From assembly GCF_006345805.1 (NCBI RefSeq), contig NC_043006.1, positions 52,142,001 through 52,206,000 of the forward strand: 64,000 nucleotides of DNA, given 5' to 3'. Positions 1 through 64,000 of the stretch are shown one piece after another (positions within the stretch are counted from its first letter, which is position 1; every line of letters begins with the position of its first letter). Made by a program: the position numbers and the translations under genes. This stretch comes from Octopus sinensis (Eukaryota). The notes under the pieces are model-generated. The model searched no databases. It had not been told where the DNA came from and saw only the letters and a program-made list of their open reading frames with translations.

Positions 1-2
1 TG

Positions 3-446
3 CTCCATGTACAGGGTGTTGATGAGGTTCAGGAGGGACCTCGCCTGTCCTCGTTCACATCTTGTCATTCCTGGGAGAGAAAGGCCCTCGGGCCATCTGA
101 CATTGGGTAGATTGAAGTTTCCCATAAGAAGTACACTTATGTGTTGTTCTAATGTGATTAGAACTTCTATTTTTATAAGGCAGTCTTCAAACTTGCCTAC
201 ATGGCTTAGGGCATCTGGAGGGCGATATGTAGCACACACAACTACATCAAGTTGCCTTATATGTACAATTAGTGTGTCACACACCGAGTTTGAGTATGAC
301 AAAAGGACCTGGGGTGTGAGGTCATCACGGATGTACATAGCAACTCCTCCATGACTCCTTTCTTTTCTGTCGGTCCGTAGTACAACATACTGTGGTATGT
401 GTAATTCCGCATCTGCTATGTCCGGTTTCAGGTGCGTTTCCGTAAG
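3..446 (-). mobile_element. LINE ORF2 APE-type endonuclease fragment (CR1/Jockey-like); runs off the left edge
   Basis: Stop-free 148-codon frame not in the ORF track: LTETHLKPD..GGVAMYIRDD..YRPPD..LMGNFNLPNVRW; bounded on its 5' side by a (TA)n tract at about 447. Confidence 0.85.
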
Positions 447-991
447 TTATATATATATATATAATGACAAATTAATAAATAAAACATATACATATATACA
501 TACATATATGTACGTACCTACATCTATATGTATATATACATGCATATATGGGTACAGGACACCAAAAAAAAAAAAACGCCGAACACAATGAGAAACGAAA
601 ATATAAACACAAAACCAAGGAAATAGACATTTTTCTTAAACAACGAAAAAATGGAGTACAATACATTACAACACAAGGAACATTCCCCTTCTTCAGCTGC
701 CTCTGTTTCATCTACTCCGCGTTTCGAAGGTAAAGGCGAGACACGACTTCTTGAAACAATCCTTCCTGCAGAAAGCAAATTAAATAAAATTTGAGATTTT
801 TTGCGGAGGGGTAAAAATGGTAACAAAAACAGGACAGTAAAGACAGTACAAAATATAAACAGTAAAAGACAGGACGAGGAGAATAACAGTAGCACGAACA
901 TGGAGGGCTGTCAAGCCAGAACGAAAGAAAAAATATTTTGAACGCTTTGAAAATGGCTAATATACCATCACCGAATATACATACATACATT

Positions 992-992
<1 letters not shown>

Positions 993-1051
<59 letters not shown>

Positions 1052-1313
1052 AAAGGATTAATCGCAACAAGTTGCTCAAAACCACATACCGAAAATATTA
1101 GAAATAGCAGCCAAAATCGGTCACTATTTCCACTACTAGTAAAAAGTCTCCACAAACAAACAGAATTGTAACCCGTATATGGTAAAGAGAAAGAAGACAA
1201 CGAAATCCCAAGGCTGGGATTTCGTTGTCTTCTTACCAATATGGTCATTTCCATACCGAAAAAACTACTTGGTGAAATTTATTAATTTTATTAAATTAAT
1301 ATATTTCACTCTT

Positions 1314-1377
<64 letters not shown>

Positions 1378-1416
1378 TATGAGTATAATGTACATACTTG
1401 ATATCCTGTTGCTTAT

Positions 1417-1484
<68 letters not shown>

Positions 1485-1500
1485 TGTATGTATGACTGCA
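993..1500. repeat. Microsatellite cluster: (TA)n at about 993-1047, 1322-1380 and 1417-1457; (TATG)n to about 1492
   Basis: Read directly. Confidence 0.95.
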
Positions 1501-1778
1501 TGCATGTATATTTATATATATTGATAGGGTGTTATTATTTACTATCCCTCTTAAAATAGTAAACACGAAAATCACCATATATGGAATGTCGATTATTTAC
1601 TTTATCGTCCAATTTTATGTCAAAACGTTTGTTCCGTCCGGTTTGCAGTTTTTGTTTTTTGTTTTACTTTTCATTCTCCTGGTGAAGGAGGGTCTTGACG
1701 TCAACAGAAAAAAAAAGACATTATAGGTTTTATACACAGCCAATAAAAAGATAATACACATACACAAAAGAACTATTT

Positions 1779-1779
<1 letters not shown>

Positions 1780-1845
<66 letters not shown>
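1780..1845. repeat. (CA)n microsatellite
   Basis: Read directly. Confidence 0.95.
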
Positions 1846-1849
<4 letters not shown>

Positions 1850-2021
1850 TGTATCGATAATGACATGAAATTACGTTTTAGACACTCTGGCCGATAACTG
1901 ATGCGGAATTTGTGACCAGAGTTTGTTCTCCGTTCGCCTGTGCGTTTGTACATTCTCTGTATGTGGTATGTCCTTCCATCCCTTTTTCAAATTCTATACG
2001 TTTTGACTCCTGGAATATATA

Positions 2022-2526
2022 TCTATATATATAAAACTCTAGTTGTGTGAGTGTCTGTCCCCTTCGATTTAGATTCCTAACTCCTCCCACATTTTGCGGT
2101 GCAGTTTAACCAAATTCGGGTATCTTATAGTCATGATTCATATCGAGCCCGTCTGACTATTAGCGCGCGTCAACGATGAGTCTACGATTTTAAAAATAAT
2201 TTAACATCATTTTTTATTCCATTTTAATGCATAAAATGCATCGTATGTCGATGGCGGCGGAGTTGGCGTCCACGCTCACAGCTGCACCTGTTTGCTTCTC
2301 CCCCTTCCCTCCCTCGTGAAGCTGTGGGGAAGGGAGTGTAAAGAAATCAACGTCGTAATGCGTTGTGAAGGAAACCAGCGTTCTTTTAGAACAACGACTT
2401 CATGGCTTGAAGACATAAAACAAAAATGGCTAAGAAAGCCCGAATTTATAAGGGAAGTAACTCTCTAAAAATGCTTATATAGTTATTTCCCTTACAAACC
2501 CGAGCAACGCCGGGCGATACTGCTAG
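2022..2526 (+). mobile_element. Non-autonomous Helitron-type element, copy 1 of a tandem dimer
   Basis: 5' A|TC(TATATATAAAACT); 3' GC-rich hairpin cccgagcaacgccggg followed by CTAG|T. Confidence 0.75.
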
Positions 2527-3033
2527 TATATATATAAAACTGTAGTTGTGTGAGTGTCTGTCCCCTTCGATTTAGATTCCTAACTCCTCCCACATTTTGC
2601 GGTGCAGTTTAACCAAATTCGCGTATCTTATAGTCGTGATTCATATCGAGCCCGTCTGGGTATTAGCGCGCGTCTACGATGAGTCTACGATTTTAAAAAT
2701 AATTTAACATTTTTTATTCCATTTTAATGCATATTTTTTCGTGTGTCGATGGCGGCGGAGTTGGCGTCCGTGCTCACATCTGCACCTGTGTTGCTTCTCC
2801 CCCTTCTTCCCTCCCTCGTGAAGCTGTGGGGAAGGGAGTGTAAGGAAATCAACGTCGTAAAGCGTTGTCAAGGAGACCAGCATTCTTTTAGAACAACGAC
2901 TTCATGGCTTGAAGACACCAAAACAGAAATGGCTAAGAAAGCCCGAATTGGCATCTATAAAGGAAGTAACTCTCTAAAAATGCTTATATAGTTATTTCCC
3001 TCACAAATCCGAGCAACGCCGGGCGATACTGCT

Positions 3034-3035
<2 letters not shown>
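2527..3035 (+). mobile_element. Non-autonomous Helitron-type element, copy 2 (head-to-tail)
   Basis: Near-identical to 2022-2526 throughout, same hairpin and CTAG|T end. Confidence 0.75.
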
Positions 3036-3065
<30 letters not shown>

Positions 3066-3067
<2 letters not shown>

Positions 3068-3469
3068 CTCTTTTACTTGTTTCAGTCATTTGACTGCGAC
3101 CATGCTGGAGCACCACCTTTAGTCGAACAAATCGACACCAGGACTTATTCTTTGTAAGCCGAGTACTTATTCTGTCGGTCCCTTTTGCCGAACATTTAAG
3201 TTACGGGGACGTAAACACACCAGCATCGGTTGTCAAGCGATGTTGGGGGGGGGGACAAACACAGACACACAAACACATATATATATACATATACATATAT
3301 ATACGACGGGCTTCTTTCAGTTTCCGTCTACCAAATCCACTCACAAGGCTTTGGTCAGCCCGAGGCTACAGTAGTAGACATTTGCCGAAGGTGTCACGCA
3401 GTGGGACTGAACCCGGAACCATGTGGTTGGTAAACAAGCTACTTACCACACAACCACTCCTGCGCCTAT
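3066..3469 (-). mobile_element. tRNA-derived SINE, family A (about 400 bp), full length
   Basis: A box TGGCTGTGTGG, B box GGTTCAGTCC, CORE-like ccttgggcaagtgtctt segment, internal (TA/TG)n, tail gaaacaagtaaaagag; about 19 copies or fragments in the window. Confidence 0.88.
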
Positions 3470-3689
3470 ATAAAGAAAAGATTCAGCGTGACACAGAAGG
3501 GGAAAAGCTGGCCGTTTAAAACAAAGGCGCTACTCATTTTTGCCAGCTGAGTGAACTGGAGCAACGTGAAATTAAAGTGTCTTGCTCAAGGACATAACGC
3601 ATCGCCGGGAATTGAACTCACAACCTTATGATCGCGAGCCAAATACTCTTAACCACTAAGCCACACACACTATATATATATATATATAT

Positions 3690-3865
3690 AGTCAATACAA
3701 ACATGAAAACACAAAGAGAAAACACAACAATGCGAGGACGTGGAACAAATATAGCATTATTGGACGCTCAGGAAGGAAGGGAAGAAGGAGAGTTTAACGT
3801 TTCGAGCGGAGCTCTTCGTCAGAAACACAGGAAAAGGAAAAATCCAGAGAAGGGAAGACACGGCG
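3690..3865 (-). repeat. Short interspersed repeat with a hammerhead motif (probable Penelope-like terminal repeat)
   Basis: Contains CTGACGAAGAGCTCCGCTCGAAACGTT on the minus strand; related repeats at about 46570-46735 and 62657-62820. Confidence 0.6.
3792..3826 (-). ncRNA. Minimal type-I hammerhead ribozyme motif
   Basis: GUUU-CUGACGA-A-GAGC(UCC)GCUC-GAAA-CG-UU-AAAC: stem I GUUU/AAAC, full core, stem II 4 bp, palindromic AACGUU stem III. Confidence 0.7.
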
Positions 3866-4502
3866 GACTTATTTCAGTTTCTGTCTGCCATATCCACTCA
3901 CATGGCTTCGGTCGGCTCCAGGTTATAGCAGAAGACAGGTGCCACGCAGTGGAACTAAATCCAGAACTATGTGGATGGTAAGCAGGCTACTTACTACACA
4001 GCCGCTGCTGCGCCTATTGTATATATAGCATTTAAATAAAAAAAAATATGTCAACCTTTCCGTATGTAGATGCGCAACAAAAACAATAATGGTGAAGAAT
4101 CGCGTTTTAATGTGTCTATCGAATCATTCCACCAATATTAATAACATGCACCGGTTCAATTTCTGTAGTACCGGTAAATTGGTTAATATTTATCCAACTA
4201 ACTAATCGATCGTTTGTTTAATTTGTTGGTTACTAAACATATTTCTTTTCGTTAAAGTCTTTTCATTGCCGGCCTGGGAGATATAGTCATTGAAAAGTTT
4301 GCGTATGATGACGAAAGAACTTTGACGAGCAAAAAACAAAAAAGACAAAAACAACAAAAAATTCATTGATCATTTAACCAAAAAGTTAAACAGATAAGCT
4401 GTAGTAGAAGGCACATCCTCAATGTACTACGTAGTGGGACAGAATCAGGAACCATATGGTTGACAAGCAAGCTACTTACCACACAGCTACTCCTGCGCCT
4501 GT

Positions 4503-4700
4503 ATGAATTCCGGCGTTCGGACGCAATCAGAACGTCTAATGTGCCCCTTCTTGCTGGGTACGACTTCGTGGTCTCCGTTGCAGCTGTCCGTTTCATGTCT
4601 TACAGCATTTATAATGTCCACAGAGCATAGAGCAGCAGTCATGATGACGGCATCTTGATAACCGGCGCAAATCATGATGGTACAGGTAACTCTTTCCAGT
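4503..4700 (-). mobile_element. Tc1/mariner-superfamily (maT/DD37D-like) transposase N-terminal remnant, cut by a family A SINE fragment
   Basis: ..SCNGDHEVVPSKKGHIRRSDCVRTPEFI resembles the RKxHxRRSDxxRTxEFI linker as recalled; no catalytic domain visible. Confidence 0.45.
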
Positions 4701-4835
4701 ATTCAGATGGCTTCTAGTCCTCCATATCAGCTAACTTTTTCTTAACTACAACTTTAATCTTTATGCGCTCCAACGCCGTTGACTATTCACTTCCTGATAA
4801 GAGGAGAAATAAAAATCAAATTTAGTCGGAACGCC

Positions 4836-4876
<41 letters not shown>

Positions 4877-5142
4877 GAGAGAGAGAGAGGGGGAGAGAGA
4901 GATGGATGGGTGGATGGACGGATGCAGACATAGATATATATACAATTATACATACATAGAATAACAGAATATATATATTCATGCATAAACATATAGTCAA
5001 ACTTACATAAATCTCAAAGAAAATCATGAATTCACTCATGCATGAATACATATTTCCTTAATACGCTCTAATACTCACAATCTGGCGAGGTTCTACGCTT
5101 GTATAAAATTTAAACATATCATTTTATACGAATGCTGTTTCG

Positions 5143-5192
<50 letters not shown>

Positions 5193-5197
5193 TGAAA

Positions 5198-5423
5198 CAG
5201 TAATCCCTCGAATATCGTGGGTGTTACGTTCCAAAACCACCCGCGATAGGCAAAAGTCCGCGAAGTAGAAACAGTACTGTACAGTATTTCTTTGTTATCA
5301 TTTTTATAATTTATATATATATCTATTTTATTATAAATGCAAAACAACCCCACGGAAGAATCGACGTGAGCTTAGATAATAAACCACGATGGTCGAACCG
5401 CGATATGGCGAGTAATTACTGTA
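5198..5423. mobile_element. pogo/Tigger-like MITE
   Basis: Imperfect TIRs cagtaatccctcgaatatcgtgg / ccgcgatatggcgagtaattactg, followed by TA. Confidence 0.7.
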
Positions 5424-5591
5424 TATATATATAAGAACAGCCCGGATTACTGCTGTTCTTATTCAGATTCGTAAACAATATATATAAAGATATATTCTCA
5501 TAATTATTTCAAAATATCTATGTTTTATTTTAAAATATCCAAATTTAAATAATAGAATTTAGAACTGAAAATCTTTCAATGTTGAAGCACC

Positions 5592-7360
5592 TCAGGGTAA
5601 ACAATATTCATTGTGTAATTTTTTTATTGGTGTCGAAATGAATAAATTGTTGCTGCTTCCAAGACGTGAGTAAGCAACATAGAATTGACCATGGGAGAAA
5701 CATGTAGTAGAGAGATCATGTCCAACTACCTTGAGGGATTGACCCTGAGATTTGTTAATTGAAATACCAAAAGTTAGTTTGACTGGAAACTGAAGCGTCT
5801 TAAATTCAAATGGAACATCTGTAGGTGTGAAAGGAATTTTTGAAATAAAGACATTTCGTTCTTTGTGACTACCTGTTATAATTGTTGCCTGTAGGACATG
5901 AGGCTTCACGGAAGTAACAATTAAGCGAGTTTCATTACACAGGCGAGGTGGGTCAAGATTCTTAAGCAACATAATGGGAGCACCCAGTTTTAGTGTCAAG
6001 TTATGCGATGGCATCCTGGTGGGTTTAAGTGCGTTCGGAAATTCAATAGGGTGTTGAACAACCTGATCTTGATCGACTGTTAACTTTTGAAGAAGTTCAT
6101 GATTGAGTTTATTAACTATTTCATTAGCTGGAGACGGTATAGCTCTTTCATATAGCCAGTTTACATTTGTGTAATTGACAAATAAATTAGGAAATACTTT
6201 ATCCATAAGATCCCTAAGAAAAAGTGTCATTTGATCGCATGTGATTTCATGTAACTAATGTCTTGTGTTGAATGTTAAAATCCCATTATCAATCTTAAGA
6301 AGCTCGTATGGTCACCTTCTAAGATGAAGTTTTTTCACATGTCTCCAAAGGTATGATTTTCGTAAGCATGCATTGACCTCATCAGCTTTCGATCCTTTGG
6401 GGACACCTGACAACGTTTCACGAAAATCTCATGCAAGAAGAACTGTTACTCCTACCATGAGCGTGCTATTGTTTTTTAATGCCTTGGAAGCCACAGTCAA
6501 GTACCTCTAGAGCTTCACGATGTGACACTGTACACTCATCTCAAGCAATGAGGCAAGTTTCTTGGAGAATTGTTACCATTGCAGAGATTTTGGAAACGTT
6601 GCACGTTTGAGATTCTTTCATTGCAAAATTTAGAGGGAGCTTGAACATGGAATAAGTAGTTCTTCCCCCATTGAGGAGGGTAGCTGCAATACCAGAAGAT
6701 GCAACACTGGAAGAAGGTTAGATTTTATTTCCTCGCATTTAGGATTGTTAATGGAAGTGACAAAAATATCTCGTTTTCCACATGTCCTGACATATGTCAT
6801 AGCATCTTATGTTCGTTCATGCATATATCGAGAACCACCTGTGAATGATGACGGGAGGATTATATGTTTTGAATATCACTATCTGCCCTCAGAACATCTT
6901 AGAGACAAACATAATTTTTATCCCTTAACTTTTTGTTTTTTGTTACGATTGTAGAGGAGACACTCACCGTCAACTTTAGCATATATATCAATCAGCTATT
7001 GCTGAAATAAATCACGGTACATGTATTATTGATTTGATTGTTCTGGTCTTAACATCAGTTGGTAAGAATAGAAGTCATTTGACGACACCTTTTTGTTTGT
7101 AATTAGATCTCGTGTTGCAGGCTCAATCTGTGGAATATTGAAATGATGCCCACCTTATCCATTACACAAAATAAGAGGATGCTGGAAAGCATCATAAGAA
7201 GGATGAGTCTGAAACAAGTTTAAGATTGTTATCTCGAGCACGAATGAGAATATCACGATTTTCATGGGGATCACCTACCATAAGAATGGCTACTTCATTA
7301 GAGGTGGGCTCTTTAAAACTGCGTAGAATGTTCATTACTATATTTTACTACAGACGTAAT
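5592..7360 (-). mobile_element. Decayed, internally deleted Helitron RepHel: Helitron_like_N region plus PIF1-type helicase
   Basis: N-terminal motifs PTSNEVAIL, HPSYDAFQHPL, IDIYAKVDGE, ILPSSFTGGSRYMHER; helicase motifs VASSGIAATLLNGGRTTYSMFKLP, DFRE, MPSHNLTLKLGAPIMLLKNLDPPRLCN, QFPVKLTFGISINKSQGQSL, SHGQFYVAYSR; stops and frameshifts present. Confidence 0.9.
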
Positions 7361-7623
7361 AAAAGCAGAAACACACACACACTCACAGACACATACACAC
7401 TCATACACACATATATATGTATATGTAGATGTGCGTGTGTGTTTAATTCTCTGGGGCTTAACACTTAAATATTATCACACATACAGTCTGACATACACTC
7501 AAATACAGATACTAAGGCAGTCGGAGAGACATACATTCACGCATATCTCAGACGTTTCTCTGTCCATGTGTATGTCTCTCTCTCTCTCTTTAGATGTGTG
7601 TATGTGTCTGTTGTCACTAAAAT

Positions 7624-7747
7624 TGTATGTACATTCCTATATATATTATATGTATATAAATGTATGTATATTCCTATATATATTATATGTATATAAATGT
7701 ATGTATATTCCTATATATATTATATGTATATAAATGTATGTATATTC
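7624..7747. repeat. 37-bp AT-rich minisatellite, about 3.3 copies
   Basis: Unit tgtatgtatattcctatatatattatatgtatataaa at 7624, 7661, 7698, partial at 7735. Confidence 0.9.
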
Positions 7748-8153
7748 AAACACACATACACCGTCACACACATATACTTCTCAGTCATCGGCCTAAAGTA
7801 TGTAACGAACATGCAAACGCACACACACACATACACACACATTAAAAAAAATGTGACGTTGTGGTAGTATTCGTAGTGGTGATGGTAGTGGTATAGAATT
7901 TCGTTATATAATGTTAAATTTTTGTAATGCAAATATGTAAATGAAAATAAAGTTTATTTGGTAACCGAAAGATTACTAAATCTTTTGATATCCATACGTC
8001 AAAATTGGCAACTAAGTTTTCAAATGCATAAGGAACACATGTACACACACACATACGCGCACACACACACACGCACGCACGCACACACACACACAAACTC
8101 TGCTTTATATATTAAGATATATGCATGTGTATATACATACATATATAATGTAT

Positions 8154-8192
<39 letters not shown>

Positions 8193-9211
8193 ATAGCATA
8201 TATACTTACCTATTTACACATATACATACACATACACACACATATACATACATACACACACATACATACATACATAGGTATATACTAATAGATGTATATG
8301 TGTACGCACGATAGCGCACGCGCTACACACAAATACACAAAATGAATAAAATGAATACGTGTGTTTGAACGTCCGAAAATATGTTTGAGATCTGAGTTAG
8401 CAGAGGCCATCTTTCAAATTCCGAAAGTACATGTGTGGGTGTGTTATTGTATGTGTACATCTATGCACTACAACAAACAGGTTATCTTTCCGTGGGGTTT
8501 CTAAACGAAATAACAATATCAAGTCCTTATTTCCGAAACTAAAAAGAAATGTCCTGTGCGTAGAGTTACAAAGTGTAATTTTCGTAATTCAATTGGGGCT
8601 ATAGTTATTTCCTACGGAAATGTTTTTGACCACTGTTAAGTTATTAGGGCAAATGCATTCATCTTTATTTCTCTCCATAGATGGTCGTAATGACGTCGAC
8701 TCCTGTGAGATCTGTCTTATAACTATGTTTCCCACGTAAGAAATACATTTGAGTTTTTCCTTTTATGATATTTCCCAGAAGCAATTTGCGTGCAAAAATT
8801 GCTTTCTTAGATCAATTAATTGTTTCCCCCTGTATTACTTACTTCTCTAAGTTTATTTAACGAAACAAGTATTATTTACTGGTTTAAAGAGAAAAAAAAC
8901 TAATTATATCTCATGATTCTTTAAGTTTTGAGTATATTTTGAAGATCATTATACCTGGTTGCTTGATAATTAGAAATAGCAGGAAAATTTCCCACAAATC
9001 ACCCCCTATTGTTTTCAGGAACGAGAACACTAGAGAATTTTTGATATACGAAAATACAGACTGATCACAGCTTGAACGCCTTTGATCATAAATCTGCCTG
9101 ATTAGGTCTTAGGGCTTTCTAGCACCATCACTAAGCTGATTGGTAAGATCGGCTGGAATGGATTTAACATGTATAATTTAAGATTAATATATATGTCTAT
9201 GTGCTTATAGT

Positions 9212-9440
9212 GGATGCGCAATGGCCCAGTGGTTAGGGCAGCGGACTCGCGGTTTCGATTCCCAGACTGGGCGCTGTGTGTGTTTATTGAGCGAAAACAC
9301 CTAAAAGCTCCACGTGGCTTTCACAACTTTCTCTCACTTTCTCTTCCTGTTTCTTGAGTGACGCTGCGATGGACTGGCGTCCTGTCCAGCTGGGGGGAAC
9401 ACATACGCCACAGAAACCGGGAAACCGGGTCCATGAGCGA
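9212..9440 (+). mobile_element. tRNA-derived SINE, family C
   Basis: Head ggcgcaatggcccagtggttagggc..ttcgattccc and gcgatggactggcgtcctgtccag segment; related copy at 43499-43805. Confidence 0.8.
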
Positions 9441-10087
9441 CGTTTATCGTATGTGCTTATAACCCAAGGAGACATAACAGATGGCTCATTATTTGCACAA
9501 ATACTGGTTATAAATCAGAATTTAATCATATGATACTATTGTAAAAATATGAAAGTGTAATGTTACAATGCAGTTCTATGCTGCAAATTTAATAATCTTA
9601 ATATACAAAAATCAACTAGGTCGCATTATCTTATGCGATCTACTTACATGTTTCTAATATACCTGATAATCATGCCAGTTGTGGCAGTTTACACAATAAT
9701 ATAGTTTGTCCACTCACTCTGATAATCTTGCAGCTGTTGTAAGAGATACGTGCAGTAATAATTAGATTTAGCCTTAACAGATAGGAAAAAATATCCGGCC
9801 AGTAGAAAAACAAGAGCAAAATTTAGAATACTATTGTTATTGCTAATTTATCAGGAAGTTGATTTTACAAAAACAGATCGATGAAAAGAATTGATAAATA
9901 GTTATGTTTGAAAGAGTTGCCAAGCAGATTTCTTCCGTAGTTGGCAATAAACTGTTAATTTACAACAAAATAAGCGACACTTGTATTGTCCACTAAAAAT
10001 CTTTTTTCTTTTCTTTTTTTTTTTTTTTTTTTTTTTACGTTTAATTTATTGTAAGAATGACACAATGTTAGGGTGATTAAATACGCT

Positions 10088-10462
10088 TTTCTACTCTAGG
10101 TACAAGGCCCAAAATTTTGCGGGATGGGGCCAGTTGCAACTGGTACTTGATTTATCGACTCCGAAAGGGTGAAAGGCAAAGTCGACCTCGGCGGAATTTG
10201 AACTCAGAACGCAGCGGCAGACGAAATACCTATTTCTTTACTACCCACAAGGGGCTAAACACAGAGAAGACAAACAAGGACAGACAAACGGATTAAGTCG
10301 ATTACATCGACCCCAGTGCGTAACTGGTACTTATTTAATCGACCCTGAAAGGATGAAAGGCAAAGTCGACCTCGGCGGAATTTGAACACAGAACGCAAAG
10401 ACAGATGGAATACCGCTAAGTATTTCGCCTTGCGTGCTAACGTTTCTGCCAGCTCGCCACCT
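10088..10462 (-). mobile_element. tRNA-derived SINE, family B, composite (one head, two body segments)
   Basis: Head ggcgagctggcagaaacgttagc, B box gagttcaaattcc; gcctttcatcc..cgat..aagtaccag body occurs twice. Confidence 0.82.
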
Positions 10463-10789
10463 TAAAGTTGATTAAATATAGTCAGTGAGAGTAAAATCTC
10501 GTGGTGCAAGTCAATGTAGCTTCTAATACACTTTGTATATTTTTTTGACTAATTTGCTGACATAAAAACTGAGTATCTAGGTTTTTATACCAGTTAGTCA
10601 TTCATACATATCGGGTTCACTTTTTGTCTCCCATGATCTTTTATCATGACCCAAATCCTTACAAAGATTGAATTTTGTAATGTTCATAAAAAAAAAATAA
10701 TAATACAATATTCCTGTTCATCTCAAAAATGCTTCTTTTCAGCTATATATACTGTACTAGAATGAGTTGAATGCTTCGTTAGATGTTAT

Positions 10790-11580
10790 TCTAAATACGA
10801 GAGCTAAACCTCTTAGTTTATATCTTCATCAGGTTAAAACGTCTTTTATATGGATTAGATGGATTTTTGAATTTTCTGATAGAATACTTATTCGAAGTGT
10901 TAATGTCATATGTCGTTCTGTAAAACACCATGTTTTGAACAATTTGATTACTCGCTCTCATAGTGTACTGGATAAGAATAATATTGGGACACTGTGTTAA
11001 AGTTTGTGACAGTCCAATCCAAGATCAATCACATCTACATATAAATGAAGCAAGTTTGACACCTATTAAATAAATCAAAGTAACAATCCAAGAAGTTGTA
11101 CCTTTGGTATATTTTTGAGACCGAAACAGTCTCTATTGAATGTTCATCTAGAAGCATTGAAGATGTTAAAGGACGTTTCAGGAGATAAACATTCTTCTGA
11201 TGAATCTTGTAAGCCATAGAATCGTGACCACAGATAGGATTGGACACCTGCCCTTGGTAACCCTTGGTTATCAGGACAGTCCCTTGTGTAATCATAAATG
11301 TTCGCCTCTCTTGTGAGACATATACTTTATACCAACTTATTTGTTTGTCCATTCTTAATTCTTATTCACCCGCTATTTTGTAATGTGTTCCAAGGTTCCT
11401 CATCTATACCTTATCGTTACTGGATTGACAGAAACGGTAGAGCGGCGGAGGTCGACCTCATTTATCCTTTATACTTTGTTGAGAACATTAAAATTCCTGG
11501 ACCCAACAATGTTTTTACACATTCGGAGCTTTTTCTTCTGAGTGCGAATGACATATGCTACTTCTGTCTTGAAGTAACCA
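10790..11580 (-). mobile_element. Heavily decayed Penelope-like element (RT C-terminus / GIY-YIG) with a relic hammerhead
   Basis: Fragments VTIRYR*GTLEHITK, KVYVSQERRT, HDSMAYKIHQKNVYLLKR..EHSIET resemble PLE LPYxxGxSE, YxGQTxR and HxIxxxNVxIL..ESIEI motifs; CTGATGAAG plus stem downstream. Confidence 0.45.
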
Positions 11581-11727
11581 GTAATCAGAGTAGCGAATAC
11601 GCATGCGTACGCATGTATGTGTGCGCATGAGCGTATTCTTTTTTGTACGATACAGGATACTCTTTCCATAAGATGTCAACTGAAGATCATGATTTCGGCA
11701 GTTCCCTGCACCATTGCTGCGATATAA

Positions 11728-11892
11728 CAATACACTCACGGAGTGATTGGCGTTTGGAAGGGCATCTAGCTGTAGAAACACTGCCAGATCAGACTGGAGC
11801 CTGGTGCAGCCTCCTGGCTTCCTAGACCCCGGTCGAACCGTCCAACCCATGCTAGCATGGAAAACGGACGTTAAACGATGATGATGATGATG
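11728..11892 (+). mobile_element. RTE-type LINE 3' end (family D), 5'-truncated, (GAT)n tail
   Basis: ggaagggcatc..gctgtagaaac..ccaacccatgctagcatggaaaacggacgttaaacgatgatgat; about 15 copies in the window. Confidence 0.7.
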
Positions 11893-13162
11893 CATGCATG
11901 CACATATGTATGTATGTATGTGTATGTATGTATGTATGTATGTATGTATGTGTGTATGTATGTATGTAGTGTCCCAGTAAATTACTTGTGTGATTTACAT
12001 CCTAACACCTCAACAGACTAAAGTATCTTTAAAATATAGTCATAACTCATGGCAAAACTCAGCCGTTTAATAAATATAGATCGATAAAATTAGTACCAGA
12101 CTAAGTATAGGGCAGTATTCTCCGTGTGCTACAAGTTGTTTGTTGCACACACATCAAGATAAAATGTTCTTCCTAATAATTTTGTTACTGGAGTATCAGA
12201 ATATTATAATCTAATCATAATTTGTATTCAACTCATAAACAATGATTAAGTCGGATGGAAGTCGTATTATGTACAGAAATTACCAGAATATGTTCCCAGT
12301 TACCACTAAATACATTGTCTCTAATTGCTGAGATTCTTTATCTAAAATGTGAACTTTGTACCATGCCCACATACAATATTTATCTATCCCATCCTATAGC
12401 GACATATGACATCTATTATCATTAATGATATAAAATATCTATTTATTCCAAAGTGACGTATAAAGTTAGTATCTCGAACCTAAAGGCTCATTAGACCGGA
12501 GTTTATGCCAATCATGTTTAAGCTACTGGGAGCAAAAGACTTCCCTCGGGATGCAACGTTAGATACTCATTTCCGTATGAGTGAACTGAATCAATGTGAA
12601 GCAGTGACGTACTTTGATTCAGGACAAAAACAAAGCCAACCCCGACTGAACTTGAACTCAGATCGTAAACGTAACGAAAGTATATAGTTTGATACCTTTA
12701 ACCCAGTGTCCCACAGTTTCTGCCAACCTACCATTCTCTTTATGTAAACTATAACTGTGCTGGTTCGATGCAATTATTATTTTTTATCTTTTTTAGCCAT
12801 GTTAATAGAAATTAAGTGAAATTACATGTGACAGTTAACAAGTGCAATTAGAGTAACTACCAAATTAATTAAATAGCCCAATTACAGAATAGCTTATCGT
12901 TGTCATCATTTTTACATTCGTTTTTCCATTCTTAGACCAATTTTCACCAACACAACAACTTATTACTCATGTCCTTGTCGCTTCATTCACGAGTTTCAGC
13001 TTTCCTCAATTTTTTATATCAGCTTCCGCTTTTCTACAATATTTTCATTTGTCTTCTCTTTCTACAATTTCTTTCCACGTGAATCTTCCAGCGCTTTTTA
13101 CAAAACTGTTATCGTCCATTTGAGTTGCATGTCTGCACCATTACAATCTCCCTTTTTGCACA

Positions 13163-13662
13163 TTAGTGATCCCTCGTTTATCGCGGTAGATTGGTTCCGA
13201 GACCGGCCGCGATAACTGAATTTCCGCGAAGTAGGGACACCATATTTACAGTATTTATTTAAAGTGTATTTGGACTTTTAAAACCCTCCCTGTACTGTTA
13301 ACAACCCACCCATTACAGTAATCTATTAATAACAAGGACAACTATTAAGCAATAACACTTTAGATTTAGAAAAATATCGATTATTACTGTTACACAGACC
13401 AGATTACAAAATAGAAAACTGAGATTCGTCGTCTCTCTCCATTGCACCAATCACAGCCCATCTTAAGTTCAGATACCTCTGTATATGCTTTTTGGCTATT
13501 TTACGCTTGTTTTGTTGCTCCTAGACTAAGAAATAATATTTATTATTACTATTTTAATGGATTTAATGAAAAATTTTAGGCGTTCATATATATATATATT
13601 AAAAATCCGCAAAGTCGTGAATCCGCAATAGTTGAACCGCGAAATAGCGAGGGATCACTGTA
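13163..13662. mobile_element. pogo/Tigger-like MITE (about 500 bp)
   Basis: TIRs agtgatccctcgtttatcgcggt / accgcgaaatagcgagggatcactg, followed by TA; same TIR type as 5198-5423. Confidence 0.75.
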
Positions 13663-14323
13663 TATTTGATTGCTTTTAGGTTCAGCTTTGCTCTTAGATT
13701 ACTTGTGCTTCATCGTTCATGCACACCAACATTACGCATTCAGTTGATTAATACTGTAACGCCAATCAATGGATATGACACTACCCTTTACTACCTGATT
13801 GATTGTGCGAACAGTTTGCCTGAGTTCTACTTCGCCGAATATTTTCACCGTCCCAGGGACTTTCCCAGGTGGTCTGACAGCTTTACCGGAATTCATGTCC
13901 TTAATCTCACTCTCAACCATGCAGTTGTCAACATTATTAGCTAGTCCTTCAGTTGAATCTATTTAGTGCCTCCTTCTTCCTGAAATTCTCCACATGCAGC
14001 AACCTCTTGTAACATTTCCAAGCAACTTTCTTCTCAGCGTTGATGAGAGTAAGCGCATCAGTCATTTCTAATGCACTATTTCCAATGTCTTCCTCATATC
14101 TATGAAAGGGAGGATGTGTGTGCATGTGTGTGTACGTGATTGTAATTTATGCACGTCCACAAATTAGCACGCATGTCGCTCCAATTTTAGGAGGACATTT
14201 GTCAACACCCTATCTGGGTTTTGTCAACTTATTTTTCCCCCGAGGCACCCGTGGGTAGCGTAAATATCTATTTTCAGACATAGCTTTTAGCCACGAAAAA
14301 TATCAGCCTTGGCTCTTTTGATG

Positions 14324-14509
14324 GCGTCTAACAAAAAAAAAAGATAAAGAAAAGTGGAAGAAGGAGGCAGAGAGTTTCACGGGAAAGACAAAGGGAGAGA
14401 GGGGGAGACAGAGATTAAATGACAACGTTCTTGCCAGCGTCTAACAAAAAAAAAAAAGATAAAGAAAAGTGGAAAAAGGAGGCAGAGAGTTTCACGGGAA
14501 AGACAAAGT

Positions 14510-14556
<47 letters not shown>
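14324..14556. repeat. Local tandem duplication (about 70 bp shared, 113-bp period) followed by (AG)n
   Basis: gcgtctaacaaaaaaaaaagataaagaaaagtgg.. at 14324 and 14437. Confidence 0.85.
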
Positions 14557-14560
<4 letters not shown>

Positions 14561-14744
14561 TTATGACGTTCATAAAAAAAAATGTAAAATGTTTTTGTTT
14601 TTGAAAGACACTATATTTTATAATCATAGTATATATACTTTAGTGAAAATCGTGCGAGTGTTAATCTACAAATTTAACAACATTTTTTCCATTCATTTCT
14701 GTTTATGAACATGTATGCGTGCACAAAACATGCAATAGGTGTAC

Positions 14745-14940
14745 GTACGTACGTGTGTGTATGCGTGTTCGTGTCTGTTGCCCATATATATTTATATTAT
14801 ATTATATATATAATATAACTAATTTCAACGGATTTCGTCCAAATTTGACGTCTTTATTACTTAGTTTGGTTTGAAATAAAGAACTTGATTAGCTTAATAA
14901 TCGTAACTTAATCCCGGACAAGGCCAGGTTATACTGCTAG
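14745..14940 (+). mobile_element. Short non-autonomous Helitron/HINE-like element
   Basis: Ends cccggacaaggccaggttatactgCTAGt, the same end type as 2022-3035. Confidence 0.5.
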
Positions 14941-15149
14941 TTCACACTACTTTGCAATTCAAAATACAGTGTGCCGCTGATCCTCTCAACGCAGAACTGT
15001 AGCGAATCGCTTACTTTCAGCTTCTCTTAACCATTTAAGGAAATTCCTTGCCTCTCCACTTTTTTCCATTCTTTCTGGTCCTTAGCTTTTATTACTCTAT
15101 TTACAATATCATTTCATCACAATATCATCTTCTGTCTGGAATGCTCTTT

Positions 15150-15640
15150 GTTCTTGCACAGATTGGCCTCTTAGCTTTTATGATTGTAGCTTTCATACTA
15201 TTTCACCACCACGTCGTCACCTTCCGTCTGGTTAATGCTTTACTCCAATCTCGTCCGTGGTTCACAGCTAGTTATCTTGCAGAAACTACTGGCTGTTCTC
15301 TATCTTCTCCTCATCTAGAAGATTCTCCAGACCATCTTTACCTCTCAGTATTTAGCCCTTATCCTGAAGCCACAAAACAGTAGTTCATGGTGGATACATT
15401 CTTCACTGGAGAGTAACCTAATATTCACGATCATCTTTAAATCCTGTTTTCTGATGAGAATGAAATTCACCTGGCTTGCATATTCACCAGAATAATGGTA
15501 AATGATCAATGAGCAGGTAGGTTTCCCAAAGTTGATATTTTGCATTTGCATCAAGAAGTCCAGGAATTTTGACCCTACCCCATTGTTTGTACCATAACTG
15601 CAGCCTCTACATACACAAGAGTAGCCATCATAGTGTACCC
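15150..15640 (-). mobile_element. Decayed RTE-type LINE endonuclease C-terminal fragment
   Basis: GCSYGTNNGVGSKFLDF..NFGKPTCSLIIYHYSGEYASQVNFILIRKQD..SSEECIHHELLFCGFRIR resembles RTE APE (SQIDYIL..EECxxQHxLV). Confidence 0.6.
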
Positions 15641-15677
15641 TAATATGTCCATTAGTGGAGCACTAAGAGCACCATTT

Positions 15678-16017
15678 GAGCGTGATCGTTACCAGCGTTG
15701 CCTAACTGGCATGTGGAAAAACATTCAAGCAAGGTCGTTGCCAGAGCAGCTGGACTGGCTCATGTACAGTTGGCACGTAAAAAACACTATTTGAGCGTGG
15801 CTGTTGCCCGTACTGCCTGACTGGCCTTCATGCCGGTGGCACGTAAAAGCACCCGCTACACTCTTGGAGTGGTTGGCGTTAAGAAGGGCATCCAGCTGTA
15901 GAAACTCTGTCAGATCAAGATTGGAGCCTGGTGCAGCCATCTGGTTCGCCAGTCCTCAGTCAAATCGTCCAACCCATGCTAGCATGGAAAGCGGATGTTA
16001 AACGATGATGATGATGA
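15678..16017 (+). mobile_element. RTE-type 3' end (family D)
   Basis: Repeated ggcacgtaaaaagcacc modules and (GAT)n tail. Confidence 0.75.
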
Positions 16018-16053
16018 CATTATTTGTAGTTGAAACATAAATAATTCCTTTTG

Positions 16054-16059
16054 TTTATT
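16054..16059 (-). promoter_or_regulatory. Candidate HEATR3 polyadenylation signal AATAAA
   Basis: tttatt on plus strand, about 500 nt past the stop. A second AATAAA overlaps the stop codon (16551-16556). No transcript evidence. Confidence 0.3.
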
Positions 16060-16551
16060 TGTGAGTCCTAATTGAGGTACATAATCAGGAGTAATAGTTG
16101 CAATTACATTGCCTATGATTAGCTTCAACTTAATTATTTTATCATGTGCTCTCACTATATCAATTAATTTCTCTATCAACAATAAGAATTTGTACTTATG
16201 TTCTTAATCCATGAAAAATCTAGCTTTGATTCCTCTACAACTTGTCTCTTGCACACTGCACACATCTATTTTGTTCTAGCATCTCCGCAATCTCTCTAGA
16301 CTTATCTTTCATTGTGCCAATGCTGGTAGAAAGATTTCCAGTTATGGATAGGTAGTGTGCATCTAGTACTGTTACAGAGTAGCTAAATAGTACCACTTTA
16401 GCATAGCAACATAACTACAATATTAGTTAAATATATTAACATACACAATTTGCTTTTTATAGTAACACGAAGAAACATCAACAAATATTTTTAAAAAAGA
16501 GCAGCAAATTATAAGACTGAACAAAATTAGAATAAATTGAGCAAAAAAGAT

Positions 16552-16695
16552 TTATTTGTTACAAGATTCAGTTGTCTGTTGAGAAGTAGAAGCACCGAGT
16601 GAGGACTTGTATTTAATGAAGCGAATCAAGTTTAGTTTGGCAGTGCTTATCACAGGGTCTTTGTACTTCTGTTTCTGTGAACGGGAAACAACAGC
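16552..16695 (-). CDS. HEATR3: HEATR3 terminal coding exon w17 (144 nt incl. stop): AVVSRSQKQKYKDPVISTAKLNLIRFIKYKSSLGASTSQQTTESCNK*
   Basis: cttgtttctttcag acceptor; KxNLxRFIxY C-terminal motif; TAA stop. Confidence 0.93.
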   Translation of the reverse strand, partial: AVVSRSQKQKYKDPVISTAKLNLIRFIKYKSSLGASTSQQTTESCNK

Positions 16696-19337
16696 CTGAA
16701 AGAAACAAGGTGACACATTAGGAATCTAATTAAAAGGACTAATTATACTCTTTACTCTTTTTACTTGTTTCCGTCATTTGACTGTGGCCATGCTGCAGCA
16801 CCGCCTTTAGTCAAGCAAAGCAACCCCAGGACTTATTCTTTGTAAGCCTAGTATTTATTCTATCAATATCTTTTGCTGAACCGCTAAGTTACGGGGACGT
16901 AAACACACCAGCATCGGTTGTCAAGCGATGTTGGGGGGACAAACACAAACACACATATATATGCATATATATATATATATACACAAATATATGACGGGCT
17001 TCCTTCAGTTTCTGTCTGCCAAATCCACTCACAAGGCTTTGGTCGGCCCAAGACTATAGTAGAAGACACTTGCCCAAGGTGCCACGCAGTGGGAATGAAC
17101 CTGGAACTATGTGGCTAGTAAGCAAGCTACTTACCGCACAGCCACTCCTGTGCCTATCTATAAAAATGTTTGAGAAAAATTAGCAGATGGGTGTTGTTGT
17201 TGTTTAAAAAATGTCAGCTACAAGTACCCCAGGGAAAAGCATGAATACCACTTCAAACAACAAGAAGGCTACAAGCAAACTTTGGATTGCTTTTAGTTTT
17301 AGCTATGTTACTATATTTTCCTCTTCTTTGTAAATAAGAGGGTTTGTGCCACTATAAGAATTTTGGCAAAGGTGATATAATGTATTTTGATCTGTCTACC
17401 ACTGAAGGCACAGTACCAAAACTACTATTAATAACAGAGCTGAGCTTAGAAATTTGTTTTAATGGGAACACTTTCTGCATGTATCCAAATATTGAGATTC
17501 CTTCCAATCTATCCTATCACACTACTGCAGTAGATGCAAAACGAAGAAAATAATAAATTTGCCCTTGTACAATTTTCTTTTGAATACTCTTTTACTTGCT
17601 TCAGTCATTTGACTGTGGCCATGCTGGAGCACCGCCTTTAATCGAGCAACTCGACCCCGGGACTTATTCTTTGTAAGCCCAGTACTTATTCTATCGGTCT
17701 CTTTTGCCGAACTGCTAAGTGACAGGGACATAAACACACCAGAATCGGTTGTCAAGCAATGCTAGGGGGACAAACACAGACACACAAACATACACACACA
17801 CACACATATATATATACGACGGGCTTCTTTCAGTTTCCGTCTACCATATCCAGTCACAAGGCTTTGGTTGTCCTGAGGCTATAGTAGAAGACACTTGCCC
17901 AAGGTGCCACACAGTGGGACTGAACCTGGAACCATGTGGTTGGTAAACAAGCTACTTACCACACAGCCACTCCTGCACCTGAATGAATAACATTATTTAA
18001 TATTGGCTTCAAATTTTGGCACAAGGCCAGCAATTTTGGGGGAGGAGGTAAGTCGATTACATTGACATCATACTCATCTAGTACTTATTTTATCAACATC
18101 AAAAGGATGAAAAGCAAAGTTGAGCTCAGTAAAATTTGAACTCAGAATGTGAAGCTGAGAAAAATGCTGCTAAACATTTTTCTGGTGTAGTAATGACTCT
18201 GCTAGCTCACCACTCTGATACAACTTAATATTAACATATTAATGTGGTAAAAAAAAAAACAACTACATATAGGAGTGGCAGTGTGGTAAGTAGCTTGCTA
18301 ACCAACCACATGGTTCCGGGTTCAGTCCCACTGCGTGGCATCTTGGGCAAGTGTCTTCTGCTATAGCCCCGGGCCGACCAATGCCTTGTGAGTGGATTTG
18401 GTAGACGGAAACTGAAAGAAGCCTGTCGTATGTATATATATATGTATGTGTGTGTATTTGTGTGTCTGTGTTTGTCCCCCTAGCATTGCTTGACAACCGA
18501 TGCTGGTGTGTTTACGTCCCCGTCACTTAACGGTTCGGCAAAAAGAGACCGATAGAATAAGTACTAGGCTTACAAAGAATAAGTCCTGGGGTCGATTTGC
18601 TCGACTAAAGGCGGTGCTCCAGCATGGCCGCAGTCAAATGACTGAAACAAGTAAAAGAAAAAAAAAAAACCTTAGAATCCAGTGACTATGTGAGAATACC
18701 TATAAAATATAATCTGGGTCACATGTCCATCTAAACCAACGTTTTCAAATGTTTTTTATTCTTGGGGAACACTTGAAATACATTTGATGTCTTAAGGAAC
18801 CTCTATTGAAAAGTTAGATATCTTTATCCATCTTTTTCTCTTTTGTAAGGCATTTAATCATAAAAATGTCTTTGAAAGATTTAGTACAAGGAATGTTTAA
18901 AAGACTTGGTGAAAACAAGGTCTTTCCTATTGGGTCCGTATACTACTTACAGATACCAGGATTTCCCTATTAGAGGATTTACGCATGCATACATAATAAA
19001 ATTATGATTATTGAACTAAAAAAAAAGTACATTCACAAATAATTGACCTACTTATCACTATTTCCCCCCTCGTGACTTCTTGCTGAACCCTAGGGTTCCA
19101 GAGAACCTCAGTAAAGAAATATTGATATAATTTGTGGAAGTTTATAAACTGAAGATGAGATATGGATGAAATGTTCTTGTGGTTGTGTGGTAAGAAGTTT
19201 GTTTCTCAACCACATGATCGTGGTTTCAGTCCCACTGTGTGACACCTTGGGCAAGTGTCTTCTACTATAGCCTCAAGCCAATCAAAGCCTTCTGAGTGAA
19301 TTTGGTAGACAGAAACTGAAAGAAGCTTATTGTATAA

Positions 19338-19378
<41 letters not shown>

Positions 19379-22300
19379 TTTGTGTCTGTGTTTGTCCTCC
19401 TCTACCACGTGACAACTGGTATTGTGTTTATGTTCCTGTAACTTAGTGGTTTGGTTAGAGATATTGATAGAATAAGAACCAAGCTAAAATAAAAAAGTAC
19501 TGGGCTTGATTCAGTCAACTAAAAATTCTTCAAGGTGGTGCCCCAGTATGACCACAGTCTAATGACTGAAACAAGTAAAAGGTAAAAGATAACTGGTTTA
19601 GATTATTTAACAGTATACATCATGTACCTTGATATATATCTTAATTCAATACAAAAAAAAAAAATAACTTACATTGCCTTTCAGGGTTGATAAAACAGGC
19701 TTTAAATTATCTATGAGGTTAATTTCCTTTACAACTGGATCAACTTCATCTTCAGCAAAAATGTCAAATATAGCATCGAGAGCTTCAGCAACAACATGTA
19801 AACTCTTATCTTGGCAGGCTATATTCATCAAAGCTATACCAATTGGCTGCAAAATGAAGCAACAATACCAATTTAGCAAATATTTACATATCATTGAGTA
19901 AAACAGCAGAATCCAAGGAAACTAGTGAGTTTGTGTTGGCAGATAGTAGATACAAAATGTTCAAAGTGAAATAAATTATTTTGCCATGAAGAAGGAGAGA
20001 CAACATAGAGGAGAAAGAATTCATTTGTCTTACAAGAAACAAGGCAACTTCTCTTGTTATGGTATCACAATAAAGTGTAACCAGTACATTCTGTAACGGG
20101 GTTGGCAAATGAAGACGATGTAGGGGAGAGAAAACTTATTAGTTTTGCCAAGTACATGACAATCTTCCTAGAAGTGATGGCATGATAAAATGCAGCTGGT
20201 ACACTTTGTTAAGTGATTGGCATTAGGAAGTGCATTGAACCTTAGAAACCATACCACATAAAAGGCACCTGTGCCAGTGAAACATAAAAGGCAGCCAGTA
20301 CACTGTAGAGTGGTTGGCATTAGGAAGGGCATCCAACCATAAAAACCAAACCAAAACAGATTGGAGTCCAGTGCAGCTCTCTAGTTTACCAGCCCCAGTC
20401 AAACCATCTCACCCATGCTAGCATGGAAAACAGTTGCTAAATGATGATGTAAGTCATAGTCCTCCAGCCCATCTAGGAAAGTGAGGAGGATAGGCAGTAA
20501 TTCTGATAGGCAGCCTGGAAGACAAATATCTAATGATAATGAGAGGAGAGAAAGTTTAACATTTTCAGTGGGGCCCTTTATCAGAGAGAGATGAAATATT
20601 TAACTCTGTTTAATGAAAAATCCTGCTTAATACATTAGACTTTTCCACTTCTGCAAGGTAAAATAACTTAACCTTTTAGCATTTAGATTATCCTGTCAAA
20701 TGTTCTGTTTATTTATCCACAATGTTTTGAATTAATCATGCGTTATCTTGTAGCTTTGAGATTTCAATGTTGTGATTGTATATATTTAGAATGATATTGT
20801 AAGGTAGGTGTGAGATACTGGATCTGACCAGTTTGAACATAAAACAGGTAAAATACTAGGGCCGGATGTGACCAATTTAAATTCTGTAGGGTTAATGTAC
20901 AGTGAGGTTTTTATCAAACTTTTTCTTTTGCATAATCAAATACTAACAAAGATTTAAACTTACAACAATTTACTTCATATTTTATAAAATAAAGATTAGA
21001 ATTATCAGTATCTATGGTTTGTGGAAATAGAATACAAGAAACTAGGCTAATTTCAGTAAGAGAGATGGTAACTGTGCTCAACCTTATATACAGACATTGA
21101 TGTCACTAGAACTTCTGTAATGAGTAATTCCGAGAATCCATTAGATAAATGGTAAGCTGAAGTCAGGCTATTAATGAAGTAATCTAAAAGGAAAACCTTC
21201 AACTGCAGCAGATAGTAAGGCAATTATAATCAGTACAAAAATAATTAGATTTTTGTCTGCCTAAAAAACAAAAAGTCAAACTAATTCTGCATCACTGACT
21301 GTAAATTGAGAATGCCAACACTTTATTCGTTATCAACAATTACAATAATTTCAGATTTAGCATAATTTTGATGGAAATAACACAACACATTTAATACATC
21401 TTTATTCTTTAGTAGAAAGAACAGAAAAAAAAAAAAGCTCTAGAAGGCTCTAACTACAGTTAAAAGAAAGACTTAAGGATTGAAATGAGTCATTGCCAGG
21501 GCTATGGTACGATGACATGCAAAGACCTAGTCTTTGATAACAAAACTGTGTTAATAATAAAAGTAACTATATTCTTTAATGTCTAAACATCTAAATGTCT
21601 GATGATAGCAAATGAGAATAAAATAAAAGGAGAGGGTGGTGGTGGAGGAGTATGAAGAGAGAAGGAGTAGGAAGAGGAGGAGGAAGGGAAGAGTGAGAGG
21701 AGGGGAGGTGAATGAAGAAGGAAAGAGCAGGAAGAAGAGAAGAGGGAGTGTGAGGAGGAAGGGAGAAGGGTATGAGGAGGATAGTGGAGGAGGTGCTTGA
21801 GGAGGTGAGGGGAGGAGGTGTTTGAGGAGGAGACAATTTTTAGACTCAGAGAAACAGACAAAATGACAGAATTTGATTGCTAGAGCAAAGTTACCTTCAG
21901 TTCAGAGTGAGTTGATGAATTTAGTAGTAAAGTAGAACCAATAGATGATAAAACTCGAATGGAATTGATCCGAATTTGTTGATTTGGACTTTCTTGCATC
22001 TTTTCAAACAAAACCATAGATTCAGGTGACATTATATCTGCCAACTTGTAGAAGAAAATATGTATTAAAGCATTATGTCAAAATGGTTAAATACAAGGTA
22101 CAATCAGTCTGAATATAAAGTTTCTAAATCTCAAATTTAGGAATGACTAACATGCAATAAAAGCAGGACAAATTATTAGCAGTGATGAGCAGATTAAAAT
22201 TATGCCTTCTAGTAGATGTGAAATAAGTCAATCCAAGCAGAATTTGAACTTAGAATGCAAATAGACATAAATGAATCTGTCATACACTTTACAACATAAA

Positions 22301-23894
22301 ACCAGAGCTAGGAACTGACCCTTAAAATCCCTGGTTTCTTAGGATTTATTTACATTTATATGTACATTGCTAGAAAAATAGAAATCAAGACAGTCCAAGT
22401 CGGATTTGAACTCAGTACCCACAAATTAAATAGAGTAACATATTTCATCAGTCAGTCAAGTGTCTCAGCCATCCGCACCACCATCAGTGCAAAACTACCA
22501 CAATATATATACAAGCAAAGAAACTCCTACATAGTCATTCAACCTGCTAGAAATAGCAATCAGATCTCCTTTGCAGTACTGAAGCAAAATATGGAATACT
22601 GTTCCCATGACAGAAACCATAGTTGTTTTACTCTAGGTCAGCTCTGATTAAGTAGGTCAATGATCAATGGCATTCCAACTATGGCCATCCTTGTCTTTTT
22701 CTTGGCCTAGTGTGACTAAGATTTTTTCATCTGATGTATCCTTATCACAAATTGAGTAAGAGCACACCATGTTATTCAGGGAAACTGCTGGCATGAACAT
22801 AAGTGAAACCAACAACAGATGTAGATCCAACTGTAGACATCTCAAATAAAGGAAGAACCCAGTTGATAATCATCATCATCCTCATTTAACGTCCGCTTTC
22901 CATGCTAGCATGGGTTGGACGAATTGTCTGAGGACTGCAAACCAGATGGCTGCGCCAGGCTCCAATCTGATCTGGTAGAGTTTCTACAGCTGGATGCCCT
23001 TCCTAACACCAACCACTCCGAGGGTATAGTAGGTGCTTTTACATGCCACCAGCATGAGGGCCAGTCTGACGGTACTGGCAACGGCCACACTTGAAATGGT
23101 GTTTTTTACGTGCCACCTGCACAGGAGACAGCCCAGCAGTACTGGCAACGACCTTGCTCGAATGTTTTGTTCATGTGCCAGTAAGGCGATGCTGGTAACG
23201 ATCACACTCAAATGGTAGATCTATATTCTCTTAAAAGACTTGTGGTTGAGAACGAAATGCTTTTGATTATAAATCTACTGTATCAGCGCAGACCTAGGGT
23301 TAAATGACAACTATTACTAGCTACAAATATTCATATTTTTTTGTAACTTAGCCATAATCTGAAGTTACAAGTATGATTGTGAGAGTTGTGCTGTTTCCAA
23401 AAGCATCAGAAACATAGAGGAACTGTCACTCCCACTAGCAGATTACCTTTTGATACAACACAGGCCACTTGTCAAACAATGGAATAAATATTGAGTTCTC
23501 TATCACTAACCACAAAAGCATTCATTCATACTTTAACAGGAAATCCTGCTAAATTGGCTTCAAGAGGTAGACAAAAAAACAGTTTGAACTTGACTTATCA
23601 AAGGTTAACTTTTTGTTTGATGGTATTCACCCATCACAAGAAATTTCTTTGATCATCTATCTTTTACTTGTTTCAGTCATTAGGCTGTGGCCATGCTGGT
23701 GCACCACCTTGACGAATTGCAGTCAAATGAATCACCAAAAGTACTTTGTTTTCTTTTAAAGCCCGGTACTTATTCTATTGGTCACTTTTGCCGAACTGCT
23801 AAGTTGTGAAGATGTAAACACACCAACACCAGTTGTCAAACAGTGATAGGGGACAAACAAAAACACAAAGACACTCATAAATGCAAACACATAA

Positions 23895-23969
<75 letters not shown>

Positions 23970-26900
23970 TATTCAATGGACTTCTTTCAGTTTCCATTTA
24001 CCAAATTCACTCACAAGGTTTTGGTAGAAGACAATTGCCCAAGGTGCCATGTAGTGGGACTGAATCCAGAACCATGTGGTTGGGAAGCATACTTCTTATC
24101 ACACAGCTATGGTACCATGTTAACATCTGGTCAAATGTCATGAGTTCAAATTTTACTGTAGTCACCATATAACATGACAAGTCCTAATAGGATTGGCTAA
24201 CAGTAAAAGAGGCTCCATTCCTAGATTGGCTTCAGAGTTGAATGGCCTCTAGACACAAAAAAAACCTTTGAACCTTTACTTAGTTGTTAAATTTATTAGA
24301 AATAGCAGCCAAGTCTCCCTCAAATCACACCTACCATTTTAATGCACTCTGATAGTCTCCTCTATTTTGTCCTATTCTCTTTATCCCCACCCAAACTCCC
24401 CACTTGGCTTCATTTTCTTTTGTCATGGGTCATGTGTTTCCATGACTTCCCTTTCTTCTTCCTTACCACATTCATGCCTCTCTCTCAATCACTTTCTTCT
24501 TTCTTCAGCACATCACCCAACCATTCACCTAATTTTACTTCACAACATCCATCACTGCCTCTATTCCTTCCACCATTCTCTTAAATTTATTGTTTCTCTC
24601 TCTCTCCTTCTCAATTGATACTCCACTTGTCCATCAAACCATTCACAAATCCGTTCTTTCTAACCTTCTAAGGTGAATCAAAATAAAAAATTAGAAGGAT
24701 GTTCATGGCTTTAACATCTTTAATATCAGGTGTACAAAATCATTGTTAACCTGGAGCTAGCAAATGAAATTATAGAAAAATGAATGCCAAATACAAGAAA
24801 ACAATGTACAGGGTAAGCCAAAAGTCATGCACAAAATAAGTTCAATATGCTCTGGAATTGTCAAAGACATGCTTCAATTTTTCAAAAATTGAATGAAATG
24901 AATAAAAGAATGAATGAATACACTTGTACATGACGAACGAAATGAATAATAATAATAATAATAATAATAATGATGATAATGATAATAATCCTTTCTACTG
25001 TAGGCACAAGGCCTGTATTTGTGGGGAAGTGGGTAAGTTGGTCACCCCCAGTACTTGACTGATACTTAATTTATTGACCCCGAAAGGATCAAAGGCAAAG
25101 TCGAATTCAGCGGAATTTGAACTCAGAACATAGTAGCAGACGAAATACTGCTAAGCATTTTGTCTGGTGTGCTAATGATTCTGCCAGTTCACTGCCTTAA
25201 TAATAATCATCATCATTGTCGTTTAATGTCCGCTTTCCATGGGTTGGACGGTTTCACTGAAAGCTGGGAAGCTGCATGAAGCTCCAGTCTGATTTGGCAA
25301 GGTTTCTACAGCTGGATGCTCTCCCTAATGCCAACCAATCCGAAAGTGTAGTGGGTGCTTTTTATGTGCTACTGGCACAGGAGCTAGTCAGGTGGCACTG
25401 GTATCGGCCACGCTCCAATAATAATCCTTTCTACTATAGGCACAAGGCCTGGAATTTGTGGGAAGGAGGATAGTCAGTCACATCAACCCCAGTACTTGAT
25501 TGGTACTTAATTTATCAACCCTGAAAGGATGAAAGGCAATGTCAACTTTAGTGGAATTTGAACTCAGAAAGCAGCAATGGGTGAAATACCGCCAAGTATT
25601 TCGTGCAGAGTGCTAATGATTCTGCCAGCTTGCTGCCTTGATGATGATAATAATAATAATAACAATAATAACATAATATAAATAAAATGTCAATGTTTTG
25701 GTGCGTGATTTTTGGCCTACCCTGTTTATTAATGTTGATTCCTGAAAACTAATCTAAATTGGTATATCTTGGCATTTATGTCTGTTCCAGAGAAATGGAG
25801 AAACCCCCCCAAGTTCATGTCACTACTCACCTTAATAGTTTTGCACTCTGCAAATTTCTGAGCCACGGCTGACAAAGCACTGCTCACAGCTTCTAGATAG
25901 TCAACATCACAGTTTATCTCTGAATCTGTCGTATTAAATAGGAAAAGATGATCAGAGATTTAACTAACAATAATAACAATGATGAACTTATGACAAACAA
26001 TGCTCAGGTGCACTACAACTCATCAGAAAAAGTAAGCAAAACTACATGAACAGTATACAAAATATATGCACAGGAAGAGAACTGAAAAAGTTTATACATC
26101 AGTAAAGATATAGATTGTGGAGGCGCATGGCTTAGTGGTTAGGGTGTCAGCACCATGATCGTAAGATTGTGGTTTCGATTCCTGGACTGGGCAGCGCGTT
26201 GTGTTCTTGAGCAAAACACTTCATTTCACGTTGCTCCAGTCCACTCAGCTAGCAAAAATGAGTAACACTGCGATGGACTGGTATCCCGTCCAGCTGGGGA
26301 ACACATATGCCATAGAAACCGGGTCCATGAGCCTGGCTAGGCTTTAAAAGGGTGCATTTATTTTTAAAGATATAGATTGGAAAAGATTCATCAAAAACAA
26401 TATCATCATCATCACAATCGAACAAATTTTTTCACACTGGATTTAACAATGTAGATATTATAAGCCCAGATGCCAATCCACACACATATAGCAAAACATG
26501 TAGTTAAGTACTTTTCTCACAGGGTTAAAAATCCCTCATAAACTATATTTTCACTAATGCTATCATCATATGACTAAATATCAACCCCATGCTGACCTCA
26601 CCAGTTTGGGAGGGTTTGCAAAATGTACAGACACTGGCTCTCCTCTTCAAACTAAACAATTATTAAAACTGAACTTGTTTCCAGCAAAATATTTTTCAGA
26701 CTCACACTCCAACTAAGAGTAATTCCTAATTCTCTTGTTTTGAAACTGATAAAAAGTCTGAAGACCAATGATATTAAACTGTTGAGGTTGTTAGTGTCTA
26801 ATTATACTTTGTAGATCAGGAACATTATTTAGTCTGCATCAGTCTACCTGGCTGACATAACTTCACCACTGAGTATTTCATAACATTTTATGAAACCTAT

Positions 26901-29900
26901 TTTTAATACTCCCAGATACTTCACTCTTAAACTGATTTGCTTCGAAATTCCTCCCTGCTCATAAATGGTCTACAAGTACCACTTAAACACTTCAAATTAA
27001 CAAAAAAATCAAGAAAAAAATTGTAAAAACACTTCTACCATCATCATTTTACATTCACTTTTCCACACACACACACACACACACACACAGATATATAATA
27101 AATAATAAATGCGCCCTTTTAAGGCCTAGCCAGGCTCATGAGCCCGGTTTCCCGGTTTCAATGGCGTATGTATTTCCCAGCTGGATGGGATGCCAGTCCA
27201 TCGCAGCATTACTCATTTTTGCCAGCTGAGTGGACTGGAGCAACGTGAAATGAAGTGTTTTGCTCAAGAACACAACGCGTCGCTCGCTCCAGGAATCGAA
27301 ACCACAATCTTGATGCTGACACCCTAACCACTAAGCCACGTGCCTCTACACACACACACACACACACACATATACACTGTAAAAATCCATGTAATTTGTG
27401 CACTTGTGTAATTTACGCTGGTGATTTTCAGGATAAAATTGGTTAAAAAAAAGCTTCTACTCATGTAAAATTTGCACCCAAAATTTTACAGAATTGCTGA
27501 TACAGCCAGGGAAAAAAGGTTTTTAATTTAGTTGTATTTAGCATAATTTCACTTATGATTAGATTTTATTAAATTTTTATTAAATAAAAATAATTTCTGT
27601 TTACCAGGTATCACATTGAAAACTGTTATATTACAAAGTGTTTGTTTTCTTTATAATAAACTTTATATTACATTTCTTTCTCACAAGAGATTATGTCCGA
27701 TCTTTAGCATACTGCTGTGTGCCTTCTCAAATCATGATTACAGGAAAAGTTGTTGATAAGAATTACCAACAAAATGTATGTATGTCAATGGTGCTCCACT
27801 GCAATAGGTAGAAACTCCAAGCAATGTAAAATATGGCCCATACTGTGTTTATCAGCATGCACGTCAAAACTTATACAAAAAAAGTAAGCATTAGACCGTA
27901 CAGAAAAATAAAAGTCAACTTCATTATATTTAAGCCATTATTTTTTCCGTAAAAACCTATTCTGACATTAAATAAGTCAACTTCCAGTATGAAAATTTTG
28001 CGTCATCTTTTGCCAACAAAAACAATTTTTAAAAAATATTCTGCAAACAATCTATTCATGTAATTTACGCACTCACTAAAGTTTATTTTTATTTTTGTGA
28101 AAAAAAGTGCATAAATTACACGGGTTTTTACAGTATATATACATCTTTTATCTTTTGTTTCAGCCATTTGACTGTGACCAACAATACACCACAACCATGC
28201 TTTCACAGTATGCAACTCCACTACTGATGATGAGGATGTTGAGAAGGAGGAAGAGCACCATGATGATGACCTTTTAAATTGTATCTTTGATATTGTACTC
28301 CTGTAATACCAATATGTTATAATATGCTTCTCAAATAAACTCCTTTTTAATAAAATAAATGTTTCTCAAGACCATTTTTCTTCATATATTTTCCTTAAAA
28401 TATTTCAAAATTCAAACTTTTGAATCTTTTGATATTATTGCATTTGTTTGATTTTTCAGTCTTTTAATATTTGATCTCAGTTTTGAAATATTCAGGATTA
28501 TGAACCAAACATATTTAATTACACATACATTCTGGTAGTACATGGTCTGATAGTAACAACATCCTGCTTATACAGTTAAAGCATATTTGAAAGGTCGTTT
28601 TAGGTGAAACTTTACCATCCACAAGTGCTTAAATAAAATATCATTCAGTTATCAATTGTGAGACATTGATTGACTCCAATATTAAATCAAATTGCTAAGG
28701 AGAAATCATATTGTAATTTAGGAAAACAAAATGAGAGAGAGAGGGTAAAATTGAGAATCTGAGGGCATTGGTGGTGATCTGAAAAGTTTATGCTAGCATT
28801 AAACTAAAGTCTATTTCTCTAACTCTGTAAAGTGGAGATACCAGACTACAGACAAGATCTGAAGTACAAGGTTTACGACTAAAGTCACAGCATTTGTGTT
28901 GTGCTTTCGTGCAAGGTAAATAATGCTGTTTGTAAATCCAGTTTGTTTGAGACAAAACACAGGTAACTACAGTTTACTGGTTAGTAGTGGTAGAAATAAT
29001 ATTTAGTCATAAAAACAGTTGTTCCCCCTTGAATTGACGTAAAACAGTAAAATGAAAAGAAATTTTAAATAAAAAAAGTTCATGGTAAATGAAAGCTATT
29101 CAATGTTGTTTACCTTGTTTCATGTGACACATACGGACAAGTCCAGTCCAGATGCTATGCAATCGTTCAATTCCACCAATAGTTTCAATACTAAGTGATG
29201 AGATCATATTAGCAGCACTGAGTAAAGCGTGGACACGGAGTTGAAAGAGACTACAAACAAAAAATAAGTTTGGTTTAATGAACATAATAATGCAACATTA
29301 AAATGACTCAGGTATATTGTATCAATAAAACTATTTCTGCAACATTGCAGATTACAAAAACTTAAAACATAAATATGAAAGGATCAACTTTAAAAAACAA
29401 ACGGTTACACACAGTTATGAAGAATATAGCTGTCCACAGACAAAAACATCAGAAGAGAAACAAAAATAAATTGAAATAGCACAGAATCAACATTTCTATC
29501 CAAAGTGTCCGATACATTAACTACTGTTTCTAATGATCCTCTCGAAAATTATGTTGAAAAGTGTTATATGAATAGTATTTTTCTTTATGGTCAAAAGAAT
29601 CCAGCTTTCTCCTATTTTTCTGTAATTTTATTCAACTACAGAACAAAGGACATCTAGTGATTAAACCATCACTAACTCTCTGTAGTTTCTATTAGTTACT
29701 AATTCACACAGACAAACCTATATACGCATATATTAGCTATAAAAACATTATTAGTTTCTATTCAATCTGTAAAACTTAATCGCAGTAGACAAACTTACCC
29801 AATTTAACAAAGTCAGCTCAACTCTTTTTATTAGCTTAACTTGGCTCAGAAAATTCACAGCAAACTTTTCTCTGGAGCCTAACTGAACATTATATAAGAA

Positions 29901-32900
29901 AGTTCCATTTCTAAGTTAATCAGAAAGAAGTTAGCTGCCTTAAATAGAAGTTGGTCTGTGCATGCAAACACACTCTCTCAGTGTTTGTTGGCCAACTTGT
30001 TTAAACTAATATACAAACACACACTCTCTCTTTAGCCTAACCTTTAAGCACATTGCCTAACATGCTAAAGACTCTGCCAGTTGGTTGCCTTAATAATAGT
30101 AATAATAACGAGCACTCAGAGAGCACAAACCTATGCCAAGGCAATACCAAAAGTGAGAATATCTGAAATAAACTCGGTTGCACTCACAAACAAGAATACT
30201 AAAAATGAACCTGACAGCTCTCAAAAATTAACTAAAAAAACAAGAAAAATGATCCTGAATTCTTGTCTGGTACTGGATCAATCTCAAGTCTAATCAATTC
30301 ATGCCAGTCACGAGGCCAAACATCTTTGAAAGTTTCATCCAAATCCATCCAGCAGTTCTTGAGATATCTTGTCCACAGACAAACAAACAAATATGACTGA
30401 AAACAATACCTCTGCCTTCGCTAAGGTAGAGGTAATGGTAATTTCAAATTTTGGCACATGGCCAACAATCTTAGGAAGAGGGTAAGTCAGTTACATCAAG
30501 CCCAGTGCTCAACTGTACTTATTTTATCTACCTTGAAAGAATGAAAGGCAAAGTCAACCTTAGTGGAATTTGAACTCAGAATGTTAAGCATTTTGCCAAA
30601 TATACTAATTATTCTGCCAACTTGCAACCTTAATAATAATAATGATAATGATGATAATAATAATAATAATTTTCATCATCTTCGTTTAGCGTCTGCTTTC
30701 CATGCTAGCGTGGGTTGGATGGTTCAACTGGGGTCTGGAAAGCCAGAAGGCTGCACCAGGCCCAGTCTGATCTGGCAATGTTTCTACGGCTGGATGCCCT
30801 TCCTAACGCCAACCACTCCGTGAGTGTAGTGGGTGCTTTTTACGTGCCACCGGCACAAGTGCCAGACGAGGCTGTCAGACAGCCATGATCAGATGGTGCT
30901 TTTTACATGCCACCAGCACGGGGGCCAGGCGAGGCTGGCAACGGCTACAATAATAATAATATCATGTACATTGTTTTGTCTTGGTATAAATGATGGGCTA
31001 CAGCAAATATTCTGCTCAATACCACAGATTTGCTTGTCAGTTGTTTGACCATAACCAGTTGAGCATGTCCCTTAGTGGCTGACGATATGTGCATTTCTGA
31101 TCACGAGCAGAAGTAGTCAGGGAGCATCATAGCCATGTATTGAGAGGGATTCTTTGGGGTTTGAATAATTCACCTCTGGAAACATGGGTGGTTCTTTCAA
31201 CATCCTTAAACAACCCTTATTCAGGGACCTTTTGAGCAGGATGGGCTACTCAACCTGAAGAAAATTCTAACTGGGCCCCACCTGCAAGGTCATGTGCTAT
31301 TTATCTCGATATGAGATCACCATATCGTGCACATATGGTTGTGATGCATGTGCCTGGTGTACCCTTATCAGACGGGTAGTCATGATGGGTATATTGGGCT
31401 TCGTATATTTTACCCCAGTGTCACTTTGATGGCATGAACTGCTCTCTCACTCAATAATAATAATCATCATCATCCTTTTTACTAAAAGCACAAAGCCTGA
31501 AATTTTGGGAGAAGGAGCTTGACAATTACATCAACCCCAGTGTTTCACTGGTACTTAATTTATTGATCCCAAAAGGATGAAAGGCAAAGTTGACCTTGGT
31601 GGAATTTGAACTCAGAACATGGAGACAGAAGAAATGCCCAGCATACTAACGATTCTACCAGCTTGCCACCTTGATGATGATGATGATGATGACGCCGAAG
31701 ATGATTGTTTATAATTTCTAAATTGTTTCTATGCAAATGAAACCTTCAACGACTGATGTGGAAAGGGAATTTGTGCCAATGGCAGTCAAGTGCTGGTTAG
31801 TCCTAAGAAGCAGGCAAAAACTTCTACAAAAGACAACAGATTTGTCATCATCACTGAAATGAATAATAACAATAAAAAATTTTTTCTACTATAGATACAA
31901 AGCCTGAAATTTTGGTGGAGGGGGTAGTTGATTACATCAACCCCAATGCTCAACTGACACTTATTTTATTAACCCCAGAAAACCAAAAGGTAAAACCAAC
32001 CTCAGCAGCATTTGAACTCAGAACATAAAGAGTCAACAGAAATACTACTAAACATTTTGTCCAGCATGGTAATGATGCTGATAGTTGGCTACCTTAATAA
32101 CGATAATAATAATAAAATATACAAACCATTTGGCAATCCTTTTGTTTGGTGTATTCAAAGGGCAACTGGTTGACAATGGAGGACATTCGACTTTCTTTAG
32201 AACCTAGTTTCAAAAAGATATTATCAATCTAATAAAAGAAAAACCATATTTCATTGAGATTATTATTTCTCTATTTTCAGTTTCACTTTAGGGTTCAAAC
32301 AAGCTAAACAGCTACTTCAATTATTTGTACATTCTTGAAACTCCATATCTTTTATCTTTTACTTATTTCAGTCATCAGACTGCAGCCATACTGGGGCACC
32401 CCTTAAGGAATCCTTAGTTGAATGAATCAACCCCAGGGCTTATTTTTTAAAACCTGGTACTTATTCTATCGGTCTCTTTTGCTGAACTGCTAAATTAATG
32501 GGATGTAAACACACCAACACTGGTTGTCATGCAGTGGTAGGGGACAAACAGAGACACACAGACACATATATTTACATGTACACACACACACATACAGCAG
32601 CAGTAGCAGTAGTAGTAGTAGAAAGTGGAGAAGGAGGAAATAAATATAAGAAGGAAACTGGTGACTCATTACTTACATGATTGAGAATATCAAATTTCAC
32701 AAAACAATGGTGCAGTTCAGATGGAAGACAACAAGGAGGCTAGATAAAGACAGAAATGAGAAATGCATTCAAGTTTAATTACAACAATAAAACGACTTCA
32801 ATGTTTAAAAATGAATGAAAGTGAAAGTAGAAGTTACGTAGAAATAATGAAATACCGTCCAACCCATGCTAGCATGGAAAACGGATGCTAAATGATGATG

Positions 32901-34098
32901 ATGATGATGAGTTAACAAGAAATGTCTTGAAAAACAGTTTTTAGCTGTCTGTAAATGATAAATCAACTTTCAAGATTATATATTTCTTGTGTAAGTACCA
33001 TTTTGCATATTAACAAATAACTAAACATTGCTGAAATATGAGGAGGTACCCAAAAGTAACCCGAAACGTTCTCTGTGGGACAAGCCCATTGCAGATCAGG
33101 CTTCTGCCACTAGAATCCATTTGATGCAACCCTCAGGCATCAGTCTGCCGACCAGTGTTATTCAGTGAAGTTGTACTGCCATGTGATGCATCTTTGCTTT
33201 GCAGTACTTCTCCCGTTTGTCAATTTTTGCGATGGCTGAAATGAAGGAACATGAATTCTGTTTTCTGCTGGGGAAAACGATGGCTGAAACAGTTGCCATG
33301 CTTAAAACAACTTACAAGGATGCTGCCATGAGCAAAACACAAGTCTACAAGTGGTTTTCATGCTTTAGGAATTGTCACTTCTCACTTGAAAACCAAACTC
33401 GTTCAGAGCGAACATCACCAACCAACTGGCCAACTTGTTGATATGACTGATGTGTCCTGGAGCTCCTGCCAACGAAATTTGAGTGAGGAATTGGGAATGA
33501 AAAGAATTGCAATAAAATTTGTGCCTTGCTTGCTTATGGAATATCAAAAGCAGTCATGACTGAATGCATATCGTGAACTGAAAAAACAGTTGGAAGTTGA
33601 TCTGGACCTTTTTTCAAAGGTCATCACTGGTGATGAAAGCTGGTGCTACAGAATTTGCAGATGTGGAAAAGGTGAAGAAAAAAACGACGGAGGCATTAAA
33701 AGGTAGCAGTTCACAAGAGTTCCAGCACTGCTTTGAAGAGTGGAAAACATGTCTGGACTGATGCATTGCTTCAAATAGAGAATACTTTGAAAGCGATAAA
33801 AGTGTAAGCATGTAAAACTAAGTCAATAAAATAATATTATGAAATTCCAGTTTTTTGGGGGTACCCCCTTGTACATGCATTTTTTCCTTCAGTCATCACC
33901 ACTACCCTTGTTTATTAATGAAGCCACCACTCACAGTATTAGTAGCAGGGGATTCCTATCTCACTTCTCTTATTTAGTTCTCCAACATTACTGGTGAAGT
34001 CCACAGTAGTGTTACTTGTACATAGTTTAGTATGTGTACCCAATAAAAAAGATGCATGCTGCATCTATTCTTTGTTACAATGAGCAAATAGTTTCTTC

Positions 34099-34130
<32 letters not shown>

Positions 34131-37100
34131 TGTCTCAAATTTTGGCATAAAGTGAGCAATTTTTTAGAGGGAAGCGGGGTGATTCATTACATTTGTCCTA
34201 GTACTTGATTGGTACTGTATTTTAGCAACCACCAAAGGGATATAAAGCAAAGTTGACCCCTGCAGAATTTGAACTCAGAATGTAATGAGTTAGAATAAAT
34301 ACCACTAGGTATGCTTTACTCTTTACATTTAGATATTCTCACATCTACATCTCTGCAGTTTAGTATGACAACTCCACCAACAGACCCAATTGGTCCATCT
34401 CTTCTTCTACTATAGCTTGGTTACACCATCCACTATATATGTACACCACTGTGCATTCACTAGCTATTTGAAGTGAATAGTGATAATCATAGCAAAATTG
34501 GGAAAAGATTCAAAACAAATGCTTGACTGATGAAGAGATGGCAACAAGAAAAAAAAACTTGGTTTTTATGAGGTTATTGTCTTCAAGGTGGTAGATGGAT
34601 TCTAAGTAGATATAGTACTGCATGCTCAGTGAGGTATTACTGTATCTGTTTAATCCTATGGGGTTCACTATCATTTATGCTGTTATGGCAAGTTATTTGA
34701 CAATATTCACTACAACACTATGGATTTTATAGAACTGTAGTAAGGATAAAGATTATTTATATAGAAAATTAGAATGGTTGATATGACTGTTTGCAAGTCA
34801 TATTAATGTTCGTTAACAAAGACTAAAGATAATGCAGTAGATGACTTCTTTTATTACTCATCATCAACAATCAACCGTTGAACGTTGGAGGTGTTAGAGA
34901 TAAGGAGTTTTTTATTATGATCAAAAAGGTTTGCCTTCTTGGGGATTCCAAAAGGGTTCCTATCAAAAACGGATTGACTAGTATAATTAGACATTGGTGG
35001 AGATAAGAGCTAATTCTGTACACTCTGGATAGGGGTATATTTAAATCTAAAGAATATAGCAACTGAGTAAGTTGAGGTGGTATCAGGGTGGAGTGTAATG
35101 TGATTGTGAAAACACTGGCATTGGAAGTTTAAAAAAAGTGTACTTACTTGGGCAGCAATATAAAGGATAACTTACCAATACAGAACTAGATTCATTAGTT
35201 TCCATATCAACATCACAAACAACTTCATCAGATGACATTGATTCTTCACTACCTACTTCATAATCATCATCTGGAATGGCAAAAATCATTAAACATTTTT
35301 CTTAACGGCCTATTGTGAAGTGTGAAAACCAAGGTTTATATATGTACTGAATAAACAGAAAGAACGATCAATACACACACACACTGTAGAATGAACAACA
35401 TGAAAGTCTGATAACTAATATAATTTACTCTTTTACTTGTTTCAGTCATGTGACTGCGGCCATGCTGGAGCACCGCCTTTTTAGTTAAGCAAATCGACCC
35501 CAGGACTTATTCTTTGTAAGCCTAGTACTTATTCTATCGGTCTCTTTTGCCAAACTGCTAAGTTACGGGGACGTAAACACACCAGCATCAGTTGTCAAGC
35601 GATGTTGGGGGACAAACACAGACACACAAACATATACACACACACACATATATATATATATATATGACGGGTTTCTTTCAGTTTCCGTCTACCAAATCCA
35701 CTCACAAGGCTTTGGTCGACCTGAGGCTATAGTAGAAGACACTTGCCCAAGGTGCCACGCAGTGGAACCGAACCCGGAACCATGTGGTTCGTAAGCAAGC
35801 TACTTACCACACAGCCACTCCTTTAGCCTCTAACATTGTTTTCGATTAATACAAAGTATAATGTATCTCCTGTACTGTGAAGAGAGAAAAGTTCAATTGA
35901 CCTTTAACCCTTCAGCATTTAAACTGGTCAGATCTGGCCAAAAGTATTCTGCCTGTTTTATGTTCATACTGGCCAGATCTGGTCTCTCACACCAACCCTA
36001 CAATATCGTTTTAAAAATTAACAGCTACCTCATCAAAATCTCATAGCTACAAGATAATGCATGATTACTTCAAAACAATGTGGATAAAAAAGCATTAATT
36101 TTGGCAGAATAATGCAAACACTAAAGGATTAAATCAAGAATACAGTCATTTTCACAGTGTAAGTTTTAAAATAAGTTTATTGTAACTCTGCTTAGAATCC
36201 CTGTGCTCTTGCTCCTATTCTACTTCGGTTATAGGGGCTCCTTAGAGTTGCATGAAAAGTACCCAGTATATTCTGTATGTGTGTACTTTAATAATGTTAA
36301 AAAATCAGGTAAAACTCAGTCATTCAGCAAACAGATTGGTAAAATAAGGTTCAAACTGAAATATGTACTAGGGTTGGTGCAATCAACTAAACACTTGAAG
36401 CTGGTACCTTTGCATGGTCGCAGATGTAACACAAACCTGCTTGCCTCAGTTACCTTGTCTGGCAAATACATTTATCAAACCTACTCACTCAAAAATCAAA
36501 TAATTAGTAACAGAAAAGATCCAATTTTAAAATTAAACCATCTTACACTCATCAATTTTTTATGAAGTCATCTTTTCAAATAGAAATATAGATTTTAAAA
36601 GAAATTGATTTGTTTTCAACATCTAGGATGACCTTTTTAACTGGTTGAAATCCTTCATCCTCAGCCGAAAGGAGGTAGTCACAGTTCTAGGACAGCACTC
36701 TACACCATATGAGATGTCATCGGGTGTACCACAGGGATCTGTCCTTGGTCCCCTCCTGTTTGTAGCATACATTAATGACATAGATGCCAATTTAAAGAAT
36801 GCCACAGTATTGAAATATGCAGACGACATCAAGCTGTACCTTGAAATCAAGAGGACTGATCCTGATGTCTACAACTCTTTCCTGCAATCAGACCTAGACA
36901 CAATGCAGCAATGGATCACAGACTGGCAACTGAAACTGGCTGTGGACAAGTGTACCACCATGCATTTTGGGAGAAAAAACCCTGCGTCCACATACTCCCT
37001 CCACAACACTGATATCAAGAAATCCTCTTGCGAGCGTGACCTAGGCATCACTGTCAGCAGTGATCTGCGTTGGACAAAGCATATCTCTAAAATTGTCAAG

Positions 37101-40100
37101 AAGGCCGAGGGTGTCTTGGCATCACTCAGCAAGACTTTTGTTAGCCGCTCTCCAGCCATCTATTTAAAACTGTATACAGCTATTGTACGACCACACTTGG
37201 AATTCGCATCATCAGTTTGGAATCCCTATCTTGCTCAGAACATTGACCTCCTGGAATCTGTCCAGAGACGTGCAACCAAACGCATACCCTCCATCAGACA
37301 CCTACCATATTCTGAGCGCCTTGTTTCCCTGGGCATGGTTTCACTGAAGCTCCGGCGTCTGGCGACGGACTTGGTAAATACCCACAAGGTTATCAACCAC
37401 CTCACCAACAACAACACTGAACACCTTTTTGATCTCCATGTGTCTAACACACGTGGACATGCCTACAAAGTCAGAAAACAACACAGCTCCCATGACTTTC
37501 GGAAACATTTTTTCACGCTCAGAGTTGCTGAAGCATGGAATAAACTGCCTGCGTCAGTTGTTGACTGCCATGACACTGCATCCTTTAAGGCCCTCATGCT
37601 TTCCGAAATCCGCCGAAACTACACCTGATTATATATACACTTTAGATGAGTTGTAGTGCACCTGAGCACTGTACACAATTATTATTATTATTATATCTAC
37701 TTTTAAATCTGTTCTGTTCAAGATTTGTTCTTTTGTTCAACCAAAAAGAAAAAACATCACATTGTAAGTGTATGAATCGTAAGAAAACCCCCAAAACTTA
37801 CCTTCAGAACATAAATTGGCAGCTATTTCTACAGCTAACTGTTGTGCCTTGAGGAAAGTTTCAGCATTTGCTATAATCTTATTGATCTCTGTGGTCTATG
37901 AAACAATATTATAATAGTTGAAATTACACTCAAATTATTAAGTAGACAAAAAAAAATCTAATAGGTGTTTTATTAATATATTGATACATATAAAATTAAA
38001 GTAAAAAATTAATGCCTTAAGCAACATCATCATCATTGTTTAACATTTACTTTTCCATGCTTGAATGGATCAGACAGAATTTTGTTGATGTAGATTTTCT
38101 ACAGCTAGCTGCCCTTCCTGTTGTCAATCCTCACGTGTTTCTAGGTGAGGTAATATCTCCCCATGGTTAGACATGCTTTTCACAAAATAAACAAACAGCA
38201 TGGCTTATATGATAATAATGTTTGTTTGTAACCACTATGTGATGTCAAGACAAGGCTACACATATAAACACATATATATTAAGGTGGAGCGAAAAATGCA
38301 ACTTTTGAAATTGGTAACCAAGAATTGATATTTTGTTGTGAATTAGGGTTAAAACAAAGGTGTGTAAAGAATTTTGTGGTTAACTACTTTTTCAGGCTTT
38401 GCAATGCAATTGAAAATTTGTTAAATTGACATTTTTGGTCGAATTTTGGATTTCATGGATTATAAATCATAATGAATACATATTTCTACATAGGCACAGG
38501 AGTGGCTGTGTGGTAAGTAGCTTGCTTATGAACCACATGGTTCCAGGTTCAGTCCCACTGCGTGGCACCTTGGGCATGTGTCTTCCACTATAGCTTCGGG
38601 TCAACCAAAGCCTTGTGAGTGGATTTGGTAGACGGAATACTACATGACTGGGAAGCAAGCTTCTTAACCACACAGCTACGCCTATGCCTTCTCTAATTAA
38701 CAAGCAGTCACATATACACCCGTTATCTATCACCACTTTGCATCCAGCAAGAATCATCAATATCTACCCAGATATACCTGTGTGAAGCATCTCTGAATCA
38801 CTCTCTTTACTCTGGCCTACAGGAGATACCTGTCTGTATTCCAATACTCCTGCAATATTTCTTTTTCCAAATCCCACACAAAACACTTTGTTCAATCCTC
38901 CTGCCTCACAGCTGCAACCGTCTGGAACACTATTTCTGCAAATATTCAAACTGAACACCAACCACATCACCGTCACCAGTCTAGACTATGGCTTGTAGAG
39001 GTCATGACAGCCACTAACCCTCCTTCTTAGCAACATAATTAAGCTCAAAACAGTTGCTATATAGCATGACCAAATAGACCAATGTAAGTAGTCAACTGAA
39101 CCACTAGGTGCAATCTTAGGACTGATAGCTCCAGATATGCCATGGGATGCAGTGTTGCATTCTTGTCCTGTTTGACTCTATATGTTTGTAAATTAAGGTG
39201 GTGCCCACAACAAGGATAATCTACTGAATTCAATTCAAAAGAAACAACTACCATAAATCCTCGAGTATAGACCGCCCTTGAGTATAATATGCAGGGGATT
39301 TTTAGGGGGCTGTACCTTTGAAAAACCTAAACCTTGTGTATAATTTTGACCTTTAAATTTTAGGAAAAAGGTGCGGATTATACTCGAGGATTTACAGTAC
39401 TTCTCATCACTTACTGGTGCTGTGCAGTCCAGCACACTGATGCTATTGCTGCAGCTGCCAATCTTATTATATATTTATATATGATATATATTTACAAGGC
39501 AACCTCTATATGGTTACCTAAATTGCGAGAAATAGTAACAAACTTCTTCAAACATAATCTTAACGTCTTAAAACTGGATAAGTATACGCAAAACTACAAA
39601 TTTCATGCTTCGAAATCAAGGGCAGTAACTCTCTTATTTTAATTTAAAGATTTATAAACCTTAGTATTCTCGCGATCAGACTTGCTGTTTATAGTTCATG
39701 GCTACAAATAAATATGCATGTTGTTCATTTACTGTATATTAAGACATAACAAAATGAAATATAACACTATGGTGCATCACTATTAAATATTTCTAAACAT
39801 TCAGTTATACTCATATACTGTTTACTTTCCAGACATTACTGCATATGCTTTATAGGTACTTTTTGACAAGTTGTGGTGCACCTGAGCACTGTATACAATA
39901 ATTTCATCATTATTATTATTATAATGATTATAACTTTTACAAATACTCAAGACATTATTAGCCTTATGTGGGTGAAGACGTTCTTTAGCCTGGGATGCTG
40001 GTGTTTCTCTTTTCCCTACCCACTGTCTTTGACACTTGACATTTTTATAGAAAACCCATTTCTCATCACCTGTCACTATCCAGTCCAAAAAAGGTTCAGT

Positions 40101-43100
40101 CATAAGAATATGACAGCAAAAGAGAACACACATTCACTCTCTGCACGTGAAAGTTTGAGAGGAACCCATTGATCCAATTTGCTGATCTGTCCGATGGTCT
40201 GTGGGTGTTGATGAATGGTTGAATGACCAAATCTAAGCTTCTCTGCTAGTTCCTCAAAAGTTACGATAGGATTTTGTTCCACCAGAGTTTGCAGGACGTC
40301 CTTGTTGAGTTCTACAGATCTTCCAGAATGAGACTTGTCTTCTAGGCAGCAATTTCAAGCTAAGAATTTCTGGAACCACCGTTAACACTGGCTTATTGTC
40401 TGATCCCCATACACTGCATTAATATTCCTGGCACTTTCTGTTACATTGTTGCCTTTATTCAACTCATAAAGCAAAATATGCCAAATATACCCCTTTGTCA
40501 CTTCCATTATAGCTTTGAAAAAATAACTGTTAAAATCGAAACTGCACTAACAATAAGGACAAGGTAAAATTACTACCTGCTTTTATAGCAAGTTGATGCA
40601 GATAGTTTATCCCATCCCCCTCCAACTTTTAGTTCATGCAATTGAAAAAAACCCCACATTATTTATGGGATGACCCAATATTTTATAGAGTGTACTGGGT
40701 GCATTTTATCATGGAATAAACATTAGAGATCTATAAAGACTTCTAGTACACTTCTACTTAAATTGTATTGAGCAGCTACACATGCAATATAAAAAGTACA
40801 ACAAAGGTAACAATGACTTCATTAAAAAATAGAAGTATTTCTTATAAAATAAAAGTACTCTTTTTGTGCTGTCATGTCATTAGGTATCATCATCATAGTC
40901 GTCGTTGTTTAATGTCCGCTTTCCATGCTGGCATGGGTTGAATGGTCTGACTGAGGACCAGCAAGCCAGGAGGTTGCACCAGGCTCCAATCTGATCTGGC
41001 GAGCTTTCTACAGCTGGATGTTCTTCCTAACGCCAACCACTCTGAGAGTGTAGTGGGTGCTCTTTACATGCCACTTGAATGGTGCTTTTTACATGCCACT
41101 AGCACAGGAGCCAGTCGGGCAGCACTATATGTTGGGCTCAAAACTTGGAACACCCCGGATATATATATATATATATATAAAACATATATATACATATATA
41201 TATATATTAAACATATATACATATATACATATATATATATATATGTATATATATATAAAACAGTCTAAGATATCTTTTCTACATTTTGCATTATAAATCT
41301 TGAATAATTAATCTCACCTTGTCAACTGTTGGTTCTACCTTTTCAGTTGTTCCATTTGTCTGCAATTCATATATAAAGTAATATAACAAACCTTTACTTT
41401 TAGTAATAAACTTGAACTGAAATGTTTATTATATTCTCAAATAAAATCTGCTAAAAGATATTATTTGAAGAACTGATTCAAGAGTTCTGTTCTATAGTGA
41501 ACTCTTGAATTACTACATAATAAACTAAATGAATGTTAAAATATTATTATTATTATTATTTCGAAGCTTATTTAAGAATAACAATGGAATTTATACTGAT
41601 GGATAATTCAATACAGACAACAGAGTAAGTTAATTCTAAACTACATGTTCACTTGGACTTTATGACAATGAACTAAGTGTCTATCTTCTAGCTTAAAATC
41701 AAGACTATATTAAGCCTTAAAAGGCTACATCTCTGAATAAGGTGATGTGCTGCAGATTTATACAACTCATTTCGCTATAGAAAAAACAAAGTAATATTTC
41801 AATCAAAAATGATGATAAAAATAAAAGACTAAATGATTTTCCTTTCTGTTTGCTTCGCAGGTTTAGCCAACTTCTTTGAAGTCACAGCAGAACAATTTCC
41901 ATCTAGTGTCAGGTGGCTGTTGTCATTTTAAACTTAGATCTGCATTGATTAAGTAAACCATTGATCAAAGATATTCCAGTCGTGATTCTATTTATTTTTT
42001 TCATTTATACCTTTGACCACAATGTCTGTGTCATTTCATTTTTTTAAGATAGTAGCATGTGATATGAGGGTGATTCAGCTGTTATTTCTTGCATGAGTGA
42101 CCTTATACATGCTTTCTTGAAGGTCAGCCAACTAAGTTACCAAGTATTTTGCTTCACATTACTTTTATTTTTATTAATTTATAATTTCTTTTTGTAATTT
42201 GACTCTTATCAACAGATACTGCAGTAAGTCACTTAAAATTAGAATGTTAAAAATAGCTATTGTTGTTTGTAGTGAGACATTAGCAAAGCTTTAGGCAAGG
42301 TATTGTACATACTTTGGCAGCTAAAATGTAAGAAAACAAAGAGAATGAATCCTCTACACATTGAACCAACTGGAAATCTGAGTTTACAGAGGCAACATAA
42401 AATTATCATAAATGTGAAGCAATACCTACAAAAACTTTTCCAGTCAACAAAAAAAATGTTATAATGAGATCGAGTGAAGACAGTAGCTGAACAGATATCA
42501 AATTACCATTTAATATTGTGAATTCTTACTGACTGTTCACATGTAGTCTCTCATCTTTCAATAGTACACTTAATTCTACATTACATTATTAGAAATGAGA
42601 AACAAGTTTATTCGGAAAAGTTGCCTTGCAATAAACTAGCGTGTTATCCAAAAAGGAATTTGTCACTTATTTAATACCAGAAAAACCAGATAAAAGTGTT
42701 GACTGTATGAATTTAGACTAGTTTATGACAGCTTGTTTTATAATAAATTAAAATCAATTACTGTATATAATTAGACAAACCTCATCATCACACTAAACTC
42801 AAAAACCAACATCCAGTTTATTTGAGGATAGTGTGGACTGGATGGATTTGCAGTATAAGATAATTTTATTCTTCACAGTCCTCTGACATGATTATGATGT
42901 TCAACAATTTCAGATTGAACCTTGGCTCATCTCTATCCCATGCAACCTTAATTATCACTTCATGAGAACTAATATATATATGGTAAGTAATAGATACATT
43001 AATACACATACAAGGCAATTAATACACACATGAGGAAGTAATAGACACATGATAGCAACAAGGTAGAGTGATGATCAATACCACTATTCAGTATAATGGA

Positions 43101-46100
43101 TGTTTTAACATTCATTTACTTCACATTGCCATAGCTTGCACTCGTGAACTGATTCAAATATATACATAACAACATTTCTTACAAGCAATATTAGTAAAAA
43201 TTACCATTCTCACACACAGAACCTACTACACGTAATACAAAATATTTTTAGAAACTGACAAAGCCATATTGAAAGAATTCTTACTTGGTTGTTAACATCT
43301 AACATCTCTATTCCTGCTTCAGATGTAGTACCATTAGACTGTAAATACAAATAAAAAAAATATTAGTACAGGGAGAAATATTTCTTTAAAATATTATCTA
43401 AGTGAAATTAGAATTGAAAGATTTACAAAGAAGGTGAATTAATAAGGTTTCAAATTGTTCTTAGAAATTCAAAATATACTTATTAATTATAGGTTTTGTG
43501 GAGGCGCAATGGCCCAGTGGTTAGGGCAGCAGACTCATGGTTGGAGGATAACGGTTTCAATTTCCAGACAGGGCATTGTGTGTGTTTACTGAGCGAAAAC
43601 ACCTAAAGCTCCACGAGGCTCCGGCAGGGGGTGGTGGCAACTTCTGCTGTACTTTTTCGCCCCAACCCTCTCTTACTCTCTTTTCCTGTTTCTTGAGTAA
43701 CACTGCGATGGACTGGCATCCGGTCCAGCTGGGGGGAACACATACGCCACAGAAACCAGGAAACCGGGCCCATGAGCCTGGCTAGGCTTGAAAAGGGCAC
43801 ATAAATAAATAAAATACAATTGTAGGTTTTAAATTGTGGTACAAGGCTAGCAAATTCAGGAGTGGGGGTAAGTTAATTACATTCTGACCCAGAGTTCAAC
43901 TGATAATAATTTTATCAGCCCCAAAAGGATGAAAGGCAAAATCAACCTCAGCGGAATTTGAACTTAGGACATAAAGATGGATGGAATGCCGCAAAGCATT
44001 TTGTCCAGCATGCTCACAATTCTGCCAGCTTGTCGCCTTTACTTATTAATTATTAACACATATCATTGACAACTGCTTAATGAGTGCTTTTTACATGGCA
44101 TCATTACCAATGCTTTTTGTGTGGCACCAGCACCAGTGCTTTTTACATGGCTCCAGAAAACAATCTCAGGAGGAAGTGCCAAACATCTCAACCAATATCA
44201 ATATCTATAGTTTACTAGCCGTATCGCCCGGCGTTGCTCGGGTTTGTAAGGGAAATAACTATAAAGCATTTTTAGAGAGTTATAGCCAAAAGATAGCAAA
44301 AAAATGGGAAAAAAATGATGGTAAATTTTTTTTGAGAGTTAAAAAGGTCGAGTTGCGTCCCCTAGACCATCTGTGGTTTGTGTTTCTGATTGTCGACCCC
44401 ATGTCGAATTTATCGATCTTTTTCAGAACTGGGGGAACTTTTCAAAATTTTCGCTGCATTAGTTTTGAATTATGACATTGGGCTTATGTGTGTGTCAAGT
44501 TTCATCAGAATCGGTTGAAAGCCGTGGTCAGAGTGAGGGTACAACCTAACAGACACACAGACACGCACACAGACAAACTGCCGTTTATATAGAGAGAAAT
44601 TATATTATTTAAGAAAATAACATAAAACCACAGTACTTCTGATACTGGATTTTAAATGTTTCTCCAGACTAGTATCTGAGGAAATTGTTTTACCAGTTGG
44701 ATGGCTTTGCCTCATTGTTCAACATTTAACTATGAATTGGATACTGAACTCGTTGTAAGTGTAGAACAGTGACATAAGTAGAACTGAATGTTATCCCAAA
44801 AGCACAACAGAAGAATCATCCGAGAATAGAAAACATATATAGAGAAAGAGAGTCATTTACTAAACTTTATCTTATCAGATACATCCATGAGTGGGTGCTA
44901 TGACAAACTAAATTCAGGAAAAGAGCTTCTCCAAGTTATATTCAATATATTTCTTTACTACCCACAAGGGGCTAAACACAGAGGGGACAAACAAGGACAG
45001 ACAAGCGGATTAAGTCGATTACATTGACCCCAGTGCGAAACTGGTACTTAATTTATCGACCCCGAAAGGATGAAAGGCAAAGTCAACCTCGGTGGAATTT
45101 GAACTCAGAATGTAATGGCAGACGAAATACGGCTACGCATTTTGCCTGGCATGCTAACGTCTCTGCCAGCTCAATTTTTTTTTTGCTCAGATTTTAAATT
45201 GTCAACAGATACCAAAACTAAATGGCATAAGTGCTGATGACGAAAAATAATACAACATCACGGCATTGATATATAGTTATATTCAATATATTACATGACT
45301 GCAGCACTGCAAATCAAAAGAACGCTCATCGTTACAAAGTGCTCCCACTGCTTATAGAAGAAATATTGTTAAATATTTGTCTGGCAGGTAAAGAATTCCG
45401 CCATCTCACTGCCTTAATAGAATTCTTTCTAAGATAAGCACAAGGTCTGAAATCTTGGGGGAGAGGACTAGTCGATTACATTAACCTCAGTTGCTCAACT
45501 GGTGCTTATTTTTTCAACACTGAAAGGATGAAAGACAAAGTTGACTGTGACAAAGATTTATGAAACGCCACTAAGCATTTTGTTCACCATGCTAACAATT
45601 CTGTCAGCTTGCCACCTTAATAGCATGAGAGAATACTACGTAATACTGGTTATTTTGCAAACACATATTTTTCAGTACTCAAAAACCTCACACATTGAAA
45701 TTATAGCTTTCGCTACAGGAAAAATTTTGTAGATATCTCCTACTCTGGTATAGGGAACATTTTCATAGATCTATGCTAGTCTATCAGTAATGATTCATTA
45801 TAATATTCAAAGGAATGATAGAAACGTTATTGAATGTAACAAAGTAGATCTAGTATAGGCTTGGGTATTGGTATTACACACTGAAAAGAGTGCAGGTGAA
45901 GGGAGATTATCAAGTACACTAACCTAATTTTGGTCAATCAAAACATGACCATTTGAATGCTTCGTAATATAATATTATGTTTGTATTGTAAAAGATACAA
46001 AATAATGAGATAATTTAAGATTAGAAATATTCAATGCAAAAAATATTTATGTTTTTGCTTCTGTCTTTTATATCATATTTTTGTAATGCACTTTTAATTG

Positions 46101-49100
46101 TTTTTTTTTTAAGTACATATATAAAGATGCAGGTACCAGTTAGATCTTTGTCTGAGAGCTAAATTAACCCATGGCATCTTATACAGCTTGACAGACAAAG
46201 CTATTGAAATGATATTTACCTTGACCATGGATATATGGACCATAGAACAATCAATTCAATATGCTAATTAGTTCAGCCAGTTGCCACCATCATAACAACA
46301 TTACAAATATAAAAACAAAAATGTCTCAAAAGTAGATTAGACCAATAAGTTAATGTAATGAAACAACTGGTGGAGTATGTGGAAAGCTTAATACAGAATT
46401 ACTAATGAAGATGAGGAGAGAAAACTTACCACTTCAGCCATGGGCATCATTGCTTCATCTAACACATCAGTTACCTACAATCAAAACAAAATTACAATTA
46501 CTGACATCAAACATAGCAGTTCTACACACACATGTATGTATGTATATATATATATATATATGTATATATAGAGAGGGGGAGAATTCACAAAAAAACAAAA
46601 GATGAAGACAGGTGGTGTAGACAACAAACAGATGTAGTAGTATAACGCTTGGGAAGTGGAAAAGTCTTTAACGTTTCGAGTCTACGCACTTCCAGAGAAA
46701 GGGACACAGAAAGAAACAAGGAGAGAAAATTATATATATATACACACACACACACCAATTCTCCTATTCAATGTGAGGGTATATCCTGACACATCTTCAC
46801 CACCATTCTTCTTGTCTTCTAACTGGGGCAACCATGTATATCCCTGACAGCAAAACATCTGTTCCTGTCCCCTTATCATACTTCAATATCTCATCACCTG
46901 CGGGTGGCACGTAAAAAGCACCCACTACACTCACGGAGTGGTTGGCGTTAGGAAGGGCATCCAGCCGTAGAAACACTGCCAGATTTGACTGGGCCTGATG
47001 AAGCCTTCTGGCTTCACAGACCCCAGTAGAACCGTCCAACCCATGCTAGCATGGAAAGCGGACGCTAAACGATGATGATGATGATGATGATGAGATAAAG
47101 TCATCTCATTCAATACTACTCAACCCTCCACCCCTCAGGTGAGGCATCCTGTCTGGCAAATTACTTGGTACCATGTAAAAAGCAACCAGAACACTCTGTA
47201 AATTGGTTGGCATTAGGAAGGGCATCCAGATTTAAAAACAATGCCAAAGCAGACACTGGAGCCAGCTGCTGTCGAACCGTCCAACCCATGCCAGCATAGA
47301 AAATGCATGTATGATGATTATGAAGATGATGATGATATATAGTTAATCCTTTCAAATCTATCACATCGTCTAAACACTGTTTAATTTTATACTCCTGTGA
47401 TGCTTGTTTCCATTTAACAAACAGAGAATTACAGGCGTGGTAGCTGCCATCAGTAAAGTTAACTACATTAACAGAGTAAATAATTTTGTGCAAATAATCT
47501 TGTACAATGGCAGTATTTAGACTGAAAATGTTAGAGTCGAACAGTCCAGTATTTAATACCTCAACTGTTGATACTTTCAATAAAGTCTCCAGAGATAAAC
47601 ACTAACAACAGCCAAGCCAATGAGGAAACATCCATGTTGCCACTCAACCTGCAAGAAAGAGCAATCAAATTTCCCTCAAAATAGCATGCTACTATTTTAA
47701 AACAGCAAGAACATATTGGATTGTAGTATGAGATGCTTGTGACTGAAATACTTTTAATCACCTAGAGCTCAACAACAACAACCACCACCACCAGCTTTAT
47801 AGACAGACAGTAAATGAGATAAACTATAAAGAAACTTGTCGGCAGCAGCTTCATCTCATATCCAAGAATTTAATTTCTTCACTGATTGCTTCCTTTACGG
47901 TGAGAGACTAAGTAGACCAATTCTTACATTGAAGAGTCGATGGCATTGACTGCATGATAATAATAATGAAATAATTGCATACAGTGCTCAGGTGCACCAC
48001 AACTTGTCAAAAGTGTGTATAAAGCATATGCAGTAATGTACAAATGTCTGGGAAGTGAACAGTGTATGAGTCAGATACATGCTTGCATATGTATGGAGAG
48101 GAGAAAATCAGGTTAGTGTTGGCAAATCTCAGGAAGCATGGAAGTTTTGAAGGATGCAGTGCTCCAACAACTAACAGCTGATGCCAGCAGTTTGTTCCAT
48201 ACTTCAGCAACTCTTAGCATGAAAAAATGTTTCAGAAAGTCATGGGAGCTGTGCTGATTCCTGACTTTTTAAACATGCCCACGGGTGTTTGACAGGTGGA
48301 GTTTGAAAAGGTGCTTAGAGTCATTGTTAGTAAGATGGTTAATAATTTTATGGGTGTCTGCCAAGTCAGCTGCCAGACGGCAGAGTTTCAATGTATCCAT
48401 GTCCAGGGAAGTAAGGCGTTCAGAATATGGCAAATGCCTGATGGAGGGTATTCTCTTGGTTGCACGTTACTGAATGGTTTCCAGACATTTAATATCCTGG
48501 GCAAGATAGGGGTTCCAGACCGGTGATGCAAATTCCAGGTGAGGCCGGACCATGGCTATATAAATCCTCAGATAGATAGCCGGAGAGCAGCTCACAAAGG
48601 ACTTGGTAAGTGTTGCCTAGACTCCCTCAGCCTTCTTGGCAATTTTACCAATGTGTTTTGTCCAATGCAAATTGCTGTCAACAATAATGCCCAGGTCATG
48701 TTCACAAGAAAACAATTTGAGATTAGTGTTGTGGAGGGAGTAAGTAGACGCTGGGATTTTCCTCCCCAAATGCATGGTGGTGAAGGATGAGTTTGATTTT
48801 GTTGAGCCTTTCTCTCCTGTTGTTTGATTTCTTACTTTTCTCTTCTGATGGCTTCAAAGATTTCAGTTCCAATGATGATGAAATACCACCTGTTGGTATG
48901 TCTCAGGCTTGGGTTTCAAATGATTTAGGCTCAAGTCCAGTGACTTTCAGTGTTATTTTGAGTTGGTTCTTGTATCTACAAAGGTGAGCTCACTGACTAA
49001 GACTTAACATAAAATCTTTGACTCTTCCATTCTCACTACATGCCCTGACCATTGAAGATAGTGTTCAAAGTCCTATAAAGAAACTACATCGATATTAAAC

Positions 49101-52100
49101 AGAAAAAGGAGAAAAAAAATTTAGTTTGCTAACCTGTAAAGCAACCACTTTATCAGCTTCTGATATTAAATGTTCATGTGTGTTTATTGCCAGGACATCG
49201 GCAATTGTGGAGAGGATAGGAGAAACAAGATGACCACTAGCAGTGCTCAGTTGGTCTCCAAACACATTCACCAAGAGACCTATAAAATATTACAAATTTA
49301 AAACAAAAAAATTTCTTTTCTGGTGAATTGTTTGGAAAAATATCTTATATCTTTCATACATTGAATAATAACATATCTCACTTTATGATACATTAACAAT
49401 ATCTCATTTTATACATAACTTTATGACGTACTAGTGTATCTCACTACATACCGGTTTTAATATAAATATAAAAATACTAAATGTATTTCAGTGTTTCATC
49501 AGCTGCTTCTGTTTTACGACTACTTGTGACAATTGATGGTGATGGTCATAGTAGGATGGAAATATGCACTTTGACACTTCACAATTCAAATATGGAGTAA
49601 GGGTTAGGGTTAGGGTATATATGATATACTATAACCTTGGGCACCACACAATGACCTCAAGGTTTGTGATACAGTAATACATTAGAGTATGTGCTCAAAT
49701 ACTGATTCAGTAATACATATAATATAATCACATTATCCAACTCTTTCGTTACCTCTAATCGTTTGCCACACAACTCTCACTCAGAGCACTTACCTACACA
49801 TCCATCTTTTCAGTTCCTCCATCCTATTTTCTATCATATTCACATTATACCTTGACCTCACATTTCTCTCTCTCTTTCTAGATAACACAAGCCATATGTT
49901 CACCTCTTCAGTAATGCAAGGTGGCAAGCAGGCAGAAACGTGAGCACACCGGGTGAAATACTCAGCAGTATCTTGTCTGTCTTTACGCTCTGAGTTCAAA
50001 TTCCACCAAGGTTGACTTTTCCTTTCTTCCTTTCGGGGTCGATAAATTAAGTACCAGTTATGCTCAAGGTTTGATGTAATCGACTTAATTCCTTTGTCTG
50101 TCCTTGTTTGTCCCCTCTATGTTTAGCCCCTTGTGGGCAATAAAGAAATAAGAAGTAATGCATCTGCTCTTCTATCCTATTTACCTATTCCTCAATTCTA
50201 TGCCCTTCTCAGTCGAGGGGTCCTGTCTTGCAGGTACTTAGAAGCCTCACCATACAGGTGCCACATTAAGAAGCACCCACTATACTCTGTGAAGTGGTTG
50301 GTATTAGAAAGGGCATCTAGTTGTAGAGACCAAGGGGACATGTGGAGGCACATGACTTAGTGGTCAGGGGTGTTGGACTCATGATCATAGGATTGTAGCT
50401 TTGTATTCCTGGACCAGGCAACGCATTGTGTTCTTGAGCAAAACACTTCATTTCATGTTACTCCACTCTACTCAGCTGGTAAAAATGAGTAATCCTGCCA
50501 CAGACCAGCATCCCGTTCAGGTGGTGAATATATAAGCCATAGAAACTGGGAAACTGGCCCTTATGAGTCTATCTGACTCAGGAAGGAACTATTTTTGTAC
50601 TTTATCAAGCAAACATTAGAACTTGGCGCAGCATTCTAGCTCATCTGTGCATGTTGAATCACCCAACCCATACCAGCATAGAAAAAAGGAAGTTACATCA
50701 TCATCATCATCAGGCGCAATAGTGGCTGTGTGGTAAGTAGCTTGCTTACCGACCACATGGTTCTGTGTTCAGTCCCACTGCATGGCACCTTGGGCAAGTG
50801 TCTTCTACTATAGCCTAGTAGTGGATTTGGTAGACGAAAACTGAAAGAAGCCTGTCGCATATATGTATGCGTGTGTATATGTTTGTGTGTCTGTTTTTGT
50901 CCCCCAACATCGCTTGACAACTGATGCTGGTGTATTTACGTCCCTGTAATATAGCGGTTTGGCAAAAGAGACCAATAGAATAAGTACTAGGCTTACAAAG
51001 AATAAGTCCTGGGGTCGATTTCTTCGACTAAAGATGGTGCTCCAGCATGGTCACAGTCAAATGACTGAAACAAGTAAAAGAGTAAAAGGAGTAAAGAGTA
51101 TGCATGAATGCATGATGATGACAATGATGATGACGTAACCTCCCTTTTTCCATGCTGGAATGGGTTGGATGAATACATATAGTCAAATCCTGTCCAAGTG
51201 ACTAACCCATGCCAATATGGAATACAGATATTAAATGATGATGATGATGATTGTGGTGGTGGTGGTGTTATCTGGAGGAAGAGAGGACTGTGCCAATGCC
51301 CATTTTCCAGCCCCTCAGAAACTATAAATACTGTCATGGTTAACATTTCTTTTTAAACATGGTGCCAGCCAATGGTTGCAATAGAGACATGCAGGGAAAG
51401 AAATCCAGTGCACCAACATTCTGGGGAAGAATTATTAGACTTAGTGCAGAGTGGCTGTGTGGTAAGTAGCTAGGCATAGGAATGGCTGTGTGGTAAGTAG
51501 CTTGCTTACCAACCACATGGTTCCAGGTTCAGTCCCACTGTGTGGCACCTTGGGCCAATGTCATCTACTATAGCCTCAGGGTGACCAAAGCCTTGTGAGT
51601 GGATTTGGTAGACGGAAACTGAAGTCCAACGTATATATGTATATATGTGTGTGTGTTTGTGTGTCTGTTGTGTTTGTCCCCCCAACATCGCTTGACAACC
51701 GATGCTGGTGTGTTTACGTCCCCGTAACTTAACATTTCGGCAAAAAAGAGACCAATAGAATAAGTACTAGGCTTACAAAGAATAAGTCCTGGGGTCGATT
51801 TGCTTGACTAAAAGGCGGTGTTCCAGCATGGCCGCAGTCAAATGACTGAAACAAGTAAAAGAGAAGGAGAGAGAGAGAGTGAGGTAGATGGATACAATAT
51901 GGGTGACAAGGAAAGGATGGATGAGTAGCAAGTCCTTGAGAGGAGGTGGTACAAAACCAGCTCACTCTGAAAAGCAGAATTTACTGTATAAGTAATAGAA
52001 AAGGTAGAGGGATGTGATAGCATGTCTGCAGGCCAGAGATTAAAGTGACTTAATGTTAATCTGTTAAGTGGCTTTTCTATGATTGTGATCGTTAGATGAT

Positions 52101-55100
52101 TGTATACAAGCAGCACTGTCCCTAATAAGGAAGCAATACTCCAAGCTGAAGCATGTACTAACTCTGAAAAGGAAGGTTAGCCTTTATAGTTAAGTTTTGA
52201 TTATACTCTTTTACTTGTTTCAGTCATTTGACTGTGGCCCATGCTGGAGCACCGCCTTTAGTCGAGGACCTATTCTTTGTAAGCCTAATATTTATTCTAT
52301 CAGTCTCTTGCCGAACCGCTTAGTTATGGGGGACAAACACAGACACACAAACACATATATGACAGGCTTCTTTCAGTTTCCGTCTACCAAATCCACTCAC
52401 AAGGCTTTGGTCGGCCTGATTCTATAGTAGAAGACACTTGCCCAAGGTGCCACGCAGTGGGACTGAACCCAGAACCATGTGGCTCTTAAGCAAGCTACTT
52501 ACCACATAGCCACTCTTACGCCTATTATGCTGAGAATGTGCATAATAGATATCTTCACAGATGGTGAGGCATTGCATTCATAGCTACTTTGAAGGTTTCA
52601 TTTGTGTGCTATTCATGTTGGAATAGAGAACGGGAGAGAATGTTTTCTTGAAATGTGTAATAATTGTGTCTTATTGTTAAAGGAGGTTAGACTGGTATAA
52701 TTCTATTTGAAGATATTTTCGGGGTCACCTTTCTTGGAGTCAGTGCAGATTCAACATGAAGTATCTAGATTGCATATGAATGATACTTGGGTGCAGAAGA
52801 CTGGAGGTGAATGAAAAATAGTGTCACCTATATAGAAATGGACACCATTAGAGTTGAAGACAAGTAAGACACATTAGTGTGCAGAAGGCAGAGTGTGGTG
52901 AGGGACAAAACCAAACCCTGAGTGTTGGTAGAGTATAGGAGGGAGAGAGAGAGAGAGAGACTCATCAACATAAACAGCAGTGGTCTAATCTGATAGGAAG
53001 CCAGCAATTTAAGAGAAGAGAGATGGATGAAGCCAAAACATGTGAGTACCAAATATAGTTAAAAGAATAGGTGGTCAAACACTACTAAAAAGAGACTAGG
53101 TTAAGTAACCAAAATGTATATTCCAGCTGTTATATTATATTATCAGAGTACAATAAGTTAGTAGATTTCTGGTACTGCTCATTGAATAATGTATCCCACT
53201 CACAGAAATTACTGGAAAGAATTTACATTCACAACTAATAAACCAGTAAATAAAGAATCAGGTGTACAGAGGAAGCCATGAATAATCAACATGGATAATG
53301 TTATCAAAGACTTATTATTATAAAAATTTTCATTCAAATTAACCAGGAGTGGCTGTGTGGTAAGTAGCTTGCTTACGAACCACATGGTTCCGGGTTCAGT
53401 CTCACTGCATGGCACCTTGGGCAAGTGTCTTCTATGATAGCCTCGGGCCGACCAAAGCCTTGTGAGTGGATTTGGTAGACGGAAACTGAAAGAAGCCCGT
53501 CGTATATATGTATATTAATATGTGCGTGTGTGTGTATATGTTTGTTCCCTCAACATCGTTTGACAACCGATGCTGGTGTGTTTACATCCCCGTAACTTAG
53601 CGGTTCGGCATAAGAGACCGATAGAATAAGTACTAGGCTTACAAAGAATAAGTCTTGGGGTCGATTTGCTCAACTAAAGGCGGTGCTCCAGCATGGCTAC
53701 AGTCAAATGACTGAAACAAGTAAAAGAGAATATTCATTAATTTTATCATATCATTCTATTCTACTTCATCAGTTATCTTCAAAGTTGAGAGTAGGTAAAG
53801 TACTATCCATGGTGCTTTTGTTTTTCCCATGTAAACAATGTGAGAGCTGCGGTTAATAAATACCCTCTCCCTATGGTAATAGTGAGTTAAAAATGTAACA
53901 TTTTATCTCAACAAGGAAAAACTAAAAATATCAGGGAGCTATAAGTTACCCAAAATAAGTCAGAGCAGTATTCATTTAAAAAATCCACAGTAACTATCAT
54001 ATAAGATATTAGAAAAACAGGCCAGACACTGGAAAATTAGCACTTACTAATGAGAATGTACATCATAAGAAAGAACAATCTGGTAAAAGTTTTCAAACTG
54101 AGTCAATATTGAAAATTAGGTTTGGCAATGTTCAAAAAAGAATGCTTCAATTAATGGACAACTGACACATCAACCAGAAGAGAAATTTACAAAAGAAATG
54201 GGTAAAGAAAATCTCACAAAATAAGGTACAAAAAGTGAAAGAATATTGTGTACAAGCACATACATGGTGAAAAAAGAATGTGCTGACATCTTATCAGCTA
54301 GTGAAGATTATGACAAAATGGCCAAAAATGGAAAAAAATGAAGTGAGTTCATGGCTCGCAGGACGGCTTGCTGTGCTAATATTGAATCGTAGGGTGACCC
54401 GCTGTGCTTGAGGAGACCTATTGAGTCAAGTATGTAAACATCAACAGCAAAATAAAAATCAAATGGAAATTGTAGTTATGATACCCGTGCTGGTGGAACG
54501 TAAAAAAGCACCATCTAAACGTGGCTCATGCCAATGCCGCCTGACTGACATCTGTGTCGGTGACACGTAAAAAGCACCAACTGATCGTGGCCGTTTGCCA
54601 GCCTCCTCTGGCCCTTATGCTGGTAGTACCTAAAAAGCACCCACTACACTCACAGAGTGGTTGGCGTTAGGAAGGGCATCCAGCTGTAGAAACACTGCCA
54701 GATCAGACTGGAGCCTGGCACAGCCTCCTGGTTTCCAAGACCCCAGTCGAACTGTCCAACCCATGCTAGCATGGAAAACGGACGTTAAACGATGATGATG
54801 ATGATTATTATCCTATTTACAATGCAACAAAACAAGGCTTTATTTTCATGCAGTGCTTGAGCATTCTTAATTGTTTAGCCCTTAAGTGTTTAAACTGGAA
54901 AGGTCTAACCTCTCACACCTACACTACAATGCCATTCTAGAAATAAACAATCCATTATTTAAATCTCAAAGGAATGAGATAATGCATGATTAATTCAAAA
55001 CAATCTGAATAAGCAAGCATTACATTTGACAGAATGCTAAAGGGTAAAAATAAAAAAAGCAAAGGAATTAAATCTTCAAAAGAGCAAATGACAGTTCTTG

Positions 55101-58100
55101 ACGAAGGGACAGAAATGAGTTTCTAATGATTGGAAAAAGCAAAATTCTTTAGTGGATTAAAGGGCCATTGAATAAATCATCCTGTCCACAGACAGAATGA
55201 AATGATTGTAATGGATTTGAACTCACAATAAACCATAAGGAATTAGATGGGTTGGGTGCAACACTTACAATGTATCAATCTAATCAGAAGACTGAATCAG
55301 AAATAAATTCAACATAATCCTACTGAAATAATGGCTGTGGTGTTTTGATTAGCTTTAAAAATAACCAATTATTTGGAGTTTTAGTAAAACAACTAACTTT
55401 TTCATAATTAAGATGGTGATTAGAATATAATGAAAATTGAGATAAAAGTTTATAATTATATGCGAGCACTTAAATAAGAGGTTTTATATTATAGAACCAG
55501 GAGCAGATTTATGTGGCTTTGTATCAAAATAGCTAAACTGGATCTCAGAAGAGAAACAAATCTATACCAATTTCTTCAAAAAGACCACAAAATAAAACTT
55601 TTTATATTTGATGTGTATAGTGAAAAGAAAAATTATTGTAAATTGAAAGGATGCAAGCTGGGTCACATACCTGCAGCTACAGCACGCAAAAGTAAAGCAT
55701 CCATTGAACTTGTGTTAATAGTAGTCAAGGACTGGATCTGAGAGAGTGGTTCATCATTTCGTAGATATGTGCATACTTCAGGGTTGCTATCAGTGACAGT
55801 GTGTAAGCAGTGAGCTGATAGAATAAAAATATGTAACCTTGTATAGTAATGAGCTGGTCATAAAAATAGTATATTATACAGCAATAAACTGGAATAACAA
55901 AGAAATTTCATGACACTGTTTGGGCTGGTATAGTAATGATATTATATTACAATATATAATTATGAGCCGGTCATAAAGACAATATGTTACATGATGCAGC
56001 AATGAGCAGGTATAGTTAAGACAATACATCATACAGTATAATAATATAATAATGAGATAACATTACATCATAAATTGGGCTGGTATAGTAAAGATATTAT
56101 ACTATCCTATATTTTAAAAATGAGAAATTATATACAATATTTACATTGGATGGATAGGTGTCCTCACCTTGTTTGATTACTGGGGTACTCTGTTCTCATT
56201 CCTAAGGATTTTAATTTCCTTTTTTTTTTGCTGATGTTATTGTTATTATTTATTCAGGTCACTGACTGGGATTGAACCCGGAATCTTGGGGTTAGTAGCC
56301 CACGCTCTAAACCACTATGCTATATGCCCATGGGCAATTATAGAGTGAATTTTAGGGCTTATAAACCTATCATTTTTATATCTTTCCTTAATACCGGTTC
56401 CCATATTCTACTCATATCTGCACTAGGTTTGTTTAGGAAGTAATTGTGTCCTAGTATATGTGCTGCCTCTTTTAGTTTTCGTATTTTCCAGTGGTGTTCT
56501 GTCTATTATTTTAACTTCATCCCACAGGGGGAAAATAGACAGAGAACACCACTGGAAAATATGAAAGCTAAAAGAAGTAGCACATATGCTAGGACACAAT
56601 AACCTCTTAAGCAGACCTAGTGCGGATATGAGAAGAATATGGGAAACAGTATTAAGGCAAGATACAAAAATTATAGGTTTATAAGACCTAAAATTCACTC
56701 TATAATTGCCCACACGCATATAGCATAGTGGTTAAGAGCATAGGCTACTAACCCCAAGATGCCGGATTCAGTCCCAGTCAGCGGTTTGAATAAATAACAT
56801 CAGCAAAAACGAAAAAATAAATAAATACCCCAGCATTCAAATAAAGTGTAGGATTCGAAGGCTGGAGAGTACATCAACCGAAAGGTTGTGGTAACAACAA
56901 ACAAGGTGAGGACACCTAACCATCCAATGTAAGGACACAATAGCAAATTGTGTAGCAAACACAATATATAACATTATACAGTGTGGGCTAGGAAAAATAT
57001 AAAATTACATTATATAGTAATGAACTTGCAACAAAGATGTTATATAACATTATATACCAATAACCAGCTGTTCTTGGGGAGACCTATTGAGTCAAGTATG
57101 TCAACACCAACATCAAAATAAAAATCAAATGGAAATTGTAGTTAAGACACCCGTGCCGGTGACATGTAAAAAGCACCGTCCGAACGTGGCAGATGCCACT
57201 GACTGGCGTCCGTGTTGGTGACACGCAAAAGTACCAACCGATCGTGGCCATTTGCCAGCCTCCTCTGGCACGCAAAAAGCACCCACTACACTCATGGAGT
57301 GGTTGGCATCAGGAAGGGCATCCAGCTGTAGAAACACTGCCAAATCAGACTGGAGCCTGGTGCACCCTCCATGGCTTACCAGACACCAGTCAAACTGTCC
57401 AACCCATGCTAGCATGGAAAACGGACGTCAAATGATGATGATGATGAAGTTAGTCACAAACATCATACCCCAATGAGGTGGGATATTAAAAGTATATTAC
57501 ACTATACAATAAATGGCAGGTAAATGTACATAACAAACAACAATAAGCAGGTAAAGTTTAAAAGCAACCAGTACACTCTGTAAAGTGGCTGGCATTTGGA
57601 AGGGCACCTAACTGTAGCAACCATGCCCTTCAGCTGGTCAGCTTCTGTAAAATCGTCCAACCCATGCCAGAATAGAAAGTGGACGTTAAATGATGATGAT
57701 GATGATGATGATGAGTGTAATGGGTGCTTTTACGTCCCACCAGTATCTATCACATAATACAGTATAATTACAGCAAAGGCTACTGAAGTAATGTATACAC
57801 CAGTTAAGAAAGATATATTTCACTTCAAGTTAGAAAATGTTGCAATTAACATCATTTGAGAAAGTAAAGATCGTTCAAAAAGATCAGTTGTCCAAGTAAG
57901 TTAATTTACTCCAATAGTATTATACATAAGTGCAGACTGCACTACATCAAAGACAGATGGTAGAATTCTGCTAGATGACAGTACAGATTGTGCTAGACGA
58001 CAGTGCTGATTGTGGGAGCATATTCAGTATGTTCCAATAACTAATCTTAATGAATTCTCTGCAATGCTTGGTGTCAACATAATCCCTTCCTTGTTTAATC

Positions 58101-60206
58101 ACAACTGAAGCTGAAAGTTTCATTATGTTTATAACAATGGGTGCAAAGATAAAGCTATGGGTGCCTAGGTACTATGAGTGCAAAGCTATAGCTATGGATG
58201 CCATGTTATAGCTAAGAGTGCTAAGGCTGATAATGACAGCAAATGTGCTATCTGTAGTTAGTGAAATATAAAAAGGTAAACTATAGATATAAGCTCCTAA
58301 TATATAGCTTAAGATAGGGCAATGAGCAAGTAGAACTGTTAGCACACTGAGTAAAATACTTAGTGGCTTTTCATCTGTCTCCATGTTCTGAGTTGAAATT
58401 TTGCCATGGCTGACTTTCCTTTCAGGGTCAATAAAATAAGCACCAGATGAGTGCTGGGGTCAATCTAATCGACCTACTCCTCCCTTTAAATTGCTGGTCT
58501 TGAGCCAAAGTTTGAAATCAATATATAACTTAAGGTTTAGAGAAAATAATATAACTTTAAAAGAGAAGGACTATTCAATGAAAGTCTTGTCCAGTGACAC
58601 AGCGCTGGTTGTAACAAAGGTTGGGTCAGTAGTCTAGGTTACAACTTTGCAAATATTTTGTATCTCTCTTCAGAATTTATTTAACCTTTTAATGAACATT
58701 GTAAATAATGAGATAACGTCTAAGATATGCCAAAGGGATATCTCAACTGAGATATAACACTACAAATATTGTTGTTATATACCAACTGTTGATATTGATT
58801 AAAACACTTAAAAAACAAAGATCAGAAACACTTACCCACAGCAAGTACTAAAGGATAACCATAGATACTGGGGTTCAAACAATACACAAGAGGATGGGCT
58901 AATTTTTCTTTGTTGAATATTTGAACAGCTGTCTCTGAATTTTCACTGTAATTAAAGTAAACTGTTTTGAAAGGTCATGATGATGGGAAAAAAATATTTT
59001 AAACCAATGTAAAATCGTCATGTATCTTTTAAATATCATAGAAACTAGACAAACATATTTGAAAGGTAGATGAAAGAAACTAAAAGTGAAATAGTTATGA
59101 TACAGAACATAGGAATGTGGAACTAACCATAGATTCCATAAGAGATGAACAGCTTGAATAAATGTATCAGTTTTTAATTGAGCCAACTTTTCATCCCATA
59201 ATTTTGAAGGTTCCCAGCCAACTTCATACTAAAAGGTAAAAATAACATTCAAGAACAGTGTTTTATATGAAAGCTACAATGGCAAACTATGTTTCATTAG
59301 TAGACCATCAAAAAATGACAGAATTTATCTGAGCACAGAATAAATTATGCAAACACAATGTGAATAAATGAAGAAGAATGACATTAGAACAATAATGTCA
59401 AGATACTAAAATAAGGAGCTTAGCTGAGGTAAAAGGGTAATTAAGTAATACAAAGAAAGAGAGAGGGAAAAACATAGCTGTCATTGTGCTTGTGTAAAGT
59501 CTGTAAGACGACCCCTTCATGTGTACTTATACATGATATTCTAACCAACATTGTGCTGATGCCATGAAAAGTGCACCCATGCCGGCACCACATAAAAAGC
59601 AACCATGCCAGTGCAATATTAAAAGCACCCACATCAGTGACACATAAGAGGCACCCATGCCAGCACTGTGTAAAAAGCATCTATGCCTGGCACCACATAA
59701 AAGGCACCCAGTACACTCTGTAGTTGGCATTAGGAGGAGCATTCAGCCATATAAACCATGCTAAAACAGATGACTGGAGCTTGGTGCTGACCTCCAGCTT
59801 GTCAGCGTGTGTCAAATTACCTAATCCTCATCAGCAAGAAAAAAAGGACATTAAATGATGATGATGATGATGATAGAGAAATATTATCATCAGCCATGTG
59901 CCCTCCTTGTGTCCAGGGGTTGGTTTGCCAAGACTCTCCAGTCTCGTGACTGGTTGCTTCTATTTGGATATCATTGGTATTTCTTTGTGAAACATAGGAG
60001 TGGCTGTGTGGTGAGTAGCTTGCTTACGAACTACATGGTTCCGGGTTCAGTCCCACTGTGTGGCACCTTGGGCAAGTGTCTTCTACTACAGCCTCGGGCT
60101 GACCAAAGCCTTGTGAGTGAATTTGGTAGACAGAAACTGAAAGAAGCCTGTCATATATATGTATATATATATATACATACATATATATACACACACACAT
60201 ACACAT

Positions 60207-60274
<68 letters not shown>

Positions 60275-61875
60275 TTGTTCCCTCAACATCACTTGACAAC
60301 CGATGCTGGTGTGTTTACGTCCCCGTAACTTAGCGGTTCGGCAAAAGAGACCGATAGAATAAGTACTAGGCTTACAAAGAATAAGTCCTAGGATCGATTT
60401 GCTTGACTAAATGTGGTGCTCCAGCATGGCCACAGTCAAATGACAGAAACAAGTAAAAGAGGACCCAATCCCTTTCACAATGACAGGCCGATGTCCCCTT
60501 TTGTATCTGTTTTGACTAACCCAGTCTTATGGCTTGTCACATACCCCACTGTCAAACCTTCAAGTCCATTGACCTGTTTGCTTCTTCTGCATTCTCTGCC
60601 AGGCCAGGATTCATGTATTTAGGGATAGACATTCCCACCATTGAGCATAGTCCCTTGGATTCACACACAAAGTTCAGCTGATCAGTCAAACCAGGAATTA
60701 GGGAGTGGCTATGGTTGTACATTGCTGCATATGTGATTTAGATGCAAGGAAAGAAAAAGATAAACTTCTTCATATTCTTTAACCCTTGCATTACTGTATT
60801 TATTTTGAGATACTCTGTTTTTCTTTCACTTACTTTAAATATAACCAAGAATTTAGTAAAATAACTTAGTTATCATTCAACTAGTGTTAGGAACATAAAT
60901 TGTGTCTAAGGTTTGGTGGAAGATTTTAATTCAAAACTTATGGAAACAAGACACTTGTACTTAGAGTCAGAGCCGGTTTCAGCCAGGTTGGTAACGAAAG
61001 GGTTAATACAAATTGTAAGATATAAGTGCAGACATTTGTACATAGTATATAAATAACTAGTAGGGTTATTTCAAAATTATAAAAGGAGTAAGTTGCTAAC
61101 TGAATGTGTGCTAAGAAATGATAACAAATACTTCAACTTAAACCAGATTCAACAATATGAAACTGATTGACCTGCCAGGAATAGCAGCCAAATTTCCTTC
61201 ATCTTACACCTTATCATCTTGGAAAGAAAGCACATTAGATAGTTAAGTCCTAGGAATGCTACACCTAAGAGTATGACAGGCCAGTCATGGCTGGAATGTC
61301 ATTTATCATAGGTCATCAACTCAGTCTGGGCAAACCTGGGATTAAACAACAAACTTATACCTGGTCGTAGTTAAGTACTGTCAACTAAATTTATAGGTCT
61401 AGAAATATATAGTGTAAATATAACTGGCATTATGGTCACTCTCTTTTGCAGGTATGCTAGCTACTTGGTGGTGGATGTCCTGTACATGGTCATTTTATCT
61501 TAGAATAGGCTGTAGCATACCTGTCATTACATGTAGCCCACAATCAGAGTTTGAATCTAATGACATAAGAACAGAATGAGGCAACAAGTGGCCTTCTGGC
61601 TGTGTAAGATCCCACATGTAATAAATTATGCCTCCAATTAGCACAGAGACACAATTTTGTAATTTACAGATATTGTCAATTGAATCAAACTCACAACAAT
61701 AATAGTATAAGAAATGAAAAATAAATTTGACTCCAGGGGAGTTAGAACTCAAAATACAGAAGTTAATGCATCCTTGAATAATCTTACCATCTTTAATAAA
61801 CCAATAACCATAGTTAATACATCACTGTTAACCATTTTCTCACAGACTGCAACGCCTCCATCAACAGAAAGATTT
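16552..61875 (-). CDS. HEATR3: HEAT repeat-containing protein 3 orthologue (Syo1-like uL5/uL18 import adaptor); 5'-partial, 17 exons in window (w1-w17)
   Basis: 17 AG..GT-bounded exons join in consistent phase into one stop-free frame ending TAA at 16554-16552. Colinear motifs match HEATR3 as I recall it: RNLSVDGG, HLLWNLCENS, AHCLHTVT, KAQQLAVEIAANLC, acidic loop, YLEAVSSAL, VVAEALDAIFDIFAE, KLNLIRFIKY. Confidence 0.93.
16746..17157 (-). mobile_element. SINE family A, full length
   Basis: Same head, body and tail as 3066-3469. Confidence 0.88.
17585..17980 (-). mobile_element. SINE family A, full length
   Basis: As above. Confidence 0.88.
18269..18658 (+). mobile_element. SINE family A, full length
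   Basis: As above; inverted relative to 17585-17980. Confidence 0.88.
19183..19588 (+). mobile_element. SINE family A, diverged subfamily
   Basis: Recognisable head, internal (GT)n and tail. Confidence 0.8.
19673..19846 (-). CDS. HEATR3: HEATR3 exon w16 (174 nt): PIGIALMNIACQDKSLHVVAEALDAIFDIFAEDEVDPVVKEINLIDNLKPVLSTLKGN
   Basis: cattttgcag acceptor, gtaagt donor; phase 0 to 0; EALDAxFDxFA motif. Confidence 0.95.
20668..20895. mobile_element. piggyBac-type MITE, family 2
   Basis: TTAA|CCTTTTAGCA ... GTAGGG|TTAA; inverted relative of 35904-36132; partial copy at about 54876-55047. Confidence 0.65.
21625..21836 (+). repeat. Purine-rich (GGA/GAA) low-complexity tract
   Basis: About 210 nt, mostly G/A; explains ORFs 21583..21861 and 21591..21836. 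Confidence 0.9.
21895..22044 (-). CDS. HEATR3: HEATR3 exon w15 (150 nt): LADIMSPESMVLFEKMQESPNQQIRINSIRVLSSIGSTLLLNSSTHSELK
   Basis: ttttcttctacaag acceptor, gtaact donor; phase 0 to 0. Confidence 0.92.
22871..23215 (-). mobile_element. RTE-type 3' end (family D)
   Basis: catcatcatc..tttaacgtccgctttccatgctagc.. Confidence 0.75.
23661..24108 (-). mobile_element. SINE family A, diverged, with expanded (TA)n
   Basis: Tail, body and head all recognisable. Confidence 0.8.
24990..25640 (-). mobile_element. Cluster: SINE B (about 24990-25200), family D fragment (about 25205-25400), SINE B (about 25420-25640)
   Basis: Diagnostic motifs aaaggcaaagtc..ggaatttgaactcagaa and gctggatgc..cctaatgccaacca. 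Confidence 0.75.
25831..25925 (-). CDS. HEATR3: HEATR3 exon w14 (95 nt): SEINCDVDYLEAVSSALSAVAQKFAECKTIK
   Basis: acgacag acceptor, gtgagt donor; phase 1 to 0; LEAxSSAL motif. Confidence 0.92.
26119..26363 (+). mobile_element. tRNA-derived SINE, family C, with 15-bp target-site duplication
   Basis: TSD taaagatatagattg at 26103-26117 and 26365-26379; A and B boxes; cttgagcaaaacacttca CORE-like segment. Confidence 0.88.
27098..27347 (-). mobile_element. SINE family C
   Basis: Inverted homologue of 26119-26363. Confidence 0.85.
27375..28135. mobile_element. Non-autonomous TIR element (Tc1/pogo-like, about 760 bp)
   Basis: TIRs ctgtaaaaatccatgtaattt / aaattacacgggtttttacag, TA-rich flanks. Confidence 0.65.
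29114..29250 (-). CDS. HEATR3: HEATR3 exon w13 (137 nt): LFQLRVHALLSAANMISSLSIETIGGIERLHSIWTGLVRMCHMKQ(D)
   Basis: ttttttgtttgtag acceptor, gtaaac donor; phase 2 to 1. Confidence 0.92.
30130..30436 (+). mobile_element. DINE-1/HINE-like element
   Basis: aaagtttcatccaaatcc..acagacaaacaaac microsatellite and 3' hairpin acctctgccttcgctaaggtagaggt; 5' boundary uncertain. Confidence 0.45.
30672..30945 (-). mobile_element. RTE-type 3' end (family D)
   Basis: Diagnostic motifs as above. Confidence 0.75.
30960..31465 (+). repeat. Unclassified repeat-like block ending in (AAT)n; probable non-LTR retroelement 3' end
   Basis: GC-richer block ending ctctctcactcaataataataat; no second copy here, family not identified. 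Confidence 0.35.
32127..32203 (-). CDS. HEATR3: HEATR3 exon w12 (77 nt): VLKKVECPPLSTSCPLNTPNKRIAK(C)
   Basis: aaactag acceptor, weak gtttgt donor; the phase 0 to 2 exon required to join w11 and w13. Confidence 0.78.
32677..32739 (-). CDS. HEATR3: HEATR3 exon w11 (63 nt): PPCCLPSELHHCFVKFDILNH
   Basis: tctttatctag acceptor, gtaagt donor; phase 0 to 0. Confidence 0.85.
33037..33872 (+). mobile_element. Internally deleted mariner element with both TIRs
   Basis: TA-tgaggaggtacccaaaa / ttttttgggggtaccccttg-TA; FCFLLGKTMAET, KTQVYKWF, KRIAIKFVP, ITGDESWCY then a jump to FADVEKVKKKTTEALK..FEEWK. Confidence 0.88.
35176..35270 (-). CDS. HEATR3: HEATR3 exon w10 (95 nt): DDYEVGSEESMSSDEVVCDVDMETNESSSVL
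   Basis: ccattccag acceptor, gtaagt donor; phase 1 to 0; acidic loop. Confidence 0.9.
35426..35821 (-). mobile_element. SINE family A, full length
   Basis: As above. Confidence 0.88.
35904..36132. mobile_element. piggyBac-type MITE, family 2
   Basis: TTAA|CCCTTCAGCA ... CTAAAGGA|TTAA. Confidence 0.65.
36619..37692 (+). mobile_element. 5'-truncated CR1-group LINE with open RT C-terminal frame (ORF 36645-37628)
   Basis: SGVPQGSVLGPLLF, YADD, KCTTMHFG, ERDLGI, VRPHLEFASSVWNP, LESVQRRATK, TRGH, FFTLRVAEAWNKLP; (ATT)n tail. Confidence 0.95.
37802..37895 (-). CDS. HEATR3: HEATR3 exon w9 (94 nt): TTEINKIIANAETFLKAQQLAVEIAANLCSE(D)
   Basis: tttcatag acceptor, gtaagt donor; phase 0 to 1; AQQxAxEIxxNxC motif. 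Confidence 0.92.
38492..38690. mobile_element. Rearranged SINE A: forward 5' part followed by an inverted second head
   Basis: ggagtggctgtgtggtaag.. at about 38499; aagcaagcttcttaaccacacagctacgcctatgcc at about 38653-38688. Confidence 0.75.
39249..39399. mobile_element. 151-bp pogo-type MITE
   Basis: TIRs taccataaatcctcgagtata / tatactcgaggatttacagta. Confidence 0.8.
39828..39920 (+). mobile_element. CR1-group LINE 3' tip
   Basis: gacaagttgtggtgcacctgagcactgtatac plus (ATT)n; matches the 3' UTR of 47958-48790. Confidence 0.75.
39935..40680 (-). mobile_element. Mariner (DD34D-type) remnant, 5' part
   Basis: TA-ttgggtcatcccataaata end at 40680; NPIVTFEELAEKL, DQWVP, PFLDWIVTGDEKWVFYKN; no second TIR seen. 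Confidence 0.85.
41318..41359 (-). CDS. HEATR3: HEATR3 microexon w8 (42 nt): TNGTTEKVEPTVDK
   Basis: ttgcag acceptor, gtgaga donor; phase 0 to 0. Confidence 0.65.
43285..43338 (-). CDS. HEATR3: HEATR3 microexon w7 (54 nt): SNGTTSEAGIEMLDVNNQ
   Basis: ttttttttatttgtatttacag acceptor, gtaaga donor; phase 0 to 0. Confidence 0.7.
43499..43805 (+). mobile_element. SINE family C, near full length
   Basis: ggaggcgcaatggcccagtggttagggc.. to ..aaaagggcacataaataaataaa. Confidence 0.85.
44215..44597 (-). mobile_element. Non-autonomous Helitron-type element
   Basis: 5' TC(TCTCTATATAAAC); 3' cccgagcaacgccgggcgatacggCTAG|T; last ~70 bp shared with 2022-3035. Confidence 0.75.
44948..45172 (-). mobile_element. 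SINE family B, inside an 18-bp direct repeat
   Basis: Body and tail tatttctttactacccacaagggg; agttatattcaatatatt at 44934-44951 and 45275-45292. Confidence 0.85.
46430..46474 (-). CDS. HEATR3: HEATR3 microexon w6 (45 nt): VTDVLDEAMMPMAEV
   Basis: ttttgattgtag acceptor, gtaagt donor; phase 0 to 0; open frame; supported by splice signals rather than homology. Confidence 0.7.
46570..46735 (-). repeat. Short repeat with a degenerate hammerhead-like motif (46665-46703)
   Basis: CUUU-CUCUGGA-A-GUGC(GUAG)ACUC-GAAA-CG-UU-AAAG; homologous to 62657-62820. Confidence 0.6.
46897..47092 (+). mobile_element. RTE-type 3' end (family D), well conserved
   Basis: Diagnostic motifs, long (GAT)n tail. Confidence 0.78.
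47958..48790 (-). mobile_element. Older 5'-truncated CR1-group LINE, same family as 36619-37692
   Basis: TTMHLGRKIP, HDLGIIV, VRPHLEFASPVWNPY; in-frame stops; 3' gtggtgcacctgagcactgta and (ATT)n. Confidence 0.9.
49134..49279 (-). CDS. HEATR3: HEATR3 exon w5 (146 nt): LLVNVFGDQLSTASGHLVSPILSTIADVLAINTHEHLISEADKVVALQ
   Basis: ttttatag acceptor, gttagc donor; phase 1 to 0. Confidence 0.88.
49920..50152 (+). mobile_element. SINE family B
   Basis: Head, B box and tail gccccttgtgggcaataaagaaata. Confidence 0.82.
50713..51099 (+). mobile_element. SINE family A (short internal deletion)
   Basis: As above. Confidence 0.85.
51446..51863 (+). mobile_element. SINE family A with duplicated A-box head
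   Basis: tggctgtgtggtaagtagct occurs twice at the 5' end. Confidence 0.85.
52204..52525 (-). mobile_element. SINE family A with internal deletions
   Basis: As above. Confidence 0.82.
53345..53729 (+). mobile_element. SINE family A, full length
   Basis: As above. Confidence 0.88.
54350..54805 (+). mobile_element. RTE-type 3' end (family D), longest copy, three internal modules
   Basis: ggagacctattgagtcaagta start also seen at about 57078; three gtaaaaagcacc-type modules; (GAT)n tail. Confidence 0.75.
55671..55814 (-). CDS. HEATR3: HEATR3 exon w4 (144 nt): HCLHTVTDSNPEVCTYLRNDEPLSQIQSLTTINTSSMDALLLRAVAA(G)
   Basis: tctatcag acceptor, gtatgt donor; phase 1 to 1. Confidence 0.92.
56141..56932. 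mobile_element. Fold-back (palindromic) element with two outward-facing tRNA-like cassettes
   Basis: 35-bp outer TIR with 1 mismatch (ttacattggatggataggtgtcctcaccttgtttg); inner arms about 56250-56507 and 56535-56790; spacer about 27 nt; A box TAGCATAGTGG, B box GGTTCAATCCC. Confidence 0.85.
57078..57447 (+). mobile_element. RTE-type 3' end (family D)
   Basis: Same structure as 54350-54805. Confidence 0.75.
58836..58945 (-). CDS. HEATR3: HEATR3 exon w3 (110 nt): ENSETAVQIFNKEKLAHPLVYCLNPSIYGYPLVLAV(A)
   Basis: ttacag acceptor, gtaagt donor; phase 2 to 1; AVxIFNKE motif. Confidence 0.92.
59128..59228 (-). CDS. HEATR3: HEATR3 exon w2 (101 nt): YEVGWEPSKLWDEKLAQLKTDTFIQAVHLLWNL(C)
   Basis: ccttttag acceptor, gttagt donor; phase 0 to 2; LLWNLC motif. 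Confidence 0.9.
59553..59710 (+). repeat. Degenerate 26-bp tandem array (6 units) at the 5' end of a family D copy
   Basis: Units at 59553, 59581, 59607, 59633, 59659, 59685; approximate consensus gccagcaccacataaaaagcacccat. Confidence 0.8.
59991..60460 (+). mobile_element. SINE family A with expanded internal microsatellite
   Basis: As above. Confidence 0.88.
60779..61006. mobile_element. piggyBac-type MITE, family 1
   Basis: TTAA|CCCTT ... GTAACGAAAGGG|TTAA. Confidence 0.75.
61788..61875 (-). CDS. HEATR3: HEATR3 exon w1 (88 nt): (R)NLSVDGGVAVCEKMVNSDVLTMVIGLLKM
   Basis: ctttttcag acceptor, gtaaga donor; phase 2 in, phase 0 out. Confidence 0.92.
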
Positions 61876-62380
61876 CTGAAAAAGAAACAAGAAAGAAGTG
61901 ATTAAAAATATGGGAAAGATAAAAGAAAGATATTGGTGATATCAGATATCAGGGTGTTGGACCTCAGAGGTGAGCTGGCGCTATCATTAAGCAGTAGATT
62001 TCTCTAGTCCATGTCAATATGATTCAAGTAAAAGTATGTTAAAAGATAGCAATGATAAAATTCTAAACATGATAAATCTTTAATTTAATTAAAACAATAT
62101 ATCATTGACTGAAAATAATAGAAAAGTGGTTGTGAGAAGAATGCACTATGCAAAAGTTTAAATTCTGCAAAATGTATTGTGTTGTTGTCCTTTCATCTCA
62201 TGGTTTTTTCAATAACCAGTTGCATGAAATAACAAATTGCAGTTTATTATTATAAAAATCGAAGAAAACTTTAAATCAAAAATAGCTTATGAAGAAGGAA
62301 AAATGCCTGAATACCCAGGATAAATAATTAGTTGTAAAAATAATAATAAATTAATAAAATATATATATATATATAAATAT

Positions 62381-62635
62381 GCCGGTGGCACGTAAAAAGC
62401 ACCATCCGTCTGTGGCCATTTGCCAGCTCCATCTGGCACCTGTGCGGGTGGCATGTAAAAAGCACCCACTACACTCACGGAGTGGTTGGCGTTAGGAAGG
62501 GCATCCAGCTGTAGAAACACTGCCAGATCAGACTGGGCCTGATGCAGCCTTCTGGCTTCACAGACCCCAGTTGAACCGTCCAACCCATGCTAGCATGGAA
62601 AGCGGACGCTAAAAGATGATGATGATGATGATGAT
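62381..62635 (+). mobile_element. RTE-type 3' end (family D)
   Basis: Diagnostic motifs, (GAT)n tail. Confidence 0.78.
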
Positions 62636-62656
62636 AGATCGTTAGCTACTACACAC

Positions 62657-62820
62657 ATTTTTTTCTCTCCTTGTTTTTTTCTGTGTATCTTTCTGTAGAA
62701 GAGCGTAGGCTCGAAAAGTAAAAGAATTTTTCTATTCCTGAGCGCTATACTAATACATCTGTTTGTTTGTACACTACCTGCCTTCATCTTTTGTTTATTT
62801 TCGTAAACTTTCCCTTTATA
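62657..62820 (+). repeat. Short repeat with a variant hammerhead-like motif (62688-62725)
   Basis: UCUUU-CUGUAGA-A-GAGC(GUAG)GCUC-GAAA-AG-UA-AAAGA. Confidence 0.6.
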
Positions 62821-63153
62821 TATATATAATGATAGGTTTCTTTCAGTTTCCATCTACCAAATCTACTCACAAAACCTAAGGGTATAGTAGAAGACACTTG
62901 ACCAATATGCCATGCAGTAGGACTGAATGGAACCATGTGGTTGGGGAGCAAACTTTTTACCACACTTGGCTGTGCCTATATTCCACTCTAGCTACGAAAA
63001 GTAAACAATTCAGTCTTCTCCACCTATGTGATGTGGATCTTACTTAGCATTGTTCCACAAAAAAGAGGCCAATCTCATCACAATAAAAAAAAATCTGCTG
63101 AAAAGAAATAATTCCCTATCACAAGCTCAGAAAACTATTTTTCTACAGTAACT

Positions 63154-63369
63154 TTAAGCCTTTCGTCACTGTATTTATTTTGAAATGCTCTGTGTTTCTT
63201 TCAATTACAAAGAATTTAGTAAAATAACTTGGTTATCATTAAGCTAGTGTTAGGAACATAAATTGTGACTAAGGCTTGGTGGAAGATTTTAATTCAAAAC
63301 TTATGAAAACAAGACATTTGTACTCAGAACCAGAGCCGGTTTCAGCCAGGTTGGTAACGAAAGGGTTAA
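63154..63369. mobile_element. piggyBac-type MITE, family 1 (second copy)
   Basis: TTAA|GCCTTTCG ... GTAACGAAAGGG|TTAA; body closely matches 60779-61006. Confidence 0.75.
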
Positions 63370-64000
63370 ATGCCTCACAACACTGTGAATACCCAATTGT
63401 TTTTTGAAAGATTCCAATCAAGCCTTGCTAGCTTTAAATATTACTGGTTTTACATCCCTTTCAAGTTGCTTGTAAAGAAACATATTTTTTTTTTTCACAA
63501 ATAATTCAGTCACTGAATCAGCAGCTAATTGTTTACTTCCAATCCATAAGAAGAGATTTTCTTTCTCGACCTTCTTAAAACTTTGGCTATTGATGTACTT
63601 TTTAGCATCATTTTTTCAAAATAGCACGGATTTGATAAATCCATATTCCACACTTTCAACAAACTCTTTCTTCTGACACGCTTTGCATTTAAGCACAGGA
63701 ATAATTTTTGACAAAATAATAAATGCAAACAACACAAATTTTTACAGTAAAATTTTCTTTGAAAAAATTCTATTGACTCTGCTTCAAATGAAATGACAAG
63801 CTATGATAGTGCATTAAATTGAAGGAAACCTGGGAGACTCAGAGACTGGTTCATTTTAGTCAGTGGAATTACATCTTTACATTTTTTACTTGTTTCAGTC
63901 ATTTAACTGCAGCCATGCTGGAGCACATCGACCCCAGGACTTATTCTTTGTAAGGCTAGTACTTATTCTATCATTCTCTTTTGCCGAACCGCTAGGTTAC

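Follow-up and report, generated by a model that had tools for sequence, protein, structure and literature searches.

The sequence at positions 56141-56932 of the window (the whole stretch of 64 kb that was analysed) is a hairpin-shaped element of 792 bp that lies within an intron of a gene resembling HEATR3/SYO1. The element has no coding capacity, and both of its arms contain modules homologous to tRNAs and to the heads of SINEs. The best explanation, with a probability of roughly 0.55, is a dead copy of a cut-and-paste DNA transposon which was non-autonomous and non-coding and belonged to the fold-back (long-inverted-repeat MITE) type, with a SINE-derived passenger in its arms. The repeat as such is ordinary, but its passenger is uncommon.

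Structure, target site and copies of the element

A fold-back element had originally been predicted at 56141-56932, and its main structure comprising TIRs, arms, spacer and fold was confirmed. The following features of the element and its surroundings were found:

55671..55814, minus strand: neighbouring host exon, acceptor AG at 55816-55815, donor GT at 55670-55669
56116..56120, minus strand: first T5 run downstream of the left tRNA-like unit, in the flank; sole nearby Pol III-type terminator
56141..56175: left TIR, TTACATTGGATGGATAGGTGTCCTCACCTTGTTTG, 34/35 complementary to 56898-56932
56142..56143 (left) and 56930..56931 (right): candidate TA target-site duplication (TSD), from a direct-repeat scan
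56176..56221: left subterminal segment, without detectable homology to the right one
56331..56507: left inner arm, upstream of the left tRNA-like unit, 87% identical to the right inner arm
56508..56533: central spacer, hairpin loop
56534..56711: right inner arm
56822..56897: right subterminal segment, exceeding the left one by 30 nt
56898..56932: right TIR, pairs with the left TIR

The TIRs have the predicted length of 35 nt and are 97% complementary. A 22-nt terminus occurs in the 64 kb at the two element ends only, with a chance expectation of 0.01. The arms (56222-56511 and 56532-56821) comprise ~290 nt each, are 84% complementary in an ungapped comparison and lie 20 nt apart. Near the centre there is a 2-nt indel, and pairing then reaches ~56507/56534 so that the spacer is 26 nt; the predicted arms of ~260 bp and spacer of ~27 nt were close to these values. 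The predicted arm identity was 85-90%, compared to 84% (ungapped) and 87% (inner arm). Many transitions had been noted, but there is no strong excess of them, since the 46 mismatches between the arms comprise 27 transitions and 19 transversions, with only 7 of the 46 at CpG sites.

The element does not form one continuous palindrome as had been assumed. By part, the identity of the two halves is 87% in the inner arm, 84% in the head, 69% in the A-rich tract and 46% in the subterminal segments. The latter comprise 46 nt on the left and 76 nt on the right, their alignment has 19 gap columns, and no homology between them was detectable by local alignment against shuffled sequences (p = 0.12). A seamless palindrome is thereby ruled out. 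Homology of the two halves ends after the A-rich tracts and returns only in the terminal 35 nt (97% vs 46% in the adjoining sequence), which is the pattern of transposase-binding TIRs and not that of a uniformly decaying duplication. By itself, the conservation of the TIRs is unexceptional, since a stretch of 40 nt with one mismatch also exists inside the arms (56331-56370). The probability of at least 34 matches in 35 positions at the rate of the arms is 0.018 (about 0.02-0.04), a weak argument because the test is post hoc.

The fold of the minus strand, i.e. the sense strand of the host gene, has an MFE of -479 kcal/mol compared to -184 +/- 7 kcal/mol for shuffled sequences (z = -42.8), which bears out the predicted long duplex. 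No tandem repeats were found by TRF within 56141-56932. A Drosophila-type Foldback (FB) element was rejected, as the long arms of tandem subrepeats are absent. No protein relatives of the six-frame translation were found, and exact look-ups of three ORFs of the window, the longest ORF of the element (98 aa) among them, gave no record. In its small size of 792 bp, its TIRs and its lack of coding capacity, the element agrees with MITEs.

The host gene was recognised on the minus strand by a match of its concatenated exons to the Pfam family TPR_SYO1 (PF25567; 79.3 bits, E = 4.3e-22), in agreement with the HEATR3 intron proposed before. A protein search with the concatenated exons gave no match, and no HEATR3 relative was found in the PDB. 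The element is located 326 nt upstream of the exon 55671-55814(-), where ~330 nt had been predicted.

With the candidate TA TSD, the element proper would start with CATTGG (56144) and end with ...CCAATG. This call is almost weightless, as TA is its own reverse complement, is the same as an extension of the TIR and lies in AT-rich flanks. A competing imperfect 8-nt repeat (7/8), ATACAATA at 56132-56139 and ACACAATA at 56935-56942, is displaced by 1-2 nt from the TIR tips. Depending on the TSD, candidate superfamilies would be Tc1/mariner or PIF-type (TA/TWA) or hAT (8-bp repeat). The two flanks represent one degenerate AT-rich repeat continuing on either side of the element, which fits an insertion.

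The window contains one copy of the element; a search with the left inner arm using nhmmer gave no other match in the 64 kb. No second element with the same TIR, and thus no autonomous partner as had been envisaged, was found in the window with up to three mismatches in the terminus. Remnants of mariner-type transposases at 33.2 kb and 39.8-40.4 kb indicate that TA-inserting transposons once lived in this genome; the terminus of the element was not matched at these remnants (up to three mismatches). When metagenome, prokaryotic-genome and viral collections were scanned for exact 18-21-mers of the TIR, head and inner arm, nothing or only chance matches of 18-27 nt resulted, and sequence strings of the element had no match in literature text. 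A mixed TE query retrieved distant RT relatives only, the best with 61% identity on a 3-kb metagenome contig.

The tRNA-like units

Each arm contains one tRNA-like unit followed by an A-rich tract:

56220..56257, minus strand: A-rich tract after the left unit, T-rich on the plus strand, SINE-tail-like, 69% identical to the right tract
56258..56330, minus strand: left tRNA-like unit, 20.8 bits to Rfam RF00005, nhmmer matches to SINE heads
56269-56278, minus strand: left B box GGTTCAATCC, fits the consensus at the usual spacing
56292-56298 (minus) and 56745-56751 (plus): anticodon-type loop CTACTAA
56312-56322 (minus) and 56721-56731 (plus): A box TAGCATAGTGG, identical in both arms
56712..56785, plus strand: right tRNA-like unit, 84% identical to the left one, more decayed
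56764-56774, plus strand: right B box GGATTCAGTCC, degenerate
56786..56828, plus strand: A-rich tract after the right unit

The A box, the CT-ACT-AA loop, the left B box and the absence of an acceptor stem were all found as predicted, and judged by sequence the A and B motifs have the spacing of tRNAs. The prediction of twin Pol III cassettes with a tRNA-like unit per arm holds for the motifs, which are present in both arms, but the B box of the right unit is mutated and only the left unit is recognised by the tRNA model. The left unit scored 20.8 bits with the Rfam model RF00005 (threshold 29; E = 0.02 in a 121-nt search), the match covering only model positions 7-64 without the acceptor stem, whereas the right unit gave no match at E <= 10. 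ARAGORN called no tRNA in the window or in the element, at default or mildly relaxed thresholds (-ps). True tRNA genes can thus be rejected, as there is no full cloverleaf, the Rfam score is below the threshold and ARAGORN made no calls; by the same scores the suspected mis-annotation as tRNA genes is unlikely. Also, the suggested identity Ser(ACT) has no meaning here. Ser tRNAs belong to class II with a long variable arm, whereas the variable region of the units has ~5 nt, and at an 85% threshold ARAGORN reported Thr(AGT) in a different register. For annotation, the two heads should not be listed as tRNA genes, and the locus should be masked as a single composite repeat and not as two SINE fragments.

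Within the window, the units are related only to the heads of the tRNA-derived SINEs, which are abundant there. The left unit matches these heads with E-values of 6e-4 to 0.05 (nhmmer), and the heads of at least eight SINE copies are matched, a weak but significant homology. This supports, at the level of sequence, a tRNA-derived, SINE-head-like nature of the modules in both arms. A derivation from the main SINE family of the window was rejected because of an identity of only ~60%.

Compared to tRNA-derived SINEs, including the family of the window, the spacing of the A and B boxes, the cloverleaf without acceptor stem and the A-rich tract after the head are alike. Despite this tract, the layout differs from that of a SINE with a head at the 5' end, a tail and bounding TSDs, as the heads are located inside the element at distances of 117 and 147 nt from its ends, the ~180 nt before each head are also duplicated, and there is no TSD at the head-tail unit. 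The Twin SINE of Culex also has two tRNA-related units in one short repeat; it is a retroposon with the units in tandem (direct), whereas here they are inverted and lie within TIRs.

Origin of the element

The description as SINE-like heads in a DNA-transposon-like palindrome remains valid with respect to the TIRs, the non-coding nature, the fold-back and the outward-facing heads, and has to be corrected in that the palindrome is not seamless. For the transposon reading we infer the following course. A tRNA-derived retroposon unit (head and A-rich tail) would have come into one half of a small TIR element, and this half would then have been copied in inverted orientation, e.g. by template switching in gap repair, giving rise to two copies facing outward. 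A transposase recognising the 35-bp termini probably mobilised the composite in trans, and the latter would have landed in the AT-rich degenerate repeat within the HEATR3/SYO1-like intron, where subsequent decay may have reduced the likeness of the arms to the present 84%. As no TSD of at least 6 nt was found to flank either the 600-bp inner palindrome or a head-tail unit, the SINE-insertion step is suggested by homology alone.

Fold-back or long-TIR MITEs of the Tc1/mariner group have been described, such as the PALTA1_CE-type, CeleTc1/Tc7 and CeleTc2/5 elements of C. elegans and Goblin of mosquitoes, and an origin of fold-back MITEs by template switching was proposed and documented (PMC3814204). 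The element resembles them in being non-coding and shorter than 1 kb, with short conserved termini and one hairpin; a TA target is possible, and the origin proposed for it is likewise that one subterminal region was copied in inverted orientation through a template switch in gap repair. In contrast to the single copy analysed here, those families were defined from many copies, some with an autonomous partner, and the two subterminal segments of the present element are not homologous. None of the fold-back MITEs in that study was described with tRNA-like modules (PMC3814204).

Among the alternatives, an unlikely one is a nested composite present at this locus only. A MITE of ~190 bp, made up of the 35-bp TIRs and the 46-nt and 76-nt segments, would have been invaded by, or would enclose, the 600-bp palindrome 56222-56821. 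The palindrome would represent a single A-tailed retroposed sequence present twice in inverted orientation, the tails facing outward, and resulting e.g. from snap-back (hairpin) cDNA synthesis in target-primed reverse transcription or from a local inverted duplication, so that the hybrid would be a nesting accident and no family would exist. The homology of the halves indeed stops precisely where the A-rich tracts end on their outer side, the palindrome is bounded by a T run on one side and an A-rich run on the other, which is what two tails would give, and the shell minus the palindrome has a typical MITE size. However, there is no target duplication of at least 6 nt around the palindrome, and in an older shell the divergence of the TIRs should equal or exceed that of the arms, whereas the TIRs are more alike (97% vs 84%; p about 0.02-0.04, post hoc). 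Moreover, the 180 nt upstream of each head contain nothing resembling a promoter or a tRNA by which an RNA of this kind could be explained.

We regard as rather improbable that no transposon was involved and that an intron segment with a SINE-like retrocopy underwent a one-off local inverted duplication, e.g. by a replication template switch. The TIR would then be no more than what survives of the palindrome at its outer ends, and later indels in low-complexity DNA would account for the lack of match in the subterminal segments. The single copy in 64 kb, the lack of a convincing TSD and the gradual drop of identity from the centre to the AT-rich, slippage-prone subterminal segments are in line with this. 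It is at odds with the return of near-perfect homology for exactly the last 35 nt, past 46 and 76 unalignable nt, and with the sharp ends of the palindrome at TA dinucleotides inside a repeat which runs on both sides.

We consider the chance to be small that the element represents a decayed copy from an actual family of fold-back DNA transposons with a tRNA-derived Pol III module fixed in both arms. Such a family would be the TIR-element counterpart of the LTR-based TRIMp3 class, i.e. Helenus, Ajax and Cassandra, which are non-autonomous LTR retrotransposons whose two LTRs each contain a promoter derived from a tRNA or from 5S; this promoter is thought to come from a SINE insertion in one repeat that was later copied to the other (PMC10886601). 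TRIMp3 elements have direct LTRs, move via RNA, use the Pol III promoter for transposition and show boxes conserved across copies, whereas the present element has inverted repeats, would move as DNA if at all and shows no sign of box conservation. A literature search turned up no TIR elements comparable to TRIMp3. In such a family the cassettes might be retained because of chromatin or TFIIIC effects, or might be a source of new SINEs originating at MITE ends. If copies of the same build exist, the capture of small-RNA-gene promoters by non-autonomous elements, known so far in SINEs and small LTR elements, would extend to cut-and-paste elements, and the locus would be a concrete case of part exchange between SINE and MITE lineages. 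Highly improbable is a functional hybrid family with active Pol III promoters in both arms as DNA-transposon counterpart of TRIMp3, its cassettes being selected e.g. as TFIIIC or chromatin-boundary sites or as small-RNA sources: the identical A boxes, the consensus left B box at its usual spacing and, as a precedent, non-autonomous elements whose terminal repeats both contain a small-RNA promoter (PMC10886601) are opposed by heads whose conservation between the arms (84%) does not exceed that of the adjacent sequence (87%), the mutated right B box and failure of the right unit in the tRNA model, the absence of a terminator within the element, and the fact that cut-and-paste transposition requires no transcript of the element.

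Pol III potential and duplex formation

Both units are oriented outward, away from the centre of the palindrome. Their transcripts would therefore be like-sense copies of one another and form no duplex, so that the promoter motifs and the hairpin are two unrelated properties. The hairpin can arise only from read-through of the host pre-mRNA and not from the Pol III cassettes. Judged by sequence, short outward Pol III transcripts are the most that the A and B boxes could direct. No Pol III terminator was found inside the element. A transcript predicted from the left unit would comprise ~215 nt and end at the T5 run 56116-56120, and downstream of the right unit no TTTT occurs on the plus strand before 57728, i.e. 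~940 nt without a terminator. Most likely, the element has no activity at present.

The centre of the element (56457-56595) resembles several TE-type miRNA hairpin models with E-values down to 1e-7. The Rfam miRNA families concerned (mir-3910, MIR6425, mir-3914 and others) were rejected, as the best score was 44.7 bits compared to a gathering score of 95, which marks these hits as generic long-hairpin matches. Made1 MITEs are the hairpin precursors of mir-548 (PMC1784062), and inverted Alu pairs are ADAR substrates (PMC526178). In common with both, the element is a palindromic repeat in a transcribed intron giving a long intramolecular duplex; in contrast to the Made1 precursors, its stem of ~380 bp is far longer, its miRNA hits are below the gathering scores, and it is known from sequence alone. 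In the host pre-mRNA, the modelled duplex of ~380 bp would be a generic substrate of ADAR or Dicer. Site-selective editing can be raised by a nearby intronic hairpin (PMC3479170), and given the position 326 nt upstream of an exon, it is plausible that hyper-editing or the formation of small RNAs would take place at the predicted duplex in the host gene.

Layered structure and intronic position of the element

The element, a fold-back structure of 792 bp at 56141-56932, shows inverted symmetry in layers. Between its two ends, 34 of the 35 outermost nucleotides are complementary (terminal inverted repeat, TIR; 56141-56175 and 56898-56932). A scan of the window for the 22-nt terminus TACATTGGATGGWTAGGTGTCC with up to three mismatches permitted yielded two sites, i.e. 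both ends of the element, with 0.01 expected by chance. The inner inverted repeats, here called arms (56222-56511 and 56532-56821), comprise 290 nt each and are 84% complementary without gaps; close to the centre, a 2-nt indel is followed by further pairing to about 56507/56534, leaving a 26-nt loop. For RNA of the strand transcribed with the host gene, a minimum free energy of −479 kcal/mol was calculated, compared with −184 ± 7 kcal/mol for shuffled sequences (z = −42.8). The window has a single copy of the element, with a G+C content of 38%, equal to that of the surroundings. In its essentials the original prediction was correct, while the many transitions it saw in the arms were not found as such: mismatches comprise 27 transitions and 19 transversions, and 7 of the 46 are CpG sites.

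Identity between the two halves of the element
Terminal 35 nt: 97%
Subterminal segments (56176-56221, 46 nt left; 56822-56897, 76 nt right): 46%, with indels
A-rich tracts: 69%
tRNA-like units (56258-56330, minus strand, left; 56712-56785, plus strand, right): 84%
Inner 180 nt: 87%

The left and right subterminal segments had no significant similarity in local alignment against shuffled sequences (p = 0.12). Together with the identities of the other segments, this gives the order TIR, unique left segment, 600-bp palindrome, unique right segment, TIR.

For the host gene, minus-strand stop-free stretches at approximately 55.7, 35.2, 25.8, and 19.8 kb were joined and matched Pfam PF25567 (SYO1-like TPR repeats; E = 4.3e-22). 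SYO1 is the yeast counterpart of HEATR3; therefore, the predicted location in an intron of a HEATR3-type gene stands, with the gene on the minus strand.

Exons of the host gene (SYO1/HEATR3-like)
19680-19860, minus strand
25780-25900, minus strand
35100-35250, minus strand
55671-55814, minus strand

Comparison of exon boundaries with splice signals was restricted to exon 55671-55814, which has an acceptor AG at 55816-55815 and a donor GT at 55670-55669. Relative to transcription of the gene, the element has its left end 326 nt upstream of this exon, in agreement with the roughly 330 nt expected for the duplex.

tRNA-like units and repeats of the window

Both arms carry an outward-facing A box TAGCATAGTGG, a 7-base loop CTACTAA, and a B box, which is GGTTCAATCC on the left and a degenerate GGATTCAGTCC on the right; an A-rich tract, about 40 nt long, comes directly after each of these tRNA-like units. 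In a 121-nt search, the left unit matched the Rfam tRNA model with 20.8 bits (positions 7-64; E = 0.02), short of its gathering score (29). In this match, the D, anticodon, and T arms were discernible with one flaw apiece, and the acceptor stem was absent. The right unit gave no tRNA-model match at E ≤ 10 and, being 84% identical to the left one, is regarded as its more decayed copy. Thus, of the twin tRNA-like units proposed, the motifs are present in both arms, while only the left unit is recognizable by the model.

ARAGORN detected no tRNA in the window. Within the element, lowered thresholds did not change this, and only at 85% of the normal thresholds was a Thr(AGT) call forced, in another register. 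Serine tRNAs belong to class II with a long variable arm, whereas the variable region of the unit comprises only about 5 nt. The Ser(ACT) identity suggested earlier therefore carries no weight. The units were also rejected as tRNA genes in general, being below the Rfam threshold, lacking an acceptor stem, and not called by ARAGORN.

In a profile search against the masked window, the only part of the element with relatives was the head, i.e. the tRNA-like unit. It matched the head in at least eight copies of the abundant tRNA-derived SINE of the window and one other SINE head (E = 6e-4 to 0.18; about 60% identity); neither the outer parts of the element nor its inner 180 nt had a match in this search. 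These modules are therefore SINE-head-like and tRNA-derived, yet an origin as copies of the local major SINE was rejected at about 60% identity. The window is dense in repeats, including two SINE-like families of about 16 copies each.

Repeats in the window
3251-3462, 16926-17150, 17784-17975, 18271-18479, 35626-35822, 38497-38637, 51478-51690, 52351-52515, 53345-53560, 59996-60172, among others: tRNA-derived SINE, about 16 copies, 76-92% alike
54434-54804, 57100-57480, 11728-11890, 15837-16017, 30673-30928, 46905-47084, 62384-62628, among others: second SINE-like repeat, about 16 copies, 69-90% alike
33187-33438 (plus) and 39825-40354 (minus): mariner-type transposase remnants (HTH_48, E = 9e-9; Transposase_1, E = 8e-4)
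36645-37628 (plus), 48272-48853 (minus), and 3-446 (minus): CR1-type LINE pieces
5592-6230 (minus): 212-aa ORF with Pif1 helicase 2B domain (E = 1.5e-15)

In the tRNA-derived SINE, the head is GGAGTGGCTGTGTGGTAAGTAGC...GGTTCCGGGTTCAGTCCCAC, and a TA/CA microsatellite usually comes after it. A third tRNA-like SINE head at 3603-3665 (minus strand; RF00005, 23.4 bits, below the threshold of 29) fits the tRNA model better than the units of the element do and has the A-box region TAGTGGTTAAGAG in common with them. One copy of the second SINE-like repeat is separated from the right end of the element by only about 170 nt, and open frames of this repeat could pass for exons. The CR1-type pieces comprise a 327-aa reverse transcriptase (RT) ORF (RVT_1, E = 1e-17), a second RT piece, diverged and C-terminal, and, at the edge of the window, part of an endonuclease; with a mixed transposon query, RT identity in the protein collection reached only 61%. 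The Pif1 helicase ORF is probably a Helitron-type remnant. Both mariner-type remnants are interrupted by stop codons and indicate that TA-inserting transposons were once present in this genome; the element terminus was not found elsewhere in the window, the vicinity of these remnants included.

Probable origin and possible integration

The best-supported reading is that of a dead, non-coding fold-back or long-inverted-repeat MITE-like DNA transposon with a SINE-derived passenger in its arms. Fold-back MITEs are well documented, as are MITEs whose autonomous relatives have far shorter inverted repeats, e.g. CeleTc1/Tc7 and the palindromic PALTA-type elements in C. elegans; for mosquito Goblin, the origin was worked out as template switching in gap repair with inverted copying of one subterminal region (PMC3814204). 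A head-plus-tail retroposon unit located in the copied half would be placed once in each arm, facing outward, as in the element. Conceptually, the closest precedent comes from LTR elements of the TRIMp3 class, where both terminal repeats carry a module derived from a small RNA; a SINE insertion in one LTR was presumably copied to the second (PMC10886601). The element is best filed as a known fold-back MITE-like kind, its passenger being what is unusual. Of the SINE/DNA-transposon hybrid originally envisaged, the transposon-like palindrome, the SINE-like heads, and the HEATR3-type intron are retained; the element has no tRNA genes, and neither a Pol III device nor a family could be demonstrated.

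Alternatively, a composite unique to this locus could consist of a MITE shell of about 190 bp around a 600-bp palindrome of two inverted A-tailed retrocopies. Homology indeed breaks off exactly at the A-rich tails, but no flanking duplication of ≥6 nt was found around the palindrome and the TIRs are better kept than the arms. A one-off local inverted duplication with subsequent indels would account for the single copy and the identity gradient along the halves; it is at odds with the sharp ends and the clean 35-nt terminal block. Beyond the unalignable subterminal segments, near-perfect homology returns abruptly for exactly these terminal 35 nt, which looks like a transposase-binding TIR rather than a uniformly decayed local duplication. 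At the match rate of the arms, 34/35 would have a probability of 0.018 in a post hoc test; a 40-nt stretch with one mismatch is also present within the arms (56331-56370). A family that is functional and conserves its Pol III promoters would explain the intact A boxes, but the heads lack differential conservation and cut-and-paste elements require no transcript of themselves.

Pattern scans for the element in metagenome, prokaryotic-genome, and viral collections gave chance matches only. Host exons and the six-frame element as protein queries had no relatives, exact look-ups of window ORFs no record, and sequence strings no match in a literature text search. If the window is of octopod cephalopod origin, as its SINEs may suggest, the divergence of the arms, about 8% per arm, would be near the burst of TIR elements reported in Octopus vulgaris at a Jukes-Cantor distance of 0.09 (PMC13282606), a comparison that is not relied on here.

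Regarding the proposed MITE-like insertion, the flanks 55820-56140 and 56933-57060 form one degenerate AT-rich repeat with recurring motifs, e.g. ACAATAT and TGGGCTGG, which fits insertion into an older array. Target duplications were sought as direct repeats abutting symmetric boundaries, and two candidates were obtained. The first is TA at 56142-43 and 56930-31, the element proper then being CATTGG...CCAATG; since TA is its own reverse complement, a duplication here would look no different from a longer inverted repeat. The second consists of ATACAATA (56132-39) and ACACAATA (56935-42), direct repeats of 8 nt that differ at one position and lie 1 and 2 nt off the TIR tips. The ACAATA motif is repeated within the local flank repeat, and because this AT-rich repeat is present in both flanks, short flank repeats are unreliable as target duplications. 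As a first guess, Tc1/mariner is a candidate superfamily, with PIF/Harbinger (TWA) and hAT (8 bp) also possible. A motif ATTGTGTCCT, akin to ATACAATA/ACACAATA, is located in the left arm (56444-56453) and its reverse complement lies across the right junction; this recurrence may be chance or a local motif.

Putative transcripts and predicted intronic duplex

Nothing indicates present-day activity of the element. The heads are not more conserved between the arms than the adjoining sequence (84% vs 87%), the right B box is mutated, and no T4 run follows either head within the element. The terminator of the left unit would be a T5 run in the flank (56116-56120) with a predicted transcript of about 215 nt; for the right unit, the first TTTT follows only after about 940 nt. 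Judged by these features, the cassettes do not demonstrably have a Pol III function. As they face away from the centre, their transcripts would be like-sense and not complementary to each other; the hairpin is thus beyond Pol III, and both arms are present in the host pre-mRNA only. If a genome-wide family had cassettes conserved in both arms, interest in the element would grow.

As a general inference, the predicted intronic duplex would be a generic ADAR and Dicer substrate; such use of intronic duplexes is illustrated by inverted Alu pairs and Made1/mir-548 (PMC526178; PMC1784062), and an exon site can be edited more strongly when an intronic hairpin lies nearby (PMC3479170). Several miRNA hairpin models matched the central part of the element, with E down to 1e-7. 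With a best score of 44.7 bits against a threshold of 95, membership in a miRNA family was rejected, and these hits were read as generic long-hairpin matches. Elsewhere in the window, (TA)n and (CA)n microsatellites (60191-60272, 11890-11965, and 1308-1386, among others) also gave seemingly strong, yet sub-threshold, matches to many miRNA models, e.g. mir-3149 with 78 bits vs 100, which were rejected as low-complexity artefacts.
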